This document shows positions 1-64,000 of a stretch of 64,000 bases of DNA, one piece after another. The notes beneath the pieces are model-generated. The model ran no database searches and was not told the origin of the DNA. It worked only from the letters and a program-made list of their open reading frames with translations. Position 1 is the stretch's first letter; every line of letters begins with the position of its first letter. Position numbers and translations under genes: made by a program. Origin of the DNA: Candidatus Limnocylindrales bacterium (GTDB lineage Bacteria > Verrucomicrobiota > Verrucomicrobiia > Limisphaerales > UBA11358). The stretch covers positions 42,362 to 106,361 of the forward strand of contig DATNHM010000064.1 in assembly GCA_035604955.1 (NCBI GenBank), in the 5' to 3' direction.

Positions 1-534
1 TTTTGGAGGTTATCGGGTGAAGGTTTGGCCAGAGTGGTGCTGGCTGGTGCCGGTTGGAGTCAGGCCGCTGTCTTTTGGGGTCGTTCTCCCGGTGCCGCAG
101 ACTTTTGAGGCTCGCTCCCAGCTCATGAATAACTTCGGATGACCTATATCTGGTCGTTCGGCGAGCGGGCAATGACATGAATATAGCTCCGCGTACATTG
201 CCCCATTGCCGGATTCAGGAGAGCACCGCCGGGCGCAGTTTGACATCCGCAGCGTAATGCAGCCGTCGCGGCTGCGAGTTCTAGCACCGTCCCGGTGCGC
301 AAACCAAAAACACGCGGCGGGACGCCACTTTTTCCCGCCGGCGAGGACGCCGGCGCTACGATGCTACCGCCGGCCAATGAATTTTTGGCGCGGGTCAAAT
401 TGCGCCCCACTAATCCGAGCAGAGCATCATTTTTCCATCATATATTTATTGACAAATAATGGCTGTTTTGATAAGATTTGCTACGAATTCAGATAACTCG
501 GTTAATATTAACAACTTGCTGCATAAACACACTT

Positions 535-1332
535 ATGAAAATTTCCACTTTTTCAGGGTTTTTAACAGCAATTGCGCTTCTGAGCGCCGGTTTGCTTCAG
601 GCACAATTGATTAATGTTAATTTCGTCGGCAATTCAGTCGGCACCGGTTACGGCGGCGGCGGCCCTGCTTCTCCCGGACCGAGCATGGCCGGTGCGGGAC
701 TGATTGGTTCCGCAGGGGATGCATGGAATAATGTCGGCGACAGCCAGCTCACTTTCGCCAGTTATCCAACCGGCATAACCACTCCCACGCCGATTGGTCT
801 GATGTACTCAACCGGCATTAACTCGCCGGTAACAATGAATATCACTGCCACCAGCACCTATAATGCAACTGAGCCGGGTTGGGGTAACACCAGCGCTTTT
901 GTAACGGCCGGAAGTCCCTACGCCAATCTGATGCAGGATTGCATAGTCGCGCAAGCTGCCGATAGCATCACGTTAAGCGGCCTTCCTGCAAATACCAGCT
1001 ACCAGTTGGTCCTCTATAACGCGAGCGACCAAAATGTCGGAACCGGTCGTACGAGTACTTTCACGGTCAATGGTGTTACTCAGACCAGTGTGTGGAACGG
1101 CACAACCAGCACGTTGGTAGCGGGAGTAACCTATGTTGATTATGCGTCAGCCATGACCGATGGCACCGGGACGCTGGTTATCAACTACGGGGTGGCCGGT
1201 GGCACTGGTGCCTTGGAGACCGACTTGAATGGTTTTCAACTGCAGCAAATTCCCGAACCCGCGAGTTTGGCCATGCTCGGCGTTGCCGGAATGATGTTCG
1301 TTGGCTGGCGCCGGCGGCTTGCCCGCGCTTGA
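535..1332 (+). CDS. PEP-CTERM sorting-domain secreted protein
   Basis: ORF 478..1332; the ATG at 535 gives signal peptide MKISTFSGFLTAIALLSAGLLQA. The C-terminus IPEPASLAMLGVAGMMFVGWRRRLARA is a PEP motif, TM helix and Arg-rich tail. Confidence 0.8.
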   Translation: MKISTFSGFLTAIALLSAGLLQAQLINVNFVGNSVGTGYGGGGPASPGPSMAGAGLIGSAGDAWNNVGDSQLTFASYPTGITTPTPIGLMYSTGINSPVTMNITATSTYNATEPGWGNTSAFVTAGSPYANLMQDCIVAQAADSITLSGLPANTSYQLVLYNASDQNVGTGRTSTFTVNGVTQTSVWNGTTSTLVAGVTYVDYASAMTDGTGTLVINYGVAGGTGALETDLNGFQLQQIPEPASLAMLGVAGMMFVGWRRRLARA

Positions 1333-1380
1333 ATTCCGAAAGCAACCGGCGACTGTTTTCATAGCTCATCCCTGATTTTG

Positions 1381-1417
1381 AAGCCAGCCTTTGTCAGTCG
1401 AGGCTGGCTTTTTATTT
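1381..1417 (+). terminator. Rho-independent terminator candidate
   Basis: AAGCCAGCCT (10-nt loop) AGGCTGGCTT followed by TTTATTT, about 50 nt after the stop at 1332. Confidence 0.55.
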
Positions 1418-1730
1418 GTGCCGATCTCAAAGGCTATGCGCCTGATACGACGCGGGTCGAGCTACGACGCGCCGGCAGCTTTGGATGGTCAGGCCACAAT
1501 GAACCGGCGCTTTCATTCCCATCGGGATGAAGTTTTCCAATCCCGGGTAAGGGCGCACGCGTCAACAGTGGCGGTGGTGTCGGAGGGACGAGTTCCACGA
1601 ATTCTGAACGCACTCGCCGAGGGGCAAAAGCAAACCAGGGAATTTTAACGGAGAAATCATCCTTTCTCCCTCAATCTGAACGCCTTGGCTGGATTGAAAG
1701 AGTTCCTACACTGTGGTACTGTTCCAGCTA

Positions 1731-2399
1731 ATGATTGGTGTTCACAAGGAACCTTGTCACCGGCACTGCGATGGAGGGTTCACTCTCATCGAACTGCTGG
1801 TCGTTATTGCCATCATCGCCCTCCTCGCGGCTCTATTGCTTCCAACCCTGGCCATGGCAAAGCAAAAGGGACAGCAGACGGCCTGCATCAACAATGTCAG
1901 ACAACTGACGCTGGCCGTCCTCATGTACGCCGATGAGCACGATGACACTCTTCCGCCCACTGCTTACGTTGATTCAAATGGCAATGAGGTGGATTGGCCA
2001 TCTTTGCTGGACTCCTACGTTGGGCATGTCGCCAAAATCCATCTTTGCCCGACCGACCGCCTGTCTCATGCGAACTCCTATGGCCTGAACGAACTGGCTT
2101 TTGTTGACCTGACGGATCCCAACCCTGGGCCGTTGACACGTCTGGCATCTTTCCACAGGCCGAGCCAGACGATTATGCAGGGCGATATTGGAACAGAGGA
2201 CGATTTTGTGACGCCGCGCCCTGACACATTGAAGTTGACGGCTCCCGGCTCTCCGCTTAACGACGATGAGGATGCCCGGCCTTCAACCCGCCATTCGGGC
2301 CGGTGTGATTTGGGTTTTATGGATGGGCACGAAGAGCATTGGTTTCTGTACCAATTCTATACCAATCAGGTTCCCACAAACGAATGGTTTACACCGTAG
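1731..2399 (+). CDS. prepilin-type N-terminal cleavage/methylation domain protein (H-X9-DG type)
   Basis: [23 protein letters not shown] motif after a short leader; C-terminal [13 protein letters not shown] fits H-X9-DG. Start uncertain (GTG 1713 or ATG 1731). Confidence 0.75.
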
Positions 2400-2502
2400 G
2401 CCGAGGTGGCCACGATGCGGCCCGACACTGCGCGGGCGTTCGCCGAGCCGAAAGGGCTACGGCCCTGCAGGCTGGGCCATGATCGGTTCAGCGAACTTTC
2501 GC

Positions 2503-4821
2503 TTATTCCTGCGGATAAACCAGAATGCGGTCGTGCACCACTACGATTAAATCGTTTTTCTTCCCGCCGGTCACATTGGCCACCAGCGCTTCGCGCGGTT
2601 CCGGCAACGCGTCCGTTGCGCCCCGGAAGGTGTGCTGTTCAAAGACCTGCCAGCGAATGGCCGGCGCCAGTTTGTGCTGCCGCGTAAAATTCACAATATC
2701 GAGATAATTTTTGGCCGTCTCCAAAAATATCAGTTCCTTGCGGCCGTCACCGTTTAAATCACCGGCCGACACGTCATTCAGATTACCGTCCTTGATGGGT
2801 GTGTCATAACCATCGAGCGCCTCCAGGTTCCACACTTCGCCACCCAACGGCATCCAGGCGACGGCGTTCTGGCCCAGAAAGGCAATACTGTGCGTGTCCG
2901 GACCGCCCAACGACACGGACTGCACGCCGTTGAAATCGGAGACCGGCAGTTGCACGTTGCGCCGGACCTGCCAGACCCCGGCGGCATCGCGCTCGCATAA
3001 CGTCAAACACCCGTGTTCGGCGTCGAGCAGAAAAATGGAAGGGGCCGGGTTGGTGCCGTTTCGCAACGCCGTGGCGCCGACGATGCGCGAATCACTCCAC
3101 GAACCGTTGATCTGGTCCTTCACGCGAAACACCCACTCCGACCGGTTGGTGGCGCCCGCGGTTTCCGTTTCCTTTTCGAGCACGACCGCGCGCACAAAAT
3201 TCTTTTGGGGCAACAACAATTCCGGCTTGCCATCGCCATCCACGTCCACCGACGTCAGCCAGGGCCGTTCCATCGCGCCGCCGGGCGGGTCCACATCTTT
3301 TTCATCAAAATTCCCGTCGGATTTTTGCAGCAGCACCTTGATTTTTTCATAGGGAATCAGCACCACCAGATCCGGCAACCCGTCCTGGTTCACGTCCTGA
3401 ATCGCCATCGCCACCGGGTTGGAGGTGAACGTTTCACTCAACTTTTGGGTCCGGATTTTGCCGTCCGCGGTGCGGATCACCAGAAAACGCTGTCCATTCT
3501 GATCCACAATCATCGCCAGGGCCGGCTTGGCGCCGGGACGCAGCGCGCCCACCGCCATCACCAGCGGCTTGCCGTCAATCGGCAGGAGCGCGGGAAACGG
3601 CAGCCGGCCGTTCTTATCAAATTGCGTCACGCCCACCGCGTTTTCGCTCTGGCTCAGGAGAAAAATTTCCGATTTGCCGTCGTCGTTCCAATCCGCCGCC
3701 GCCAACTGGCTCACCCCGGCCAGGGTGGAAAACGTCTGCGGTTCGGCCAGGGAACCGTCCGGTTGCTGCAAATACACCGAGATTTGCCCGCTGTCCGGCT
3801 GGGCCACGAGCAAATCCGGCCGGCCATCACCGTTGACATCGGCCCAAAGCACTCCGCGTTGCGCCGCATCCGTCTTGGTCAGCGGCAGGATTTGGAATTG
3901 CCCCTGGCGAAACGCGCCGGACAAAGGTTCGGCCGGTTTGCGGATAAACTGCGAAACTTCCGCCCGGCCGGAGCTTTGCGCGATGGTGACCACGTAATTT
4001 TTGGCGTCCCCTTCCAGATTGTCCGCCGTATACGAGCGGATGGGCGGTGATTTGAAATAAATCTCCGGGCCGAGCTGGCCGGAAGCGCTTTGCAGCCGGA
4101 ACCGAAACGGCGTCGGGCTGTCCCAATCCACCAACAACAAATCTTTCCGGCCATCGCCGTTCACGTCCACGATTTGCGCGGCCTCCGGTGTGCCCGAATA
4201 GGCGATTTTTTGCGGCTCACCCAGCGTGTGGTCCGCCAATTGCGGCAGAAAGTACAGCGAGCCGTTGTCGCCCAGCAAAACGAGGTCCGCGCGCCCGTCG
4301 CCGTTCAAATCACCCTCGGCCAGCGCGTTGGCGTCGGTCCGCCCGTTGTCAATGTGCCAGCGTTTGGGATCGCTCCAGCCGTTGGTTCCATGATTGTAAA
4401 CCACCTCCAGGTCCTTGCCGTCGCCATAAAAGGCAATATCCGGTTTGCCGTCCCCGTTGAGGTCAGTCACCACCATGGCGCTGATGTGTTCATCCACGGG
4501 AATGGAATCAATGCGAAAACGCGAGCCGGGCGGCAATTGATTGATCTCCAGCGGTTGTGATGAATCCACAACGGTTTTGGCATTGGTTTTTCCGGTCTGA
4601 TTGTAGAGCAACATGATTTTCGACCGCAGATTGTTGGCCACCACGAGATCGTTCAAGCCATCGCCGTTCAAATCCGCCGCGTGCAACAGGCTGATGGTCT
4701 GGTCAATCGGAAAGATTTCCGGGCCGGTAAACACCAGACCCGGCGCGGTGGTTTTGCCGTGACCGACGAAAACAAAATTGAAAATCAACGCCGTCAGGGC
4801 GGCATACCATGAAAATTTCAT
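2503..4821 (-). CDS. FG-GAP/VCBS repeat-containing secreted protein
   Basis: Many DxNGDGxxD repeats (DLNGDGKPD, DVNGDGRKD, DVDGDGKPE). The ATG at 4821 gives signal peptide MKFSWYAALTALIFNFVFVGHG. Confidence 0.8.
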   Translation of the reverse strand: MKFSWYAALTALIFNFVFVGHGKTTAPGLVFTGPEIFPIDQTISLLHAADLNGDGLNDLVVANNLRSKIMLLYNQTGKTNAKTVVDSSQPLEINQLPPGSRFRIDSIPVDEHISAMVVTDLNGDGKPDIAFYGDGKDLEVVYNHGTNGWSDPKRWHIDNGRTDANALAEGDLNGDGRADLVLLGDNGSLYFLPQLADHTLGEPQKIAYSGTPEAAQIVDVNGDGRKDLLLVDWDSPTPFRFRLQSASGQLGPEIYFKSPPIRSYTADNLEGDAKNYVVTIAQSSGRAEVSQFIRKPAEPLSGAFRQGQFQILPLTKTDAAQRGVLWADVNGDGRPDLLVAQPDSGQISVYLQQPDGSLAEPQTFSTLAGVSQLAAADWNDDGKSEIFLLSQSENAVGVTQFDKNGRLPFPALLPIDGKPLVMAVGALRPGAKPALAMIVDQNGQRFLVIRTADGKIRTQKLSETFTSNPVAMAIQDVNQDGLPDLVVLIPYEKIKVLLQKSDGNFDEKDVDPPGGAMERPWLTSVDVDGDGKPELLLPQKNFVRAVVLEKETETAGATNRSEWVFRVKDQINGSWSDSRIVGATALRNGTNPAPSIFLLDAEHGCLTLCERDAAGVWQVRRNVQLPVSDFNGVQSVSLGGPDTHSIAFLGQNAVAWMPLGGEVWNLEALDGYDTPIKDGNLNDVSAGDLNGDGRKELIFLETAKNYLDIVNFTRQHKLAPAIRWQVFEQHTFRGATDALPEPREALVANVTGGKKNDLIVVVHDRILVYPQE

Positions 4822-4872
4822 GCCGCGCAACCTGCCATCTGCCGATGCCCTTGGCCAGTTTATTCGCATGCC

Positions 4873-4955
4873 CATCGTCCTCGTCCTCGTTTTCGTAATC
4901 TTAATCTTAATCTTAATCGCAGCCGAAAATCCGGTCGAGAACGAGGAGGATGAGG
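4873..4955. repeat. composite palindrome with a central (AATCTTA)n heptamer array
   Basis: catcgtcctcgtcctcgttttcg / (taatctt)x3 at 4896..4918 / cgagaacgaggaggatgagg; the outer arms are imperfect inverted repeats. Confidence 0.7.
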
Positions 4956-4959
4956 AAAA

Positions 4960-5382
4960 TCATTCGCCGATGAAATGCAGCACGACGTGGCGCGCGTGCC
5001 CATGGAGGCGGTGTTCCCACAGGTAAATCCCCTGCCAGGTGCCCAGGGCCAGCCGGCCCTGACGCACAGGAAGGCTCAGATTTACCGTCGTGAGCGCTGT
5101 GCGGATGTGTGCCGGCATGTCATCGTCGCCTTCCAGAGTGTGCTCGAATAACGGGTCGCCATCGGGCACGAGCCGTTTGAAGAATGCGTCCAGATCGCGC
5201 CGCACCTCGGGGCTGGCGTTTTCCTGGATCAACAACGAAGCCGAGGTGTGTTGCAGATGAATCGTCAGCAAACCCTCTTTGAATCTGTTGTTGTCCACCC
5301 AGGCCTCAAGCTCAGGCGTAAACTCATAAAGGCCGCGCCCGCCCGTGGCAATGGTCAGTTCATGCGAAAGTTGCCGGAACAT
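4960..5382 (-). CDS. yjbQ: YjbQ/UPF0047 family protein (secondary thiamine-phosphate synthase-like)
   Basis: 140 aa; HLQHTSASLLIQENASPEVRRDL ... DDDMPAHIRTALT ... LGTWQGIYLWEHR is typical of YjbQ. Confidence 0.85.
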   Translation of the reverse strand: MFRQLSHELTIATGGRGLYEFTPELEAWVDNNRFKEGLLTIHLQHTSASLLIQENASPEVRRDLDAFFKRLVPDGDPLFEHTLEGDDDMPAHIRTALTTVNLSLPVRQGRLALGTWQGIYLWEHRLHGHARHVVLHFIGE

Positions 5383-5799
5383 TGTGCTGGATTGTTGGAT
5401 TGGTGGTGGTGTCTTGATTTGAAATTTGTTTCAAAATGATCATCGCACCACACTCATTACGATGATACGGCACCGCCCAAGCCACCAGAATTTCGGCAGT
5501 GCCCTGATTCGATTCATTAATGTAATCGTAAATAATTGCGGAGTGCGATCAGTGCTTCCATAGCGACCGCCAAAAGCAATGCCACCAGGACAACCCAGAA
5601 CATAATCTTCCTTTGTTGTTTTTGTCGCCATTTGTCCTTCATTTTCTGGCCTTTATGATTTGAAACGCCAACTCTTGCCGGATTAGTGGATAAATGGATT
5701 ATTGAGTGGAATTTTGCTGCCTTTGTTCTCCAGCCATCCACTCATCCAGCAACCCTCTTTTTGGTTCCTCGACGTTTTCAATGGAGTCAGGGTTCACGC

Positions 5800-5988
5800 C
5801 CGCCCTCACCCCGGCCCTCTCCCCGGGGGAGAGGGTGCGCCTCGGCGCGTCGCTGGACCTTTTCAGCGATCTTCGTCGCCGGCTCCGATTCTGTGTCATT
5901 GGCCGTGAGACGCACGAAAATCCGGCATCGCTCAAACGCGGCGAACGATTCTCCCTCTCCCGGGGGGAGAGGGCCGGGGTGAGGGCGG
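5800..5988. mobile_element. MITE-like element with about 35-bp terminal inverted repeats
   Basis: 5800..5835 ccgccctcaccccggccctctccccgggggagaggg is the reverse complement of 5954..5988. Each arm holds an internal CCCTCTCCCC/GGGGAGAGGG palindrome; the spacer is 118 bp. Confidence 0.5.
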
Positions 5989-6074
5989 ACCTCGTCACTG
6001 ATTTCCCGGTCACACCTGATGAAACTTGTTTCATACGCTGTCATCCGCGGAAAACATCGAGGAGCCTTTTTTCT

Positions 6075-7931
6075 TCACTGCGACACGGGCGCGCCTTTCT
6101 CGGCCAGCATTTTTTCCAGGGCCGGATTGTGCGGCTGGCCCGCGGCGAGCGCCTTTTCATAATGCCAGCGCGCCAGTTCCACCATCGGCGGCTGCTGGGT
6201 GAGGTAAATCACCGCCAGATTGTTGTGGGCCGCGCCATAGTTGGGATCCAGTTGCACCGCCCGGCGCAACGCCGTTTCCGCCTGGGTGCGCAACCCCTTT
6301 TGCGCCAGCGTCACCCCCAGATAATTCTCAATGTCCGGATTCTGCGGGTCGAGTTTCGCCGCGCGGCTCAACGCGTCGAGCGCCTCGTCATATTTGGCCT
6401 CCGCAAACTGGATGCGGCCCTGGACGGTCAGGTTATAGGCGTCATTCGGACTCTGCGCCAGCGCTCCCTGGATGTGTTTATCCGCGTCGTCCAGCTTGTT
6501 TTCCTCCAGCTCAATCGCGGCCAGATTGGCCAGGGCCAGTCCGTTGTTTTCGTCCTGTTTCAAAATTTGCTGGTAATCGGCCGCGGCCTTGCCGTATTCC
6601 CGGGCGGAAAAATAATTCTGCGCCTCGGCCACCAGGGAAGCCGCGCCGCCGGGCAGTTCATGAACCGATTTCTTCTCCGCGTTGGGATTGGCGGTCAGTG
6701 AGGGAGTTGATTGCTTGAACAAGGCCAGTTCCTCGGGTGTGTAGGGAACCGCCTGTGCCTCATCCACTGCTATCCGCGCACGCAAGGTGTCCACCTGTTG
6801 CGCCAGCGCGTCAATCTGCGCCGCCGCGTCCTGGCCCTTGGGACCGTAAAGTTTCTTGTTCGCATCGCCCAGCCGCGCCAGCAATTCATTGCGTTCCTGT
6901 TCCAACTCGCGGATGCGCGCCTCGTTTTCGGCCTGGCTCGGCCCCGTCACGGCCGGCGGCGGCTTCGGCGCCCTGCCTTGCAACTGATTCACGCGGTTTT
7001 CCAGCGCCAGTTTCTCCAGCAGGTTCACTTCCGACGCCGATTGCAGGGCGGCAATCCGCGTCTGGGCCCTGGCCAGCTCGGCCGCCGCGTTGCCGGTTCC
7101 CGTGACCGCGGCCGGGGCGGACTGGAGACTGGCCACCTGTTTCTTGAGCAGTTCGTTCTCCTGGCGCAAGGCCTCGGCGGCGTCCGCGCTGGCCAGCAGG
7201 GATTGCAGGCGCGTTTGCAGCGTCTGATTTTCCTGCGACAGCTTGTCGGCGCGCTCCGTTTGGCTGGCCAGTTTCTGGTTGGACTCGGCCAGCGCCTGTT
7301 TCAACAATTCGAAGGTCCTGGCGTCCACGCCCGCCGCCGCGCTGCCGTTTCCTCGCGCCAGGCTCACTTTCAGCAAATCATTTTCCTTCATCAAAAGCCG
7401 GAGCTGCTGCTGGACCTGGGCCAATTGGTCCGGTGACACCGCCGCCGGCTGCACCGCCAGCGCTTCCTTGAGTTTGGACTGCAACGTTTCATTGTCGCCC
7501 TGTAACCGCCTGACCTGCTCCTGCAAGGCGTTGAGCTGCGATTGCAAGGCAGCCGTGGCGGCGGCAGCGGCGTTGGTTGCCATTGGCGGGACGCCGGGCG
7601 CTGCCGGCACCGCTGCCGTTGGTGGAGGCGTATTGGTGGACGGAAGTTTGGCGGTCACCTCGGCGATTTTTGCCGCTAGATAATTCAATCGGAAATTGAC
7701 GATCCGGGGATTCCAATCCGGGAAAACCCTTTGGAAACTTTGCAGATCGTTCTGCGCCCCGGCATAATCGTCCAACGCGCGGCGGGGTTCACCCGAATTT
7801 TCGAACGCGTCCGCCTGCTGTATCAGGGCGTAAATAATGAGGTACTGATCGTCGGGATTTTCCTGCGCGCGCGCCCTCGGCGACAGCGACAGCGCGGCGA
7901 ACAAAACCGCAAACACAGCCAGGCATTTCAT
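6075..7931 (-). CDS. secreted TPR-repeat protein with long coiled-coil region
   Basis: The ATG at 7931 gives signal peptide MKCLAVFAVLFAALSLSPRARAQ. The middle is Q/L/A-rich coiled coil; C-terminal TPR units (AADYQQILKQDENNGLALANLAAIELE...). Confidence 0.75.
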   Translation of the reverse strand: MKCLAVFAVLFAALSLSPRARAQENPDDQYLIIYALIQQADAFENSGEPRRALDDYAGAQNDLQSFQRVFPDWNPRIVNFRLNYLAAKIAEVTAKLPSTNTPPPTAAVPAAPGVPPMATNAAAAATAALQSQLNALQEQVRRLQGDNETLQSKLKEALAVQPAAVSPDQLAQVQQQLRLLMKENDLLKVSLARGNGSAAAGVDARTFELLKQALAESNQKLASQTERADKLSQENQTLQTRLQSLLASADAAEALRQENELLKKQVASLQSAPAAVTGTGNAAAELARAQTRIAALQSASEVNLLEKLALENRVNQLQGRAPKPPPAVTGPSQAENEARIRELEQERNELLARLGDANKKLYGPKGQDAAAQIDALAQQVDTLRARIAVDEAQAVPYTPEELALFKQSTPSLTANPNAEKKSVHELPGGAASLVAEAQNYFSAREYGKAAADYQQILKQDENNGLALANLAAIELEENKLDDADKHIQGALAQSPNDAYNLTVQGRIQFAEAKYDEALDALSRAAKLDPQNPDIENYLGVTLAQKGLRTQAETALRRAVQLDPNYGAAHNNLAVIYLTQQPPMVELARWHYEKALAAGQPHNPALEKMLAEKGAPVSQ

Positions 7932-8196
7932 GCTGGCAAAATACTCCAAGCACACGTGATTTGGCAACGCCGACTCGTCACCGGTAATGGTATATTTTTG
8001 GACTTTCGGTGGGGCGGGCGTCCTCGCGAGCCGCTGCCCATTTTTGTCATCCACCCCCGGCTCGTCAGCAGCCTTCCACCCTCCGTAGCAAACTACTGCG
8101 GAGGACGGGCGCCCCACCAGAGCAGCCCACTACGGATTCCCCCGATTGACCTGTTCCGCCGGTTCTGCTATCTTTCCGCCACTCGAAAAACGCGCC

Positions 8197-8817
8197 ATGA
8201 ACACCGCGCTAAACCAGCACGTGCTTGTGTTAAACCGGTTGTGGCAGGCAGTCAACGTCTGCACCGCCCGGCGCGCCCTCACGTTGTTGTTCCAAGGCCA
8301 CGCCCAGGTCGTGCTCGACAGCAACGACGGCTCGTTTCACACGTTTGATTTTGACGAATGGCGCGATCTTTCGGAAAGTGCGCCCCACGAAGAATCGGTT
8401 CGCGCCATTTCCTTCCGCATCCGTGTGCCCCGCATCATCCTGCTGCTCATTTACGACCGGTTGCCGAAAAAGGAGGTCAAGTTCACGCGCCATAATATTT
8501 TTGAGCGGGACAAAAACACCTGCCAATACTGCGGCCGCGTGTACGACCGGAAGGACCTGAACCTGGACCACGTCATCCCGCGCGACCGCGGCGGCCCCAC
8601 GACGTGGGAGAACATTGTTTGTTCCTGCATCGAGTGCAACACCCAGAAGGCCAACCGCACGCCGCAGGAAGCCGCGCTGCATCTCATCCGCAAACCCAAG
8701 CGCCCGAAGTGGCGGCCGTTCGTGCAGATCAACTTCAGCCTGCACCGGCACGACAGTTGGAAACACTTCATTGACCTCGCCTACTGGAACGTCGAGCTGG
8801 GCGAAGACGTCGAGTAA
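8197..8817 (+). CDS. HNH endonuclease family protein
   Basis: CQYCGR...LNLDHVIPRDRGGPTTWENIVCSCIECNTQKANRTP is an HNH motif with a Cys4 zinc site. Confidence 0.8.
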   Translation: MNTALNQHVLVLNRLWQAVNVCTARRALTLLFQGHAQVVLDSNDGSFHTFDFDEWRDLSESAPHEESVRAISFRIRVPRIILLLIYDRLPKKEVKFTRHNIFERDKNTCQYCGRVYDRKDLNLDHVIPRDRGGPTTWENIVCSCIECNTQKANRTPQEAALHLIRKPKRPKWRPFVQINFSLHRHDSWKHFIDLAYWNVELGEDVE

Positions 8818-8901
8818 GCCGGAGGACAGTGGGCGGAGGCCAGAAGACAGAGACCGGACGACGGTGGGCGGAACCGGGAAGCCAGAAAGTTGAGGCAACT
8901 T

Positions 8902-9285
8902 ATGCCGGAACAAATTTTATCCTTCCGTGATTTGCGCGTTTATCAGAAAGCATTTGACCTGCAACAGGCCGTTTTTAAAATCTCCAAGACCTGGCCGCGC
9001 GAGGAAAAATTTGCCCTGACCGACCAAGTACGCCGATCCGCCCGCTCCATTGGCGCCAACCTGGCCGAATCGTGGGCGAAACGGAATTATCCGGCCCATT
9101 TTATCAGCAAGTTGACCGACGCGGACGGCGAATTGCAGGAAACTTCGCATTGGCTTTCCACCGCGGCGGCGTGTGAATACATCACAACCAGTGAACACGT
9201 GATATTTCAAAGTCATATTGCAGAAATCGGCAAAAAACTCGGCAAAATGCTGTCCATGCCGGAAAAATTCTCGCGTGACAACTGA
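8902..9285 (+). CDS. four-helix-bundle protein (23S rRNA intervening-sequence protein family)
   Basis: FRDLRVYQKAFDLQQAVFKISKTWPREEKFALTDQVRRSARSIGANLAESWAKR is characteristic of the family. Confidence 0.8.
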   Translation: MPEQILSFRDLRVYQKAFDLQQAVFKISKTWPREEKFALTDQVRRSARSIGANLAESWAKRNYPAHFISKLTDADGELQETSHWLSTAAACEYITTSEHVIFQSHIAEIGKKLGKMLSMPEKFSRDN

Positions 9286-9329
9286 CCCGGCTGGCATCAG
9301 ACTTCCGTACTCTGTTCTCTGAAACGGCC

Positions 9330-9404
9330 GGCGTGTTCGTCTATCGGTTAGGACGCTGGATTCTCAATCCGGAAAGACGGGTTCGATTCCCGTACGCGCT
9401 ACCA
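9330..9404 (+). tRNA. tRNA-Glu(CUC), CCA encoded
   Basis: Manual cloverleaf: acceptor GGCGTGT/ACGCGCT (2 G-U), D arm GTCT-ATCGGTTA-GGAC, anticodon arm CTGGA-TTCTCAA-TCCGG, variable AAAG, T arm ACGGG-TTCGATT-CCCGT, ACCA. Confidence 0.85.
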
Positions 9405-9591
9405 AACTGGAAAAGAATGCGTTTCATGTCATCTTCACGCCGACGAGCGACTTCTAGTCGCGAGCAGGCCTTGGCTCGACCAGATTATCTGTCGGCGCTG
9501 TGTCATGCCGTCCAGCGATTCAAAGCCCATGTTCCGGCTACACAATTGACGTGCTAAAGTTCCCGCTCTGCAGGTAATTTGGGGGAATACT

Positions 9592-11607
9592 ATGCGCAGA
9601 CCAGGATCGGAATCCAAGCACTCACCAGCGAGAGCACAAGCCTTGGGGACGGCTCCGCCGCGCTTTCCGGTGTGGCTGATGGCCGTCTTGCTGGGATTGA
9701 CGACCCTGGCCCTTTACTGGCCGGTGCTGCGCCATGAGTTTGTCAACTACGATGATCAGGCCTACGTCACCGAGAATCTTCAGGTCCAACAGGGGTTAAC
9801 CTGGGAAAACCTGAAATGGGCATTCGTTGCGCCTGTGATGGCCAATTGGCATCCGTTGACGATGGTGTCGCACATGCTGGACTGCCAGCTTTTCGGATTG
9901 AAGCCGTGGGGACACCACCTGACCAGCGTATTGCTGCACGCGCTCAACACGGTGCTGGTCTTCCTGTTTCTGCGCGGTCTGACCGGAGCGTTCTGGCGGA
10001 GCGCGCTGGTGGCGGCTTTGTTTGGGTGGCACCCGCTGCATGTGGAATCGGTGGCTTGGGTGGCGGAACGAAAGGATGTGTTAAGTGGCTGTTTTAGTCT
10101 GCTGGCGCTCATTTTTTACGGCCGGTACGCGCACAGGCGGTCGAGCGGCGAGTGCCAGGAGCCAATCGCAAAACCGGCACCAGGCCGCGCCCTTGGGCCG
10201 TTGATGCGGGACTACGGGCTGGCTCTGCTCTTCTTCGCGTTGGGTTTGATGAGCAAGCCGATGCTGGTGACGTGGCCATTCGTCCTGTTGTTGCTGGATT
10301 ACTGGCCGTTGAATCGAATGCGGAAATCAGAATTCGGAATTCGGAATTTCCAAAGGTTGTTGGTGGAAAAAGTTCCGTTTTTTACACTTTCCGCCGCGTC
10401 GTGCGTCGTCACCTATGCGGTGCAACGGCAGGCAGGCGCCATGACGGCGGGCGAACACCTGCCACTGGCTGCGCGCGGCGCGAACGCTTTGATTTCCTAC
10501 TGCCGCTACCTGGGGAAGCTGTGCTGTCCGACGGATCTGGCGGTGTTCTATCCGTATCGTGGGAATTGGCCGCTGGTGGAGGTGCTGCTGGCCGGCGGGT
10601 TGATCATGGGCCTTTCAGCGCTGCTTTTTGTGAAGAGACGGCGCTATCCATTTATGCCGATGGGGTGGCTGTGGTTTATCGGGACTTTGGTGCCGGTAAT
10701 TGGTTTGGTTCAGGTCGGCGGACAAGCGATGGCGGATCGGTACAGTTATCTTCCGTCAGTCGGACTTTTCATTCTGGTAATCTGGGGTGCGTATGAACTC
10801 ACCCTGCGTTGGCGGCATCAGGGTATGGCGTTGTCTGTGGCCGGTTCAGCGGCGCTCGTCGCATGCCTGGTGTTGACGCGGCAACAACTCGGCTATTGGA
10901 CGGACAGCGCAACGCTTTTTCGGCATGCACTCGCCGTCACGGAGAACAATTGGCTTGCCCACATCAAACTCGGCACCGCCCTCGTCAGGAAAGGCCAACT
11001 CGACGAGGCCGTCAGCCAATTTCAGGAAGCCCTCCGACTGAATCCGGACTACTTCGATGCGCTGGACAATCTGGGTTACGCTCTTGCCGCCAAGGGCAAG
11101 TTCGGTGAGGCTATCGAGGACTATCACATGGCCATCCAGATTGATTCAAACCGCCCCGAACCATTCCTTCATTTGGGCGTGGCACTTGGCCAACTGGGTC
11201 GCACCCGGGAAGCGGTTGTCCAATACCAGACGGCGCTGAGATTGAATCCCAACCTGGCGGGAGCGCTGAACAACCTGGCTTGGGCGCTGGCCACCAGTCC
11301 CGATGCGGTGCTTCGCAATGGGACCGAGGCGGTGCGTCTGGCTGAACACGCGTGTGAACTGACTCATGATAGCGAACCCTTGTTCGTTGGGACGTTGGCG
11401 GCGGCTTACGCCGAAGCTGGTCGTTTCCCCGAAGCGGTGGCCACAGCGGAAAAGGCGGAGCAACTCGCCACCGCCGCTGGTCAGTCGGCTGTGGCAGCGA
11501 AAAACCGGCAACTGCTCGGGCTTTACCAGGCCGGCAAACCTTATCATGAATCCTCGCCGGCAGCGTCATCATCTGTCCCAATGCCCTCACACAGCACGGA
11601 ACGGTGA
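9592..11607 (+). CDS. TMTC-like polytopic membrane protein with C-terminal TPR repeats (DUF1736-type putative glycosyltransferase)
   Basis: Multi-TM N-terminus with WHPLHVESVAWVAERKDVL motif; C-terminal TPRs (AHIKLGTALVRKGQLDEAVSQFQEALRLNPDY...). Confidence 0.75.
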   Translation: MRRPGSESKHSPARAQALGTAPPRFPVWLMAVLLGLTTLALYWPVLRHEFVNYDDQAYVTENLQVQQGLTWENLKWAFVAPVMANWHPLTMVSHMLDCQLFGLKPWGHHLTSVLLHALNTVLVFLFLRGLTGAFWRSALVAALFGWHPLHVESVAWVAERKDVLSGCFSLLALIFYGRYAHRRSSGECQEPIAKPAPGRALGPLMRDYGLALLFFALGLMSKPMLVTWPFVLLLLDYWPLNRMRKSEFGIRNFQRLLVEKVPFFTLSAASCVVTYAVQRQAGAMTAGEHLPLAARGANALISYCRYLGKLCCPTDLAVFYPYRGNWPLVEVLLAGGLIMGLSALLFVKRRRYPFMPMGWLWFIGTLVPVIGLVQVGGQAMADRYSYLPSVGLFILVIWGAYELTLRWRHQGMALSVAGSAALVACLVLTRQQLGYWTDSATLFRHALAVTENNWLAHIKLGTALVRKGQLDEAVSQFQEALRLNPDYFDALDNLGYALAAKGKFGEAIEDYHMAIQIDSNRPEPFLHLGVALGQLGRTREAVVQYQTALRLNPNLAGALNNLAWALATSPDAVLRNGTEAVRLAEHACELTHDSEPLFVGTLAAAYAEAGRFPEAVATAEKAEQLATAAGQSAVAAKNRQLLGLYQAGKPYHESSPAASSSVPMPSHSTER

Positions 11608-11713
11608 TTGGAAAAGCAAGGCTCCACCTGCCACCGCAGCAAGCGCCCACGCAAAGAAGAAACCTCAACCGCCTGCTTGACATTCAACCTTTAACTCTCA
11701 ACCCTCAAACGAA

Positions 11714-12079
11714 ATGCAGGCCTTTCAAATTATCTTCACCCCGACCAGCGCCGCCGAACTGGCGCGGATGCCCAAGGAACTGCAGCTGCAAATCCTCGGC
11801 GATTTCCACGGCCTGCCGCAACAGGTGCGCGGCACGGAACTGGATGAGTTCGGCAAATTGGAACGCGGCGGGCGCATCCTGCACCGGTTTCGCGTGGGCG
11901 ATTACCGCGTCTATTTTGAGCGGCACGAACTGGGCGTGCTGGTGCACCGGATCCTCAGCCGGCACACGCTCAAGGATTTCTATTTCCGTTCCGGCCTCAA
12001 GACGGCCGAGGATGAAGCGCTTCAGGAAAATCCCAAATTTTGGGAATTGATTGAAGCGGCGAAGACTTCCGCGAAATAA
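11714..12079 (+). CDS. RelE/ParE-superfamily toxin-like protein with C-terminal extension
   Basis: The HRFRVGDYRVYFERHELGVLVHRILSR core resembles RelE/ParE; no adjacent antitoxin ORF seen. Confidence 0.5.
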   Translation: MQAFQIIFTPTSAAELARMPKELQLQILGDFHGLPQQVRGTELDEFGKLERGGRILHRFRVGDYRVYFERHELGVLVHRILSRHTLKDFYFRSGLKTAEDEALQENPKFWELIEAAKTSAK

Positions 12080-12189
12080 AGATTCTGCACATGGTGACGA
12101 TGCGGCGACGGCGCCTTGAATTGGGCCCGCCTTTGGGATTCCATTGAAATGGCTTGACGCCGCCTGGCGGTTATGGGAAATTTCCCGTG

Positions 12190-12435
12190 ATGACGACAAT
12201 AGCCAAAGCGGACAAGAGCCGGCTGACGATCCGGGGATTGATTGATGGACACCAATACATCGTGCGCGAGCAACCCGGTGGCTGGTTCATCACGCCTGAA
12301 AAAAAACATCGGGTCAAAAAAAACGGCCTGAGCGCGGATGCCTTCGCAAAACTCTACGAAGCGCGCAAGCCTTTGGATGCCAGCACCGCGCGTGAAATCT
12401 CCGCCAACCTTGCCGCCATTGACCGGGCCAAATGA
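12190..12435 (+). CDS. AbrB/SpoVT-type antitoxin (VapB-like)
   Basis: MTTIAKADKSRLTIRGL...GGWFITPE swapped-hairpin-like N-terminus; ATGA overlap with the downstream PIN gene. Confidence 0.6.
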   Translation: MTTIAKADKSRLTIRGLIDGHQYIVREQPGGWFITPEKKHRVKKNGLSADAFAKLYEARKPLDASTAREISANLAAIDRAK

Positions 12436-12845
12436 GGATCCTCGTTGACACTTCCCTGCTCGTGGAAGGTGAACGGCGGAATTTTAACCTGGGCAAATGG
12501 GTCGCGGCGGGGCGGCATGAGGTCTTAATCTGCGATGCGACGATTGCCGAATACATCGCGGGCAAGCCGCTGAAAGACGCCGGCAAGGAGCAACGCTGGC
12601 AGGATTATTGGGACTCGTTCGTTTCGCTTTTGGTTTCCGTGCCGCTGGATCACCAGGTTTGTCAAAAAGCCGGGGAATTGCTCGCCGAAGCGCGGCGCAC
12701 AGGAACAACCGTGCCGCTGGGTGACGGCTTGCACGCTGCGGTTGCCGATCTGGAAGATTTGACCGTCGCCACAGTTGACCTCGCCCACTTCAAGGCGCTT
12801 CACGTCCGCGCCGTTAATCCGTTGAAATCTCTTTCCGCACGTTGA
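12432..12845 (+). CDS. vapC: PIN-domain ribonuclease toxin (VapC-like)
   Basis: MRILVDTSLLVEGERR N-terminus, acidic residues spaced as in a PIN fold, 4-nt overlap with the upstream antitoxin. Confidence 0.8.
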   Translation: MRILVDTSLLVEGERRNFNLGKWVAAGRHEVLICDATIAEYIAGKPLKDAGKEQRWQDYWDSFVSLLVSVPLDHQVCQKAGELLAEARRTGTTVPLGDGLHAAVADLEDLTVATVDLAHFKALHVRAVNPLKSLSAR

Positions 12846-12926
12846 GATGAGTCGAAATCCGCACCGGCAGCCACGGGTGTATTGAGAATCCAGAGCGTGC
12901 CGGCAAGCTGCCGGCGCTCCCGGGCA

Positions 12927-13469
12927 TTAAATTGCAAAATCGCTGAGCTGGGCCTCGGCGAGTTCCAGGATGGACGTGTAACAGCCCTCCACGTTTTGCG
13001 CCACGGTATCTATGAAGTTTTCGCGCTCCTGCGGCCGGGGAACTTCAAAGGGATAACTCAACAAATTCTGGACGTTCCCAGCCTTTGCCCGCTGATAAAG
13101 TCCCTTGGGATCGCGCGCGACGCAGACGTCCATTGGCGCATGGATATAAATCCAAACCAACCGGTTGCCTAAAATCCCGGACACGACATCCCGTTGACGG
13201 TGCTCCGGGGCCATGGTGGCGACGACCACGTTCATCCCCTGTTCGAGCGCCAGCTTGGCCACCTCGGCGATGCGCCGGTGATTTTCCAGCCTGGCTTCTG
13301 TGGAGAATCCCAGGTCGGAGGAAAGGCCGGACCGCATGTCGTCTCCATCCAGAAAAAAAACCGGTATGTCCCGGTCGGCAAACCCGCTGCGCAGTTTCCG
13401 CGCCAGAGTGGTTTTACCCGCGCCGCTACGCCCGAACAGCCAGAATACCTTCGTGATTTTCACACCCAA
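12927..13469 (-). CDS. cysC: adenylyl-sulfate (APS) kinase
   Basis: P-loop GRSGAGKTTLA, then LDGDDMRSGLSSDLGFS..ARLENHRRIAEVAKL and ARDPKGLYQRAKAG, canonical CysC motifs. Confidence 0.85.
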   Translation of the reverse strand: MGVKITKVFWLFGRSGAGKTTLARKLRSGFADRDIPVFFLDGDDMRSGLSSDLGFSTEARLENHRRIAEVAKLALEQGMNVVVATMAPEHRQRDVVSGILGNRLVWIYIHAPMDVCVARDPKGLYQRAKAGNVQNLLSYPFEVPRPQERENFIDTVAQNVEGCYTSILELAEAQLSDFAI

Positions 13470-13509
13470 GTGTGAAATGGAAGCGTTTCTCCGTCAAGAA
13501 AGAAGGCGG

Positions 13510-13664
13510 GAGACAGAGGCCGGATGACAGAGGTCAGAGGTCAGCAGGGGCAGAAGTCACGAGATCGCGCAGAATATGCGCTTTACGAGGCGTTCCCGAT
13601 TCAGACGTCCTCAAATCGTATATCGTAAATTGTAAATACCGGGACTCCTTACGTCGTCCCCTAC
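13510..13664. repeat. composite repeat: (GACAGAG/GTCAGAG) array, (TTTACGA)/(TCGTAAA)-type heptamer hairpin, REP-A half
   Basis: gagacagaggccggatgacagaggtcagaggtcagcagg; agaatatgcgctttacgag ... caaatcgtatatcgtaaattgtaaatac; ggactccttacgtcgtcccctac (13642..13664). Confidence 0.7.
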
Positions 13665-13720
13665 TATTCAAAAGAGAGGCTTGCGCGGGAGCCGATGGCA
13701 TTTATGATTATCTGGCCATC

Positions 13721-15271
13721 ATGAAGTTGAAGCGCCCACAGTTGGTCCCCAACAGCTCCGTGGCCCGAATGCTCCAAACGGCCGATCAAGCCTGGGAACG
13801 CCGCGATTTCCAGCAATGCTTTGAGCAGATGGAACGCGCCAGTCGTTTGGACCCGGCCAATGCCAGGATACTGCTGATCCTGGGCCAGCGATACGGATTG
13901 CGTTACGATTATGCCGCCGCCGAACGCTGCTTTGACAAGGCTCTGCGCGTGGCCATACGGAAGACCGACGCGCTGGCGGCTGCGTGCCGGCTGTGCGCAA
14001 ATTTTGTCAACCCCAAACTGCCCGAACGGTATTTTCAAAAGGCCCTGGAACAAAACAATGCGACGCCGGAAACCTTCGCCACAGTGGCGGAGTTCTACGA
14101 AGGCGTGCGGCGCGTTGAAGAGGCATCCAAATTGTTGGACCGGGCGTTGCAGTTGGATGCCAACTGTGCTTTGGCCCGCCTGACCCGCGCGCGGCTGAAC
14201 CGCAACGCAGGACATCTGGAGGAAGCCGAACAGATTTTGCGCCCCATTCTGGCCACCGCGGAGCCGCAGGTCCGGATCCGGGGGTATTATGAGCTGGGCG
14301 CCATTCTGGATCGGCAAGGGCGCTACGACGAGGCGATGGCGGCGTTTTTGGAAGCCAAGGCGATTTTGCTGGCGAAGAACCAACCGTTGCTCGACCAGGC
14401 GCGCACGCATCGCCTCCTCATGAAGACGTTGTGGGCCGACTATACGGCCGAAGCCATGCAACGCTGGTTTGATCTGGGCCCGGAACTCCAACCGCTCCGG
14501 CGCCTGGCGTTCCTGGGCGGCCATCCGCGTTCGGGAACCACTTTGTTGGAACAAGTGCTGGATTCGCACCCGGACGTTGTTTCAGCCGAAGAAACGCACG
14601 TTTTTGTGGACGATGTATACATGCCGCTTCGATCCAGGCTGCCGGGAAGCCCGCCGATGTTTGCCATTCTGGAAGCCGCACAGACGGATGCCTTGCAACA
14701 GTGCCGCGCCGGATATTTCCACTCCATGGAACTGTGCTTGAGCCAACCGATTGGCGACCGGCTGCTGGTTGACAAGAATCCTCCCATAACCCTTTACCTG
14801 CCGGCCCTGATCCGGGCATTTCCCGAAATCAAAATTTTGTTTGCCTTGCGGGATCCGCGGGACGTGGTGCTGAGTTGTTTCATGCAATCCTATCTGCCGG
14901 TGACGCTTCCGACCGTATCCTATCTGAGCCTCGAAGAGACGACTGAAGGTTACACGTACTTGTGCGAGGAATGGGGGCTTTTTTCGTCCATGATGAAAAA
15001 CGCCTGGCTGAAAGTGCGCTATGAAGACATGGTGGCGGATTTGGAAACAGTGTCCCGGCGCGTATTGGATTTTCTGGGAGTGTCCTGGGACCCGTCGGTA
15101 CTGCGTTTTGATGAACATGCCCGGGGCAAAACAGTGCGCACTCCGACCTATGCCGACGTGACCCAGCCGGTCTATAGACGCGCCCAGGGCCGCTGGCGGA
15201 ATTATCAGAAATATCTCGAACCGTGTTTGCCCAAACTGGAGCCTTTTGTAAAGGCATTGGGATATGAATGA
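13721..15271 (+). CDS. TPR-repeat sulfotransferase, paralog 1
   Basis: The start at 13721 (MKLKRPQL) aligns with the other paralogs. N-terminal TPR half; C-terminal half has the PAPS 5'-PSB motif GGHPRSGTTLLEQVLDSHPD and the 3'-PB motif LRDPRDVVLSCF. Confidence 0.85.
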   Translation: MKLKRPQLVPNSSVARMLQTADQAWERRDFQQCFEQMERASRLDPANARILLILGQRYGLRYDYAAAERCFDKALRVAIRKTDALAAACRLCANFVNPKLPERYFQKALEQNNATPETFATVAEFYEGVRRVEEASKLLDRALQLDANCALARLTRARLNRNAGHLEEAEQILRPILATAEPQVRIRGYYELGAILDRQGRYDEAMAAFLEAKAILLAKNQPLLDQARTHRLLMKTLWADYTAEAMQRWFDLGPELQPLRRLAFLGGHPRSGTTLLEQVLDSHPDVVSAEETHVFVDDVYMPLRSRLPGSPPMFAILEAAQTDALQQCRAGYFHSMELCLSQPIGDRLLVDKNPPITLYLPALIRAFPEIKILFALRDPRDVVLSCFMQSYLPVTLPTVSYLSLEETTEGYTYLCEEWGLFSSMMKNAWLKVRYEDMVADLETVSRRVLDFLGVSWDPSVLRFDEHARGKTVRTPTYADVTQPVYRRAQGRWRNYQKYLEPCLPKLEPFVKALGYE

Positions 15272-15280
15272 TCAAATTGG

Positions 15281-15455
15281 CCGAGGGACGAGAGTCGAGC
15301 GTCGAGAGCAGAAGCAGATACGATATGCGATCGGGGATTTACGAGCTTATTAACGGTGGGGCGAGCGTCCTCGCAAGCCGCAACACCTTTTGCCAAAGCC
15401 GGCTCGTCAGTAGCCTCGCCCCACCACAAATCGAATATCGTAAATCGAAAATGAC
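15281..15455. repeat. composite repeat: (GTCGAGR) array, heptamer hairpin with a REP-B palindrome nested in its loop
   Basis: ccgagggacgagagtcgagcgtcgagag; atacgatatgcgatcggggatttacgag; GGTGGGGCGAGCGTCCTCGCAAGCCG...CGGCTCGTCAGTAGCCTCGCCCCACC (15355..15425); aaatcgaatatcgtaaatcgaaaatgac. Confidence 0.75.
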
Positions 15456-15458
15456 AGC

Positions 15459-17003
15459 ATGAAACGAACGCAACTGGTTTCCCAGGGCTCGATCGCCCGT
15501 ATGCTGCAAGCCGCCAATGACGCGATACAGCGGCGAAACTTTCGGGAAGCGGCTGAAATCCTGGAACGCGCCAGCCGCCTGGACCCCGGCAATCCCGGCA
15601 TCCTCATGCAGTCAGGGAGCGCATGCGGAAGACACTATGACTACGCGGCTGCCGAACGCTGTTTTGAAAAGGCCGTTCGCCTCGCTTCCCGGAAGGCGGA
15701 AGCGCTCGCGGCGGCAGGCCAGCTTTGCAGTGATTTCGCCAATTATGAGATGGCCGAACACTACCTGCGGCGTGCCGTGGAGCAAAACGGCGCCACGCCG
15801 GAAATGAAGGTCAGGCTGGCGGAAGTCTATGAACGGTTGCGACGCCTGCCGGAGGCTGCCGCCCTGGTGGAACGGGTTTTGCAACGGGACAATACGTTTG
15901 GGCCGGCCCTGTTTTTGCAGGCCAAATTGGACCGCCAGGCCAACCGTTTGGAGCAGGCAGAAAGCCGGCTCCGCGAGTTGGCGGCCAAATCCGAACCGTC
16001 TCTCTGCGTGCGCAGTTGGTATGAACTGGGCGGAGTGTTGGACAAGCAGAAACGTTACGACGAAGCCATGTCGGCATTCCTGGTGGCCAAGTCGCTGTTG
16101 CGTCCCCAGTCCGCCGGCCCCATCGCGCAACTGCAAACGGTTCGTGGACGTCTTAAAACGATGCAAGCCGCCCTTTCCGCCGAACTGTTCCAGCGCTGGT
16201 TTGATGGCGGCCAGGCATTGGCGCCGATTCGCCGGCTGGCCTTGCTGGGCGGCCATCCCCGCTCCGGCACGACGCTGCTGGAAAAAGTGGTGGATTCGCA
16301 CCCGGACATCATCTCTGCCGAAGAAACACCCATTTTTCACGATGAGGCCTGCTCCCCCCTCACGCAAGGCATGATGGAAAATGCCTCCACGCTGTCCGTG
16401 GCCGAGTCGGCCACCGCCGACACCTTGCGCCAGTCGCGAGAACGCTATTTCGAGACCATGGGAATGTTTCTGGGCCAGCCGATTGGCAATCGGCTGTTGC
16501 TGGACAAGAACCCGTCGCTCACGTTCATGATTCCCATCCTGGTCCGTGTCTTCCCGGAAATCAAATTTCTCATCGCCTTGCGCGACCCGCGCGACGTGGT
16601 TCTAAGTTGTTTTATGCTGCCCCTGGTGCCGCTCAACCAGACCGCGGCCGCTTATTTAAGTCTGGAAAGCACCGTCGAGGAATACACCGCCTTGATGGGT
16701 GTTTGGCGGACCGTGGCGCCGCTAATGAAAAATGCCTGGCTCGAAGTGCGCTACGAGGACATGGTTAACGATTTGGAATCCGTGGCGCGACGGGCTCTCG
16801 ATTTCCTCGGAGTTTCCTGGGACCCTGCCGTATTGAAATTTGACGAACACGCCCGACAAACTGTTGTCCGTTCGCCGACCTACGCGGACGTAACCAGGCC
16901 GGTTTTTAAAACGGCCATCGCCCGCTGGCGGAATTATCGGAAATATCTGGAGCCGCACCTGCCCAGGCTCGAGCCGTTCGTCAAGGCCTTTGGGTACGAA
17001 TAA
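15459..17003 (+). CDS. TPR-repeat sulfotransferase, paralog 2
   Basis: 514 aa; GGHPRSGTTLLEKVVDSHPD and LRDPRDVVLSCF motifs; collinear with paralogs 1, 3 and 4. Confidence 0.85.
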   Translation: MKRTQLVSQGSIARMLQAANDAIQRRNFREAAEILERASRLDPGNPGILMQSGSACGRHYDYAAAERCFEKAVRLASRKAEALAAAGQLCSDFANYEMAEHYLRRAVEQNGATPEMKVRLAEVYERLRRLPEAAALVERVLQRDNTFGPALFLQAKLDRQANRLEQAESRLRELAAKSEPSLCVRSWYELGGVLDKQKRYDEAMSAFLVAKSLLRPQSAGPIAQLQTVRGRLKTMQAALSAELFQRWFDGGQALAPIRRLALLGGHPRSGTTLLEKVVDSHPDIISAEETPIFHDEACSPLTQGMMENASTLSVAESATADTLRQSRERYFETMGMFLGQPIGNRLLLDKNPSLTFMIPILVRVFPEIKFLIALRDPRDVVLSCFMLPLVPLNQTAAAYLSLESTVEEYTALMGVWRTVAPLMKNAWLEVRYEDMVNDLESVARRALDFLGVSWDPAVLKFDEHARQTVVRSPTYADVTRPVFKTAIARWRNYRKYLEPHLPRLEPFVKAFGYE

Positions 17004-17054
17004 TTTTTAACCGCAAAGAACGCATAGAACACAAAGCACTTCACCACCTCTTTT

Positions 17055-17465
17055 ATGAAAGACATGACATCGTTGAGCGACCAAATCCGGCAGACGGCGT
17101 ATGACATTCATGTTTACCATGGGCACGGTCATTTGGAGAAAGTGTATAAAAATGCGCTGGCGCATAGGCTACGGAAGGCCGGCTTGGACGTAAAGCAGCA
17201 GCATCCGCTCAAAGTGTTTGACGAGGATGGAACGCTGATTGGTGACTATCTGGCGGACCTGCTGGTGGAAGGAAAATTGATTATTGAATTGAAGACCGCC
17301 AAGGCGTTGGCTGCCGAACATGAAGCGCAAATCCTCGGCTACTTGAAATCGGCGCGCTTGGAGCACGGTTTGCTGATCAATTTCGGTTCTTACAAGTTTG
17401 AAATCCGCAAGTTCGCCTGGAATGAGAATCAATCGCGAAGAACGCAGAGAATCCCCGACTTTTAA
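17055..17465 (+). CDS. GxxExxY protein (PD-(D/E)XK-like family, often found with IVS-type cassettes)
   Basis: GHLEKVY fits GxxExxY; DLLVEGKLIIELK is a nuclease-like core. The gene is bounded by TTAACCGCAAAGARCGCA inverted repeats (17007..17037 / 17465..17497). Confidence 0.8.
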   Translation: MKDMTSLSDQIRQTAYDIHVYHGHGHLEKVYKNALAHRLRKAGLDVKQQHPLKVFDEDGTLIGDYLADLLVEGKLIIELKTAKALAAEHEAQILGYLKSARLEHGLLINFGSYKFEIRKFAWNENQSRRTQRIPDF

Positions 17466-17528
17466 TTCTCTGCGTTCTTTGCGCTCTTTGCGGTTAAATG
17501 AAGGGAAGCAATCGAGAATGATGAACGC

Positions 17529-19073
17529 ATGAAACGGCCACAATTAATCGCTCCCGGCTCGCTCAACCGGATGCTGCAAGAGGCAAACGAAGCCTGGGGA
17601 CGCTGTGACTACCAGCAAAGTTTTGAGTTGCTGGAACGCGCCAGTCGTTTGGATCCGGCCAATACCCGGATCCTGATGCAGTTGGGCCAGTCTTACGGGC
17701 GGCGTTACGATTATGCCGCGGCCGAGCGCTGTTTTGACAAAGCGGTGCGCGTGGCGACAAGAAAAGCCGAGGCACTGGCCGCCGCGGGCCAATTATGCGC
17801 CGATTTTCCCAGCCATCATCTGGCGGAACGATACTATCGGCAGGCGTTAACGCAGAAAGACGTGCCGCCGGAAACGTTCGTCCGATTGGCCGAACTCTGC
17901 GAACGTCTGCGCCGCACCGAAGAAGCCGCCGGGCTGGTGGAGCGGGCATTGGATTTGGACGCCAACTGCGCCTTGGCCCTCCTGACCCAGGCCAGGTTAA
18001 GTCGTCAGGCCGGAAATTTGGAGGAAGCAGAAAAGATTCTTCGCCCGGTCCTGGGATCAGCGCAGCGCGAGATGCGCGTACGTGGTTACTACGAACTGGG
18101 CGCGGTTCTGGACCGCCAGAGGCGCTACGATGAAGCCATGACAGCATTGCTCGAAGCCAAAAAACCGCTGGCCCCCGATGCACCGCCACTTCTGGCAGAG
18201 ATGAAGGTCGTCCGGGCACATGTGCGCCAGATGCTGGACACCCTCTCTGCCGATACAATGCGGCGTTGGTCCGAACGTGACACCGTTCTTGAGCCGCCAC
18301 TCCGGCTCTCCTTATTGTGCGGCCATCCCCGTGCCGGCACAACCTTGCTCGAACAAGTGCTCGACTCGCATCCTGACATCGTCTCAGCGGAAGAAACCGA
18401 GATTTTTCAGGTTGACGCCTATCGTCTGCTGGGACGTAATCTGCCTCCGGATGCGCCCATGCTGACCCTTCTGGATGGCGCACAGGCCGGGACTTTACAG
18501 CAGGCGCGGAAATGCTATTTAACCACAATGTCATCGCTGCTCGGCCAGCCGGTCGGCGCCCGCCTGTTGATTGACAAAAATCCCTCCTACAATGTCCTGA
18601 TTCCGGCGTTTGTTCGCATCTTTCCCGAAACCAGGTTCCTGGTCGCCTTGCGCGATCCCCGGGATATCTGCCTGAGCTGTTTTATGCAGGCGTACGTGCC
18701 ATTGACCAGGGCCAGCGCTCCCTGCATCACCCTGGAGAACACGGTGGAACTCTACCTCTGGCTGATGGGCACATGGCAGACGCTGAAGCCGCTGCTAAAA
18801 AATCCCTGGCTCGAAGTGCGCTATGAAGACATGGTGGAAAATCTGGAACTGTCCGCGCGCAAAACTTTGGATTTCCTCGGCGTCGCCTGGAACCCGGAGG
18901 TGCTAAAGTTTCACGCACATGCCCGGCAGAAAATGGTGCGCACACCCACTTACGCTGACGTGACCCAGCCGGTGTATAAACGCGCCGTCGGCCGCTGGCG
19001 GAATTATCAGAAATATTTCGAGCCGCATCTGGAAAAGCTCGAACCACTCGTGAAGGCGTTTGGGTATGAATAG
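17529..19073 (+). CDS. TPR-repeat sulfotransferase, paralog 3
   Basis: 514 aa; CGHPRAGTTLLEQVLDSHPD and LRDPRDICLSCF motifs. Confidence 0.85.
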   Translation: MKRPQLIAPGSLNRMLQEANEAWGRCDYQQSFELLERASRLDPANTRILMQLGQSYGRRYDYAAAERCFDKAVRVATRKAEALAAAGQLCADFPSHHLAERYYRQALTQKDVPPETFVRLAELCERLRRTEEAAGLVERALDLDANCALALLTQARLSRQAGNLEEAEKILRPVLGSAQREMRVRGYYELGAVLDRQRRYDEAMTALLEAKKPLAPDAPPLLAEMKVVRAHVRQMLDTLSADTMRRWSERDTVLEPPLRLSLLCGHPRAGTTLLEQVLDSHPDIVSAEETEIFQVDAYRLLGRNLPPDAPMLTLLDGAQAGTLQQARKCYLTTMSSLLGQPVGARLLIDKNPSYNVLIPAFVRIFPETRFLVALRDPRDICLSCFMQAYVPLTRASAPCITLENTVELYLWLMGTWQTLKPLLKNPWLEVRYEDMVENLELSARKTLDFLGVAWNPEVLKFHAHARQKMVRTPTYADVTQPVYKRAVGRWRNYQKYFEPHLEKLEPLVKAFGYE

Positions 19074-19074
19074 G

Positions 19075-19187
19075 TAGGGCGGGCAATCCCTTGCACGCCG
19101 GTTGTGGTTGGATGATGGCGGCGCGCACGGAGTGACGCGCCCTACCGGGTTTACGGATCACGGCACGCGCGGAGCGGAGCGCCCTAC
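19075..19187. repeat. cluster of GTAGGGCG-headed REP-like palindromes
   Basis: gtagggcgggcaatcccttgcacgcc; ...gcgcacggagtgacgcgccctac; ...gcgcggagcggagcgccctac. Confidence 0.65.
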
Positions 19188-19214
19188 CGACAAATCGCGC
19201 GCCTGACTCCGAAT

Positions 19215-19889
19215 TCACGCCAGCCTGCGGCGGAACAACATGAGCGCCGCCAAACCCAAACCGCCCAAAGCCAGCGTAGTTGGCTCAGGAATTGAAAAGA
19301 ATGCGAATGGTTGCATAGTGGTCATAAAACCGGGAGGCTGAATTCCCGTGGCAAGCTCTGGTATTGTAAATGGAGCCGATTGCCCCCTCCACATCCCGGC
19401 ACCCTCGGACGCCGCATAGCTCGATCCATTGTAGGCCTCCACTATGAACGTGATCGGGCCTGACGTATAACTTGGAATTTCTACAGCGCCTCCAAAGAAA
19501 TATCCTGGAGCGATTCCCGACGAATACACGCTGCCCGCGCTGGGCAGCGGACCGTCAACCGTGCTGCTGAAGAAGCCGAATGGAACCGGGTACCCACCGA
19601 AGCCTGCGGTACTTGCACCGGAATTGGCTTGCGTAAGCAATGTATAGGAAAAGCCATTCAGTGAATACAGAAGGTCGGCGGTGAATTCGGAACCGACGCC
19701 AAAACCAGCTACAGTAGTCGTCCCACCATTTACCGCTTGTCCCGATGACCCGAACGTGACCGGGGCATAGAAGCGCTCAGCGCCGCTGGCGTAATTTTGG
19801 AAATAAATAGACCCTCCGGCATTCGATGTCGCCACCATGGCCAACAGGCCTGCCAATCCAAGTATTGATGCCAAGATTGCTCTTTTCAT
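19215..19889 (-). CDS. PEP-CTERM sorting-domain secreted protein (Gly/Tyr/Ser-rich), paralog of 24367..25038
   Basis: Signal peptide MKRAILASILGLAGLLAMVATSNA; C-terminus IPEPTTLALGGLGLAALMLFRRRLA. Shares YFQNY, FIVEAYNGS and WRGQSAPF with 24367..25038. Confidence 0.8.
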   Translation of the reverse strand: MKRAILASILGLAGLLAMVATSNAGGSIYFQNYASGAERFYAPVTFGSSGQAVNGGTTTVAGFGVGSEFTADLLYSLNGFSYTLLTQANSGASTAGFGGYPVPFGFFSSTVDGPLPSAGSVYSSGIAPGYFFGGAVEIPSYTSGPITFIVEAYNGSSYAASEGAGMWRGQSAPFTIPELATGIQPPGFMTTMQPFAFFSIPEPTTLALGGLGLAALMLFRRRLA

Positions 19890-20129
19890 ATTGATCCCCT
19901 TCCGTTTTGGTTGATTGGCGATGGGTAAAGACGGATCTTTTCTGAACACAATCATCCTATCTCATTTACTGTGATAATTCAATCACAAACCATAATTTAT
20001 CGAAAAGGCATGGAGGACTGGGCCGGCCGTCGTACCTGCCAGACGGACTTTGTAACCCGATACTCCGCCTGTGTTCGGCGTCAGTGTTGAAAGCACGGAA
20101 AATTGGAGCGCATCCTGACACCGTTCTGG

Positions 20130-20257
20130 GTAGGGACGGCGCGTTGCGCCGTCCGCGCCGCGTCCAGCGGCGCGAGGTCGTGGAAACCCTGGATTCCCAA
20201 GTATTCCTTTCCGCCCGCTACTTCGCGGGCGGGGCCGCCGCAGCGCAGCGGCCCTAC
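20130..20257. repeat. GTAGGG...CCCTAC bounded multi-hairpin REP-like element
   Basis: gtagggacggcgcgttgcgccgtcc ... ggggccgccgcagcgcagcggccctac. Confidence 0.65.
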
Positions 20258-20286
20258 CGGCTAAGGACAGTGTCAAGATGCACGCG

Positions 20287-20372
20287 AAAATTGCGATATG
20301 CGATTTACCATTTACGAAGCTTGTTTGATAATGAGGGCGCGCGTAAATCGCAGATCGTAAATCGAAAATAAC
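20287..20372. repeat. heptamer hairpin module (TTTACGA)n / (TCGTAAA)n abutting a start codon
   Basis: aaaattgcgatatgcgatttaccatttacgaag ... cgtaaatcgcagatcgtaaatcgaaaataac, then caac-ATG (20376). Confidence 0.7.
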
Positions 20373-20375
20373 AAC

Positions 20376-21920
20376 ATGAATCAACCGCAACAGGTTGCTC
20401 AAGGTGCCGTGGCCAGAATGGTCCAAATGGCGGACGCAGCCTGGGAACAGCGCCATTTCCAGCCATGTTTTGAGTTGATGGAGCAGGCCAGCCGTTTGGA
20501 CCCGGCCAATTTTGGGATCCTGCTAAACCTGGGCCAGCGTTATGGGTTGCGCTATGACTACGCCGCGGCTGAACGCTGCTTTGAACAAGCCGTGCGCGTG
20601 GCCAAAGATAAGACCCACGTGCTGACCGCAGCGGGCGAGTTGTCCGACTTTTTCGCCAACCCCAAACTGCCTGAGCAGTATTTTAAAAAGGCCATGGAGC
20701 AACAAGACGCGCCGGCCGGAACTTTCGCCAAAGCGGCGGAATTCTACGAACGTCTGCGGCGGATGGAAGAGGCCTCCACGTCGTTGGACCGCGCATTGCA
20801 ATTGGACCCCAAGTGCGGCCTGGCCTGGCTGGCTCGCGCCCGGCTGCTTCGCCACGCGGGAAACCTGGAGGAAGCCGAAATGGTCCTTCGTCCCATTCTA
20901 ACCACCGCGGAGCGGGAAGTGCGGATTCGCGGCTACTATGAACTGGGCGCCATTCTGGATCGGCAAGGACGTTACGATGAGGCCATGGCGGCCTTTCTGG
21001 AGGCCAAGAAGATATTGCTGGAGAATGCCCGGCCCATGATTGCCAATTTGCTGGCGGGCCGCGCCGTCATCAGACCACGGCGAGCCGACATCAAGGCCGA
21101 GGCCATGCAGGGCTGGTTTGACGCCAGAGCCGAACTCCAGCCATTCCACCGGTTGGCCCTTCTCGCGGGCCATGCGCGCTCGGGGACAACGCTGCTCGAA
21201 CAAGTCCTGGATTCGCACCCGGACATCATCTCAGCGGAGGAAACAGAGATTTTTATGGATGACGCGTTCCTGCCTCTCCGGGCCGGTCTTCCGCCAAATA
21301 TCACCATGTTCGGCGTTCTGAAACTGGCGCAGACCTCCGCCTTGAGACAATCCCGCGAACGCTATTTCCGCACGATGGAGCTGCACTTGAACCAACCCAT
21401 CGGCAACAGGCTGCTGCTTGACAAGAATCCCACGGTCACCTATCGCGTTGCGGCTTTTGCCCGGATTTTCCCGGAAGCAAAGATTCTACTCATGTTGCGG
21501 GATCCGCGGGACGTGGTGATGAGTTGCTTCATGCAACCCTACCTGCACATTGAGGTAACCGGCCTGTCTTATCTCACCCTCGATCTTACCGTTGACGATT
21601 ACACCTTCGTGATGGAGGCGTGGAAAGCCCACGGCCCTTTACTCAAAAACCCGTGCCTGGAAGTGCGCTACGAAGACACCGTGGCCGATTTGGAATCAGT
21701 CTCCCGGCGCGTGCTGGACTTTCTGGGCGTGTCCTGGGACGCCTCGGTGCTGAAATTTGACGAGCACGCGCGAACCAGGAAGGTGAAGTCGCCCACCTAC
21801 GCCGATGTGACCCAGCCGGTCTATAAGCGCGCCCAGGGCCGCTGGCGGAATTATGAGAAATATCTGAAGCCGTATCTGCCCAAATTGGAGCCGTTCGTGA
21901 AGGCGTTTGGGTATCAATAG
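20376..21920 (+). CDS. TPR-repeat sulfotransferase, paralog 4
   Basis: 514 aa; AGHARSGTTLLEQVLDSHPD (P to A in the PSB loop) and LRDPRDVVMSCF. Confidence 0.85.
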   Translation: MNQPQQVAQGAVARMVQMADAAWEQRHFQPCFELMEQASRLDPANFGILLNLGQRYGLRYDYAAAERCFEQAVRVAKDKTHVLTAAGELSDFFANPKLPEQYFKKAMEQQDAPAGTFAKAAEFYERLRRMEEASTSLDRALQLDPKCGLAWLARARLLRHAGNLEEAEMVLRPILTTAEREVRIRGYYELGAILDRQGRYDEAMAAFLEAKKILLENARPMIANLLAGRAVIRPRRADIKAEAMQGWFDARAELQPFHRLALLAGHARSGTTLLEQVLDSHPDIISAEETEIFMDDAFLPLRAGLPPNITMFGVLKLAQTSALRQSRERYFRTMELHLNQPIGNRLLLDKNPTVTYRVAAFARIFPEAKILLMLRDPRDVVMSCFMQPYLHIEVTGLSYLTLDLTVDDYTFVMEAWKAHGPLLKNPCLEVRYEDTVADLESVSRRVLDFLGVSWDASVLKFDEHARTRKVKSPTYADVTQPVYKRAQGRWRNYEKYLKPYLPKLEPFVKAFGYQ

Positions 21921-22030
21921 TTGGTTGAATGTTGAGGGTTGAGAGTTGAGGGTGACGGCTCGTCAGTAGCCTCGCCCCACCAATGGCCACAGCAGCATCA
22001 TTCCGGTGTGGCGAGCGTACTCGCGAGCCG
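21921..22030. repeat. (TTGAGGG/TTGAGAG) array plus a tail-to-tail REP-B pair
   Basis: ttggttgaatgttgagggttgagagttgagggtgacgg; CGGCTCGTCAGTAGCCTCGCCCCACC (21957..21982) ... GTGTGGCGAGCGTACTCGCGAGCCG (22007..22030). Confidence 0.7.
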
Positions 22031-22078
22031 CATCTGCACCGGCTGGAACCATTTGTGAAGGCGTTTGGATACGGGTAA
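22027..22078 (+). pseudogene. orphan 3'-end fragment of a fifth TPR-sulfotransferase paralog
   Basis: gagccgcatctgcaccggctggaaccatttgtgaaggcgtttggatacgggtaa reads EPHLHRLEPFVKAFGYG*. This matches the last ~16 codons of paralogs 1-4 (..LEPFVKAFGYE*). Confidence 0.6.
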
Positions 22079-22082
22079 GGCA

Positions 22083-22195
22083 GTCGAGGGTCGAGGGACG
22101 AGAGTCAGAGAATTTACGATATACGATTGACGATTTACGACACCTTTCGACCAAATGGCACCGCGCGTAAATCGTATATCGTCAATCGCAAATAG
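22083..22195. repeat. (GTCGAGG) array plus heptamer hairpin module, left flank of the HigBA-like cassette
   Basis: gtcgagggtcgagggacgagagtcagag; aatttacgatatacgattgacgatttacga - 25 nt - cgtaaatcgtatatcgtcaatcgcaaatag. Confidence 0.75.
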
Positions 22196-22486
22196 TTATG
22201 CCGGCACCAATTCAATCTTCACCTTGCGTCCCAAAGCACGGGCGGCTTTGCCCAGCGTGTTCAGTGTAACCGAGGAGTTCGACGCGTCCAGCAACCGGTC
22301 CACCGCTGCGCGGCTCGTTTTCATGCGCGCGGCCATTTGCGTCTTGGTCAATTCCCTCTCTTTCAAGAGGCGATCCAATTGGAGACTCAACGCCTGTTTC
22401 AGCGCGCGTGCCTCGACTTCGCCCAGGATGCCTTGTTCTTTCAGGAAATCCCGGAAGTCACTGCCACGATGATTTCTTTTGCTCAT
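22196..22486 (-). CDS. higA: XRE-family HTH antitoxin (HigA-like)
   Basis: 96 aa; LTKTQMAARMKTSRAAVDRLL HTH. 4-nt overlap downstream of the toxin gene (toxin-first order as in higBA). Confidence 0.7.
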   Translation of the reverse strand: MSKRNHRGSDFRDFLKEQGILGEVEARALKQALSLQLDRLLKERELTKTQMAARMKTSRAAVDRLLDASNSSVTLNTLGKAARALGRKVKIELVPA

Positions 22487-22779
22487 AGGTTTTGCAGATA
22501 TTGTCTTTTACGTTTCCTGGCCAAATCCAGTTCATCTGGCGGCGTCTTTTGTTGTTTCTTGATGAAACCGTGCCGCAGGACAATTTCCTGATCCACCACC
22601 GCAAATAACGTTCGCGCGATGCGTTTATCCAACCGTGAACGGACTTCCCAAACGCCGTCACCCAAATTGGCAACCAGCGGCTTCCCGACCGGCCACGCAT
22701 ATTGCACCGTCAGAATGTCCGTGCCGATGGCCTGGCAGTCCTCTTTAGACAATGCTTTCAGATTCCCGCACAGGCTCAT
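22483..22779 (-). CDS. higB: RelE/ParE-superfamily toxin (HigB/Gp49-like)
   Basis: 98 aa; GDGVWEVRSRLDKRIARTLFAVVDQEIVLRHGFIKKQQKTP is typical of the Gp49/HigB family. Confidence 0.7.
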   Translation of the reverse strand: MSLCGNLKALSKEDCQAIGTDILTVQYAWPVGKPLVANLGDGVWEVRSRLDKRIARTLFAVVDQEIVLRHGFIKKQQKTPPDELDLARKRKRQYLQNL

Positions 22780-22913
22780 TGCCCGTCTCCGTCTTGAAAA
22801 AGACGACCTTGAGCGGGCGTTCAGCCTTCATCGGTAAAACACTGTATCAGAATTGATACATGTGTCAACCGGGAAGATATTCCGGAGGAAATGAGGTCAC
22901 GAGGTTCTGACGG

Positions 22914-22999
22914 GATTTACGATATACGATATACGATTTATGAGGCCCTTTCGATAAGGTAACGCAGCGCGTAAATCGTATATCGTCAATCGAAAATGA
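22914..22999. repeat. heptamer hairpin module, right flank of the HigBA-like cassette
   Basis: gatttacgatatacgatatacgatttatga - 26 nt - cgtaaatcgtatatcgtcaatcgaaaatga; a near-copy of 22111..22195. Confidence 0.75.
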
Positions 23000-23141
23000 T
23001 GGGACTCCTGGCGTCGTCCCCCACTATTTGGCAGTAGGCGCCGAGGTAACGAGGCGAGGACTCCTCACGTCGTCCCCTACTATCTTCAGTAGGCGCCGAG
23101 GTCACGAGGCCCTGGACTCCTTACGTCGTCCCCTACTTTCT

Positions 23142-24074
23142 TTACCGGGTTTTCCGCGAACTGCGGAACGGCAACTTTCGGTCGCCGGCCTCAGGCTGAC
23201 GTTGCCGCTGGTATAACTTCCAAAACTTCGGCCAGAAATCCTCCTGCCACGGATGCAACGTGGGATAGCCGGGAACAATGGCGCCACCATAGGGCCAATC
23301 AGTAGGAGCCGAGGTCACAAGGCTGGACTCCCCACGTCGTCCCCTACCATCTTCCGTAGGAGCCGAGGTCACGAGGCTGGACTCCTTACGTCGTCCCCTA
23401 CCATCTTCTGTAGGAGCCGAGGTCACGAGGCTGGACTCCCCACGTCGTCCCCTGCCATCTTCCGTAGGAGCCGAGGTCACGAGGCTGGACTCCTTACGTC
23501 GTCCCCTACTATCCCCTGCGGCGATCAATCCAGCCCGAACGGGATTGGCCAGGATGTAAAAACAGATCCTCGCAAAGGCATCGTGCTTCCTTTCCTCATC
23601 ACTCAAGACGTGGTCGTGCGCCTGCGGCTGAAATTTGTGCGGCGCCAAGCGCGGTTCCAGGTGCGTCCGTAAAAATGACATGGCGTTTCGCTGGTCCGTG
23701 TCGCACCGCAGTCCCAGCCACAGCAGATGAATGTGGTCGGGCATCAGACAGTAAGCCGGGCACAGCAACCCTTCCCGCGCGGCGGCGTGGAGCAACAGCT
23801 CACGGAATCCGCAGTGAAAGGCGGCATTCAACCAGCCGGTGGCCCGGTCAAATACCGTCAGGGTCCAGTGAACCGCGGCGTCGCCCCGATAAAATTCCGG
23901 GTCCAGGCGGGGAAGATGACCCGGATGTTTAGTAGGGGACGACGTAAGGAGTCCAGGCCTTGACGTGTCCAGTCTCTCCTCACGCCTCGTTACCTCGGCG
24001 CCTACTGGCCGCGGGGTACCAGTAGGGGACGACGTGAGGAGTCCGGGTCTGGGGATTTCCTGGTCCTCATTCAC
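23142..24074 (-). CDS. REP-associated tyrosine transposase (IS200/IS605-type Y1 HUH, RAYT-like), with REP-derived N-terminus and internal REP tract
   Basis: HUH motif in YCLMPDHIHLLW and catalytic-Tyr motif FYILANPVRAGL. About 48 N-terminal aa and 72 internal aa (4 x GRGRRKESSLVTSAPTED) are translations of REP-A; true start uncertain. Confidence 0.7.
   Translation of the reverse strand: MNEDQEIPRPGLLTSSPTGTPRPVGAEVTRREERLDTSRPGLLTSSPTKHPGHLPRLDPEFYRGDAAVHWTLTVFDRATGWLNAAFHCGFRELLLHAAAREGLLCPAYCLMPDHIHLLWLGLRCDTDQRNAMSFLRTHLEPRLAPHKFQPQAHDHVLSDEERKHDAFARICFYILANPVRAGLIAAGDSRGRRKESSLVTSAPTEDGRGRRGESSLVTSAPTEDGRGRRKESSLVTSAPTEDGRGRRGESSLVTSAPTDWPYGGAIVPGYPTLHPWQEDFWPKFWKLYQRQRQPEAGDRKLPFRSSRKTR
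23302..23509. repeat. four tandem REP-A units, 54-bp period, in frame within the RAYT CDS
   Basis: GTAGGAGCCGAGGTCACRAGGCTGGACTCCYYACGTCGTCCCCTRC + 8-bp linker; unit starts at 23302, 23356, 23410, 23464. Confidence 0.9.
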
Positions 24075-24300
24075 GAGGCCGATATAGCAGAGACTCGTTA
24101 CCTCGTCTCCTACTATTTTCAGTGGGAGCCGAGGTGACGAGGCTGGGACTCCTCACGTCGTCCCCTACTATTTTGGGAGGCAGTAGGCGCCGAGGTAACG
24201 AGACGGGGCAAGGGACTCCTTACGTCGTCCCCTACTATTTTCGGTAGGAGCCGAGGTAACGAGGCTCGGACTCCTTACGTCGTCCCCTACTGAGATAACG

Positions 24301-24337
24301 AAAAATAAAAAAACCCGCTCTCCCGAAGGAGAGCGGG
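24301..24337 (-). terminator. Rho-independent terminator of the PEP-CTERM gene
   Basis: CCCGCTCTCC-cgaa-GGAGAGCGGG (24314..24337) followed on the minus strand by TTTTTTTATTTTT. Confidence 0.75.
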
Positions 24338-24366
24338 GATGAAAAAAACAATCGCTTGTGGCGTGC

Positions 24367-25038
24367 TTAGACTTGCTTGCGGCGGAACGCCATCAGCGCG
24401 GCCAAGCCCAAACCAGCCAACGCAATCGTTGTCGGTTCAGGAACGCTGGTGACTGTAAATCCCCCCATACCGACCAAATATCCCGTCGGGGTCGTTCCCG
24501 TGGCAATCGAAGCCAACACGAATGGAGCCGATTGGCCTCTCCACAGACCGGCACCGGTCGAGCTGGCAAAGTCTGAGCCATTATAGGCTTCAACGATGAA
24601 TGCGATCGTGCCTGAGCTATATGCCGGAATCTTGATCCCAGCGCCAAGGAAATATCCCGCGTTGCCACCGGCCGGTGGTGCTGTAATTGCAGCATCCAAC
24701 CCGCTGCCATAAGCGAACGCTGCCGGGTAACCGAAAGCGCCCTGTGCAGTTGCGCCAGAATTGACAAATGTAAGCGCCGTATAGGTTCCGGTGTTACCAA
24801 CTGAGTACAGAAGGGCGGCAGTGAATTCCTTACCGACGCCGTGACCGGCTACGGAGGGACCAACGCCACCGGTTACAGGATTTGCCGATGACGCGAACGT
24901 GACCGGAGCGTTTATTTGAATGGAATTAAGAGCACTGGTGTAGTTCTGGAAATAAACGTTCCCTTGAGCATGGGATGTTGCCACCATGGCCACAGAGCCC
25001 GCGATTCCGAGTACTGATGCTACGATTGTTCTTTTCAT
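24367..25038 (-). CDS. PEP-CTERM sorting-domain secreted protein, paralog of 19215..19889
   Basis: Signal peptide MKRTIVASVLGIAGSVAMVATSHA; C-terminus VPEPTTIALAGLGLAALMAFRRKQV. Confidence 0.8.
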   Translation of the reverse strand: MKRTIVASVLGIAGSVAMVATSHAQGNVYFQNYTSALNSIQINAPVTFASSANPVTGGVGPSVAGHGVGKEFTAALLYSVGNTGTYTALTFVNSGATAQGAFGYPAAFAYGSGLDAAITAPPAGGNAGYFLGAGIKIPAYSSGTIAFIVEAYNGSDFASSTGAGLWRGQSAPFVLASIATGTTPTGYLVGMGGFTVTSVPEPTTIALAGLGLAALMAFRRKQV

Positions 25039-25092
25039 ATTATGTTATTGTTGTTCAGGTTGATTGTTATTTTCGGTAAATTTTTTGTTAGT

Positions 25093-25722
25093 TTATGGCA
25101 GTGACTGCACCCATGGATAGGTAGCACCGAGCGGCTGGACAAAGAAACCTTCGCCAGGCGTTACAGCCGGATTAGGCGAAAAGCTTGACGCAGTTTTGGT
25201 GCAACTTTGGTAACCTGAGCCTGTCCACACCAAAGCGTGACTTCCGGTTGGTATATGAAGATTCATATTGGTTCCACCCAACGTGTCCGAGAAGGGAACG
25301 GGTGAGCCTACCAAGGTGTAAGCACTGCCACCCGCCACGTTGTTGGTCACACTTCCGCTTGGAGGACAGATCACGTTGCCGACAAAAGTATTCGTTACAG
25401 GATTGGCTCCAAGAGGCTGGATGAAGAACCCTGCTCCCGGGGCAATCGTTGGATTCGGAGAAAAACTGCCTGCGGTCTTAGTACAACTTGTAAAACCTGA
25501 CCCAGTCCACACCAAGGCATGGGAGCCAGTTGGTTCTGTGACAAGGCTTGCCAAGGTGTTTGAACCGTTATCCAAGGGATTAGCCAGCAAGCTGTAAGCA
25601 CTACCACCGGGTGACACAACAGTGACATAACCAACGATGTTGGCTGAATAGACCTGTGCGTTTGAGGAGACAAGACCGGCAACGAGTGCAGCTGCAGCGG
25701 TCAATAGTATTTTAGTTCTCAT
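25093..25722 (-). CDS. secreted protein with an internal tandem duplication (no PEP-CTERM)
   Basis: Signal peptide MRTKILLTAAAALVAGLVSSNA; two ~70-aa repeats (TGSHALVWTGSGFTSCTKTAGSFSPNP.. / TGSHALVWTGSGYQSCTKTASSFSPNP..). Confidence 0.65.
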   Translation of the reverse strand: MRTKILLTAAAALVAGLVSSNAQVYSANIVGYVTVVSPGGSAYSLLANPLDNGSNTLASLVTEPTGSHALVWTGSGFTSCTKTAGSFSPNPTIAPGAGFFIQPLGANPVTNTFVGNVICPPSGSVTNNVAGGSAYTLVGSPVPFSDTLGGTNMNLHIPTGSHALVWTGSGYQSCTKTASSFSPNPAVTPGEGFFVQPLGATYPWVQSLP

Positions 25723-25820
25723 ATTCTGTTTCTGTTTTAGTTTTACCGTGTGTGTCACCAATATCTCAGAATGCAAGGGGGGTGTCAACGATTTTTTGAG
25801 ATTTTTTGAACGATTTTGAG

Positions 25821-26207
25821 GGTGACGGGTGACGGGTGACGTGTGACTAGAACTGATTGGCTATCAACGACTTGTGCTATAATCGTCTCACGCGTCAGAG
25901 GTCACATGTCACCGGGGAAAAGAGGAAAAAGCGCTTTGTAACCAGTTTGTAACCAGTTTTAAAGGAGTTGAGGGTTGAGAGTTGAGGGTTGAGAGAAAGG
26001 GAAAAAGTCCAGGAATGTCGCTAATGTGCGCTAATTATTAAGATTAATACAGGGTCATTGCCGCCAAAAGGCGCCCGTCTGCGTCAGCTCCCGTCTTCAC
26101 TGCGTTACGCCGCGGCGAGTCGAGGCGGCAAGGAGGGCGGTAGTCAGCAGTCAGTGGTCAGTAGTTGGTAGTCAGTAGTCAGTAGTTTTTAGCGGTTACC
26201 CGTCACA
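25821..26207. repeat. intergenic field of concatenated short-period arrays
   Basis: (GTGACGG)x3.5 25821..25847; tttgtaaccag x2; (TTGAGGG/TTGAGAG)x4 25967..25995; ctaat/attaag tract; (CAGYAGT)x6-TTTTT-agcggttacccgtcac 26140..26207. Confidence 0.85.
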
Positions 26208-26318
26208 TTTCAAAGGCGGAAGCGGAGGGCTGAATTGAACCATTTTTAACGCGAAGACGCCAGGACGCAACGAGGTGAAGGAATGCGGGGAAGATGAGAA
26301 TCGGCAGTATCCTGATTT

Positions 26319-26363
26319 GTAGGCGACGAGGTAACGAGTCGCACTCCTTACGTCGTGCCCTAC
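26319..26363. repeat. solitary REP-A copy
   Basis: gtaggcgacgaggtaacgagtcgcactccttacgtcgtgccctac. Confidence 0.75.
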
Positions 26364-26428
26364 CTTCAAATCAGGACATTACCTTAGATTCGCTTGACGG
26401 GCCGTATTCGTCGTGGTGTATTAATGTT

Positions 26429-27325
26429 ATGAAATTGGGTGGATTGATATTAGCCCTTGGAACGCTCGCTTCAACGATTCTCCCGACGGAATCGGCGCGG
26501 TCGGCCACGATACGGGATGACGAGCCGGACAGCAGTTATCTGGCGCTGGCCGCCAGTCCGCAATACGCCCCGGTGGGGACGTTTGTCAACAGTTGGGGCT
26601 ATACCGGCTGCGCCACGCTGATTGCGCCGGATTGGGTGCTGACGGCCGCGCATGTTCTGACCGCCGCCACTTCCGGCACTTTCACCATTAACGGAATGTC
26701 CTACGGCTCGACCCAGCTCATCAGCAATCCGGGCTGGAATGGCACTGCGTTCAACGGTTACGATTTCGGACTGGTGCAACTGAGCACGCCGGTTTCGGGC
26801 ATTACGCCCGCAACGCTCTACACGGGGTCTGCGGATTTGGGAGAAGACCTGACCGGGACGTATGTTGGATTCGGTTTTACCGGAACGGGCCTGACGGGGT
26901 GGCAATCAGGCACCGCCGGTCAGATGCGCGCTTTTCAAAATGTCCTGGATGGAGACGTAGGCAATCCTTCGCTGGTGTTGTGCAGCGATTTTGACAATCC
27001 CGCCGGCACGGCGAACACGTTTGGCAGCGCGACGCCCTTGACGCTGGAAGGCTGCGTGGCGCCGGGCGACAGCGGCGGCGGCGTGTTTATCACGGTTGAC
27101 TCGCAAACGTATCTGGAAGGCGTGATCTCCTTTGTGGCCGCCACCCATGCCAGCGCCGGCAATGCGAATTCCGTTTACGGCGACGTCAGCGGGTCCGGGA
27201 GAGTCTCGGCATTGGTTCCCTGGATAGACAGCATCACCGGAATTCCTGAGCCAACGACATCGGCGCTGCTGGCCGGCGCGGGTCTCGCCATGCTTTTGGG
27301 CTGGCGACGACGGCCAATTCCCTGA
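26429..27325 (+). CDS. trypsin-like (S1) serine protease with PEP-CTERM anchor
   Basis: His motif LTAAHVL, Ser motif GDSGGGVF, signal peptide MKLGGLILALGTLAST, C-terminus IPEPTTSALLAGAGLAMLLGWRRRPIP. Confidence 0.8.
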   Translation: MKLGGLILALGTLASTILPTESARSATIRDDEPDSSYLALAASPQYAPVGTFVNSWGYTGCATLIAPDWVLTAAHVLTAATSGTFTINGMSYGSTQLISNPGWNGTAFNGYDFGLVQLSTPVSGITPATLYTGSADLGEDLTGTYVGFGFTGTGLTGWQSGTAGQMRAFQNVLDGDVGNPSLVLCSDFDNPAGTANTFGSATPLTLEGCVAPGDSGGGVFITVDSQTYLEGVISFVAATHASAGNANSVYGDVSGSGRVSALVPWIDSITGIPEPTTSALLAGAGLAMLLGWRRRPIP

Positions 27326-27486
27326 GCAGCACACCCCGGTCATCATCGCGCTCCGCAGCGCGGCAACGGTTCCGGAAACCACTGGTGGCCTGGGGTTGCG
27401 CCGATATATTTTCCAAAAATTGACGTCATCGGCGTTTGACCTTTTAACCGCGGGTTACACGGATTTTTGACGCGAAGAGGGGAAGT

Positions 27487-27709
27487 CCGCGTAAAAGGCT
27501 GGCGCCTCACGCGGCGGGCCCCGTAAAAGGCGGATGCCTCACGCGGCGGGGCCAACCACGGAATTCAACCACGGATGAACACAGATGAACACGGATGAAC
27601 GCGGATTTTTAGACACGAATTGCACGAATTTTCACGGATAAAGCCGCAAAGCGGCACAAAAGGCACAAGGGCGGAAAGAAAAAGGTTGAAGGCTGAAGGC
27701 GGTGAAGGG
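27487..27709. repeat. tandem 32-bp repeat followed by four concatenated short-period arrays
   Basis: ccSCGTAAAAGGCKGRYGCCTCACGCGGCGGG x2 (27487..27551); (ACGGATGA/ACAGATGA) array ending TTTTT; (CACGAATT)x2; (GCRGCACAAA)x3; (GGYTGAAGG)x3. Confidence 0.8.
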
Positions 27710-27774
27710 AATGGGTGCAGGGTACAGTCAGAACATAGGTAACACTGTTCGGTTCACAGGTCGCCGCCGTGATT

Positions 27775-28101
27775 TCAAGCTGCCAAACCAAGCATACGGG
27801 CGCAAACGGTTTCAATCGCCACAAAGTTCTCTTTCGGAAAAGCGGCAATACGCCGAATGATTTTTGCGTTGTCCACCCCGGCGATGCCCAGCACATTCAC
27901 CACCGATTCCTGTTTGAGCCACGCGGGCTTGGGAAAGTGAACTTCACATTCCCCGCCACGAATCTCCGTGGTCATGGGAACCACGACGGACATGGCGCGT
28001 TCGGCATCGGGGCGGCGCACGGAAACAACCACACACGGTCTGATTTTGGCGGCCATACCCAAATCCACGATCACGACGTCGCCGCGATCAAATTTGGTCA
28101 T
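27775..28101 (-). CDS. mazF: PemK/MazF-family toxin
   Basis: MTKFDRGDVVIVDLG...IRPCVVVS...VVPMTTE is typical of MazF/PemK; 14-nt overlap with the upstream antitoxin. Confidence 0.75.
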   Translation of the reverse strand: MTKFDRGDVVIVDLGMAAKIRPCVVVSVRRPDAERAMSVVVPMTTEIRGGECEVHFPKPAWLKQESVVNVLGIAGVDNAKIIRRIAAFPKENFVAIETVCARMLGLAA

Positions 28102-28303
28102 AATCAATTTCGGGCGCGGGTCCGAGTTTGTTCCACGTATCGGCCACAATAGCTTCCCAGGCACGCGCCGGAGTTTTCACCCTGGGCGCGGGCATGACCC
28201 ACCAGCCGCCCTTTTGGGCGGTGACCAGGTATTGCTGTCCTTTCCGGGTACCGCGTATGGAAACCCGGCCCTTGTCGTCGGCTTTGACCAGCGTGGTTTG
28301 CAT
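28088..28303 (-). CDS. mazE: AbrB/MazE-type antitoxin
   Basis: MQTTLVKADDKGRVSIRGTRKGQQYLVTAQKGGWWVMP SpoVT/AbrB-like N-terminus; the ATG at 28303 lies inside ORF 28088..28489. Confidence 0.65.
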   Translation of the reverse strand: MQTTLVKADDKGRVSIRGTRKGQQYLVTAQKGGWWVMPAPRVKTPARAWEAIVADTWNKLGPAPEIDYDQI

Positions 28304-28406
28304 GTGGGAAAGTTCCCACGGCGCAGGGTGGGTGTCAAGCCAGAGAGCGGCGGGCCCCGTAAAAGGCGGGCGCCTCACGCGGTGGGCCCCGTAAATGGAC
28401 TGGTTT

Positions 28407-28534
28407 GGTGGGGCGAGGCTACTGACGAGCCGGGGTGAAGGGGAAAATCGGTTCAACAAAACGGCTCGCGAGGACGCTCGCCCCACCAAACCAAATCATC
28501 TCAACCGACGGCTCGCGAGGACGCTCGCCCCACC
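28407..28534. repeat. REP-B palindrome plus an extra half copy
   Basis: GGTGGGGCGAGGCTACTGACGAGCCG (28407..28432) ... CGGCTCGCGAGGACGCTCGCCCCACC (28462..28487) and again at 28509..28534. Confidence 0.8.
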
Positions 28535-28536
28535 CG

Positions 28537-29838
28537 TCAGCCATTACTCGCCTGCACCAAAATTTTAAGGGAATCCGAAGTTGGTTTGGCGGCCAAAGCC
28601 ACGGCTTCCGCGGTTTGTTCCAACGGAAAGCGATGCGTGATCAACCGGCGCACGTCGAGCCGGCGGGAAAAGACCAGACGCGCGACTTCGGACTGCAAAG
28701 TGAAATCCGACGAGTAGCTGCCGATGAGGTCTTTCTCGTCCAGACAAATTGACGCGAGGTCAATTGGGGAGATTGGGGATGGGAGTTGGGAGTTGGGAGG
28801 AATGGCCACCTCACCCGCATCAAATAATGTTTTCCCTTTAACCCTCACCCGACCTTTGGCCACCCTCTCCCGCTCCCGCGAGCGAGGGGTCTGGCTTTCT
28901 CCCCTGCCATCTGCCATCTGCCATCTGCCATCTGCTCTTTTGGTGTGAGCGAAAAGGAGGACCTGGCCGCCGCCGCGGACGAGGGCCAACGCCTGATGCA
29001 CGGCGGCATCGGAGGAAACGGCGATGATGGCGGCGTCCAAATTGGGAATTGTAGGAGACGAGGTGACGAGCCTCTTATTCATCCCAGGTTTTGGATTTCG
29101 GACTTCGAGTTTTTCAGTTAGAGCCTCGTCACCTCGGCTCCTACTGACATTAATCGTCCAGCGGGCGCCGAATTTTTTGGCGAGTTTCAACCTGGATTCG
29201 AGCAAATCGGTGGCGAGGACGCGCGCGCCGGCGAGTTGCAGCAAGCGCGTGAACATCAGGCCAATCGGCCCCTGCCCCGCCACCAACACAACGTCGCCGC
29301 GCAACAGGTTCAATCGCCGGACGGCCTTGAGCACGGTGTTGACGGGCTCCAACATCGCGCCTTCTTCAAAAGAGTTTTTCGCCGGGATTTTCACGACGCC
29401 GGGCAGGACGAAGGGCATGACGCAGACGTATTCGGCGTAGCCGCCGCCCGCCGGTTCGAAACCGGCGGTGATGCCGGTGCGTTTGTAGGTTTCGCATTGG
29501 GCAAAGGCGTGGTGCCGGCAATAATGGCAATCCAGGCAGGGCACGTGATGGTGGAGGGCGACGCGGTCGCCGACTTTGAGTGACGAGTGACGGGTGACGA
29601 GTGACGGGTTTCCGGCGCCGATCTGGACGATGGTGCCGGCGGTTTCGTGGCCGAAGATGCGCGGGGGCGGGACGGTGCCGTGCTGGATTTTTTTGATGTC
29701 GGTGGGGCAGACGCCGCAGACGGCGACCTTGACGAGCAGTTCATTCGGGCCGAGGCGCGGGACGGGGACGGTTTCGAGGCGCAGGTCGTTGACGCCGCGA
29801 TAAACGACGGCGCGCATGGTTTTGGGAATGGCGAACAC
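28537..29838 (-). CDS. zinc-dependent medium-chain alcohol/threonine dehydrogenase family protein carrying three in-frame repeat insertions
   Basis: GVCPTD, GHE, structural-Zn cluster CLDCHYCRHHAFAQC, Rossmann VAGQGPIG. It has extra segments relative to typical MDR dehydrogenases, encoded by repeats at 29578..29608, 29051..29144 and 28763..28935. Start at 29838 or 29817. Confidence 0.8.
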   Translation of the reverse strand: MFAIPKTMRAVVYRGVNDLRLETVPVPRLGPNELLVKVAVCGVCPTDIKKIQHGTVPPPRIFGHETAGTIVQIGAGNPSLVTRHSSLKVGDRVALHHHVPCLDCHYCRHHAFAQCETYKRTGITAGFEPAGGGYAEYVCVMPFVLPGVVKIPAKNSFEEGAMLEPVNTVLKAVRRLNLLRGDVVLVAGQGPIGLMFTRLLQLAGARVLATDLLESRLKLAKKFGARWTINVSRSRGDEALTEKLEVRNPKPGMNKRLVTSSPTIPNLDAAIIAVSSDAAVHQALALVRGGGQVLLFAHTKRADGRWQMADGRGESQTPRSRERERVAKGRVRVKGKTLFDAGEVAIPPNSQLPSPISPIDLASICLDEKDLIGSYSSDFTLQSEVARLVFSRRLDVRRLITHRFPLEQTAEAVALAAKPTSDSLKILVQASNG

Positions 29839-29850
29839 GGGGGAGTTTTA

Positions 29851-30104
29851 ACCGCGGATGACGCGGATGACACGGATTTTTTTGACGGAAAGACGACTAA
29901 CCGCAAAGAGGCAAAGACGCAGAGAACACTGGAAGATCAGGATTAAGAGTAAGATTAAGATTAAGATTTTTGGCGGAACCGTGAAAGACACGAAATTTTA
30001 GACACGGATTACACGGATAAACACGGATTTTTTGAAGGAGTCAGCAGTCAATAGTCAGTGGTCAGCAGCTTTTTACGCGTCACCTGTCACACGCCACATG
30101 TCAC
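29851..30104. repeat. field of six different short-period arrays, most ending in a T-run
   Basis: (CGGATGA) 29851..29883; (GCAAAGA/CGCAGAG) 29899..29934; (GATTAAG) 29938..29971; (ACACGGAT) 29985..30034; (GTCAGYA) 30040..30075; (CGYCACN) 30076..30104. Confidence 0.85.
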
Positions 30105-31922
30105 TCATTGGGGTGGCGGGGCCAAAAAGGTGTGGAGGCCGATCGGGAATTGGGGAGATTCCAACCAGTCGGCCAGAAGATTTAACTCGATACCGGTGAA
30201 ACCGATGGTGGATTTGCGGGTGAAGGACAGTTGATTGGGGCCGGTTTGGGTAATGACGGTGAGACTGGCGCCGAGCCTGGGAGCAATGTCTTTAAGCCAG
30301 AGCGTCGCCGGAGCACTGAATGGCAACTGGTCCTTATTGCAAACAAGGCGGGCAAACTGGCCCATGTAAAGCCATTGTTCGGTTCGCGGGCCGGTGATTT
30401 CCCAATCGTAATAGACCGCATTGGTCCGGTTCAAGACGGCTTGCAGCGATTGAAGCGACAGTGGCAGGGCAGGTGGTATTGGTTGGAACGCGCCGCCAAA
30501 AATGAAGCTCTGGCGGTTGATGTTCGTATAAAGCACGAATGGGTACATATATGGGACGCCCTTCCACTCCAAGCCGTTGAAGGCGGCAGATTTTTCGAAC
30601 TTTGAAAGACCGTTTGTCGGAAACCAGCGGTATTGCTTTCGCAAGACCAAATCGGTCAGCCTGGAAACCGTGTTGCTGGCTTCCGGGAGCGGCGTCGCGA
30701 AATAGCTGAGCATATTAAGCCCCGGCATCGCCCAAAAACAGATCTGATCCGGCGGCGGGCCGATTTGGAGATTAGTCCAGAATGGCGATGAGGCCAGCCA
30801 GGGCTGGAATCCCCGAATGGCAGTGAAACCGGACAGATGTTCATCAATCAGATTGGTGGGGATGTTCCACGGTTTCAGTTCGAGCGCCAGCGGCTCCGGA
30901 AAATCGACCGTGCCGTTCAACAAGACGTTGGTGACGTCACCGGTCGCGGACAGATGAAGGCGGTTGAGAGTGAAAATGTCTTTCGAACCCACCTCACCCC
31001 GGCCACTGGATTTGTTCTCATCCCCACCACCCTCAACCGCCCTGTGGGCACCTTCTCCCGCTCCCGCGAGCGAAGGAACTTCCCCCGCTGTACGGGCGGA
31101 GAGGGAGAAGACAGCGGCGAGTCGCGCCGGGTCGAGGTCGGCTTCGAGCCAGTCTCCCGGGTTCCGTACGTTCCAGGGCGGCAGGGCACGGTGCGTTCGG
31201 AGCCGCAGTTCGGCAATCAAACCATTGAAGTCTTCAGCCGCCCCCACGATGGTCCACGCGCCAATACGGGTCAGCTCAATGACGTTGGGGGAATGATGCT
31301 TTTTGAGCGACCAGCCGTATGAACCCTGAGGTGCCGGGACAGGCTGGAGGCTGGTCAATGATTCCAGGACCGCGGCGAGATTGGTCTGCCACAAGGCGGC
31401 GCGCTGGTCGTCCAGCCGGATGGCCAAGGCAAGCTCAGCCGGTTGATTGGCTACCTGACGAATTTCCAGATACGACTCACCGGCGACCAGATCGTCCAGC
31501 AACGGCCGCAAAAGAGCGGCGGCATTGGTGTCAAGGTTGCGATGCAGCAAAGGCCAGGGGGCGAGGGAAAGTTTGTCCAGGGTTTGTTGTTCGAGCCGCC
31601 GGCTTTCGGGCAGGTTCCAAATCGTCAGCAAAGAAGCCGCATTGGTCCCGCCGGAGAGCTGTTTCATTCCCGACCAGTGAACGCGGGCAACAATCGGCAT
31701 GGAAGCCGTCGGCGGCGTCTGGCCCGGAGGCGTGTTTTCGGCGGACTGGGCTGGCCGGGCGCCGGCCAGCAACATAACGGCGGCAAACAGGATGAATAGG
31801 TTTCCATTTTGCCCGGAAAATCGTTTGCCGTATAACGATTTTGCCGGATGCAAAAAGGCAACGCGTGGCATGTTCATTATCCGCTGTTTTATGCCAAAAC
31901 CAGGGGCCATCGGCAATTTCAA
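30105..31922 (-). CDS. hypothetical secreted protein (no recognised domain), contains one in-frame ~105-bp repeat element
   Basis: 605-aa ORF with a hydrophobic N-terminal segment LFILFAAVMLLAGARPAQS; start ambiguous among M1/M16/M18. Confidence 0.55.
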   Translation of the reverse strand: MKLPMAPGFGIKQRIMNMPRVAFLHPAKSLYGKRFSGQNGNLFILFAAVMLLAGARPAQSAENTPPGQTPPTASMPIVARVHWSGMKQLSGGTNAASLLTIWNLPESRRLEQQTLDKLSLAPWPLLHRNLDTNAAALLRPLLDDLVAGESYLEIRQVANQPAELALAIRLDDQRAALWQTNLAAVLESLTSLQPVPAPQGSYGWSLKKHHSPNVIELTRIGAWTIVGAAEDFNGLIAELRLRTHRALPPWNVRNPGDWLEADLDPARLAAVFSLSARTAGEVPSLAGAGEGAHRAVEGGGDENKSSGRGEVGSKDIFTLNRLHLSATGDVTNVLLNGTVDFPEPLALELKPWNIPTNLIDEHLSGFTAIRGFQPWLASSPFWTNLQIGPPPDQICFWAMPGLNMLSYFATPLPEASNTVSRLTDLVLRKQYRWFPTNGLSKFEKSAAFNGLEWKGVPYMYPFVLYTNINRQSFIFGGAFQPIPPALPLSLQSLQAVLNRTNAVYYDWEITGPRTEQWLYMGQFARLVCNKDQLPFSAPATLWLKDIAPRLGASLTVITQTGPNQLSFTRKSTIGFTGIELNLLADWLESPQFPIGLHTFLAPPPQ

Positions 31923-31933
31923 TTACGGTCGGC

Positions 31934-31993
31934 GGTCAGCAGTCAGTAGTCAGTAGTTTTTACCCGTCCCTTGTCACTCGTCACTCGTCACGC
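31934..31993. repeat. composite module (CAGYAGT)n-TTTTTA-(CCGTCAC-like)n
   Basis: ggtcagcagtcagtagtcagtagtttttacccgtcccttgtcactcgtcactcgtcacgc; same architecture as 30040..30104 and 26140..26207. Confidence 0.85.
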
Positions 31994-32064
31994 ACCAGGA
32001 TTTTCAACGGCATCCATTTCGCGAACGGCTTGTCATTCTCGCGCGCGGGATTATCCTTGGGGCT

Positions 32065-32679
32065 GTGAACAAAACGTGGCATCGCTGGCTGCCGGTGATT
32101 TTCGTGGCGCTGGTGGCGTTGAGCCGCTGGCCGGGGTTGTTGCCGCCTAATTTCAGCGCGGCCACGGCCCTGGCGTTTTGCGCGGGCGTTTATCTGTCCG
32201 GGGCCATGGCCTGGTGGCTGCCGCTGGGCACCATGGCCGTGACCGACGTGGCGCTGAACGTGTTCTATTATCACACGTCCCCGGTGGGCGGTTATCTGCT
32301 GTTGAATTACCTGGTTTACGCGGCCCTCATCTGGTTCGGACGGCAAATGGGAAGGCGCGCGTCCTTCCTCAAGCTGCTGGCGGGCGGGGTGCTGGGCGCG
32401 ATGGCATTTTATCTGATTACCAACACGCTGGCGTGGCTGGAAAACCCGGTCTATGCCCGGACCCTGGCCGGCTGGATCCAGGCGCTGACGAGCGGCCAAC
32501 CCGGTTTTCCGCCGACCTGGGAATTTTTCCGAAACACCCTCATGAGCGGCGGGCTGTTCACCGCCCTGTTCGTGGCGGCAATGAAACTGACCGCGCCGGC
32601 CGAATCGCCCGTGGAAAAGGAGGCGGGCGCGCGCCCGGCGCCGGAAACCGAGGAAGAACCGGAGGAGGCAAAGGCGTAA
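32065..32679 (+). CDS. hypothetical polytopic membrane protein
   Basis: 204 aa with five to six hydrophobic helices and an acidic C-terminal tail; no motif recognised. Confidence 0.55.
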   Translation: MNKTWHRWLPVIFVALVALSRWPGLLPPNFSAATALAFCAGVYLSGAMAWWLPLGTMAVTDVALNVFYYHTSPVGGYLLLNYLVYAALIWFGRQMGRRASFLKLLAGGVLGAMAFYLITNTLAWLENPVYARTLAGWIQALTSGQPGFPPTWEFFRNTLMSGGLFTALFVAAMKLTAPAESPVEKEAGARPAPETEEEPEEAKA

Positions 32680-32775
32680 CATGTGGCGAGTGGCGGGTGG
32701 CGAGAGACGCGATTTTGCCGCCGGCCGCCCACAGCTATCCCCTCTCGTCACCCGTCACCTGTCACCTGTCACTCT

Positions 32776-33240
32776 ATGAAGATAGGCGTCATTTCGGACA
32801 CGCATAACTTTTTGGACCCGAAAATCCCGGAACGGTTTGCGGGGGTGGGCCACATTCTGCACGCGGGCGACATCGGATTGCCGTGGATTTTGCAGGAGCT
32901 GGAACAGGTCGCGCCGGTCACGGCGGTGAGCGGCAACACAGACGATCCGGCGTTGCGTTATGCGGCAGCCAAAACCGTCGAACTCGCCGGCCGGAAATTC
33001 TTCATCCAGCATATCGTCCGGCCGCACGATTTGAATGAAGACCTGAAACGACGCCTCGCGCGCGAACGGCCAGACGTGGTGGTGTTCGGCCATACGCACC
33101 AGCGTTTTTGCGAGTCGCTGAACGGCGTGCTGTATTTCAACCCCGGTTATGCGGGCCAGCCGAAGTTGGGTGCGGAACGGAGCGTGGCCATTTTGCACTG
33201 CGACAGGAAGGGAATCCGTGCAGAATATGTGGAGTTGTGA
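32776..33240 (+). CDS. YfcE/MJ0936-family metallophosphoesterase
   Basis: MKIGVISDTHN, HAGDIG, GNTD, GHTH motifs in canonical order. The ATG follows directly after the (CGTCACY) array 32743..32774. Confidence 0.8.
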   Translation: MKIGVISDTHNFLDPKIPERFAGVGHILHAGDIGLPWILQELEQVAPVTAVSGNTDDPALRYAAAKTVELAGRKFFIQHIVRPHDLNEDLKRRLARERPDVVVFGHTHQRFCESLNGVLYFNPGYAGQPKLGAERSVAILHCDRKGIRAEYVEL

Positions 33241-33258
33241 TTCGCCCATGCCCCCCCC

Positions 33259-33368
33259 CGGCTCGTCAGTAGCCTCGCCCCACCGCCTAGCGGGATGTGA
33301 CGAGTGACGAGTGACGAGTGACATGAAAAGCGCGGACCGTTGACTGCTGACTACTGACTTTTGACTGC
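33259..33368. repeat. REP-B half copy, (GTGACGA)x4 array and (TGACTRC)x4 array
   Basis: cggctcgtcagtagcctcgccccacc 33259..33284; gtgacgagtgacgagtgacgagtgac 33297..33323; ttgactgctgactactgacttttgactgc 33340..33368. Confidence 0.8.
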
Positions 33369-33414
33369 AGCGTTTTTGCTTTCGCTGCCGCGCCGCCTTT
33401 GTTAAAGAAATCGC

Positions 33415-34344
33415 GTGCGCAAACTGTTTTGGATCATTTTAAGCCTGGGCCTTGGCGGCGGGTTCGCCACCACCCGCGCCGATACGCTTCAACTGGCGGA
33501 TGGCACCTCGGTTTCCGGCGACATTGTCATGATCAACGACAGCGGCGTCAAACTCCGGCTGCCGGACGACACCTATACCAACGTGGTATGGCCGAAGTTC
33601 TCCCAGGACGCGTTGAAGCAGCTCGGCAAAAACCCGAAAGCCAAATCGTTCGTCGAGCCGTTTATCGAAACCCCGCCGCCGCAACCCAAAAACGAGGCCA
33701 TCGAAATCCGCGACGTGTCGCGCCCGGAGTTGCCGCCGCCGGGTTCCCTGTTGGCAACGCTGCTGTCCTCGTCGGTGGGTTTTGTCGCCCTGTTGTTGAT
33801 TTACGCGGCCAACATCTACGCCGCCTATGAAATCGCCATCGTGCGCGCGCGACCCATCGGGATGGTGATGGGGGTGGCGGCGGTGTTGCCGATTCTGGGG
33901 CCGATTATTTTCCTTTCCCTGCCGATGCGCACGGAGGCGCCGCCGGATGAAACGCAAACCGAGGCGGAAGCACAGACCTACGCGGTGCCGGGCGCGGCGG
34001 CGCCGGTGGCGGCAGGCCTGTCCACGACGGGCATCCGCGTCGCCCCAGCGGGGGCGAAGGCCGGGCACCCGGAAGCCCAGGTGTTCCAGCGCGGCCAGTT
34101 CATGTTCAACCGCCGGTTTTTTGAAACGAAATTCTCCGGTTTCTTCAGTGTGATCCGGCGGCCGGCGGAAAAAGACCTGGTGCTCGTGATCAAAACCGCG
34201 CGCGCCCAGTTGATTGCCCAGCGCATCAGCCGCATCGCCGCCAACGAAGCGTACTTCGAGGTGGTCCAGGGCGGGAAGTCGCAGGAGGTCATGGTGCCGT
34301 TCGCCGACATCCAGGAAATTCAACTCAAACACAAGGACGCGTGA
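33415..34344 (+). CDS. hypothetical membrane protein
   Basis: GTG start; signal-like N-terminus MRKLFWIILSLGLGGGFA; two central TM helices; no motif recognised. Confidence 0.5.
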   Translation: MRKLFWIILSLGLGGGFATTRADTLQLADGTSVSGDIVMINDSGVKLRLPDDTYTNVVWPKFSQDALKQLGKNPKAKSFVEPFIETPPPQPKNEAIEIRDVSRPELPPPGSLLATLLSSSVGFVALLLIYAANIYAAYEIAIVRARPIGMVMGVAAVLPILGPIIFLSLPMRTEAPPDETQTEAEAQTYAVPGAAAPVAAGLSTTGIRVAPAGAKAGHPEAQVFQRGQFMFNRRFFETKFSGFFSVIRRPAEKDLVLVIKTARAQLIAQRISRIAANEAYFEVVQGGKSQEVMVPFADIQEIQLKHKDA

Positions 34345-34435
34345 AGAGTGACACGTGGCGAGTGACGGGTGACGTGAAGGACAGCCCGGTCCTGCGCCAA
34401 ATGTTCCCGTCACCCGCCACCCGTCACCCGGCACC
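34341..34435. repeat. inverted pair of (GTGACGR)/(CGTCACC) arrays forming a long hairpin
   Basis: gtgaagagtgacacgtggcgagtgacgggtgacgtgaagg - 26 nt - ccgtcacccgccacccgtcacccggcacc. It spans the upstream stop codon and ends 3 nt before the adk ATG. Confidence 0.8.
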
Positions 34436-34438
34436 CCT

Positions 34439-35017
34439 ATGAAATACCGCACGATTCTCATGTTTGGCGCGCCCGGCTCGGGCAAGGGCACGCATGGCCG
34501 GAACCTCGGCGTCATTCCGGGTTTTTTCCATTGCGCCTGCGGCGACGTCTTCCGCAACCTCCGTCCGGACAGTCCGCTCGGCAAAGTCTTTCTCGAACAT
34601 TCCAGCCAGGGCGAGCTGGTGCCGGACCAGCCGACGATTGAACTCTGGCGGCAATACATTGAAACCAGCACGAAAATCGGGCGGTTTCATCCCGGCGAGG
34701 ACACGCTGGTGCTCGACGGCATTCCCCGGAGCGTGCCGCAGGCTGAGATGTTGAGCGACACGCTCGACGTCGTGGCCATGTTTTACCTTACTTCCAGCCG
34801 GGAAAACCTCGTCGCCCGCATGCAGCGCCGCGCCATGAAGGACAACCGCCTCGACGACGCGAACCTCGACGTCATCCGCCAGCGCCTCAAGACTTACGAG
34901 AAGGAAACCAAGCCCGTCATCAATTTCTACGGCAAGAAGCTCGTCCACCGCATCAACACCGACCAGCCGCCGGTAAAGACGTTTCTCGACATCCTCAAAC
35001 AGGTCGTGAAGCTTTGA
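34439..35017 (+). CDS. adk: adenylate kinase family protein
   Basis: P-loop GAPGSGKGT, then CACGDVFR and LVLDGIPRS motifs. Confidence 0.75.
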   Translation: MKYRTILMFGAPGSGKGTHGRNLGVIPGFFHCACGDVFRNLRPDSPLGKVFLEHSSQGELVPDQPTIELWRQYIETSTKIGRFHPGEDTLVLDGIPRSVPQAEMLSDTLDVVAMFYLTSSRENLVARMQRRAMKDNRLDDANLDVIRQRLKTYEKETKPVINFYGKKLVHRINTDQPPVKTFLDILKQVVKL

Positions 35018-35030
35018 CCGCTCAAAAATT

Positions 35031-35094
35031 GTAGCAGCGGACGTGAGTCCGCTCCATATTTCTGAGAAATGAGCCGACTCATGTCGGCTGCTAC
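35031..35094. repeat. inverted REP doublet of a GTAGCAGC-headed class
   Basis: GTAGCAGCGGACGTGAGTCCGCTC (35031..35054) and its near-complement gagccgactcatgtcggctgctac (35071..35094); each arm has its own 6-bp hairpin. Confidence 0.75.
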
Positions 35095-35095
35095 G

Positions 35096-36097
35096 ATGAA
35101 AGAACTAAAGATCGTTTTCATGGGCACGGCGGAGTTGTCCTGTGCCAGTCTCGAAGCGCTGGCGCGCGACCAACAATTCCCGGTGGCCGCCGTCGTCACC
35201 CAGCCTGACCGGCCCAAAGGCCGCGAACTCAAACTGCAACCGTCACCGGTCAAGGCGCTGGCGCAGAAATTAAGCCTCCCGGTGCTGCAACCGGCAAAAG
35301 CGCGTGACGAAAAATTCATCGCGGAACTGCGCGGACTGGCGCCCGAGCTTATTGTGGTGGTCGCCTACGGCCAGATTTTGCCGCAGAGCATCCTGGATTT
35401 GCCGCGGCACGGCTGCCTGAACGTTCACACGTCGCTGCTGCCAAAGTATCGCGGCGCAGCGCCCATCCAATGGGCGATCGCCAACGGCGACGCTGAAACC
35501 GGGGCGACCCTCATGAAAATGGATGCCGGGCTGGACACCGGGCCGATCGTTGCCCAACGGCGCACGCCGATTCAACCGGCGGACGATTCCGCCACACTCC
35601 ACGACCGGCTGGCCAGACTCGGCGCCGAACTGCTCAGGGCAACCATTCCCGATTATGTCGCCGGCAAAATCCAGCCGCGACCGCAGCCGGTTGACGGCGT
35701 CAGTCACGCGCCGAAAATCAAAAAAGAGGACGGGCGGATTGACTGGAATCTGCCGGCGCAAACGATTGTGAACCGGCTTCGCGCCTTCACGCCGTGGCCG
35801 GGGGCTTACACGTTTTCGTTGGGAGTTCCGCCTTCAGACGGCAAGGCACAACTGCCTGAAGGCGGAACTCCAAACGTGGCGCATTCAACCCTTCTGAAAA
35901 TCTGGAAAGTTGAACCGGTTGAAAAATCCGGTGCGCCCGGAACGATTTTATCGGCGGACAAAAATGGGATTGTGGCCGCCTGCGGCCAGGGCGCATTGCG
36001 GATCCTGGAATTGCAACGAGAAGGCGGCCGGCGGATGAACACGGCGGAGTTTCTGGCGGGGCATCCGCTGACACCCGGCGCGAAATTTAAAAGGTAG
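35096..36097 (+). CDS. fmt: methionyl-tRNA formyltransferase
   Basis: KIVFMGTAE...VVTQPDRPKGRELKLQPSPVK...HTSLLPKYRGAAPIQWAI. Contains a 50-bp perfect-stem palindrome at 35822..35871; the ATG at 35096 lies just past the REP doublet. Confidence 0.85.
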   Translation: MKELKIVFMGTAELSCASLEALARDQQFPVAAVVTQPDRPKGRELKLQPSPVKALAQKLSLPVLQPAKARDEKFIAELRGLAPELIVVVAYGQILPQSILDLPRHGCLNVHTSLLPKYRGAAPIQWAIANGDAETGATLMKMDAGLDTGPIVAQRRTPIQPADDSATLHDRLARLGAELLRATIPDYVAGKIQPRPQPVDGVSHAPKIKKEDGRIDWNLPAQTIVNRLRAFTPWPGAYTFSLGVPPSDGKAQLPEGGTPNVAHSTLLKIWKVEPVEKSGAPGTILSADKNGIVAACGQGALRILELQREGGRRMNTAEFLAGHPLTPGAKFKR

Positions 36098-36184
36098 GGA
36101 CACCCGCGCTGCGGTGTCCACGGCGGTAAGGCCGCCGGAATCTTGCGCCCGTTGGGGCGCGGACAGCGCAGCGCGCGTCCCTAC
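36094..36184. repeat. GTAGGGAC...GTCCCTAC bounded multi-hairpin REP-like element between convergent genes
   Basis: gtagggacacccgcgctgcggtgtcc ... ggcggtaaggccgcc ... gcgcccgttggggcgc ... ggacagcgcagcgcgcgtccctac. The TAG stops of fmt (36095..36097) and arsC (36181..36183, minus) lie inside the two GTAG heads. Confidence 0.75.
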
Positions 36185-36615
36185 CCTGCCATCGCATCCT
36201 TCAACCCGGCGGCGTAAGCCTCAAACACGCGGCGCATCTCGTCGCGGACCCGGCGGAAGGAATTCAGAATTTCCTCCTCGCTGCCGGTCGCCCGGGCCGG
36301 ATCCAGAAACGGCCAATGATGGCGCTGCAACTGGCCGGGAAACACCGGGCAGCCCTGGTCCAGATTGCCGCAGACGGTGATGACGGTGCGAATCGGTTGG
36401 CCGAGAAATTCCTTCAGATGCTTCGAACGATGGCCGGAAAGGTCAATGCCCACCTCGGCCATGACCTTGATGGCCAGCGGATGAACGTAGCCGGTCGGGT
36501 GGGAACCGGCACTTTCAACGTTGACGAACTCGCCCGCCGCCGCTCGCAGAAAGCCTTCGGCGATATGGCTGCGGCAGGAGTTGCCGGTGCAAAGAATGAG
36601 GACAGTGGGTTTCAT
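36181..36615 (-). CDS. arsC: arsenate reductase, LMW-PTPase (thioredoxin-coupled) type
   Basis: VLILCTGNSCRSHIAEGF is a CX5R(S/T) P-loop; additional Cys later in the protein. Confidence 0.85.
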   Translation of the reverse strand: MKPTVLILCTGNSCRSHIAEGFLRAAAGEFVNVESAGSHPTGYVHPLAIKVMAEVGIDLSGHRSKHLKEFLGQPIRTVITVCGNLDQGCPVFPGQLQRHHWPFLDPARATGSEEEILNSFRRVRDEMRRVFEAYAAGLKDAMAG

Positions 36616-36717
36616 AAAATGGGAAAACATCGAACATTCAACGTTCAACTTCGAACTTCCAATTAAAGAAACCCAAGCTCCCTGGATATTGGGCGTTGAA
36701 TGTGGAATGTTGAATGT

Positions 36718-37800
36718 TCATGCGGTTATTTCGCCCGATTGGTACCAGCCGCGCGACTGGTTGCAGACGTGGCAGACGGACAGCATCACCGGCACTTCCA
36801 CCAGTACACCGACTACCGTGGCCAGCGCCGCGCCGGAGCCGGGGCCGAACAGGGTGATGGCCACGGCCACGGCCAGTTCAAAGAAGTTGCTGGCGCCGAT
36901 GAGCGCGCCAGGCGAGGCGACATTGTGCGGCACCTTGAACCGCCGCATCAGCAGGTAGGCCAGCGACGAATTGAAATACACCTGAATGACAATCGGCACG
37001 GCCAGCAACAGCACCGCGAACCATCGCGTCGTCAGGTTCTCGGCCTGAAAGGCGAAGATGAGCACCAGCGTCAACAGCAGCGCCCCGATCATTACCGGAT
37101 GAAATTTCGGCAGGAAATTTTGCTCAAACCAGCCTTTGCCGTGTGATTTCAAAAGCGCGGTGCGGGTCAGCCAGCCGGCGGTCAGCGGAATGACGATGAA
37201 CACCACAACCGAGGTGATGAGCACTTTGGCCGGCACAATGACATGGGCCACGCCGCACAGAAACATGACGATGGGCGCGAACGCAAACAGCATGATGAGG
37301 TCGTTCACCGCCACCTGCACGAGCGTGTAAGCCGGGTCACCGTCGGTGAGGTAGCTCCACACAAAGACCATGGCCGTGCACGGTGCGGCGGCGAGGATGA
37401 TGAGACCGGCGGTGTAATTTTTCGCCATTTCCGGCTCAATCCAGGCGGCAAAAATGTGCTGCATGAACAACCACGCCAGGAAGGCCATGCTGAACGGCTT
37501 GACCAGCCAGTTGACGAACAAGGTCACGGCGAGCCCCTTGGGTTTGCGCGCGATGCCGCCCAGCGCAGTAAAATCCACCTTGAGCATCATCGGATAAATC
37601 ATCAGCCAAAGCAGGACGCCGATGGGAACGTTGACCTGTGAACCCTGGCCGAATTGCAGCCGGCTCAGTTGGGCGGTGAAGGCGGGGGCGAGTTTGCCCA
37701 GCGCCACGCCGGCGACCATGCAGAGAAAAACCCAGACGGTCAGGTAACGCTCGAAGAACGCGAGACGTTTCGGGGCGGGTTTGTCGGTTTGATTATTCAT
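36718..37800 (-). CDS. acr3: ACR3-family arsenite efflux permease
   Basis: 360 aa, 10 TM; FFERYLTVWVFLCMVAGVALG and the conserved AAPCTAMV segment. Confidence 0.85.
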   Translation of the reverse strand: MNNQTDKPAPKRLAFFERYLTVWVFLCMVAGVALGKLAPAFTAQLSRLQFGQGSQVNVPIGVLLWLMIYPMMLKVDFTALGGIARKPKGLAVTLFVNWLVKPFSMAFLAWLFMQHIFAAWIEPEMAKNYTAGLIILAAAPCTAMVFVWSYLTDGDPAYTLVQVAVNDLIMLFAFAPIVMFLCGVAHVIVPAKVLITSVVVFIVIPLTAGWLTRTALLKSHGKGWFEQNFLPKFHPVMIGALLLTLVLIFAFQAENLTTRWFAVLLLAVPIVIQVYFNSSLAYLLMRRFKVPHNVASPGALIGASNFFELAVAVAITLFGPGSGAALATVVGVLVEVPVMLSVCHVCNQSRGWYQSGEITA

Positions 37801-37810
37801 GGTTCAGATT

Positions 37811-38506
37811 TCATGCCGTCCACAGCAGATAGCCACCCGCCAGCAGCACCAGCGCGCCGCAGACGAATTTCACGACGCTCACGCCTTTGGATTTTTCGTT
37901 CCAATGTAAAAAGCGTTGAACGATTTCGGTGGAGGTCCCGGCCAGCACAATCACCGCGCAATGGCCGACGCCGTAGGCCAGCAGCAGCGAAGCGCCGTAG
38001 AAGGGCGCGGTCTTTGCGAGCTTGAAAGTGACGCCGAGCATCGGGGCCATGTAGGCAAAGGTGCAAGGACCAAGCGCAATCCCAAAGACGAGACCGAGAA
38101 TCAAAGCGGCGAGCAGACCTTTGCGTTTCAAACCGACTTGCCCCGGCCCGGACCACGGCATGGGAATCAAGCCAAGCAGGTGCAGACCGACGGCGAAGAA
38201 AATGACCGCAACAAAGTAATTTCCGTAACGGCCGAGGTCGCCCAGCATCCGGCCCGCTGCCGCCGTGATCGCGCCAATCGCCGCAATCGTCACCAGGATG
38301 CCCACGGCGAAAAGCGTGGAAGTCCAAAACGCGCGCTTCGCCGTCGCCTGGCCTTGTTCGCTGATAAAGCCCACGATGAGGGGAATGCTCGCCAGATGGC
38401 ACGGGCTTAAAACGATGCTCAACACACCCCACGCCACCGCCGCCGCCAGCGCGATCGCTGGCACGCCTTCAACGGCATGACTCAAAGTGGTGAACAGCGT
38501 TTCCAC
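37811..38506 (-). CDS. ccdA: CcdA/DsbD-family transmembrane thiol-disulfide electron transporter
   Basis: 231 aa, six TM, with conserved Cys in TM1 (LSPCHLASIP) and TM4 (ALGPCTFAY). Confidence 0.75.
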   Translation of the reverse strand: METLFTTLSHAVEGVPAIALAAAVAWGVLSIVLSPCHLASIPLIVGFISEQGQATAKRAFWTSTLFAVGILVTIAAIGAITAAAGRMLGDLGRYGNYFVAVIFFAVGLHLLGLIPMPWSGPGQVGLKRKGLLAALILGLVFGIALGPCTFAYMAPMLGVTFKLAKTAPFYGASLLLAYGVGHCAVIVLAGTSTEIVQRFLHWNEKSKGVSVVKFVCGALVLLAGGYLLWTA

Positions 38507-38512
38507 GTCTGG

Positions 38513-38989
38513 TTATTTTGATTTTTTCAAATCCACGCCGAGTTCCTTCCACTGGGCGAGAATGTCGTCTTTGGAAAAGAATCCGATATGGCGGAACAGT
38601 TCGTTTCCCTTCGCATCGAAAAAGATTTGCGTGGGAATGATTTCGATTTTGAATGGCTTCCCGGCATCGGGATTTTTCCAGACATCAATAAACTCCACGT
38701 CCAGCTTGCCCGCGTAATCTTTTTTCAACTCCTCCAGAATGGGCGCCATCATTTTGCAGGGAATACACTTGTTCGCGCCGAGATCCAAAAGTTTGGGCAA
38801 CGCGTTCGTTTGCGGCGGCACGTCCGGCGCGTTGGTCAGGGCGACGGTGGAAAATGCCGTCAAGTTTGCCAGCATCGGGCAGCACGCGCCGCCTGATCCG
38901 GCGGGACGGCTCGCTTGCGTGAGTGCCAAGGCCGTGCCCACGACGGCCACCAATGCCAACGCCAATCCGATTCGAGTGTTTTTGTTCAT
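38513..38989 (-). CDS. secreted thioredoxin-fold protein (TlpA-like)
   Basis: Signal peptide MNKNTRIGLALALVAVVGTALA; active site CIPC in GANKCIPCKMMAP. Confidence 0.75.
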   Translation of the reverse strand: MNKNTRIGLALALVAVVGTALALTQASRPAGSGGACCPMLANLTAFSTVALTNAPDVPPQTNALPKLLDLGANKCIPCKMMAPILEELKKDYAGKLDVEFIDVWKNPDAGKPFKIEIIPTQIFFDAKGNELFRHIGFFSKDDILAQWKELGVDLKKSK

Positions 38990-38997
38990 AGCTTTTG

Positions 38998-39259
38998 TTA
39001 TTTGGTTGATGGTTCAGTTTGCGTTTGCCGGAGCATGATTTTAAGTTCATCCAGCGTCGGAACTTTGCCCGCCACCTTGACGGTGTTGTTCACCACCAGC
39101 GCGGGCGGTTGTCATCACGCCGAACAGCATGATGGTTTTCAAATCGCTGATCTTTTTAATTTCACAGGCCAGCCCGATTTCGCTGGCGGCTTGCGTCGTC
39201 AACGCTTGCAGCTTGGCGCATTTCGCACAGCCAGTTCCAAGGATGAGCAGAGTATTCAT
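38998..39259 (-). pseudogene. small thioredoxin-like protein (MTH_895/ArsE-type) with an apparent +1 frameshift
   Basis: MNTLLILGTGCAKCAKL...LFGVMTT, then the frame breaks. Deleting one base near 39106 restores PALVVNNTVKVAGKVPTLDELKIML..*. The gene is 262 nt long (3n+1). Confidence 0.65.
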
Positions 39260-39275
39260 GAGGGAAACCACAGCG

Positions 39276-39716
39276 TTAACAGCAACCGGCTCCGCACATT
39301 TCCGCGCACCACGCCTCAACCTTCGCATTGATCATGTCCCGAATTTCGCGGGTCCTGGCCAGTTTTTCCTCATGCGTGCCTGGCACGGCGGACGGATCGG
39401 GAAAACTCCATTGCAGCCGCTGGATGGCACCGGGGAAGATCGGGCAGCGTTCCGCGCTCGCCTCGTCACAAACGGTGATGACGCAGGCAAACATCTTGCC
39501 GGTCTTGAACAGGTCGAACACCGACTTGGTCGGATTGCCGGAAATATCAATGCCGATTTCCTGCATCGCCTCAACGACGACCGGATTCAATTTGCCTGGC
39601 TCCAGTCCCGCGCTCTGCGCTTCAAATTCATTCGGGCAAAGTTGGTTTAGAAACGCCTCGGCCATCTGGCTGCGGGCGCTGTTGTGGATGCAAACGAACA
39701 AGACACGATTTTTCAT
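39276..39716 (-). CDS. arsC: arsenate reductase, LMW-PTPase type (second copy)
   Basis: [20 protein letters not shown]-loop; redox Cys pair in [18 protein letters not shown]. Confidence 0.85.
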
Positions 39717-39721
39717 GGCGG

Positions 39722-41518
39722 CTATATTGGTTGAGTTGCGGTTTCAAAAAATTGCTGCAGTCGTTCCGGTCCGGCCGGTTCTTCTGTCACCCAGGGCACC
39801 AGCGCCGTGCGCTGGGAAAGTTTTTCGGTGACTTCGCGGATGAATGGGACTTCACCGTTCCCCCTCGCCACCAGCAGCGGATCGCGCGAGCCGCTTTCGG
39901 CAAAGCTCTGGTTGATTACCCAGCCGAACGGCTCGATGTGCGCCCGCCGCAAGTCCTCTTGCAGCGACGCCGCCTCGTGAACCGGCGTGGCTTCCGGCAG
40001 TGTCACCACCAGCACGCGGGTATAATCGGCATCCCGCAGGCGGGGGAGAAGTTGTTGCACTTCTTCCGGCAGATCGCTCGCCTTGCGCGCAATTTCGCGA
40101 TGATAAGACTCCGTCGCATCCAGCAGCAGCAGCGTGTGGCCGGTCGGGGCCGTGTCGAGCACCACAAACGCATCCTTGCCTTGCGCCACCGTCCGCGCGA
40201 ACGCCCGGAACACCGCGATTTCTTCCGTACAGGGCGAACGCAAATCTTCCTCCAGCAAGGCACGGCCATTGGCGTCGAGATTCTTTCCGGCCGTCGCCAT
40301 CACCTGCTCGACGTAGCTCCGCGTCTCGGCCTGCGGGTCAATCCGGCTGACGTACAAGCCTTCTGCTTTTCCCGCCGCCACGGCGATATGCGCCGCCGGA
40401 TCGGTCGTGCTCAAATATACCTGGTGCCCGCGCCGGACCAGCTCCGTCGCAATGGCCGCGGCAATGGTCGTCTTGCCCACGCCGCCTTTACCCATCGTCA
40501 TCACCACGCCGTTCCCCGCTTGAGCCAGTTCATCCACCAGTTCCGACAACGATTCAGTTGGCGGCAACACGCAACCGTTGGCTTCTTCGGCAGCAGCGAA
40601 AACCGGAACTGCCGGCGGCGCGACCAGCGCCCGCAAGGCCGGAATGCCGACGAGATTAAAAGAGCGCAGCGCCACTTTCGTAACCGGCATCCTTTTTAGA
40701 AAATCATTTGCTGCCGCCAGCGCAGCCTGCCCGCGTTGTTGCAACGCCAGTGCCACCGGATCACCTGCCACGGCCTGAAACAGCCCGTTCAAAATCAGCC
40801 GTTGGTTGCGCACGCCAATCGCCGCCAGTTCGTTGCTCGTGCGCTCCGCTTCGGTCAACGCCGCCCGTTGCGCCCGGCTGACGAGCACCAGCGCCGTGAG
40901 CCTGGCGTCCGCCAACGAGGCCACGGCCTTTTCATAAATCACCCGCTGTTTCTCCAATCCCGCCAGCGGCCCGAGACACGAATTGCCCGTCGTGTTGTTT
41001 TCAAAAAATCCCGTCCACGCTCCGGGCAATGACAAAAGCCGCAGCGTGTGGCCCGTTGGCGCGGTGTCAAAAATAACGTGGTCAAAATCCGCCGTTGCTT
41101 CGGGTTGGCCGAGCAAACGGGAAAATTCATCAAATGCCGCAATCTCCATTGTGCAGGCGCCGGAAAGTTGTTCCTCCATGCTTCGCACAATCGCGTCGGG
41201 CAGCTTGCCGCGATACGGCCCGACCAGCTTTTCACGATATGCCGCCGCCGCCGCTGCCGGATCAATGTTCAACGCCGCCAGCCGGGGCACGCCGGGAATT
41301 TCCGTCGGCACGGTCGTAAGTTTCACGCCGAGGACTTCATCCAGATTGGAGGCCGGATCGGTGCTGACCAGCAGCACGCGCCAGCCACGGTCGGCCAGGG
41401 CAATGGCTGCGGCGCACGCCAGCGAGGTTTTGCCCACGCCGCCTTTGCCCGTGAAAAACAGGAACCGCGTCGGCGATTCCAAAAATCGGGCGAGCGATGG
41501 TTCAGGGTTCGTGGTCAT
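39722..41518 (-). CDS. arsA: arsenite-stimulated ATPase ArsA (two-domain)
   Basis: Two P-loops ([18 protein letters not shown]) and two DTAPTGHTL signal-transduction motifs; ATGA overlap with arsD. Confidence 0.9.
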
Positions 41519-41892
41519 CAGCAATTGCCTCCGCCACAGCAGCAACTTGATTTCGCGGCCTTGCCGGACGCTGGAGCTTTCAGGTTGAGCAGTCCGGCCA
41601 GTTCCTTGCGGTCGAGGTAACGACCGGTCACCGCCACCTGGCCGTTCACCAGCAGGAGCGGCAGCGCCGCTTCGCCTTTTTCCGTGAGCGTCGCTTGCAC
41701 CAGTTTGTTTTCCACGAACGCCGCCGGGTTCTGCGCCAGGTTGTGCCGCTGGACAATCACGCCTTCCGACTTGAGCCAGTCCAGATCAGCGGCAAATTGG
41801 ACGAGTTTGGGGTCAACGTCCGGCCCGCAAACACCGGTCGAGCAGCACATGGCCGGGTCGAATACTTGAATGATTTGGGTGTTCAGTTTCAT
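41518..41892 (-). CDS. arsD: arsenic metallochaperone/repressor ArsD
   Basis: VFDPAMCCSTGVCGPDVDP is the N-terminal Cys12/13/18 motif. Confidence 0.9.
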   Translation of the reverse strand: MKLNTQIIQVFDPAMCCSTGVCGPDVDPKLVQFAADLDWLKSEGVIVQRHNLAQNPAAFVENKLVQATLTEKGEAALPLLLVNGQVAVTGRYLDRKELAGLLNLKAPASGKAAKSSCCCGGGNC

Positions 41893-41928
41893 AAATTTTA
41901 TGGTTTGCTTTGTTGCCGGCTGTTTACC

Positions 41929-43083
41929 TTACCCGCAGCACTGGCCGCCAGCCGGAGTCTCGCTCGCGGCTGGCGCGCCGCGGCACGGATCGCTCGCGTC
42001 CGCCGGTTGGCTCAATCCGGCACCGGTCAGCCGGGCCGCCAATCGTAAAACCGCCTGATGCGGCGAGTCCTGCACGGTTGCGCCAGTTTCCACCGCCCGC
42101 GCCATGACGGCCTTCGACACTCCGAGTTGCTGCGCCTGGTGATAGTGATGTTTCAGGCACGGTTCGCAGTTCGCCGCGATCGCCGAGCCGATGGCCACTA
42201 ATTCATTCACAGCCGCAGAGTAGTCCACGGTTGAGACCGGTTTGCGCGCCTGGATTTCCAGGCTGGTGACGAAATCGGCGGCGTTGGTTCCCACCGGCAG
42301 ATGTTTGGCGATTTTTTGGTAGAGCGGGTCCTTCCAATCCGCCTTGGCCTTGAGAAAACTGGATTTCTTCGTGAGTACGATGCCTGTCAAGCCCGCCGCG
42401 TGCGCCATGTGTTCGGTTTTCTCCACGAGCACGGCACCGGCCACGCAGCCGATGACCGCCTCGACCATTTCGCGGACGGCCGGCGGCAGCGGCCGCAGCA
42501 ACGCCAGATCGGAAACGGCAACCCGCCCGCCCGGTTTGAGCACACGGGCCAACTCGCGCCACACCTGCGGTTTATCCGGCGAAAGATTAATGACGCAATT
42601 GGAGATAACCACATCGACGCTGTGGTCGGCGACGGGCAGATGCTCAATTTCGCCGAGGCGGAACTCGACGTTATCCAGACCGGTCTGTTTGGCATAACTG
42701 GCAGCATTGCGGCGCGCCTTGCCGAGCATTTCCGGCGTCATGTCCACGCCGATAGCGCGGCCCGTCGCGCCGACTTTGCGTCCGGCGATGAACACGTCGA
42801 AACCGCCGCCACTGCCGAGGTCGAGCACGGTTTCGCCAGGTTTTAACGAGGCCAGGGCGGCCGGATTACCACAGGAAAGCCCCAGGTTCGCTCCTTCGGG
42901 CAGCGCGGTTAACTCCTCGGCCGAGTAGCCGATTTTTTGCGCCAGGTCCTGTGGGGTGATTTGCTTGCCGCCGCAGCCACAGGAACGGGACCGGCTGGAG
43001 GTTTTACGGGTCGCAATGGCGGCATAACCTTTGCGCACCATTTCGTGCACGGTTTGTTGAGCATGGGTTGCGGTTGTTTTCAT
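41929..43083 (-). CDS. arsM: arsenite S-adenosylmethionine methyltransferase fused to a C-terminal AhpD/CMD-like CxxC domain
   Basis: SAM motif VLDLGSGGGFD, ArsM Cys (SCGCGG, LSCGNP, NCVINL). The last ~110 aa contain IAANCEPCLKHHYHQAQQLGVS, typical of carboxymuconolactone-decarboxylase/AhpD-core proteins. Confidence 0.75.
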   Translation of the reverse strand: MKTTATHAQQTVHEMVRKGYAAIATRKTSSRSRSCGCGGKQITPQDLAQKIGYSAEELTALPEGANLGLSCGNPAALASLKPGETVLDLGSGGGFDVFIAGRKVGATGRAIGVDMTPEMLGKARRNAASYAKQTGLDNVEFRLGEIEHLPVADHSVDVVISNCVINLSPDKPQVWRELARVLKPGGRVAVSDLALLRPLPPAVREMVEAVIGCVAGAVLVEKTEHMAHAAGLTGIVLTKKSSFLKAKADWKDPLYQKIAKHLPVGTNAADFVTSLEIQARKPVSTVDYSAAVNELVAIGSAIAANCEPCLKHHYHQAQQLGVSKAVMARAVETGATVQDSPHQAVLRLAARLTGAGLSQPADASDPCRGAPAASETPAGGQCCG

Positions 43084-43101
43084 AAAATTGTCGGAAATTC
43101 A

Positions 43102-43464
43102 TCAACGGCATTGGCGGCGGCAGATTTCAGCCAGGTCGGTTTTCAACACCCGTTTCAATTTCCGGGCGTCGGCGACGGCCTCGTTGGTCCGGGCGAGCGA
43201 TTTTTTCACCCAGGCGAGCGCCTCGCGCACGGCCGCCGGCGCGGAGGGGCCGGGCAGCCGGTAATAGACCCAGCGCTCGGCTTTGCGGGACTGGATCAGC
43301 CCGGCGTGGTGCAGGATGGACAGGTGCCGGGAGACGGTGGAAAACGCCAGGCCAAATAATTCGGTGATCTGGCAGACGCACAGTTCGCCGCGGCGCAACG
43401 CCAGCAGGATCCGCACGCGGTTCGGGTCGGCCAGCGCCCGGGTGATGGACATGAATTCGCGCAT
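43102..43464 (-). CDS. arsR: ArsR/SmtB-family metalloregulator
   Basis: LADPNRVRILLAL..GELCVCQITELFGLAFSTVSRHLSILHHAGL, HTH with a CVC As(III) site. Start at 43464 or 43452. Confidence 0.85.
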   Translation of the reverse strand: MREFMSITRALADPNRVRILLALRRGELCVCQITELFGLAFSTVSRHLSILHHAGLIQSRKAERWVYYRLPGPSAPAAVREALAWVKKSLARTNEAVADARKLKRVLKTDLAEICRRQCR

Positions 43465-43470
43465 GATTTG

Positions 43471-43494
43471 TTATTTCGTCAAATGACGAAATAA
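43471..43494. promoter_or_regulatory. candidate ArsR operator (perfect 11-2-11 inverted repeat)
   Basis: TTATTTCGTCA-aa-TGACGAAATAA immediately upstream of arsR. The architecture resembles the 12-2-12 operators of ArsR/SmtB repressors. Confidence 0.5.
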
Positions 43495-43547
43495 TAATTC
43501 CATGAACGACGGCGGGCGTCAAGCAGAATTTCAGGAGTCCGCCGGGG

Positions 43548-44225
43548 TTACACCACGGGCTTTTCGGCGGCTTTGGCTCCGGGGTGGCGGATGTCCTGGG
43601 CTTCGCAGAGGTAAACGACTTCCTCGGCCACGTTTTTGGCGTGGTCGGCAATGCGTTCGAGGCTTTTGGAGGCGACCATCCAGTTCAGGCAGCGGCCGAT
43701 GGTGTCGGGGTTGGCGACCATGTGCTGGGCAATGGCTTCATGGATCTGTTTGTTCAGGGCATCCACCTCCTTGTCGCGTGGGATGATGGCGCGGGCGGCG
43801 GCGGAGTCGCGGTTCACGAAGGCGTCCAGCGCCGCCTTGAGCATGTCGAGCGCCATCCCGGCCATGCGCGGCAGGTCGAGATTGATTTTGACGGGTGGTT
43901 CCCGGCTTAAATCGCGCGCGCGTTTGGCGATTTTGGTGGCCTCGTCGCCGACCCGTTCGAGGTTCTGGGAAATTTTCATCGCCACGGTAACGAGGCGCAG
44001 GTTCGTGGCCAGCGGCGCTTTGGTAAGCAGTTGAATGACCAGATCGTCAATCTCCACCTCGAACTGGTCAATGATGCGGTCGTCGTCTTTGACCCGCAAC
44101 GCAAGGTCGTGATTGCGCTGGACGAGTGCCTGCACGGCCTGGTTCACGGCGGTTTCGGCGTGGCTGGCCATCAGCAGCAGTTTCTGCCGCAACCCGTCCA
44201 GTTCGATGTCGAAGTGGGTTTCCAT
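43548..44225 (-). CDS. phoU: phosphate-transport regulator PhoU
   Basis: 225 aa; two-repeat helical protein with E(D)xxxD motifs (RVGDEATKIAKR, RIADHAKNVAEE). Confidence 0.85.
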   Translation of the reverse strand: METHFDIELDGLRQKLLLMASHAETAVNQAVQALVQRNHDLALRVKDDDRIIDQFEVEIDDLVIQLLTKAPLATNLRLVTVAMKISQNLERVGDEATKIAKRARDLSREPPVKINLDLPRMAGMALDMLKAALDAFVNRDSAAARAIIPRDKEVDALNKQIHEAIAQHMVANPDTIGRCLNWMVASKSLERIADHAKNVAEEVVYLCEAQDIRHPGAKAAEKPVV

Positions 44226-44332
44226 AGTTTTAATTCTTAACCGGCTTATTCATAATCTTTGTCCTCATCCTGACCACCATGCCCGCAATTGCAAATGAGA
44301 TTATGAGGAGGAGCAGGATTGGGACCAGGATT

Positions 44333-45145
44333 TTAGCCGAACCGGCCGGTCACATAATCTTCCGTGCGTTTTTGCGAGGGGCTGGTGAAAATTTTTACCG
44401 TCGGGCCGAACTCGACCAGTTCGCCCAGATAAAAGAACGCCGTGTAATCCGACGCGCGCGCCGCCTGCTGCATGTTGTGCGTCACAATCACAATCGTGTA
44501 CTCCTTTTTCAATTCCACAATCAAGTCTTCGATTTTGGAGGTGGCCAGCGGGTCAAGCGCCGACGCCGGCTCGTCCATGAGCAACACTTCCGGTTCCACC
44601 GCCAGGGCGCGGGCGATGCACAGGCGCTGTTGCTGGCCGCCGGACAAACTGACGGCCGGCGCGTGCAGGCGGTCCTTCACCTCGTCCCAAAGGGCGGCCA
44701 TGCGGAGTGATTGTTCGGTGCGTTCGGCGAGCAGCTTTCGGTTGCCGATGCCGTTCAAACGCAACCCGACGGTGACGTTTTCAACAATGGACATGGTCGG
44801 GAACGGATTTGACTTTTGAAACACCATGCCGACCCGGCGGCGGACCGTAACCGGCTCGACGTTACGCGAGTAGATATCGTCGTCAAACAGGCGAATCTCG
44901 CCTTCCATGCGCGCTTCGGGATTCAACTCGTGCATCCGGTTGAGCGCGCGCAGAAAGGTGGATTTGCCGCAACCGCTGGGGCCGATGATGGCGGTGACGG
45001 CCCGGGCGGCGACGTCGAGCGAAACGTTTTTGACCGCGGCGGTGTTGCCGAAGAACACCGAGAGATGGCGCACGGTCAGGGCCGGCGCTCCCACGGATTT
45101 GGATTCCGGCTGGACATTGAGCGGTGGCATGGCGGTTTCAGGCAT
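44333..45145 (-). CDS. pstB: phosphate ABC transporter ATP-binding protein PstB
   Basis: Walker [10 protein letters not shown], signature [14 protein letters not shown], Walker B LLMDEP. Confidence 0.9.
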
Positions 45146-45159
45146 GGCGTTGCAAAATT

Positions 45160-46008
45160 TCAGGCTTTGCGTTGGAACCGGTCGCGGGTGAAAAAGCGCA
45201 CGCCGACGTTGATGGCCAGCACCAGCAGGAGCAGAACGAAGGCGCCCGCCCAGGCCTGCCGATGCCAGTCGTCATAGGGGGAGATGGCATAAACGTAAAT
45301 CTGCAGGGGGATGGCCGCGATGGGTTCGGTCAGTTTGTGCGCCCAGCCGAGATTGCCGGTGGTGAACAGCAGCGGTGCCGTTTCGCCGGCGACGCGCGCG
45401 AGGGCCAGCAACACACCGGTCACAATGCCTTTGAGCGCGGTGCGGATGACGATTTGCACGATGGTCCGCCATTTGGCAATGCCCAGCGCCAGCGCGGCTT
45501 CGCGGTAGCCGCCGGGCACCAGTTGCAGCACCTCTTCGGTCGTCCGCATCACGAGCGGAATCATCATCAGTCCCAGCACCACGCCGCCCGCCAGCGCGGA
45601 CGCGCCGTGCATGGGCACGACCATCAGGGCATAGACCACCACGCCCCAGGTGATGGATGGCACGCCGTTGAGAATGTCGGCGCCGAACCGGATTCCCCAG
45701 TTTAACCTGGTCCCGCCGTATTCGGAGAGGAACACGCCGCCCAGCACACCAATCGGGACGCCGACGACCGCCGCCTCCGCGAGCAAAACAAATGTTCCGA
45801 CGATGGCGTTGGCCATGCCGCCGCCTTTTTCACCGAGGGGCTTCGGCAGTTGCGTGAAGAACGCAAGATTGATTGAACTGAACCCTTCCTTTACGATGTG
45901 ATAAAAAATCAAAATGAGCGGCGTGACCACCAGAATGGCGCAGGCGAACGTGATGACCTGCATCAGGATGTCCTTGAACTGGCGCCAGTAATGGTTCGGG
46001 GCGGTCAT
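45160..46008 (-). CDS. pstA: phosphate ABC transporter permease PstA
   Basis: Permease with an EAA-like loop ([14 protein letters not shown]). The ATG at 46008 is chosen because the 36 upstream codons of ORF 45160..46116 only translate heptamer arrays. Confidence 0.8.
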
Positions 46009-46009
46009 G

Positions 46010-46110
46010 CGAGTGACGAGTGACGAGTGACGAGTGGCGAGTGCGACCGGACGGAGCAGGAGCCACGTGGAGCCAGCCTGATCGTAAATCGTAAATCGTA
46101 AATCATAAAT
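46010..46110. repeat. two heptamer arrays inside the pstC-pstA intergenic gap
   Basis: (GTGACGA)x4.5 at 46010..46046 and (TCGTAAA)x4 at 46081..46110. Confidence 0.85.
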
Positions 46111-46112
46111 GT

Positions 46113-47084
46113 TCAATGTTGTGGCTTCACGCTGGGTCCGGCGAAGGTTTTCAAAAGCAATTGAGCAAAAATATTCACGAGCATGGTCACGCCGAGCAGG
46201 ACCAGCCCCAGTTCAAACAGCGAGCTGTAAAACAAATCACCGATGGCTTCGGTGAATTGATTGGCAATCCAACTGGCCAAGGTGCTGCCAGGCGCAAAAA
46301 GCGATTTGACGAATTGCGGCGAATTGCCGACGACCATCGTCACGGCCATCGTTTCGCCCAGCGCGCGGCCCAGCCCCAGAATGACCGCGCCGAACAGGCC
46401 CTTTTTCGCGTAGCTCAGCACGGCGATGCGTGTGACTTCCCAGCGCGTCGCGCCGAGGGCATAGGCGGCTTCGCGCTGCAAACCGGGAACCGAGCGCAGG
46501 ATTTCCCGCGAGACCGACGTGATGATGGGCACAGCCATGATGGCGAGGATGATTCCGGCAGCCAGCATGCACGGGCCGTAATCTGGCCCTTGAAAGAATG
46601 GCAGAAAGCCGAGCGTCGTCCGCAGCGCTGGATAAAGATGATTGTGCAGCCACGGAACCATGACAAAGAATCCCCAAAAGCCCAGAATGACGCTGGGAAT
46701 GGCGGCAAGCAATTCGATGAACATGATGAGCGGCTGGCGCATCCAGAGCGGCGCAAGTTCGGTGAGATAAACGGCGGTGGCGACGCTGATGGGCACGGCG
46801 ATGATGAGCGCAATGAGTGATGAGGCCAGCGTGCCGAGGATGAAGGGCAGCGCGCCATAGTTGTCGTTGCCCGGGTCCCAGTCGCTGCTGATGAGAAAGT
46901 GCCAGCCGAATTTGTGCAGCGCCGGCTGCGAACCGCGGGCCAGTTCGTAGCCGATGAGCGCGATGAGCACAAAAACGGACAGCGCCATGAGCAGCGTCAG
47001 CCATTTGAAGGCGCGGTCGCCGAAGTGGGAGCCGCCGCGCATTCGCGCGGAGGCGGTGGCTGCCATGACCGAAGATTCACTCAC
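46113..47084 (-). CDS. pstC: phosphate ABC transporter permease PstC
   Basis: 323 aa, six TM, EAA loop REAAYALGATRWEV. Confidence 0.85.
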   Translation of the reverse strand: MSESSVMAATASARMRGGSHFGDRAFKWLTLLMALSVFVLIALIGYELARGSQPALHKFGWHFLISSDWDPGNDNYGALPFILGTLASSLIALIIAVPISVATAVYLTELAPLWMRQPLIMFIELLAAIPSVILGFWGFFVMVPWLHNHLYPALRTTLGFLPFFQGPDYGPCMLAAGIILAIMAVPIITSVSREILRSVPGLQREAAYALGATRWEVTRIAVLSYAKKGLFGAVILGLGRALGETMAVTMVVGNSPQFVKSLFAPGSTLASWIANQFTEAIGDLFYSSLFELGLVLLGVTMLVNIFAQLLLKTFAGPSVKPQH

Positions 47085-47171
47085 GGTTTCTTAAAATCAA
47101 ACGGCGGGCGGAGTAATGATCGCACACTCCGGCACTCTCCGGTTCCCATGTTCTGTCCATTTGTTTCCATG

Positions 47172-47216
47172 CAAAACCAAAAGGACGAAGAGCGGGAGGA
47201 ACAACGCTCTTCGTCC
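47172..47216 (-). terminator. intra-operon terminator/attenuator after pstS
   Basis: GGACGAAGAGCG-(10 nt)-CGCTCTTCGTCC followed on the minus strand by TTTTGGTTTTG. Confidence 0.6.
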
Positions 47217-47254
47217 AGCTCACGCCCGCAAAAATACCGGGCGCCGGAGCGAAG

Positions 47255-48343
47255 TCAGTATTTTATTGTATCGAGCAACTGTAATTCACGCTGCTGGACG
47301 TTGTCCGGCAGCGGCGCATAATCCAGCGTGGACGAAATTTTCTGGCCCTCCGTGACCGCCCACCTCAAAAAGGCCACGAGCTTTTTACCATGGTCGGCGT
47401 TTTTCTGCTGCTGATAAACCAGCACCCAACTCGCACCGGCGATGGGATAAGCCTGGTCGCCGGGCGGGTTAACCATGGAGAAACGGAAGTCGCCCGGGAT
47501 GTGGGCGGTGGCCAGCGCGGCGCTGACGGAAGCCGGCGCGGGCGAAATGAAATTGCCCGACGAATTTTTCATGTCGGCATAGGGGATTTTGCTCTGGTCG
47601 GCATAAGCCAGTTCGCCGTAGCCAATGGCGCCGGAAATCTGTTTGACCTGGCCGGCCACGCCTTCGCTGCCCTTGGCGCCCAGGCCAATGCCGGCAGGCC
47701 ATTTCACCGAAGTGCTCTTGCCCACCGTATCGGCCCAAACCGGGTTTACGGCGCTCAAGTAATCGGTGAAAATGAACGTGGTGCCGCTGCCTTCGGTGCG
47801 ATAAACCGGAACAATTGCCAGGTCCGGCAAATCAACGCCCGGATTGAGCGCGGTAATTTTGGGATCATTCCATTTCTTGATGTTGCCGAGGTAAATGTTG
47901 GCCAGGGTATCGCCGTCGAGCTTCAGTTTGGGATTGCCGGGCAGGTTGTACATAATGGCCACGCCGCCGGCCACGACCGGGAAATGCAGAATTTTGCCCG
48001 GCGCCTTGGCCATGGCGGCGTCGGTCATCGGCGCGTCGGAAGCGCCAAAGTCCACCGTTTGATTGAGCAATTGTTTCTGCCCGCCGCCGGAGCCGATGGA
48101 TTGATAATTGAAGCGGACGTCAGGATGATTCTGGCCGTAGGCCTCAAACCATTTGGTGAAGGCCGGATAGTCGAACGTCGAACCGGCGCCGTTGATGAGC
48201 GTTTGTGCCGGCACATTGGTGGCAACGAGTAAGGCCGCCGTGCCGACGACCGCCAGATGCCGCTTCGCGTTTAGAATGGCCACGGTCGCGGCGACCACGG
48301 CGCCAAGGCCGAGAAAGGAGAGGATGATTTTTTTCATTTTCAA
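47255..48343 (-). CDS. pstS: phosphate-binding protein PstS
   Basis: GAGSTFDYPAFTKW, SIGSGGG and FGASDAP motifs of PBP-type phosphate binders. Confidence 0.9.
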   Translation of the reverse strand: MKMKKIILSFLGLGAVVAATVAILNAKRHLAVVGTAALLVATNVPAQTLINGAGSTFDYPAFTKWFEAYGQNHPDVRFNYQSIGSGGGQKQLLNQTVDFGASDAPMTDAAMAKAPGKILHFPVVAGGVAIMYNLPGNPKLKLDGDTLANIYLGNIKKWNDPKITALNPGVDLPDLAIVPVYRTEGSGTTFIFTDYLSAVNPVWADTVGKSTSVKWPAGIGLGAKGSEGVAGQVKQISGAIGYGELAYADQSKIPYADMKNSSGNFISPAPASVSAALATAHIPGDFRFSMVNPPGDQAYPIAGASWVLVYQQQKNADHGKKLVAFLRWAVTEGQKISSTLDYAPLPDNVQQRELQLLDTIKY

Positions 48344-48398
48344 TTTTCAAGTTTGGAGTGTAGTCGGTTTCTTATTGGTTGTTCACGTTACAATCAGG

Positions 48399-49763
48399 TT
48401 AAAATTTCCACATCAGGTCAGCCATGGCATGGACCGCGCCGGTTTTGACGCCGGGCACGGGATTATTGATGAGGTCGTTGATATAACAGGTGAATGAGAA
48501 GGTCAGCGAGTCAAAGATCGAATAGTTGAATTTGACCAGGTGGCCTTTGATGTTGGTGCCACCGACCGCGGTGCCGGTTTCGGGGACAACCGCCGGTGTC
48601 GTGGGCGTGACGGCGATATTGTCGTCATCCACGATCTGGTCCCACCACGCATCCGCCTCCAATCGTTGATAACGATAGGAAATGTCCCAAGCACCCCTCT
48701 TACCGGATTTGCCGAAGGTCACCCCGCCCCACCAGCCTTTGTTGTTGCTGCCGGCGCCGGGGTTGTCCAGGTATTCGCCCGCCAGCTTGACGGGAAACGC
48801 CCCGGGATAAAGCGGGAAGCTGTCCAGCGTGTAGGTCAGGCTGCCGCTGACGGCAATGGGATTGAAGTCGTAGGCATAGCTCCCGGCGGTCAGCGTGTTC
48901 CCCAGGTTTGTATCATAAGTGGTCTTCAAATTCGCCTTGTCCACGATGTCATAGGCGGCAACGCCCAGGGCGGAAGCGAGCTTTGGCGTCCAACTCGCGT
49001 TCCAGATGGCCTGGCCGCCATAAAGGAAGGGACCGCGGGTGTTTACCTGGTCGAGCACAAACGCCGCGCTGTTGAACGCAAGCGAATTCCGGTCATTGAT
49101 ATTGTAGGTCGCCTGCAATGCCGCACCTTCCGGGGTATAATCGGGATCGAACAGCATGTACGACTCCTGAAACGGCTGGTCCATCTTGCCGATGGTTCCG
49201 GCCACCATCCAGGTTTCGTTGTTGATCGGCGTCCATTTGCCGTAGGCGGTATCCACATAAATATATTTTTTGGAGGCGTTCCCCTGGAGGGTCGTGTTGT
49301 TGGACAGCGGATTTCCGCCCGTGGGGTTGCCGGCCGACGGCGCGTCACCGGTGCCCAGCCGGAAGCCCACCTGCAAATTGTCCTTCATGTTGACAATCAA
49401 GCCGGCCCGCAGGCGATAACGCAAGCGGATATTGTTGTCGTGACCGCCAAAGGCCGGAATTTCCGTGCTGACATCGTCGAACCGTCCGCGGAAATCACCG
49501 TACAGCTTGTAACTCGTTATCCAATCCGACATCGGGAAGCGGGAATTCATCGCCTTGTTGAAATCTGCGACCGAATTCGTCGCGTTCTCGGCCTTCAGTT
49601 CGTCCGCTTCATTTGGCGTCAGAATGCCTTTTTGTTCCAGTTTGTTGAGCAGGTTGTCCACGGACGTTTGCGCGTGGGTGTTGGGGGTCAACGCCATCAG
49701 CGCAGCGGCGCCGGCAACAATGGCAGCTTGGGTGGTGGTCTGATGATTTTTGAGTTTTTTCAT
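48399..49763 (-). CDS. outer-membrane porin (putatively phosphate-regulated)
   Basis: Signal peptide ..AAALMALTPNTHAQ, an N-terminal coiled segment, then alternating beta-strand-like sequence ending in ...DLMWKF. Placed first in the pst operon. Confidence 0.6.
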   Translation of the reverse strand: MKKLKNHQTTTQAAIVAGAAALMALTPNTHAQTSVDNLLNKLEQKGILTPNEADELKAENATNSVADFNKAMNSRFPMSDWITSYKLYGDFRGRFDDVSTEIPAFGGHDNNIRLRYRLRAGLIVNMKDNLQVGFRLGTGDAPSAGNPTGGNPLSNNTTLQGNASKKYIYVDTAYGKWTPINNETWMVAGTIGKMDQPFQESYMLFDPDYTPEGAALQATYNINDRNSLAFNSAAFVLDQVNTRGPFLYGGQAIWNASWTPKLASALGVAAYDIVDKANLKTTYDTNLGNTLTAGSYAYDFNPIAVSGSLTYTLDSFPLYPGAFPVKLAGEYLDNPGAGSNNKGWWGGVTFGKSGKRGAWDISYRYQRLEADAWWDQIVDDDNIAVTPTTPAVVPETGTAVGGTNIKGHLVKFNYSIFDSLTFSFTCYINDLINNPVPGVKTGAVHAMADLMWKF

Positions 49764-49791
49764 GGTTGTCGTTTGCTGTGCGACGGCAGGC

Positions 49792-49842
49792 TGAGACAAC
49801 ATTGTTACAATCAAGCGGAGGAAATGTTACATTCGCGTGACA
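49792..49842 (-). promoter_or_regulatory. Pho-box-like direct repeats upstream of the porin-pst operon
   Basis: Minus strand: TGTCACG-cgaa-TGTAACA (49842..49825) and TGTAACA-atgt-TGTCTCA (49809..49792). These are 7-bp repeats at 11-bp spacing, as in PhoB boxes. Confidence 0.45.
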
Positions 49843-49942
49843 AGACAACCTGGTCACGATTCCGCGGAGAACAGGTGACAGCCAGATGGCCGACCGGAAT
49901 TGGCGGGAAAAGAAAAAACGTGTGCGATGAAATGTCCGGAAA

Positions 49943-50497
49943 TTACATCGCGCGGAAAGCGGTCAGGCCCAGCAGCACGATAAAAATCGCAAACGCCAGT
50001 CGGATGGTGCTGGTCACGCGGATGCGCGTCTCGGTGGCGGTGGCCCAATTGATAAAATCACGCACCCGCCACGGCGTCACGGTGAACCAGATGCCCGCGA
50101 CGACGAGCACGTAGGCCCACGTTTGAATCACCCACACCCAATGTGTCTCACCCAGATGCGGTCGCCCGGTATCCACCATCAATTTCGCCAGCAATAGCAT
50201 CACCACCGCCAGCCCGCGCACGGCCAGAAAGTCCTGAATAAAAAAACAGCTCAAAATGCCCACCGCCACAAAACCCGCCATCATTGCCGGTTTGAAGGCC
50301 GCGAAATCGGACACCGACTCGATGTGGACGTTCCAGACAAACCAAGCCGTGCCCAGCAACATAAGCGCGACGCCGAGCGGCAGATTGCGGGGAAACTTGC
50401 GGGCCGCCACCGCGAATTTCTGCGGCTGCGTAATGCCATAAAACTGCGGCACGGCCATGCCGAGTCCGAGCAAAATGGTCAGCAACGACAATTTCAT
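49943..50497 (-). CDS. hypothetical membrane protein
   Basis: 184 aa with five to six hydrophobic helices; no motif recognised. Confidence 0.5.
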   Translation of the reverse strand: MKLSLLTILLGLGMAVPQFYGITQPQKFAVAARKFPRNLPLGVALMLLGTAWFVWNVHIESVSDFAAFKPAMMAGFVAVGILSCFFIQDFLAVRGLAVVMLLLAKLMVDTGRPHLGETHWVWVIQTWAYVLVVAGIWFTVTPWRVRDFINWATATETRIRVTSTIRLAFAIFIVLLGLTAFRAM

Positions 50498-50595
50498 CGC
50501 GGGGAATTAAACATGAATCCCGATGAATCGCGAGCAAATTGACGCGGAAAAATTCAATCTGGACAACCCTCCGTGCGAAAAATAGCGTGGCCCGG

Positions 50596-51366
50596 ATGAA
50601 TTCAGGCGGAGCAAAAATGCATTTTGCAGTTTCGGGCTCCGGCGACATCCCGTTGATTTGCACCCACGGCTGGGCCTGCAACGGTGAACAATTCATCGAG
50701 TTGAGCCGGCTGCTGGCAAAGGATTTTTGCATTTTCCGCCCGGATCTGCCGGGGCATGGTCAAACTTCATTGAACGGATTTAAACCCGGATTTGAACGAT
50801 ATGCCGATGTGATCGTGGATTTTGCACTACAACATGGGCTGAAGCACCCGGTGCTGCTTGGACACAGCATGGGCGGCGTACTGTCATTGATGGCCGCAGC
50901 CACCGGCCGGCTTGGACCCCAGGCGGTCATCAATTTCGATGGCAGCCTGCCGGCGACAGAAAAAACCCTGGCCGGTCAGATGCAGATTCGTCGCTGGCTC
51001 GACAAGCCGGATTTTCGAAAGCGGTTGGCCAAGTTGTTGCGGAAGGCATTCTTTCTGCCATCCGAACGCGGCGCCGGTTGTGAGGCCATTCTTCAAACGA
51101 TGTGTTCCGCGCCGGAGGCCGTGTTGCGTTTCCTGCCGGAACAGATCGGCGAGCTACACCCGCATCGCATTTTACCCGAGGTGACCGCCCCGGTTTTATT
51201 CGTCGGCAGTGCTGCTCCGCGGTTTGACGCTCAGGAAGCATCGAGGTTGCTTCCCCAACTTCGGTTCGAACGGGTTCCGGACGCCGGCCATTTTCTGCAT
51301 GTTTACGCTGTTAACAAGGTGGCGACCGTCGTCAGACAGTTCTTGATGCCGTTGCTTGTGCGCTGA
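50596..51366 (+). CDS. alpha/beta-fold hydrolase
   Basis: HGW oxyanion region, nucleophile elbow GHSMGG, C-terminal PDAGHF. Start at 50596 or 50617. Confidence 0.75.
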   Translation: MNSGGAKMHFAVSGSGDIPLICTHGWACNGEQFIELSRLLAKDFCIFRPDLPGHGQTSLNGFKPGFERYADVIVDFALQHGLKHPVLLGHSMGGVLSLMAAATGRLGPQAVINFDGSLPATEKTLAGQMQIRRWLDKPDFRKRLAKLLRKAFFLPSERGAGCEAILQTMCSAPEAVLRFLPEQIGELHPHRILPEVTAPVLFVGSAAPRFDAQEASRLLPQLRFERVPDAGHFLHVYAVNKVATVVRQFLMPLLVR

Positions 51367-51372
51367 GCTGAT

Positions 51373-51457
51373 TTACAAATTCACAATCGCCGGGTCGCCG
51401 TAGAGCGTGATGGAACCGGCGCGGGTGATTTTTACGTCCATGAGCTGGCCGCGATGC
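51373..51457 (-). pseudogene. orphan duplicate of the miaB 3' end
   Basis: 51386..51457 matches 52002..52073 with 4 mismatches in 72 nt. It reads HRGQLMDVKITRAGSITLYGDPAIVNL*, against HRGQLMDVKITRAGSFTLYGDPAILE* in miaB. Confidence 0.8.
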
Positions 51458-51462
51458 TCGAT

Positions 51463-51789
51463 TCAGAAGCGCAATTGAATCCGGCTTCCCCAAATCTTCT
51501 TAATCTCTTGCGCGTCGCTGGCCGAAAGCACGCCAAGTTTGCGGCGAAGAAGAATCTGCTCCAGACAATCCAAGCGGGAAAGCCTCACCGTGGACGCGAC
51601 TCGCAACCCTTCAGATTGCCAATCTGTCAAAGGGACGTCAGTGGATGAGCGCGGCGGCGCAGAAGTGACGGCGGCAACAACAACGTCCGAAGCGTCAAGC
51701 CAAAGCACCAGAACCGGCCGTATTTTGGATGCTGCGCCGCTGGTAAATGGAATATCCGCAAGCCAGATTTCACCGGGTTGCAGCGTCAT
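51463..51789 (-). CDS. PemK/MazF-family toxin
   Basis: MTLQPGEIWLADIPF...KIRPVLVL resembles the MazF/PemK N-terminus; overlaps the upstream small ORF by 20 nt. Confidence 0.65.
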   Translation of the reverse strand: MTLQPGEIWLADIPFTSGAASKIRPVLVLWLDASDVVVAAVTSAPPRSSTDVPLTDWQSEGLRVASTVRLSRLDCLEQILLRRKLGVLSASDAQEIKKIWGSRIQLRF

Positions 51790-51949
51790 CGTAGAGTCCT
51801 TCGTCTCCCGGAGCGTAGCTGTTCAGAAATGCGCTGTGGTCACGGGCAGGTTGAGTTTGTCGCTTCCGATCAATCCAAGCAACCAGTCTTGAAAAATCCT
51901 TTGGCGGCAGTTGTTCAACCGCTTGCTCAATTTCCTCAACTTTGCTCAT
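51770..51949 (-). CDS. small antitoxin candidate (addiction-module component)
   Basis: Not in the ORF track (59 aa). MSKVEEIEQAVEQLPPKDFSRLVAWIDRKRQ... was translated by hand; ATG at 51949, TGA at 51770. Confidence 0.55.
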   Translation of the reverse strand: MSKVEEIEQAVEQLPPKDFSRLVAWIDRKRQTQPARDHSAFLNSYAPGDEGLYDDAATR

Positions 51950-51991
51950 GCTGAAAAGATACAGCCGCCAATCCGCTGTTGCAAGAATCCA

Positions 51992-53428
51992 TTACTCTAA
52001 AATCGCTGGGTCGCCGTAGAGCGTGAAGGAACCGGCACGGGTAATTTTTACGTCCATGAGCTGGCCGCGATGCCGTTCCGAGCCGTCGAATACCACAATC
52101 CGGTTACACCGCGTCCGGCCGGTCATTCGCGCCGGATTTTTTTTGCTCGGCCCTTCCACCAGAATCTGCAGCTGCCGCCCGACCAACGCGCTGTATCTGC
52201 ATTTGGCGATCTCGTTGATGATTTCCAGCAACCGCTGGTTGCGTTCCTCGCGTACTTTTTGCGGCACCTGGTCGGGCAACGCGGCGGCAGGGGTGTCGCG
52301 CCGCTGCGAGTATTTAAAAATGTACGCCTGGTCAAACTCCACTTCGCGCGCGAGTGAAAGCGTTTCCTTAAAATCGTCTTCGGTTTCACCGGGAAACCCG
52401 ACGATGAAGTCGGTGCTGACACCGATGTCCGGTTTGGCAGCACGCAGTTTCTCGACGATGCCGAGGTAACGTTCGCGCGTGTAACCGCGGTGCATCAATT
52501 TCAGCACGCGGTTGCTGCCGCTCTGGACGGGCAGATGCGCGCTTTCGACCAGTTTCGGCAGTCGCGTGTAAGCCTCGATTAAATCGTCGCCGTAACCCTT
52601 GGGATGCGGCGAGGTGAACCGGATGCGTTCCAGTCCCTCGATTGCGTGAACGGCTTCGAGGAGTTGAACAAATGGAGAAAGTGACGGGTGACGGGTGACG
52701 GGTGACGAGACACTCGCGTCACGCGTCACGCGCCACTCGTCACGTTTTTCGTGTTTCCCATAACTCGTCACAATCTGGCCAAGCAGGGTGATTTCCTTCA
52801 CGCCCTGCGCCACCAACTGGCGGCACTCGGACACGATGTCCGGAATGCTGCGGCTGCGTTCCCCGCCGCGCGTGTAAGGCACAATGCAAAACGTGCAGTA
52901 TTGATTGCAGCCCTGCATGATGCTGACAAACGCCGTCACCGGTAGCGGTGGTCTATGACCGTCGCCATCTCCCCCGCCATTCTTTGCGCCATTTCCGTAT
53001 AGCAGATGCTCGCGAATGGTCGCTTCGCTCCCCTGCTCTTCCGCCACGTCCACGATTTTTTCCGCGCGACCGGCCAGGATTTCGCCGAGGCAATCCGCCG
53101 CGCGATGAAATTTCTGCGTGCCGAGGACCAGATCCACGTCCGGCAACCGGTCAATGAGCTCCTGCCCGCGGCTTTGGGCCATGCACCCCATGAACCCGAG
53201 CACGACGTCGGGCCGGTCGCGGCGGACGTCCGCGGCCAGGTTTTCCATTTTCCGGAGGGCCTTTTGCTCGGCGAGGTCGCGCACGCTGCACGTGTTGAGC
53301 AGGATCACATCCGCCACAGTTTCGGACGGCGCGAGCGTGTAACCCTTGGCCACGAGTTGTGCGGCGACGGCTTCGCTGTCGCGCTCGTTCATCTGGCAAC
53401 CGTAGGTCTTGATGTAAACACTCGGCAT
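51992..53428 (-). CDS. miaB: tRNA-i6A37 methylthiotransferase MiaB, with an in-frame heptamer-hairpin insertion
   Basis: N-terminal YIKTYGCQMN, radical-SAM CNQYCTFCIVP, C-terminal TRAM domain. Insertion RVTRDASVSSPVTRHPSLS is encoded by 52681..52744. Confidence 0.9.
   Translation of the reverse strand: MPSVYIKTYGCQMNERDSEAVAAQLVAKGYTLAPSETVADVILLNTCSVRDLAEQKALRKMENLAADVRRDRPDVVLGFMGCMAQSRGQELIDRLPDVDLVLGTQKFHRAADCLGEILAGRAEKIVDVAEEQGSEATIREHLLYGNGAKNGGGDGDGHRPPLPVTAFVSIMQGCNQYCTFCIVPYTRGGERSRSIPDIVSECRQLVAQGVKEITLLGQIVTSYGKHEKRDEWRVTRDASVSSPVTRHPSLSPFVQLLEAVHAIEGLERIRFTSPHPKGYGDDLIEAYTRLPKLVESAHLPVQSGSNRVLKLMHRGYTRERYLGIVEKLRAAKPDIGVSTDFIVGFPGETEDDFKETLSLAREVEFDQAYIFKYSQRRDTPAAALPDQVPQKVREERNQRLLEIINEIAKCRYSALVGRQLQILVEGPSKKNPARMTGRTRCNRIVVFDGSERHRGQLMDVKITRAGSFTLYGDPAILE
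52681..52744. repeat. inverted heptamer arrays (GTGACGG)x4 / (CGTCACG)x3 inside miaB
   Basis: gtgacgggtgacgggtgacgggtgacgag-aca-ctcgcgtcacgcgtcacgcgccactcgtcac. Confidence 0.9.
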
Positions 53429-53497
53429 GGGGACGAGAGAAGCGGCAATTTAGGCCATTCCGATCGCCTTGGAAAGGTGGAAAGACGCGGGCATTCC

Positions 53498-53564
53498 GGG
53501 AGCGCCGGCATCTTGCCGGCGAGTTCTACTGTCTGAGACACGCGGGCAAGATGCCGGCGCTCCC
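53498..53564. repeat. 20-bp perfect inverted repeat with 27-nt loop
   Basis: GGGAGCGCCGGCATCTTGCC ... GGCAAGATGCCGGCGCTCCC; a compact relative lies at 12891..12923. Confidence 0.8.
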
Positions 53565-53754
53565 ATAAAGGGTTTTCCCCGTGCTTTAGAGGCAGCGGCC
53601 AATCCCGGTAAAATTATTCCCAAAATTTGATTGGCAAGTTTGGACAAGTTGGGCTTTATTATCAGCAGGTCATGGGAACCAACCGAGCAGTTCGACGACC
53701 CGCTTTCGCCGCAGTCCGGCGCAGCCATCCAAACCTTCAACCGGAGGACTTCCA

Positions 53755-54009
53755 ATGGACATACATCATCCCTTCGTGACGGAATTCCCCGAACATCGCG
53801 AAACCATCCGTTCGCTCAAGCTGGCGAACACCCAGTTCCGCGCGATGTTCGAGGAATATCACAAACTCGACGACGAAATCTGCCGCATCGAAGAAGACAT
53901 CGAGTACGCCACCGATCAGGAACTCGACGAACTGAAGTTCAAGCGCGCCAAACTGAAGGACGCGCTTTATTCCGCCGTGCGCAAGCACGAGACGGCGCTC
54001 GTGCACTGA
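53755..54009 (+). CDS. DUF465 (YdcH-like) protein
   Basis: 84 aa; FRAMFEEYHKLDDEICRIEE...ELDELKFKRAKLKD is typical of DUF465. Confidence 0.7.
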   Translation: MDIHHPFVTEFPEHRETIRSLKLANTQFRAMFEEYHKLDDEICRIEEDIEYATDQELDELKFKRAKLKDALYSAVRKHETALVH

Positions 54010-54098
54010 GCGCCGGACGATTTGATTTGGCGGACCGCATTTTCGCCACGCTGATTTCGCCATCAAGGCTTGAAAGCGCTTGAGCCGATTTCAGTTTT

Positions 54099-56189
54099 CT
54101 AGTGCGTTTCCACCGCGGCTTTCCGCTTTTTGGCTTCCTCAATCACTTTCTCCGTCGCCTCGCGCGGCATTTCTTCGTAGTGGCTGAATTCCTCGGTGTG
54201 AACACCGCGGCCGCCGGTCAGCGACCGGAGTGTGCTCGAATAATGGTAAAGCTCCTTGGCCGGCACGCTGGCCTTGATGAGCTGAAACGCGCCGTCGGTG
54301 TCCATGCCGATGATTTTGCCGCGCCGCGATGACAGGTCGCCCATCACCTTGCCCATGCAATCCTCGGGGATGCGGATTTCGACCGTTTCAATCGGCTCCA
54401 GCAAAACCGGCCGGGCCGCCATGAACGCCTCCTTGAACGCGAAGTAGCCGGCGATTTGAAACGCGATGTCCTTCGAGTCCACCGGGTGCATCTTGCCGTC
54501 GTAAAAGTCAATCTTCACGTCGGTCACGCGGCAGCCGGCGAGGATGCCCTCGGTGCAGGCCTGATTCACCCCTTTCTCCACGGACGGCACGAAGACGCGG
54601 TCCACGTTCTGGCCGACGAGCGAGTTGTTGAACTCAACGCCGGTGTCGCGCGGCTTCGGTTCGATGCGCATCCAGACCTCGGCGAACTGGCCCGCGCCAC
54701 CGGTCTGCTTCTTGTGCCGGTATTTTGAATCGCCCTTGCCCTTGATGGTTTCGCGGTATTTGACGCGTGGCTCGCCCAATTCGACATGCACATTGTGCCG
54801 GCGGCGCAAGCGGTCGGCGACCACTTCCAGGTGCAATTCGCCCTGCGCGGAAATGATGGTCTGGTGCAATTCCGCGTCCACGACGTAAAGGAACGTCGGG
54901 TCCTCATGGTGCAAGGCGGCCAATCCGGACGCGACTTTATCTTCCTCGCCCTTCACCCTGGTCACGAGCGCGGCGTGGATGTTCGGCTTGGGATAAGCCA
55001 CCCTGGGCAGCGTCACCGGATGCTTGGCGTTGCAGAGCGTATTGCCGCTGTGGCTGTCCTTGAGCTTCACCGTCGCGGCGATGTCGCCGGGGCCGAGCGT
55101 GGGAACGGCCTCGCGGGTCTGGCCGTTGAGCAGATAAATCTGCCCGATGCGTTCGCTGACCTTGCGGTCGCTGTTGAACAAATCCATGCCGGTGGAAATC
55201 GAGCCGGCATAGACGCGAAAGAACGACAGTTCGCCGAAGTGCGCCTCGGCCATCGTTTTGAAGATGTAAACCACCGGCTCGCCGCTTTCGAGCGCCACCT
55301 CGACGTCCTTGCCATTGCCGTCCATCGCCTTGACCTTTTTGCGGTCCACCGGCGACGAACCGTATTTGGCAATGAAATCCATCAGCCGCGCCACGCCGAT
55401 GTTGTTTTCCGCCGAGACGGCGAACAGCGGAATCAACAGTTCCTTCTGCACCGCCGCGTGGATACCGGCGCGGAACTCCTCCTCGGAAAGACTGCCCTGC
55501 TCGAAAAATTTGTTCATGAGCTCGTCATCGGACTCGGCGATGTGTTCAATAAGCTGGCCGTGCAATTCCTTGACCCGGGCCTCCCATTCGCCGGTGGCCG
55601 GTTCCTCCTGATACTTGCCGGAACCGTCCGTCGCATAGGTGACGATTTCATTGCGCAGCACGTCAAGGACCTTGTTGAAGCCGGGCCCGGCGTTCACCGG
55701 CACGGCCAACGGAAACACGTGCCGGCCAAAATGCTCCTGCAATTGCCTGACCACGGCGTCAAAATCCACGTTCTCCCTGTCCACGGCATTGATTACAATC
55801 ATTTTCGGAATGCCATAGCCGGTCGCGTAATTCCAGACGCGGTCCGTGCCGACGCCGAGGCCATGATTGGCGTGGACAACCACCAGCGCGAAATCACCGA
55901 CGCGCAACGCGCCCAGACCTTCGCTGATGAAATCGAGGTAGCCGGGCGTGTCAATGATATTGAACTTCTTGCCCGCCCATTCCGTGTGCAACAAGGACGC
56001 CGAGACGGAAATCTGCCGGTTTTTCTCGCTGACGTGATAATCCGAGACGGTGGAGCCGTCGGCGATGCGGCCCATGCGGTTGATGACGCCGCCGCACAGG
56101 AGCATCGCCTCGCTGAGCATCGTCTTGCCCGACGAAGCGTGGCCGACGACGGCAAAGTTCCGGATGTCTGCTGGCTGATAGGTTTTCAT
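54099..56189 (-). CDS. elongation factor G family GTPase (EF-G2-like paralog)
   Basis: G1 GHASSGKT, G3 DTPGYLDF; domain order as in EF-G, but the N-terminus diverges from canonical fusA (AHIDAGKTT). Confidence 0.8.
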   Translation of the reverse strand: MKTYQPADIRNFAVVGHASSGKTMLSEAMLLCGGVINRMGRIADGSTVSDYHVSEKNRQISVSASLLHTEWAGKKFNIIDTPGYLDFISEGLGALRVGDFALVVVHANHGLGVGTDRVWNYATGYGIPKMIVINAVDRENVDFDAVVRQLQEHFGRHVFPLAVPVNAGPGFNKVLDVLRNEIVTYATDGSGKYQEEPATGEWEARVKELHGQLIEHIAESDDELMNKFFEQGSLSEEEFRAGIHAAVQKELLIPLFAVSAENNIGVARLMDFIAKYGSSPVDRKKVKAMDGNGKDVEVALESGEPVVYIFKTMAEAHFGELSFFRVYAGSISTGMDLFNSDRKVSERIGQIYLLNGQTREAVPTLGPGDIAATVKLKDSHSGNTLCNAKHPVTLPRVAYPKPNIHAALVTRVKGEEDKVASGLAALHHEDPTFLYVVDAELHQTIISAQGELHLEVVADRLRRRHNVHVELGEPRVKYRETIKGKGDSKYRHKKQTGGAGQFAEVWMRIEPKPRDTGVEFNNSLVGQNVDRVFVPSVEKGVNQACTEGILAGCRVTDVKIDFYDGKMHPVDSKDIAFQIAGYFAFKEAFMAARPVLLEPIETVEIRIPEDCMGKVMGDLSSRRGKIIGMDTDGAFQLIKASVPAKELYHYSSTLRSLTGGRGVHTEEFSHYEEMPREATEKVIEEAKKRKAAVETH

Positions 56190-56643
56190 AAATGAAAGGA
56201 AGAGGTTGAGGTTTGACCAAAAGCCGTTGGCGAGAGGAGTTCAATGCGACAGACGAAAGAAAGAAAATTAACCCCGTGAAAGTCCGTTCGCCGTTGCATT
56301 TGGCGATTGAATCAGAAATCCAACGGTTGCGCAACCCACTTGCAATGGGAAACGGGCCTTTCGCGACTGGCGGAGCGCGGAGCATCGTTCCGCGCGTTTC
56401 AAAGGTTGCGTTCCGGCGAAGCAATGCTCCGCGCCCATCAAACCGGCCCATTACTGCAAGGCGTCTGTTTGTGAATAGTGCGGTTTCCCGTCAACTTGCG
56501 GTGCGGCGGCGTAAACGGGCAACTCCAAAGCAAATCGGCCTGCCATCGCAACTCACTTGCGGTGGCGCGTTAATTTCGTATGTTCATGGCCGGACGGGTC
56601 GAACTGAACCGGCCCAGGCAGGTGGGCGGGCCCGGTTCACATT

Positions 56644-58659
56644 ATGGAATCTGAATTGTTGAAAGTATTGTTGATTGCCGGCGACGGGCGTTTGGCGCAG
56701 GCCGTGGGAGAGAAGTTGCGCAAAGAAGGACAACCCGTTGAAATCGCTACGGCGTCGGCGCTGGACGCCGGCGTGGCCAGGCTGTCGGCCGGTTCATTTG
56801 ATGTCGTTTTGTTCGAGCTTCCCTCGGCCAATGCCGCCGGCCTCTTTCAAGTCACCTTCCTCGCCACCAAGGCGCCGGGCGTGCCGATGGTGGTTTTAGG
56901 CCCCAACCAGGATGAAGCGTTCGCCGTGGAAGTCATTCGCGCCGGCGCTCAGGAGTATTTTGCCAGGGAGGAATTGGGCGAACGCGCGCTGGAACCGGTG
57001 ATCCGCTGCGCGTTGGAGCGCCACCTGGAACAAGCCGCTTTGCTTCGGGAAAAGGAAAATTACTACGGCCTGTTTGATCACCTGGTGGAAGGTATTTTTC
57101 GCACCACGCCGGACGGGCATTATCTGCTGGCGAACGTCGCGCTGGCGCGCATCTACGGCTACGACTCACCCGTGGAATTAATGGCCAGCATCAAGGACAT
57201 TGGCCGCAGCCTTTATGTAAATCCGGCCCGGCGCGAGGAGTTCATCCGGCTGATGCAAACCAGCGACACCATCACCGACTTTGAATCCCAGATTTATCGC
57301 AAGGACGGCACGGTCATTTGGATTTCAGAAAATTGCCGGGCCGTCCGCGATGCGCAGGGCAAACTGCTGTACTACGAAGGCACAGTCCAGGACATCACCG
57401 AGCACCAGCAAACGGAGATGAGCCTGCGGAATTCGGAGTCCCTTTACCATTCGCTGGTCGAGACGATGCCGCAAAACGTGTTTCGGAAGGATTTGCAGAG
57501 CCGGTTCACGTTTGCCAACCAGCAATACTGCAAACATTACAAGTGCAAGCTGGAGGACATCCTCGGCAAAACGGATTTCGATTTTTTTCCAAAGGAACTG
57601 GCGGAAAAATACCTGAGAGACGACCGGCGCGTCATGGAAACCGGCCAGACCTACGAAATCATCGAGGAACATCACCCGTTGGGTCAGGAGAAAACCATCG
57701 TTCAGGTCGTCAAAACACCGCTCTACGGCGCGGATGGCAGCATCATCGGGTTGCAGGGGATTTTCTGGGACATTACGGCGCAAAAACTTGCCGAGGAACA
57801 AATCCACCGGGCCAACGTCGAGCTGGCCCGCAGCCGCGAGGAGTTGCGCACCAAAAATCTGCTGATGGAGGAAAACCTCCACATGGCGCGGGAAATCCAG
57901 TTTGCCATGCTGCCCCAGCAGTATCCGGTGTTCCCCCACACCGTTCCGGTGGAACAAAGCGCCTTCCAGTTCGTACACCGCTATCAGCCGGCAGAAACGG
58001 TCAGCGGCGATTTCTTCAACGTTTCGGCGCTCTCGGAGGACGAAGCGGCCGTCTTCATTTGTGATGTGACCGGACACGGCATGCGCGCGGCGCTGGTCAC
58101 CGCCATGATTCGCGCGCTGGTGGAGGAACTGAAACCCATTGCGCGCGATCCGGGGATATTTTTGCGCAAGGTCAACGCCGACCTGTTTACCATTCTTAAA
58201 ACCACCGGCTCGCCGATGCTCACCACGGCGTTTTATCTCGTCGCCAACTGGCGCACCGGCGTCATGCGCTTTGCCAACGCCGGCCATCCCAAACCTCTGC
58301 TCGTGCGCCGCTCGGCCGGCCGCATCGAACCGCTGGTCAACGCCTCCGGCAAAAGCCAGCCCGCCCTCGGCCTGTTCGAGGATCCGCCGTATCAAACCAC
58401 CGAAATCAACCTCGCGCCCGGCGATCTCATGATGCTGTTCACCGACGGCCTCTACGAAGTGCAGGGACCGAACGAGGAATTATATTCCCAGGAACGGCTG
58501 ATCATGGACGTGAAGGACCGCCTGCAAAAGCCCGCCGGCCAGTTGTTCGACGAATTGTTGGCGGCCATCGGCAATTTCTCCGTGGACCAGAAATTCGCCG
58601 ACGACGTCTGTCTGGTCGGCCTGGAATACAACGGAAATCCGCCGCCGAAAAAACCGTAG
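56644..58659 (+). CDS. degenerate receiver domain - PAS x2 - PP2C/SpoIIE phosphatase
   Basis: REC-like fold at the N-terminus. PAS segments (GIFRTTPDGHYLLAN.., LVETMPQNVFRKD..). SpoIIE region with GDFFNV, CDVTGHGMRAAL, LFTDGLYE. Confidence 0.8.
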   Translation: MESELLKVLLIAGDGRLAQAVGEKLRKEGQPVEIATASALDAGVARLSAGSFDVVLFELPSANAAGLFQVTFLATKAPGVPMVVLGPNQDEAFAVEVIRAGAQEYFAREELGERALEPVIRCALERHLEQAALLREKENYYGLFDHLVEGIFRTTPDGHYLLANVALARIYGYDSPVELMASIKDIGRSLYVNPARREEFIRLMQTSDTITDFESQIYRKDGTVIWISENCRAVRDAQGKLLYYEGTVQDITEHQQTEMSLRNSESLYHSLVETMPQNVFRKDLQSRFTFANQQYCKHYKCKLEDILGKTDFDFFPKELAEKYLRDDRRVMETGQTYEIIEEHHPLGQEKTIVQVVKTPLYGADGSIIGLQGIFWDITAQKLAEEQIHRANVELARSREELRTKNLLMEENLHMAREIQFAMLPQQYPVFPHTVPVEQSAFQFVHRYQPAETVSGDFFNVSALSEDEAAVFICDVTGHGMRAALVTAMIRALVEELKPIARDPGIFLRKVNADLFTILKTTGSPMLTTAFYLVANWRTGVMRFANAGHPKPLLVRRSAGRIEPLVNASGKSQPALGLFEDPPYQTTEINLAPGDLMMLFTDGLYEVQGPNEELYSQERLIMDVKDRLQKPAGQLFDELLAAIGNFSVDQKFADDVCLVGLEYNGNPPPKKP

Positions 58660-58675
58660 GATCGAAGCGGCGGCT

Positions 58676-61600
58676 TTACCGGGCGCTCAACGCCGAACCG
58701 ACGGCGTCCTGGATCCCGGTGCCCCGCAGGTTCTGCGCAATGATTTTGCCGTCGGGGCCAATCAGGAAAATCGAAGGAATGCCATAAACCGCGTAATCCT
58801 TCGTCACATTATCTTTCGACCAGTCACCGAGGAAACCCTGCACCCATTTGATGTCCTTGTCCTGCGCGAATTTTTGGGGCGCTTCCACCTTCGGGTCCAG
58901 GCTCAGGCTGATCATCACAAACCGGCTGTCCTTGCCAAAGGCGTCATGGGTCGCCTTGAGATTCGGCGTCTCCGCCACGCATGGCCCGCACCACGTCGCC
59001 CAGAAATCCAACAGCACATATTTGCCGCGGAAATCGGAAAGTTTCAGCGGCTGGCCGTCCAGCGTCTTTACATTGAAATCCGGTGCCACGTCGCCGTTGT
59101 TCACATGCTTCACCGCTCTTAACGTGACTTCGCCGATGTCATATGGCGCGTCCGGAGCATTCGTGTCGGCTTCCGGCACGGTCACTTCCTTCGCGTCCAC
59201 CTGCGCCTGCATCACCCCGTTTTGCCAGATATTGCCGGTCAATGTGTATTTTCCAGGCACGACCGTATCCGCGCGGAAAGTGCCGTCGGCCTTTACCTGC
59301 AATTGGCGCCGATCTCTCATGGCCCCGGCATATTTTTTGCCCGCGTCGGTTTTCATCCAGTCCTGGTACCATTTTTGAACTTTTTCCTGGGTGTTCATTT
59401 CCTTCGGGACCGGCGGCGGGGTCACGGCCGGTTGCAACGTAATACTGCATTGCTGTAAATCCGCGTCCGCGGCCAAAGCGGCATCGTGTTTCAGATGGCC
59501 GGTAACCGTCCGGCCGCTTAAATTGATTTGCACCGTATTCGTCCCGCCGGGCTGGACGTCTTCCGATTGCAATTCCAGGTAACTCCATGACCGCTCGCTG
59601 ATCGGCTGTTTCAATTCGAGGCGGACGGTTCCCGGGGGAACCTGTGCGAAAGTGAAATGCCCCTGCGCGTCCGTCGCCACCGGTTCCTGTCCCCACACGT
59701 TGATTTGCGCGGCGGCGTCGCCGGCAAAGAAGTAAAGCTCTTGACCAGGCATCGGTTTGCCATGATTGAGGACCACGCCTCCAATTCGGCCCCACGGCTG
59801 CAAGGTGATGGTCGCCGTGTTCGTGAAGTCGGCCTTGGACGCCATTGCAAAACCCGCGTCGGACGCGGCAATCAGGATGAAATCTCCATCCTGTGGTGGC
59901 ATTTCAAAATGACCGTCGCTGGCGGTTTCATAACTGTCGTTGTTCTGGTTCTGGTTGCGAATCATCGTGCCGTTCAACTGCAGGTAATCCCGCTGGCCGG
60001 CCGGAATGACCGTCACCCCGGCGGCAGGTTTGCCGTCTGCCGTTTTGACCAGGCCGATGAGGTCCGGGGTCTTTTTCAGTTTCACGTCCCAGGTCACTTC
60101 GCCCTCGCCCGGCTTGATGGCGCGGGATTTTACCGGCGCGTAGCCGGGCGCCGAGATTTGAAAGACAAAATCAAACGCCGACGAACTGATGATGATGGGG
60201 CTTTCGAAATGGACTTCGTAATGGCCCGCCGACCCGGTGCTGGCCCGTTGCCGCTCAAACCGCGCGCCGTCGCCTTCCGGCCATCCCGGGGTGATTTTGA
60301 AACCGGCCACCGGCTCGCCGCTGTCCGCGTCCGTTACCGAGCCTTTCACCGTCAATGGCGGGCCGAGCTTAAATACGGTTTCGTTGGTGAGGTCGGTTTC
60401 AACCCTGGTCCATTCCAAACCCATGTAACCGCCTTTCATGATCGTCAAAAGCATTGGCTGGTCGGGGGCCGAGTTCCACGTGAAGGCGCCGTCGGTGTCG
60501 GTTTCGGTTTTCCAATCCAGGGTTCGCCCGGTGGAAATGCCGTTGCGGTCGGCCAGACCGTCATACGAAACCGCTGCGCCAACAACCGGTTGGCCCGCGG
60601 AATCCACCACCCGGCCGCGAATCGTCCGTCCCGGTTTCAACACGACTTCCAGCGGCCCATTCGTTGCCATCACCGTAACCGTGCGAAAATCCGGCGCATA
60701 GCCATCAGCGCTGAAGGTCAGGTAATTGTCGCCGCGGCTGAGGTTTTTCAGGTGAAATTGTCCGCCGTCATCCGTGCTGGTCTTGAGCGCGCCGCTCATG
60801 TAACGGTCGAAGCCGACAAACACCGTGGCATTGGTCAAAAGGTTCCCCGCCGGGTCGCGCACCGTGCCGCCCAGGGCGAAACCCCGGCTCAACTTCAACA
60901 CGGCCATCCCATCGAAGAAATCCACCGTGCGGATGTGATTGCCGGTAAGTCCGCGCTGGCTTGGTCCGTCCGCGTAAAATTGTGCCTGGGGAAAATCAGG
61001 ATGCGTCACCGTTACCCCGAAATCCTGATAACCTTCCGGCAAACCCTGGATACGCCAATGGCCGGAGGCATCGGTCCCGGTGGTCTGGCTGGGCAGGTAA
61101 GCCCGATCGCTCATATCACCAAAGTACATACTGTTGAAACTGACCTGAGCCCCAGCCACCGGTTGGTCCTGTTCATCCAGTACCACGCCCCAAATTGACG
61201 CGCGGCTCTCCGTGAGCTGATAGGTGATTTCAGCCGGAATGCTGCCGCTCTGCCAGTTCCCGCTGCGGCCCGAATAACCCGGCTTGGACACCGAGACACC
61301 CACGTCGCTGGTCCGGCTGGCCGCATATTTCACCAGCGCCACCCCGTCGGTTGAAGTCAAAATCGGATCGGCGACCACGCCTTCATCGTCCACGGTCATG
61401 CCGGGGGAAACATCCGCGCCGGCGATGGCCGCGCCCGTTTCCTTGTCCACCACGCGCACCTTCAAAACCCCGTCAAAATGAAGGCTCGGCTCCAGGGGCA
61501 TGGGCGCGGTGACTTCCCGCTGCGGATCACTTTTAGCCACGGTGGCCGCCACCAGCGCGTAGGACGCGCGGCTGCGGGTGGATATCAGGTCCAGACTGTC

Positions 61601-62218
61601 CACCATTTTGTCCGGAAACGGATTACGCAGCACGCTCTCGAACAAACGCCCCGTGCCTTTGTAAACGCCCGGCCCGCGCCAGATGATTTTTGTGTCCGGA
61701 TCGGCAACAATCTCCTGCTCCTCGGACAACAACCGGGCCCAGTCGATGACCTGATAATTGTAGCGGAGGGTGAAATCATGGCTCGTGCCATCCGCGTAAT
61801 GCAGGCGGAGTGTGGCAACCGGACAGCCATAATACTCCCGCCACTGCACGGCGTGGATCAAATGCAGCTCGTCGAATTTCCGCCCGATTTTGATTCCCGT
61901 CACCTCGTTCCGGCGAACATCCCCGCGATCGGCCGGGCTTTTGCCATAAAGGTATATCTCACCGTCCACATCAAATGGCAGACCATCGATGGTCTTTCGT
62001 CCAAAATAACCCGAGTAACTGCTGTTGGTGCCGTCGGGTCCCACAAACACCTTGCTGTAGAACGGTTTTAGATCAAGAACGTAGGGCAGTGCGTCCATTG
62101 ACGCCGGGGCCGTTCTTTTACTCTGCGTCGCGTCCGTCCGGCAGCCGGCGGCGATTAAAGCCAACCAAAGCAAAGCCGGCGTGGACCAACCAATAGCCAA
62201 TTTAAAGCGGGCAATCAT
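58676..62218 (-). CDS. 1180-aa lipoprotein: repeated carboxypeptidase-regulatory-like beta-sandwich domains plus a C-terminal TlpA/ResA-type thioredoxin domain
   Basis: Lipobox LIAAGC. Repeated G-x-V-x-D-x-x-G-x-P-V-x-G-A-x-V signatures (GVVLDEQDQPVAGAQVS, GRVVDSAGQPVVGAAVS, GSVTDADSGEPVAGFKIT). C-terminal YVLLDFWATWCGPCVAETP. Confidence 0.7.
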   Translation of the reverse strand: MIARFKLAIGWSTPALLWLALIAAGCRTDATQSKRTAPASMDALPYVLDLKPFYSKVFVGPDGTNSSYSGYFGRKTIDGLPFDVDGEIYLYGKSPADRGDVRRNEVTGIKIGRKFDELHLIHAVQWREYYGCPVATLRLHYADGTSHDFTLRYNYQVIDWARLLSEEQEIVADPDTKIIWRGPGVYKGTGRLFESVLRNPFPDKMVDSLDLISTRSRASYALVAATVAKSDPQREVTAPMPLEPSLHFDGVLKVRVVDKETGAAIAGADVSPGMTVDDEGVVADPILTSTDGVALVKYAASRTSDVGVSVSKPGYSGRSGNWQSGSIPAEITYQLTESRASIWGVVLDEQDQPVAGAQVSFNSMYFGDMSDRAYLPSQTTGTDASGHWRIQGLPEGYQDFGVTVTHPDFPQAQFYADGPSQRGLTGNHIRTVDFFDGMAVLKLSRGFALGGTVRDPAGNLLTNATVFVGFDRYMSGALKTSTDDGGQFHLKNLSRGDNYLTFSADGYAPDFRTVTVMATNGPLEVVLKPGRTIRGRVVDSAGQPVVGAAVSYDGLADRNGISTGRTLDWKTETDTDGAFTWNSAPDQPMLLTIMKGGYMGLEWTRVETDLTNETVFKLGPPLTVKGSVTDADSGEPVAGFKITPGWPEGDGARFERQRASTGSAGHYEVHFESPIIISSSAFDFVFQISAPGYAPVKSRAIKPGEGEVTWDVKLKKTPDLIGLVKTADGKPAAGVTVIPAGQRDYLQLNGTMIRNQNQNNDSYETASDGHFEMPPQDGDFILIAASDAGFAMASKADFTNTATITLQPWGRIGGVVLNHGKPMPGQELYFFAGDAAAQINVWGQEPVATDAQGHFTFAQVPPGTVRLELKQPISERSWSYLELQSEDVQPGGTNTVQINLSGRTVTGHLKHDAALAADADLQQCSITLQPAVTPPPVPKEMNTQEKVQKWYQDWMKTDAGKKYAGAMRDRRQLQVKADGTFRADTVVPGKYTLTGNIWQNGVMQAQVDAKEVTVPEADTNAPDAPYDIGEVTLRAVKHVNNGDVAPDFNVKTLDGQPLKLSDFRGKYVLLDFWATWCGPCVAETPNLKATHDAFGKDSRFVMISLSLDPKVEAPQKFAQDKDIKWVQGFLGDWSKDNVTKDYAVYGIPSIFLIGPDGKIIAQNLRGTGIQDAVGSALSAR

Positions 62219-62440
62219 TTGAAGGTGTCGTGTGATGTGCGCCCGGCCCCCAGAATGCCAACCTGTGCGGGTCGGGTCGCCCGAAACGGTGAATCCTCAC
62301 GCCAATGTAAAATCGTTCGCCCATATCTTCAGAGCCATGACATCCAGACACTGCTTACGAGGGTGATTCAATGCCGAAACTACTCCGGCGGCCGCAAACG
62401 TCAACCCCATTAAATAATGGTCCAGTTTGGTAAGACGAGG

Positions 62441-62533
62441 CTGCTGGCGGCCATCGGTGAGTTCCCGGTGGACCACGAATTCGCCGACGACGTTTGTCTG
62501 GCAGGAATGGAATACGCCGGCAAGCCGGCCTGA
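62441..62533 (+). pseudogene. orphan 3'-end fragment of a SpoIIE-phosphatase gene
   Basis: Reads LLAAIGEFPVDHEFADDVCLAGMEYAGKPA*. The end of 56644..58659 reads LLAAIGNFSVDQKFADDVCLVGLEYNGNPPPKKP*, roughly 80% nt identity by eye. Confidence 0.65.
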
Positions 62534-62549
62534 AAAGTTGACGGCATCG

Positions 62550-64000
62550 TTACTCGGTCAGGATTTTTATCACGCGCGATTTCTCGGCGCGTTTGCGCCG
62601 GGTCTCGTCGAGGATTTTCTTGCGGAGCCGGAGATTCTTCGGCGTGGCCTCCACGTATTCGTCGGAACCGATGTATTCCAACGCACGTTCGAGTGAGAGC
62701 TTGAACGGCGGACTGAGTTGGATGCCCTTGCCATCACCCACCGAACGCATATTGGTCAATCGCTTCGCCTTGCAGGGATTCACGGGAATGTCGTTTTCGC
62801 GCGCGTTTTCACCCACAATCATGCCGGCATAAATGGCTTCGCCCGGCTCCACCATCAGGCGGCCGCGCTCCTGAATCATGTTCAGCGCGTAGGCCATGGC
62901 CTGGCCGCTTTCCATGCTCACCAGCGAGCCGTTCTTGCGCGCCGCAATTTCGCCGCGGTCCGGGCCGTATTCGTGAAACAGATGGCTCATCACACCCAGG
63001 CCGCGTGTCTGGTTGACGAGGTCGGTCTCAAATCCAATCAACCCGCGCATGGGAATCAGCGCTTCGATGGTCACCTGGTCGGCGTGATGGTTCATGTGGA
63101 TGATTTCAGCTTTGCGGCCGGAAAGGTTTTCCATGATGGCGCCCATGAATTCCTGCGGGATTTCGAGGAACAACTTTTCAATCGGCTCCAGCATGTTGCC
63201 GTTGGCGTCCTTTTTGTAGAGGACTTCGGGACGCGACACCAGCACCTCGTGGCCCTCGCGCCGCATTTGCTCGACCAGGATGGCAATCTGCATTTCACCG
63301 CGGCCTTCGACCTCGAAAATCTTCGGGTCATTGGTCTGTTTGATGCGCAAGGCGACGTTGGTGCGGATTTCCTTTTGCAACCGTTCCCAGATGTGCCGCG
63401 CAGTGACAAGCTTGCCGTCCTGACCGGCGAGCGGGCCGTCGTTCACGGCAAATTCCATCTGGATGGTCGGCGGATCAATCGGGATGTACGGCAACGCGCC
63501 ACGTTCCGGTTTGTCCGCAATCGTTTCGCCGATGAACACCTCCTCGAACCCGGTGATGCCGACGATGTCGCCCGCGTGGGCTTCCTGCACTTCAATGCGT
63601 TTCAGGCCTTCGAAGTGATAAATCATCGTGATTTTGCCCTGTGAAATTTTGCCGTGGCCATGCAAACAAACCGCCGGGTCACCCACCTTCACCTTGCCCG
63701 CCATGATTTTGCCGAACGCGATGCGGCCCAGGTAATCCGAGTAATCCAGATTGGCGACGAGAATCTGGAAACCGTCGCCGGCCTTGGCGCGCGGTGACGG
63801 AATGTGTTTCACAATCGCGTCGAATAACGGCTCCATAGTCCCACTGACATGACTCAAATCCATCTTCGCGTAACCGGCCTTGGCCGAGCAATAGACGAAT
63901 GGAAAATCGAGCTGTTCGTCCGTCGCGTTCAGCGAAATGAACAATTCAAAAACCTGGTCGAGCACCTTCTTCGGGTTCGCGTTTTCGCGGTCAATCTTGT
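62550..64000 (-). CDS. typA: translational GTPase BipA/TypA (N-terminus beyond the window)
   Basis: LDFPFVYCSAKAGYA..., ...RLRKKILDETRRKRA C-terminal region; the ORF runs off the window end. Confidence 0.85.
   Translation of the reverse strand, partial: KIDRENANPKKVLDQVFELFISLNATDEQLDFPFVYCSAKAGYAKMDLSHVSGTMEPLFDAIVKHIPSPRAKAGDGFQILVANLDYSDYLGRIAFGKIMAGKVKVGDPAVCLHGHGKISQGKITMIYHFEGLKRIEVQEAHAGDIVGITGFEEVFIGETIADKPERGALPYIPIDPPTIQMEFAVNDGPLAGQDGKLVTARHIWERLQKEIRTNVALRIKQTNDPKIFEVEGRGEMQIAILVEQMRREGHEVLVSRPEVLYKKDANGNMLEPIEKLFLEIPQEFMGAIMENLSGRKAEIIHMNHHADQVTIEALIPMRGLIGFETDLVNQTRGLGVMSHLFHEYGPDRGEIAARKNGSLVSMESGQAMAYALNMIQERGRLMVEPGEAIYAGMIVGENARENDIPVNPCKAKRLTNMRSVGDGKGIQLSPPFKLSLERALEYIGSDEYVEATPKNLRLRKKILDETRRKRAEKSRVIKILTE

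Follow-up and report, generated by a model that had tools for sequence, protein, structure and literature searches.

The intergenic field at 29846-30107 of the window (the whole 64,000-nucleotide stretch of DNA analysed here) is a far-from-random string of six short tandem-repeat modules, which separates two genes in an uncultured Verrucomicrobium from soil/peat. Our best explanation, to which we assign as a whole a probability of about 0.45, is that this spacer consists almost wholly of short tandem-array modules from a repeat population specific to one uncultured soil/peat Verrucomicrobiia clade, and that these modules are STRR-like, clade-specific, non-autonomous repeats spread by copy-and-insert. 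Such spread would take place at the DNA level, by non-autonomous mobile or templated insertion with occasional slippage of units, and would not be ongoing microsatellite slippage. There are two classes of modules, heptamer arrays (class H) and directional modules of longer or other units (class P). Both are insertions relative to array-poor relatives. The modules are stable between near-identical strains.

Architecture of the field

All six arrays described in the first-pass annotation, and the four T-runs that follow them, are present at the places given there, but their units and periods had been partly misread (Table 1). The periods are 9, 8, 6, 9-10, 7 and 7; only two of the six arrays are thus heptamers, and most belong to the directional class. 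Class P accounts for four arrays of the field and class H for the two adjoining the stop codon of the upstream gene. Nor are all the units unrelated, as had been assumed, because a CACGGAT core is common to arrays 1 and 4. Array 5 is too degenerate for TRF. The field arrays are reproduced base for base in two independent metagenome assemblies from different samples. The description of similar fields elsewhere in the window proved right for two further regions.

Table 1. Repeat modules and associated genes in the window
Feature	Position	Strand	Description
GxxExxY / PD-(D/E)XK_3 gene	17055-17465 (locus 17006..17498)	+	inverted 31-nt (TCTYTGCG)3-GGTTAAA modules at 17006-17036 and 17468-17498
ATTTACG/CGTAAAT hairpin	22112..22193		twin at 22914-22997
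Second field	25789..26293		T-rich decamers, GGGTGAC hairpin (25820-25912), GTTGAGG, GTAGTCA+T5, reversed octamer module 26244-26275
Third field	27440..27709		TTTTAACC-(CACGGATGAA)n-T5 modules 27443-27470 and 27556-27611; 32-nt tandem 27490-27550
Zn-dependent alcohol/iditol dehydrogenase-like gene (ADH)	28537..29838	-	
ADH insert	28767-28799		(AACTCCC)n
ADH GGGAGAGGG/GGTGAGGGT element	28841-28871		
ADH insert	28904-28935		(ATGGCAG)n, encoding ADGRWQMADGR
ADH palindromic element	~29048-29145		
ADH insert	29578-29606		(GTCACTC)n, encoding SLVTRHSSL
Array 1	29854-29876		(GCGGATGAC)x2.8, period 9, then T7 29877-29883
Module P1	29846..29883	-	sense: A7 + TCCGTGTCA TCCGCGTCA TCCGCGG + TTAAAA
Array 2	29902-29925		(CGCAAAGA)x3, period 8
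Octamer module P2	29897..29927	-	TCTCTGCG TCTTTGCC TCTTTGCG + GTTAG
Array 3	29933-29968		(AAGATT)x6, period 6, then T5 29967-29971
Hexamer array (AATCTT)x6	29933..29971	-	A5 leads on sense strand
Array 4	30002-30029		(ACACGGATT)x3, period 9-10, then T6 30028-30033
Module P3	29995..30033	-	A6 + TCCGTGTTTA TCCGTGTAA TCCGTGT + CTAAAAT
Array 5	30040-30069		(GTCAGNN)x4.3, period 7, then T5 30070-74
Heptamer array (CTGACNN)x4	30040..30074	-	A5 leads on sense strand; degenerate
Array 6	30078-30105		(YGYCACN)x4, period 7; overlaps stop codon of gene 30105-31922 (-)
Heptamer array (GTGACNN)x4	30078..30107	-	starts within TGA stop (30105-30107) of upstream gene
Upstream gene	30105..31922	-	590-605 aa
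Second GTGAC-array / A-run / CTGAC-array composite	31935..31991	-	
Hairpin cassette, DUF6580 / metallophosphoesterase	32680..32775	+	stop, (GTGGCGN)x3, 40-nt loop, (CGTCACC)x4, ATG
Third GTGAC/CTGAC composite	33297-33359	+	(GTGACNN)n-first order likewise
Hairpin cassette, hyp309 / adk	34345..34438	+	z = -4.7
Inverted heptamer-array pair in MiaB	52681..52744	-	in frame, radical-SAM domain; z = -6.0

Several of these modules are conserved in relatives. The TAAA of P1 lies about 29 nt 5' of the conserved ADH start, which is probably ATG 29828. Modules of the P2 family stand directly 5' of ADH in other lineages too, the distant L056 included, and L004 and L007 carry an ATCTTA array in the same order as the hexamer array of the window. 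P3, a second copy of the P1 family, is conserved in L008 and L007. In array 5 the higher-order arrangement of units is conserved as well, with an identical string in L008, L007, L010 and L006. The upstream gene, which belongs to no Pfam family, has a (GTGACNN)n-A4-5-(CTGACNN)n composite on both its sides.

Abundance and stability of heptamer arrays

TRF found 33 non-redundant period-7 arrays in the window, representing 18 distinct canonical heptamers, whereas second-order Markov simulations gave an expectation of 1.5 and a maximum of 5. Exact runs of at least three copies occur six times and never in the simulations. The impression that the window holds many unit types, mostly of period 7, was therefore correct, and the period spectrum shows the predicted sharp excess at 7. 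About 27 of the 33 arrays are situated outside confirmed coding sequence. That all this is chance or an assembly artefact has a practically negligible probability, given the excess over expectation and the occurrence of identical sequence in independent assemblies of different samples; dozens of MAGs and metagenome contigs carry such arrays.

The arrays extend well beyond the window, and their host is of the PVC type, namely Verrucomicrobiia, as had been surmised. Twenty-one related loci contain 220 heptamer arrays in 299 kb (7.4 per 10 kb), compared with 9 in 264 kb (0.34 per 10 kb) in outgroups. Some close relatives, for example L012, are array-free. These 220 arrays comprise 84 canonical units, yet a handful of recurrent families dominate, GTGACNN being the commonest, and whole composites recur, one of them at non-homologous sites and in five genomes; the earlier idea that arrays arise regardless of unit sequence is thus not supported. 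Stop-codon content of the units is only modestly unlike that of random heptamers. The median array has 4.0 copies and the mode is 4-5, with six or more copies in only 14 of the 220 arrays. Units within an array are imperfect (many of the listed TRF arrays have 76-95% matches), combining a conserved core with variable spacer positions, as in GTGAC+NN, and with a conserved higher-order arrangement.

Between strains, copy number does not change: the window shows no difference in it from L001 (21.3 kb) or L002, and no indels separate the members of six near-identical metagenome pairs, in each of which 1-7 heptamer arrays are present, all in consensus assemblies, where minority variants would be invisible. 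Together with the narrow range of copy numbers, this speaks against active slippage. The window differs from L001 at three places, two of them at array edges. At a divergence of 2.6-4.5%, array-carrying blocks of 48 and 87 nt differ (two examples). In a mod-7 indel test across metagenome orthologues the replaced segments aligned too noisily, and only the near-identical pairs and the two clean block indels were kept. One orthologous site, the adk-fmt spacer, holds 1 unit in L012, 2 in L018 and 4-5 in others.

Hairpin cassettes at gene junctions

Heptamer arrays occur singly or in pairs. A complementary partner lies within 150 nt of 85 of the 220 arrays (39%), at a threshold reached by 1% of mock controls; members of the ACTACTG family had such a partner in 0 of 9 cases. 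Complementarity of the arms has a median score of 10-13 within a locus and 6 across loci. Paired arms fold as periodic hairpins, with stems of 5-6 bp broken every 7 nt and folding z-scores between -3.2 and -6.0. The cassettes that they form measure about 95 nt, each arm taking up about 28 nt. The cassette between the DUF6580 and metallophosphoesterase genes has a minimum free energy of -47.4 kcal/mol (z = -5.0).

Class H arrays begin at stop codons and finish at start codons; they abut start codons without a Shine-Dalgarno (SD) sequence and overlap stop codons. The clearest view of an empty and a filled site is offered by the hyp309/adk junction. It is a 4-nt TTGA overlap in the array-poor L012, L037 and L060, and contains an insert of 76-138 nt, mostly a heptamer-armed hairpin cassette, in 15 loci. 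A 150-nt tract around the adk hairpin (34325-34474) is 100% identical to L038, the remaining alignment being about 89% identical. TGA is present on both sides of the insert at two junctions; this may be a target-site duplication, but the requirement for a left-hand stop codon and a right-hand ATG-A would account for it equally well. Among the three mechanisms offered in the first-pass annotation, elements with array termini fit best, because inverted pairs form cassettes in formerly overlapping junctions and inverted arrays surround GxxExxY genes (see below).

A search for dispersed copies of the hairpin loops gave self or orthologous matches only. About 60 orthologous spacers were folded on both strands and no consistent direction of sense-strand bias was seen, so that a role of the hairpins at the RNA level is unproven. 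The ATTTACG/CGTAAAT hairpin and its twin flank a Gp49/HTH toxin-antitoxin operon.

In-frame inserts in enzymes

The ADH, whose repeat inserts (Table 1) are all in frame, is about 90 aa longer than its solved homologues. At its variable sites each relative carries a different array, every one in frame. In MiaB the inverted array pair adds about 18 residues, the predicted MiaB peptide being WRVTRDASVSSPVTR, and the unit in which TGA would fall in frame reads TGG. Insertion with preservation of the reading frame is thus seen at ADH sites 1-3 and in MiaB. The modules survive only where they are harmless: from stop to start in operons, where the hairpin keeps both codons adjacent, or in frame and in a stop-free orientation in enzymes. 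An AlphaFold2 model of the ADH (27-sequence alignment) has a mean pLDDT of 41 and is unusable for placing the inserts as surface loops. A search for 7-residue periodicity in 120 ADH homologues was uninformative, since an array of some 4.5 units is translated into no more than about 10 residues.

Class P leader modules and T-runs

In the directional class P modules an A-tract is followed by about three units, each 6-11 nt long (ATCCGTG / TTTCGTG / TCTYTGCG family), and these by GYGG(T/C)TAAA. In ADH leaders the motif was found in 70 of 84 unique orthologues with TAAA 28-30 nt from ATG, a measure of conservation and not of independent recurrence, as all 84 are orthologues of one locus. An A-run terminating 22-25 nt upstream is seen in 42 of the 70 motif-bearing leaders, with the unit period varying between 8 and 11. 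Outside this locus, 15 of 38 modules have a co-directional start of a long ORF 10-75 nt downstream, versus 3 of 38 on the control side. A consensus scan for -35 and -10 hexamers found no sigma-70 promoter in the field; TAAAAY is, in our reading, a partial -10 match only. Class P is best read as a putative portable promoter or leader element, and as the repeat that ends small nuclease cassettes and their gene-less hairpin derivatives.

Both genes flanking the field are on the minus strand, and the T-runs therefore correspond to A-tracts in their transcripts. We infer that these are A-tracts leading each module on the sense strand, and not terminators. The reading to which the first-pass annotation pointed, that the arrays with T-runs represent transcription terminators or 3' ends of small RNAs, is very improbable. 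It draws on the T5-T7 that follow four of the six field arrays on the plus strand and on an approximately 2.4-fold enrichment of T or A runs beside heptamer arrays: at least four T after or four A before the array in 19% of the 220 arrays, against 8% of nearby control segments. A run thus adjoins only 19% of heptamer arrays, and we rejected closure by a T-run as a general rule. Moreover, the T-runs are antisense to both flanking genes, no GC-rich hairpin precedes any of them, a terminator scan was empty within 29839-30104, and neither strand of the field folds better than shuffled sequence (z from -2.3 to +1.6). The field matches no Rfam family; the only match in the window to Rfam 15 at gathering score is a tRNA at 9330-9401.

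Link to GxxExxY nucleases

Inverted array modules were found within 150 nt of GxxExxY genes in all six independent loci (four confirmed by a repeat tool and two by eye), and these are class P modules of 8-10 nt units, not heptamers. Their arms measure 31-35 nt; those around the gene at 17055-17465 are 87% complementary. Where the GxxExxY protein is only 32% identical, the array unit differs as well. No transposase, RAYT or reverse transcriptase was recognised among about 46 ORFs of the window scanned against Pfam, and we found no account of GxxExxY function in the literature.

A speculative extension, which we consider unlikely, is that the short-array modules are cognate ends of an undescribed kind of small mobile element. 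Its autonomous form of about 0.5 kb would contain only a GxxExxY PD-(D/E)XK nuclease between inverted array termini, and single arrays and array-armed hairpins would be gene-less derivatives. Such derivatives would settle in gene junctions, serve there as SD-less leaders or as promoters, and enter enzyme sequences in frame. DNA recognition by the nuclease would set the period and unit of the array, and nuclease variants would therefore carry different units.

Comparison with known repeats

STRRs and related heptamer tandem repeats have been known since 1990. The described STRR units, CCCCAGT, TTGGTCA and CAACAGT, come from cyanobacterial hosts. To our knowledge, neither the origin nor the function of STRR-type heptamer repeats is understood. 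None of the three units matches any of our top 40 canonical units, and these together account for by far the most of the 220 arrays. The analogy with STRRs drawn in the first-pass annotation is nevertheless a fair one: they too are tandem 7-nt units, mostly intergenic and abundant in a lineage, with several unit types per genome and some inverted pairs (PMC4692102, PMC4679880). Related heptamer SSRs include GGGGAYT of Nostoc and GGGAATC of Xanthomonas, and their function is unknown (PMC4692102). Our arrays differ from STRRs in their host, which belongs to Verrucomicrobiota, in their 84 canonical heptamers with GTGACNN as the commonest, in stop-to-start hairpin cassettes, in frequent in-frame enzyme inserts, in the co-occurring directional module class and in having no G-quadruplex potential. 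They also differ from the Xanthomonas repeats, which have 2-26 units, in keeping tightly to about 4.

TAACTGA direct repeats of Beggiatoaceae, some Cyanobacteria and Bacteroidetes (MacGregor 2015, PMC4679880) are similar in that 2-6 heptamer copies lie just 5' of SD-less start codons and in their patchy phylogenetic distribution. They have stops in all frames and overlap upstream stop codons in the forward orientation, while the reverse orientation is found inside ORFs. There, however, a single unit is involved, inverted pairing is rare (one indirect repeat) and protein ends are affected; here there are many families, 39% of arrays are paired and inserts are also placed deep in conserved domains, such as the radical-SAM domain of MiaB and ADH. 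Rickettsia palindromic elements (RPEs) resemble our modules in being small palindromic repeats that enter unrelated housekeeping genes without shifting the frame and are translated as extra peptide segments (PMC10969869). RPEs are about 100-150 bp long, share a consensus conserved within the family, show no tandem periodicity inside and are confined to Rickettsia, unlike the 28-33-nt arrays or array-armed hairpins with locus-unique loops described here.

Likeness to REP/REPIN elements and MITEs lies in short intergenic inverted doublets and hairpins that are non-autonomous and abundant in a lineage (PMC3116915, PMC10969869). In REPINs and MITEs the consensus is conserved over the full length and a transposase (RAYT or IS) is known or inferred, while here the arms alone are shared and are themselves tandem arrays, no RAYT or IS was seen in the window, and the associated gene family is the GxxExxY nuclease. 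The cassettes of about 95 nt have the terminal inverted repeats and fall within the 50-500 bp size of MITEs, but their loops, which match only themselves or orthologues, argue against the sharing of the whole sequence, interior included, that marks classical MITEs. MIRUs of mycobacteria are intercistronic operon repeats whose ends overlap flanking stop and start codons, as in our cassettes, with units of 40-100 bp that are not hairpins of heptamers. Resemblances to CsrA-type GGA motifs, the integron attC core (GTTRRRY) and V(D)J-like heptamer/nonamer signals were considered and dropped for want of structural fit. We found no account of such repeats in Verrucomicrobia in the literature.

Origin of the modules

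The arrays could be ordinary simple-sequence repeats, produced in situ by replication slippage with an intrinsic 7-nt bias, neutral and without mobility or function. Heptamer SSRs are over-represented in many bacterial genomes, and a polymerase footprint has been proposed as the explanation (PMC4692102, citing Mrazek 2007); the graded copy numbers in the adk-fmt spacer and the differences from L001 at array edges point the same way. We regard this origin as unlikely, because copy numbers peak at 4-5 with almost no long arrays, imperfect units keep their core and higher-order arrangement, strain-level pairs do not vary, and the same few families and composites stand at unrelated sites and in different genomes. 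Slippage also leaves unaccounted for the paired inverted arms and the looped cassettes of about 95 nt at junctions formerly of 0 nt. A hypermutable, contingency-type SSR fits poorly with the lack of copy variation between strains in consensus assemblies, the inhomogeneous units and the narrow length range.

Selection at gene boundaries offers another route, if the arrays are sites for a nucleic-acid-binding protein, either a nucleoid or transcription factor or, as has been suggested for TAACTGA repeats (PMC4679880), an S1-, Csp- or CsrA-type regulator acting post-transcriptionally. A conserved core with a variable spacer (GTGAC+NN), contact with SD-less start codons and overlapped stop codons as in TAACTGA repeats (PMC4679880), the fixed leader geometry in 70 of 84 orthologues and the 150-nt tract centred on one hairpin, identical between genomes 89% identical elsewhere, are all consistent with it. 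It is doubtful all the same: 84 different units are too many for one protein, the close relative L012 is array-free at the same junctions, modules point either with or against transcription, a binding role is improbable for the arrays located within coding sequences, and no candidate protein emerged.

Copy-and-insert has difficulties of its own. The 7-nt register is outside what it accounts for and is counted against it. Hairpin loops are unique per locus, unlike classical MITE copies. The window encodes no transposase, RAYT or reverse transcriptase. The range of 1-5 units between species at adk-fmt resembles slippage.

Implications

The clade is informative in three respects. Array-rich and array-poor sisters are syntenic, which permits a base-by-base comparison of empty with filled sites. 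The arrays are of defined size and follow a grammar of stop-to-start placement, hairpin pairing and stop-free orientation in proteins. One module class has a conserved position 5' of genes and a recurrent link to the uncharacterised and very abundant GxxExxY family. Should this link be true, such repeats would gain their first candidate agent, and a large protein family would gain a function. It would also mean that repeated in-frame colonisation by selfish DNA, hitherto best known from Rickettsia, is tolerated by housekeeping enzymes in soil bacteria with a free-living habit. On a practical side, arrays inflate ORF predictions in Verrucomicrobia MAGs, giving N-terminal extensions and spurious low-complexity "proteins".

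The array field and its two classes of module

The intergenic field at 29846-30107 is flanked by two co-directional minus-strand genes. It does contain the six consecutive short arrays described in the first-pass annotation, of which four precede a run of T5-T7 on the plus strand, although the units assigned there were only partly right. The corrected units and periods, obtained with TRF and by direct reading, are listed in field order in the table. Arrays 1 and 4 have a common CACGGAT core. Two other fields named by the same annotation are also real. The arrays are not assembly artefacts, because a JGI metagenome contig (L001) matches the window at 99.986% over 21.3 kb and a contig from a different sample (L002) differs by one mismatch over 2 kb. 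In these 21.3 kb the window and L001 differ at just three positions (27566, 33297 and 37107). Two of these are at an array edge: there is an indel of 1 nt ahead of the CACGGATGAA array, and the GTGACGA array has its first base substituted.

Features of the array field and of other loci in the window
Feature	Position	Strand	Unit	Period (nt)	Remark
Array 1			GCGGATGAC	9	
Array 2			CGCAAAGA	8	
Array 3			AAGATT	6	
Array 4			ACACGGATT	9-10	
Array 5			GTCAGNN	7	
Array 6			YGYCACN	7	reaches into stop codon of gene 30105-31922
Module P1	29846-29883	-			class P
Module P2	29897-29927	-			class P
Module P3	29995-30033	-			class P
590-605-aa protein gene	30105-31922	-			no Pfam family
ADH gene	28537-29838	-			Zn-dependent alcohol/iditol dehydrogenase-like; other flank of field
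GxxExxY / PD-(D/E)XK_3 gene	17055-17465		(TCTYTGCG)3-GGTTAAA		bracketed by inverted modules (17006-17498), 31 nt, 87% complementary
Gp49/HTH toxin-antitoxin operon	22196-22779	-	ATTTACG/CGTAAAT		hairpins of this family on both flanks (22112-22997), loops unrelated
APS kinase gene	12927-13469				
Four TPR-sulfotransferase paralogues	13472, 15459, 17529, 20376				region 13472-21920
Three tandem-repeat blocks	23002-23142, 23302-23513, 24092-24291		GTAGGAGCCGAGGTCACGAGGCTGGACTCC...	54-56	partly within 310-aa ORF without Pfam family
Dispersed element	15355, 15415, 21971, 28407, 28477, 28524, 33274		GGTGGGGCGAG(G/C)...		
Hairpin plus GGTGAGGGT element	5794-5986; 28841-28871		CCCTCTCCC...GGGAGAGGG		intergenic; in frame in ADH site 3

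Two classes of module can be distinguished: heptamer arrays (class H), and modules composed of an A-tract, about three units of 8-11 nt and a terminal GYGGYTAAA (class P). On the sense strand, an A-run leads four of the six arrays of the field. In modules P1 and P3, about three ATCCGTG-type units precede GYGGYTAAA or, as a variant, GTGTCTAAAA; a related sequence, GCGGTTAG, closes the octamer module P2.

The reading of the T-runs as terminators or transcript 3' ends was rejected: no hairpin precedes them and no terminator-like site is called in the field. They are the A-runs just named, seen from the opposite strand. The field folds no better than shuffled sequences (z -2.3 to +1.6) and has no Rfam match. 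Nor is closure by a T-run a general rule, with a run beside only 19% of the heptamer arrays of the clade against 8% of controls.

Period-7 excess and lineage distribution

The anticipated excess at period 7 holds for the whole window, with 33 non-redundant arrays where second-order Markov simulations gave an expectation of 1.5 and never more than five. These 33 comprise 18 distinct canonical heptamers. Together, arrays with periods of 6-10 account for 2.3% of the window, the majority lying in its non-coding part (about 15%). Syntenic loci graded by relatedness were collected by scanning species-representative genomes with the neighbouring metallophosphoesterase, and they place the arrays well beyond this window: 21 loci of closer relatives hold 220 period-7 arrays in 299 kb (7.4 per 10 kb), against nine in 264 kb (0.34 per 10 kb) at 25 outgroup loci. 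Periods 8-10 are merely 2- to 4-fold more frequent in the closer relatives. Some close relatives, among them L012, have no period-7 arrays at all. By the names of its homologues and of the nearest species-representative genomes, the source belongs to uncultured Verrucomicrobiia, more distant relatives being labelled Limisphaerales or Pedosphaera.

An IMG/VR scan with (GTGACNN)3GTGAC matched at least 120 viral-labelled contigs (L086-L205), several with long arrays at contig ends, and the matches listed hold 501 heptamer arrays in 1.1 Mb. GTGAC-type heptamer arrays thus occur well outside this clade, and the GC content of the contigs listed (0.32-0.69) implies several host lineages.

Class H arrays and hairpin cassettes

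The 220 arrays of the closer relatives represent 84 canonical units, dominated by a few families (CGTAAAT, GATGTTC/GAATGTT, GTGACNN, ACTACTG, GTTGAGG). The median array has 4.0 copies and the mode is 4-5; just 14 arrays reach six or more. Units are imperfect, with a kept core and variable spacer positions. A composite (GTGACNN)n-A4-5-(CTGACNN)n stands on both sides of the 605-aa gene and again at 33297-33359, and is present at the orthologous site in five genomes. Of the 220 arrays, 85 have a complementary partner no more than 150 nt away, at a threshold that a mock-complement control passes at 1%. Such pairs form long hairpins (fold z -3.2 to -6.0) with stems of 5-6 bp broken every 7 nt, and their arms are more complementary within a locus (median score 10-13) than across loci (6).

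CGTAAAT-type arrays also lie in or just upstream of the called ORF in at least three sulfotransferase paralogues (13472, 15459, 20376); the longest-ORF calls extend through them, and in two paralogues the array ends 6 nt before the ATG.

Every spacer of the DUF6580-metallophosphoesterase-hyp309-adk-fmt operon runs from a stop codon to an ATG with, in between, four heptads, a loop of 25-40 nt and four further heptads complementary to the first. The unit at a given site differs by lineage (GTGACNN, GTGAAAC, GAAGGAC or GTTTTGA), each loop is unique to its own locus, and GTGACNN- and GTTTTGA-armed cassettes are patchily distributed relative to protein identity. At the hyp309/adk junction, the array-poor relatives L012, L037 and L060 have a 4-nt TTGA stop/start overlap, while 15 other loci carry an insert of 76-138 nt, mostly a hairpin cassette. 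The adk-fmt site varies from one to five units between species. Folding energy of sense and antisense operon spacers shows no strand bias of consistent direction. Around the hyp309-adk hairpin, which lies at its centre, a tract of 150 nt (34325-34474) is 100% identical between the window and L038, from another genome, against about 89% overall identity in the rest of their 1.6-kb alignment. This points to strong constraint or else to recent recombination over a short tract. In the metallophosphoesterase-hyp309 spacer (33241-33414; orthologues L003-L021), a conserved 55-nt core, GTAAATTTGCTTTCGC...CTTTGTTAAAGAAA, abuts the start codon in all relatives; every repeat insertion is on the upstream side of this core, and the spacers measure from 55 nt to at least 400 nt.

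Arrays inside coding sequence

The ADH of the window has 433 residues against about 350 in solved homologues. Its orthologues (363-458 aa) have cores about 75-80% identical and three or four hypervariable sites, where the DNA insert differs in each relative and is in frame every time. Inserts include heptamer arrays, namely (GTCACTC)n encoding SLVTRHSSL, (ATGGCAG)n encoding DGRWQMA, and (AACTTCG)n; inverted array pairs such as GTCGAGA...CTCGACC in the orthologues L008 and L015; and other small palindromic elements. The radical-SAM domain of MiaB holds an inverted GTGAC pair that encodes about 18 extra residues relative to a Bacteroides structure, and the sole unit that would place TGA in frame reads TGG. 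This parallels the orientation rule of TAACTGA repeats, whose forward orientation gives stops in all frames and which lie in reverse orientation within ORFs (MacGregor, PMC4679880), as well as the in-frame behaviour of Rickettsia palindromic elements (PMC10969869).

Besides its tandem blocks, the GTAGGAGCCGAGGTCACGAGGCTGGACTCC family makes up the adk-fmt spacer (35031-35094) and, within the ADH gene, a palindromic insert that is in frame (about 29048-29145). The GASVLASRSNS... inserts of the L006 and L010 ADH are the translation of tandem 39-48-nt copies of the GGTGGGGCGAG(G/C) element, and the CCCTCTCCC...GGGAGAGGG plus GGTGAGGGT element occupies ADH site 1 in L003 and L015.

Class P modules as possible leaders and cassette termini

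Among 84 unique orthologous ADH leaders from metagenomes, 70 carry the terminal motif and place its TAAA at 28-30 nt from the ATG; since all are orthologues, this is conservation at one locus. In 42 of the 70, the distance from the end of the A-run to the motif downstream is 22-25 nt. The geometry is constant despite changes of unit (ATCCGTG, TTTCGTG, ATCTGTG, TCTYTGCG) and period (8, 9, 10 or 11 nt). For 38 other class P modules, a co-directional long ORF starts 10-75 nt downstream in 15, against 3 on the control side. The proximal subsite of UP elements lies at about -46 to -38. The modules are compatible with a promoter whose A-tract is near -45 to -39, whose spacer is filled by the repeats and whose -10-like element is TAAAAY. 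Since a consensus scan makes zero sigma-70 promoter calls in the field, we can only infer from this geometry that class P modules serve as portable leader or promoter elements.

A further possible role comes from the GxxExxY gene of the window, its only one. Five more independent GxxExxY loci have inverted short-array modules within 150 nt, although the pair at one of them (L045) was seen by eye alone and missed by the repeat tool. At L326, L337 and L345 the protein is 80-100% identical to that of the window and the flanks are again of the TCTYTGCG family. At L026 and L045 it is just 32% identical and the units differ: CCTGATTT in 35-nt arms on both sides of the gene at L026, AGATTAGCG near it at L045. 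Class P modules would accordingly be candidate termini of GxxExxY cassettes, a link drawn from six loci, which are few, and concerning class P modules, not heptamers. The family is very abundant in metagenomes, no account of its function was found in the searchable literature, and its association with arrays is the most novel lead of this work. In the window, the gene has two paralogous TPR-sulfotransferase genes as neighbours, one on each side, and its final 30 nt pair with the downstream module, as the left arm of a hairpin of 19 nt and 95% complementarity.

Stability and origin of the modules

Copy number, which the first-pass annotation proposed to compare between strains, does not change between the window and L001 or L002, nor in six near-identical metagenomic ADH-locus pairs with 1-7 heptamer arrays each; these are consensus assemblies, in which minority variants would be hidden. 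At this level of comparison, the arrays are not hypermutable microsatellites on the strain time scale. At 2.6-4.5% divergence, array-bearing blocks of 48 and 87 nt differ (two clean cases found). The modules are clade-specific, have a defined size, fall into recurrent families and, when array-poor relatives are compared, prove to be insertions. They are present solely in configurations that spare gene function.

Generation of the arrays by slippage alone is disfavoured by their length distribution, by their strain-level stability, by the conserved order of units that are themselves imperfect, and by the position of cassettes at formerly overlapping junctions. Arrays may possibly serve protein binding. 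We propose a copy-and-insert process at the DNA level for the spread of the modules, accompanied now and then by slippage of units. Stop-to-start hairpins may be tolerated because the base of the stem keeps stop and start codons adjacent, and translational coupling might thereby be preserved. No transposase, RAYT or reverse transcriptase is encoded among the window ORFs (about 46 scanned against Pfam).

Relation to known repeats

The cyanobacterial STRR heptanucleotide repeats, named at first pass as the closest analogue, are indeed nearest in kind, together with TAACTGA and the Xanthomonas and Nostoc heptamers. To these the verrucomicrobial population adds in-frame behaviour like that of Rickettsia palindromic elements and REPIN/MITE-like hairpin doublets. 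It belongs to none of these families, being set apart from each by its units, its host, the interior consensus that copies would share or the transposase that would accompany them, and a literature search found no prior description of such repeats in Verrucomicrobia. Elsewhere in the window, an HNH protein (8146-8817) weakly resembles the HNH part of IscB/Cas9; next to its gene are that of an Avd-like "23S rRNA intervening sequence" protein of the four-helix-bundle type (8890-9285) and, at 9330-9401, a tRNA.

Follow-up and report, generated by a model that had tools for sequence, protein, structure and literature searches.

Insertions at the 3' ends of genes have been described in several forms. 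Integrative elements directed at the 3' ends of genes or tRNAs bring a replacement end, push the native end to the far side, and leave direct repeats and, in related genomes, empty sites. The miaB locus described here shares all of these features. It differs in that no integrase was found, that the insert is only 0.5 kb long with two genes, that the targets of related cassettes are unrelated and their repeats vary in length, and that breakpoints differ in position. Homology-facilitated illegitimate recombination has been described in the uptake of foreign DNA by Acinetobacter and Streptococcus pneumoniae; in the classical experiments, recipient DNA is usually deleted. The locus would share with it the combination of one homologous anchor (miaB, or an epimerase-like gene in the related locus L134) and one illegitimate joint, but here a duplication has been left instead.

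Insertion with long target duplication is said to have been described for restriction-modification (RM) gene complexes by Nobusato et al. in 2000 (Gene 259:99). Furuta, Abe & Kobayashi 2010 (PMC2853133) characterise this class by an insert of <20 kb, without other mobile-element genes and with R and M homologues as cargo, and by a duplication of >30 bp whose aligned counterpart in a related genome without the insert is a single-copy sequence. At the miaB locus the insert size, the lack of mobility genes and a 73-bp duplication agree with this description, and R and M homologues are missing from the cargo; because the cargo is a toxin-antitoxin pair, the cassette works like the long-target-duplication class without being a member of it as defined in PMC2853133. 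Both are small addiction-type complexes without a mobility gene, flanked by repeats of >30 bp which are single copy in relatives; the repeats extend over the 3' ends of genes and differ in length from one event to the next. The differences are the type II toxin-antitoxin cargo and the hosts, which are uncultured Verrucomicrobiota. Moreover, the repeat copies here look orthologous and the cassette has apparently been spreading by homologous recombination. The DNA-breakage explanation proposed for RM complexes is inapplicable, since the cargo is toxin-antitoxin and not RM. No direct precedent for toxin-antitoxin cassettes with long target duplications was found in the literature searched.

The cassette itself resembles the MazEF and PemIK (Kid-Kis) type II modules. 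The shared features are a PemK_toxin domain, a profile match to solved MazF structures, a small upstream antitoxin gene that overlaps the toxin gene, and strong purifying selection. It differs from them in that the antitoxin matches no described family and the toxin activity is predicted from sequence. The 543-bp cassette in the last 27 codons of miaB is read here, with a probability of roughly 65%, as an insertion with long target duplication, probably made by homology-facilitated illegitimate recombination and followed by homologous spread.

Structure of the miaB locus

The window (the whole stretch of DNA analysed, 64,000 nt) contains an intact miaB gene (51992..53428, minus strand). It encodes a tRNA (i6A37) methylthiotransferase of 478 aa with the Pfam domains UPF0004, Radical_SAM and TRAM, and has at least 8000 homologues at E<=1e-50, several of which are named MiaB by their sources. 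The single direct-repeat family reported by a repeat search consists of two 73-nt copies (51385-51457 and 52001-52073), which are 69/73 identical (95%) and lie 616 nt apart, start to start. It is the same pair, with one base more, that the earlier note had placed at 51386..51457 and 52002..52073 (68/72 identical). A degenerate 66-nt pattern of the repeat has exactly two matches in the window and none in 100 dinucleotide-preserving shuffles.

The upstream copy in miaB orientation, R1 (52001..52073, minus strand), lies within functional miaB at codons ~452-476. Read on the minus strand it forms the end of the 478-aa frame, HRGQLMDVKITRAGSFTLYGDPAILE before the stop; with the tail codons L-E-stop (TTAGAGTAA; 51992..52000, minus strand), which usually adjoin the cassette in other lineages, it makes up the last 27 codons of the gene. 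The second copy, R2 (51385..51457, minus strand), is a displaced and non-functional miaB end. It reads IEHRGQLMDVKITRAGSITLYGDPAIVNL before its stop and finishes at 51373 with the displaced native tail V-N-L-stop (51373..51384, minus strand); the stop of a convergent hydrolase gene follows 6 nt on, as in the empty site of L087. R2 carries an F-to-I change at a residue that is F in 120/120 homologues listed.

Between the repeats lies a 543-bp insert with two genes (51463..51789 and 51770..51949, both on the minus strand), and 5 nt (51458..51462, minus strand) join the toxin stop to the displaced miaB fragment. The earlier note had described the same layout, with a toxin and a 59-aa antitoxin candidate alone between the copies, a tail peculiar to each copy (..AILE-stop in miaB, ..AIVNL-stop in the displaced fragment) and no integrase in the cassette; all of this held on analysis. 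Pfam detected no recombinase, integrase or transposase domain in the window ORFs scanned, and the gene tables of related contigs list none either. Read-through of the toxin into R2 was considered and rejected, as the frames agree in the window but disagree in L097, L098 and L148.

L001-L004 (JGI contigs of three samples and one Logan contig) and the ENA contig L089 share the two-copy structure, and more than ten other contigs carry diverged versions of it. An artefact of assembly or binning, raised in the earlier note, would have made a false duplication; beyond the general risk of metagenome data nothing speaks for it. It is excluded because five assemblies, made independently from different samples and with different pipelines, show the identical structure, with diverged versions elsewhere, and its probability is negligible.

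The toxin gene (51463..51789, minus strand) encodes a MazF/PemK-family protein of 108 aa. The protein matches PF02452 (PemK_toxin) at profile positions 2-103 of 109 (E 1.2e-11, 45.2 bits, cut-off 23.1), and a profile of 30 homologues matches the solved MazF (mRNA interferase) structures 4of1_A, 2mf2_A and 4mzm_A with E values of 5.7e-5 to 1.1e-4. NCBIfam, PADLOC and a single-sequence PDB search gave no match. An AlphaFold2 model made from 30 close homologues was poor (mean pLDDT 52.9, pTM 0.42). To judge by these similarities, the toxin is a predicted RNase. Its homologues (n=1534) come mostly from Verrucomicrobiota metagenomes.

The antitoxin candidate (59 aa; 51770..51949, minus strand) is assigned by its position, its 20-nt overlap with the toxin start and its conservation. 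It lies upstream of the toxin in the same orientation and is co-conserved with it in at least 50 loci. The C-terminal motif DHSAFLNSYAPxDEGLYDD is found family-wide, and the N-terminus is variable; there was no match in Pfam, NCBIfam, PADLOC or, as a single sequence, PDB. Purifying selection acts on both cassette genes (dN/dS 0.01-0.12), with values of 0.01-0.07 for the toxin and 0.12 for the antitoxin candidate. The cassette 5' region (51950..51991, minus strand) contains promoter-like elements upstream of the antitoxin gene, namely TTGCAA (51984..51979), a 17-nt spacer and TATCTT (51961..51956), and a CTTGC motif upstream of the antitoxin gene is conserved in relatives. Since a scan for consensus promoters and terminators near the cassette returned no site above threshold, the putative promoter in 51950..51991 is suggested by conservation.

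Empty, occupied and relocated sites

Comparison of empty and occupied sites bears out the insertion claimed in the earlier note. The miaB sites of L087/L088, L086 and L147 are empty: in L087/L088, miaB ends in ..IVNL-stop and the convergent hydrolase gene follows after 6 nt, and in L086 and L147 a 184-aa gene stands directly after miaB. L086 and L087 each have one miaB end, to which both repeat copies of the window can be aligned. A MiaB search of genome contigs provided 85 cassette-less loci, mostly from distant relatives (best 82%), among the matches listed; a second miaB end or a toxin was present in 0/85 of these, again among the matches listed. The idea of an ancient tandem duplication without insert, which the earlier note had set against its own proposal, was rejected, with no example in the 85 cassette-less loci among the matches listed.

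R2 comes directly after the toxin in every complete occupied locus (the window locus, L089, L097, L098, L112, L148-150, L151 and L152-156). The joint between toxin and R2 is the same within 4 nt in L089, L097, L098, L112 and L148; the joint of L152 is a 27-nt deletion derivative. A miaB-linked cassette locus without R2, which is the configuration postulated for the donor, was not found.

The gene-proximal tail is ..ILE-stop in most cassette-bearing loci (mostly ..AILE, once ..DILE). It adjoins the antitoxin promoter region in the window locus, L089, L097, L099, L103, L114, L148 and L151. On the MiaB NJ tree the ..ILE tail is polyphyletic and scattered, and the displaced tails are lineage-specific. 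The replacement end proposed earlier is thereby confirmed: the ..ILE tail tracks the cassette, and the displaced copy keeps a tail of the lineage type. L148 (..AILE, with cassette) and L147 (..AILGED, no cassette) have miaB genes that are 99.3% identical up to the tail. An ..AILE tail without a cassette occurs once, in L145, and two cassette lineages (L112 and L152) have an ..IVNL-type tail with a ~130-nt spacer; because of these cases, the history of the left junction must be more complex than a single model.

Because their differences are mainly synonymous, R1 and R2 seem to be orthologues that come from two lineages of functional miaB. Over five loci, which are partly non-independent, the differing codons comprise 29 synonymous and 7 non-synonymous cases (29/36, 80%), against an expectation of 27% (binomial p about 3e-11). 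In the duplication of L134, alignment places 6/6 differences at third codon positions, all of them synonymous. A 12-nt stretch (GGACGTGAAAAT; GGACGTAAAAAT in the window locus and L089) is identical in R1 and R2 wherever both copies cover it. Such a stretch might act as the core of a crossover, although it is also just conserved coding sequence.

Divergence between relatives changes sharply within the repeats. Between the window locus and L089, miaB is 2.1% diverged, the cassette with the 5' half of R2 differs at 1/528 positions (about ten times below miaB), the 3' half of R2 is 16% diverged, and the sequence downstream is unrelated; the Fisher p for the change in divergence is about 0.001. R2 and the downstream region of L148 are 83-90% identical to those of its sibling L147. 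L145 and L146 share 99.9% identity as far as the miaB tail, and then differ in the tail itself and in the cargo downstream. For L097/L148, toxin dS is 0.41 vs a miaB dS of 0.71, and the toxin dS of the window locus against other loci is saturated. The history of the cassette thus differs from that of its hosts. A divergence break is also found inside R1 in L003. Several of the contigs are short metagenome assemblies, and a strain chimera could mimic the L003 breakpoint.

A search for other copies of the cassette, suggested in the earlier note, found relatives at non-miaB loci, flanked by 36-207-nt duplications of other genes. Direct repeats of at least 30 nt flank 6/33 family cassettes with adequate flanks vs 2/384 control intervals (p about 4e-6; loci with the cassette at a contig end were left out of this count). 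The targets differ: the duplications copy 85 nt at the 5' end of an epimerase-like gene, 45 nt at the 3' end of a ketoacyl-synthase-like ORF, and 36 nt and 207 nt in the 5' regions of further antitoxin genes. The distance from the toxin stop to the duplication varies among the non-miaB cassettes. A chimeric antitoxin has been formed by insertion of a cassette into another module. L093 is a donor-like, repeat-less counterpart of the epimerase-linked L134; a form of this kind, without the duplication, was found for the epimerase-linked cassette but not for the one at miaB. In L095 the cassette lies away from miaB and has decayed miaB remnants on both sides.

Origin and spread of the cassette

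Under the preferred reading, DNA of a related donor lineage, with the cassette already behind miaB, would have paired with the recipient via miaB, and the non-homologous far end of the donor DNA would have been joined illegitimately inside the recipient miaB, ~75 nt before its stop. Transfer would presumably have run from this donor to the recipient. The incoming DNA would have brought a complete miaB end (R1 with the ..ILE tail), keeping miaB intact, and the resident end (R2 with the ..VNL tail) would have been pushed downstream, where it would now be a dead fragment. One homologous anchor and one illegitimate joint would duplicate the gene end as an orthologous pair, with no need of a transposase or an integrase; the existence of donor-type and recipient-type copies, and of the repeat-less L093, would follow from this. 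Ordinary homologous recombination would later have spread and reshuffled the structure among related Limisphaerales-like lineages, one crossover falling in miaB/R1 and the other in R2 or in the 184-aa gene downstream. The toxin-antitoxin pair, if addictive, would oppose its own loss through R1 x R2 deletion.

Homologous plus illegitimate recombination accounts for the features of the locus better than site-specific recombination does. Judged as an integrase-borne element, the locus has the repeats, the replacement end and the empty site, but shows neither an adjacent recombinase, among the ORFs scanned, nor a common att core or fixed crossover. It could still be a non-autonomous integrative element or a relic of such an element, in which a copy of the miaB 3' end acts as attP and a recombinase encoded elsewhere integrates it at attB. 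Direct repeats with a replacement end give it the anatomy of elements at gene 3' ends, the junction is common to all lineages within 4 nt, as such a mechanism would predict, and there are both empty and occupied sites and a short stretch identical between R1 and R2. Against this, recombinase domains are absent from the cassette, the scanned window ORFs and the gene tables of neighbouring contigs; the duplications that flank family members at other loci are of unrelated sequences and vary in length and offset; breakpoints between relatives fall at differing positions in R1 and R2; and L095 moved with both miaB remnants, although a single-att circle would carry one. Site-specific integration is therefore unlikely. 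The interpretation in the earlier note accordingly stands as regards insertion, replacement end and lack of an integrase, and lacks support as regards the att mechanism, be it for a remnant or for a recombinase acting in trans: the unrelated duplicated targets, the shifting breakpoints and the two-sided remnants of L095 oppose it, as do the synonymous differences between R1 and R2. A doubtful variant, no more probable, is that the cassette, from -35 box to toxin stop, is a non-autonomous mobile unit homing into conserved gene ends and always bringing or creating a duplicate of its target, via an unrecognised trans-acting recombinase or via recombination favoured by the toxin-antitoxin pair. 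If this were true, the duplicated target would let the host gene survive, and the duplicated housekeeping piece would be a portable homology arm with which the addiction module sweeps related genomes like a gene drive.

Two further explanations dispense with a recombinase. Recombination of R1 x R2 could free a 616-bp circle of one miaB end and the cassette, which re-enters via a single RecA-dependent crossover in the manner of Campbell. This would yield the exact structure observed, with one donor-type and one recipient-type copy, and it fits both the almost only synonymous differences and the lack of a recombinase. However, such a circle has no evident route between cells, the first duplication and the new targets (L134, L117 and L107) are left unexplained, L095 has two remnants and not one, and the imported block in L148 reaches far past R2; the circle is thus an improbable vehicle. 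A single ancient insertion or in-situ duplication, inherited vertically and lost repeatedly through R1 x R2 without horizontal spread, is very unlikely. The single shared junction does imply one founding event, the miaB-linked toxins form one subclade of the toxin tree, and the saturated dS between the window cassette and the L097 type implies an old origin. Yet a dead R2 older than ~25% MiaB divergence should have decayed, as the copy of L095 away from miaB has done, whereas 80% of the R1-R2 differences are synonymous. Nor does vertical descent accommodate a cassette that is ~10x less diverged than the adjacent miaB (window locus vs L089), a cassette dS below the host dS for L097/L148, the drop from 99.3% identity in miaB to 83-90% in R2 and downstream between L148 and L147, or the differing tails and cargo of L145/L146 after 99.9% identity to the miaB tail.

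Movement of chromosomal toxin-antitoxin pairs without a mobility gene is poorly documented. The loci compared here form a natural series of unusual completeness, from empty sites and occupied sites in several lineages to a donor-like form, a relocated cassette with decaying scars and a chimeric antitoxin. This series points to ordinary recombination. It would extend the long-target-duplication mode from RM complexes to toxin-antitoxin pairs and to an uncultured phylum, and it shows that duplications of this kind may consist of an orthologous donor/recipient pair and not of products of staggered cuts.

The neighbouring islet

Two other types of insertion were set aside. An integron gene cassette was rejected because both flanks are miaB coding sequence and no integrase is present among the scanned window ORFs; integration of the tRNA type is irrelevant, as the single tRNA of the window is far off, at 9330. 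An Rfam scan of 49000-55000 gave a spurious miRNA model on a hairpin as its sole match.

The flank beyond R2, outside the cassette, contains an alpha/beta-hydrolase gene (50539..51366, plus strand; Pfam Abhydrolase_6/1) and a gene for a membrane protein of 184 aa (49943..50497, minus strand). The latter is the conserved right-hand anchor of a variable islet of miaB and the 184-aa gene; tblastn found matches to it in cassette-less miaB loci (60 rows, among the matches listed). The hydrolase gene is variable cargo of this islet: it is absent in L086, replaced in L089, L145, L148 and L152, and present in 1/85 cassette-less loci among the matches listed. The junction of miaB and the 184-aa gene is a small hotspot for cargo in these bacteria.

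A toxin-antitoxin cassette at the end of miaB

Comparison of the contigs shows that a two-gene cassette without a mobility gene was inserted into the end of miaB together with a foreign, orthologous copy of that end, and that it has since been exchanged between lineages by crossovers inside or next to the repeats. All of the elements are on the minus strand. The miaB gene (51992..53428) is intact and encodes 478 aa with the Pfam domains UPF0004, Radical_SAM and TRAM; its end, R1 (52001-52073), reads ..GSFTLYGDPAILE. The displaced copy, R2 (51385-51457), reads IEHRGQLMDVKITRAGSITLYGDPAIVNL, with its stop at 51373. Only two ORFs lie between the copies: a 59-aa antitoxin candidate (51770..51949) and a 108-aa PemK/MazF toxin (51463..51789; PF02452, E 1.2e-11), which overlap by 20 nt. 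In the repeat search this was the one long direct repeat in the cassette region (73 nt, 69/73 identical, start-to-start spacing 616); a degenerate 66-nt pattern matches exactly twice in the window and not at all in 100 shuffles. The earlier note had described repeats and cassette correctly to within one base. It had also allowed for an assembly artefact, which is ruled out because JGI contigs from three samples and one Logan assembly (L001-L004) have an identical two-copy layout, and L089, an ENA contig, has a version of it that is 98% identical. The data consist entirely of metagenome contigs, some of which are short.

The cassette at the miaB end is an insertion, as the note had proposed. 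The closest cassette-less relatives among the matches listed each have a single miaB end. In L087/L088 (MiaB 91% identical) it reads ..AIVNL* and is followed by 6 nt and the convergent stop of an alpha/beta-hydrolase gene, exactly the layout found downstream of R2 in the window; in L086 (MiaB 95%) it reads ..AIINL* and leads directly into the promoter region of the gene for a 184-aa membrane protein. Among the matches listed, neither the toxin nor a second miaB end within the flanks was found in any of 85 cassette-less miaB loci, so a duplication without an insert, which the note had named as evidence against its reading, does not occur there. R2 is the dead copy, since it carries an F->I change at a residue which is F in all 120 homologues listed.

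The space between miaB and the 184-aa gene (49943..50497, minus strand) is a small variable islet with its left boundary in the last 3-4 miaB codons. Some islets are empty; others contain the cassette, the hydrolase, a gene resembling DUF6308 or CarboxypepD_reg, or an AT-rich segment with two ORFs. Next to the islet, the 184-aa gene is conserved. The hydrolase (50539..51366, plus strand) is variable cargo: it is absent from L086, is replaced by other DNA in L089, L145, L148 and L152, and is found in 1/85 cassette-less miaB loci among the matches listed. In L089 a 637-nt AT-rich segment (7057-7694) takes its place, with two small ORFs on the minus strand: one of 85 aa, rich in Cys, and one of 102 aa for a membrane protein, which gives a faint superinfection-immunity match (E 0.006). 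The segment brought a miaB-end tail of its own, ..AIENL*.

Replacement ends and exchange between lineages

A metagenome scan with the toxin gave 55 loci, a set enlarged by looking up further proteins exactly. At least eight more lineages have a cassette behind miaB, with 75-94% identity in the toxin (L089, L097, L098, L099, L103, L112, L114, L148-150, L151 and L152-156). A displaced miaB fragment begins 0-9 nt past the toxin stop in every miaB-linked locus that extends beyond the toxin; a miaB-linked cassette without R2, the donor form, was not found among the loci examined. In most occupied loci the miaB tail adjoining the antitoxin promoter is ..ILE* (..AILE*; ..DILE* in L103), and the displaced tails vary by lineage (IVNL, IENL, FVLGED, FVLGVD, ILE). 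The AILE tail is scattered among IVNL-type clades in a simple NJ tree of 121 MiaB proteins with the last 30 residues removed. The clearest pair is L148 and L147, with miaB 99.3% identical up to the tail: L148 continues as ..AILE*, cassette and R2 (..FVLGED*), whereas L147 ends in ..AILGED* and runs straight into the 184-aa gene. A replacement miaB end thus tends to adjoin the cassette, in agreement with the earlier note. The exceptions are L145, which has the ..AILE* tail but a DUF6308-like gene in place of the cassette, and L112 and L152, which have an IVNL-type tail and a spacer of about 130 nt ahead of it.

Across the window, L089, L097, L112 and L148, R1 and R2 differ at 36 codons, 29 of them synonymously (binomial p ~3e-11, where neutrality predicts 27%; the loci are only partly independent), and the differing sites vary from locus to locus. 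Given this synonymous excess, each copy diverged in a separate lineage while selection maintained it as a working miaB end; the two are orthologues rather than a decaying in-situ duplication. An internal control for decay is provided by L094 and L095 (2715-3420), where the cassette is not linked to a miaB gene; it sits between genes for ThrE-like membrane proteins and small ORFs encoding membrane proteins. The miaB-end remnants on both sides of it have decayed through indels (13 nt deleted, 14 nt inserted) and non-synonymous changes.

Divergence also shifts abruptly within loci. Between the window and L089, miaB is 2.1% diverged, but the antitoxin-toxin segment and the 5' half of R2 differ at 1/528 positions, divergence reaches 16% in the 3' half of R2, and the DNA beyond it is unrelated (Fisher p ~0.001). 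The differences between L003 and the window are confined to sequence upstream of a point within R1. From R2 onwards, L148 falls to 83-90% identity with its sibling L147, and L145 and L146 are 99.9% identical up to ..GCGATT, after which tail and downstream sequence differ. For L097/L148, dS is 0.41 in the toxin and 0.71 in miaB, but toxin dS is saturated between the window and other loci; the histories of cassette and host gene thus disagree.

Other targets and the cassette proteins

Direct repeats of at least 30 nt flank 6/33 cassette loci (those with at least 200 nt on each side) versus 2/384 random control intervals (p ~4e-6), and the two control intervals with repeats both contain the same one. 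By this count flanking duplication is a pattern of the whole family and is not specific to miaB. In L134 the target is the start codon and 26 codons of an epimerase-like gene; the 85-nt duplication has six differences, all third-position and synonymous. The target in L117 is the 3' end of a ketoacyl-synthase-like ORF on the opposite strand (45 nt), and in L126 (36 nt) and L107 (207 nt) it is the 5' region of another antitoxin gene. In L107 (1-1300) the toxin and only the C-terminal part of the antitoxin form an insertion in the antitoxin gene of another two-gene module that has no annotation; the duplication covers the promoter and 5' part of the invaded gene, and the upstream copy is fused in frame, giving a chimeric antitoxin with a foreign N-terminus and a ..HDAFLNSYAPEDEGLYDD tail. 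L093 (2760-3420) and L134 (2690-3420), contigs from one sample, have the same cassette directly upstream of the same epimerase-like gene. L134 has the extra 85-nt copy; L093 has a different upstream gene and no upstream duplicate of the gene start, which is the donor configuration predicted by a one-sided-homology model. The distance from toxin stop to downstream repeat ranges from 0 to 85 nt across the family, which leaves the unit without fixed ends.

The toxin family has at least 1534 members, and a profile of 30 homologues matches the solved MazF proteins 4of1, 2mf2 and 4mzm (E ~1e-4). The toxin has a dN/dS of 0.01-0.07 and the antitoxin one of 0.12; these values indicate that the putative toxin-antitoxin cassette is functional. 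The antitoxin candidate has a conserved C-terminal motif (DHSAFLNSYAPxDEGLYDD) and a variable N-terminus, and matches no described family in Pfam, NCBIfam, PADLOC or PDB. A promoter-like TTGCAA-17-TATCTT (51984..51956) lies within the 42 nt from miaB stop to antitoxin start; it was not called by a strict promoter scan near the cassette. A CTTGC motif upstream of the antitoxin is conserved in relatives.

Mechanism and genomic surroundings

The founding event was probably homology-facilitated illegitimate recombination, in which a fragment consisting of miaB..ILE* and the cassette would have paired via miaB, its free end joining in the recipient miaB at about codon 452-455. The junction is common to the miaB-linked lineages within 4 nt (L152 is a 27-nt deletion derivative), which argues for one such event. 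The synonymous bias of the R1-R2 differences and the recombination mosaics contradict a purely vertical descent from a single ancient event; later spread would have used miaB/R1 as one homology arm and R2 or the 184-aa gene as the other. A Campbell-type single crossover of a 616-bp circle yields the same product, but is incomplete as an explanation because it accounts neither for the new targets nor for L095. L095 also counts against integration by a trans-acting site-specific recombinase, which is disfavoured by the variation in targets, repeat lengths and breakpoints. The insertion and replacement end of the earlier note's integration model are thus retained, on the evidence of empty sites and tails, but its att/integrase framing is not. 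As the note had stated, no integrase accompanies the cassette: no recombinase, integrase or transposase Pfam domain was found in the 47 window ORFs scanned, among them nearly all of at least 150 aa. Under homology-facilitated recombination, selection would keep only insertions which leave the target gene intact, so that a duplication is always seen when the joint falls in a gene. The putative toxin-antitoxin pair would in turn penalise loss through R1 x R2 deletion.

The closest described phenomenon is the "insertion with long target duplication" of restriction-modification complexes, defined by an insert without mobility genes and repeats >30 bp which align to a single copy in the empty genome (PMC2853133). 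The miaB cassette has these structural features, but its cargo is a toxin-antitoxin pair, which rules out cargo-induced DNA breakage as the cause; it behaves like this class but falls outside the definition. Direct repeats beside a toxin-antitoxin pair are mentioned as recombination scars in a mycoplasma paper (PMC8562856), and no description of long target duplication for toxin-antitoxin cassettes was found in the searchable literature. The value lies less in the single miaB locus than in the natural variant series, which makes integrase-free mobility of toxin-antitoxin cassettes testable.

Among the matches listed, the MiaB relatives are Verrucomicrobiota, mostly Limisphaerales-type MAGs from peat and soil, and their MiaB proteins measure 451-548 aa. 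Around the cassette the genes run in the order PAS/SpoIIE regulator, EF-G-like GTPase, DUF465, miaB, cassette, hydrolase, 184-aa membrane protein, porin and pst genes; the sole tRNA gene of the window is 42 kb from the cassette. Inside miaB (52681-52744), tandem heptamers (GTGACGG x3.9, then CGCGTCA x4.3) give the radical-SAM region a low-complexity insert (..RDEWRVTRDASVSSPVTRHPSLSP..). The intergenic region that separates miaB from the divergent DUF465 gene holds a 27-nt inverted repeat (53498-53564; 93% complementary, 13-nt loop), where a sub-threshold miRNA-model match was rejected as spurious. In L077, a Verrucomicrobia MAG contig, a control scan picked up a direct repeat of 128 nt (~700-2250; 94% identical) lying some 2-3 kb upstream of miaB. 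Pfam matches none of the four consecutive minus-strand ORFs at 30105-34671 of the window (605, 256, 189 and 410 aa) at E<=1e-4. At 12927-21920 an APS kinase gene is followed by four TPR-sulfotransferase genes, three of them 514-aa paralogues (15459-17003, 17529-19073 and 20376-21920); the interspersed PEP-CTERM proteins and these enzymes suggest a sulfated exopolysaccharide or protein-sorting cluster.
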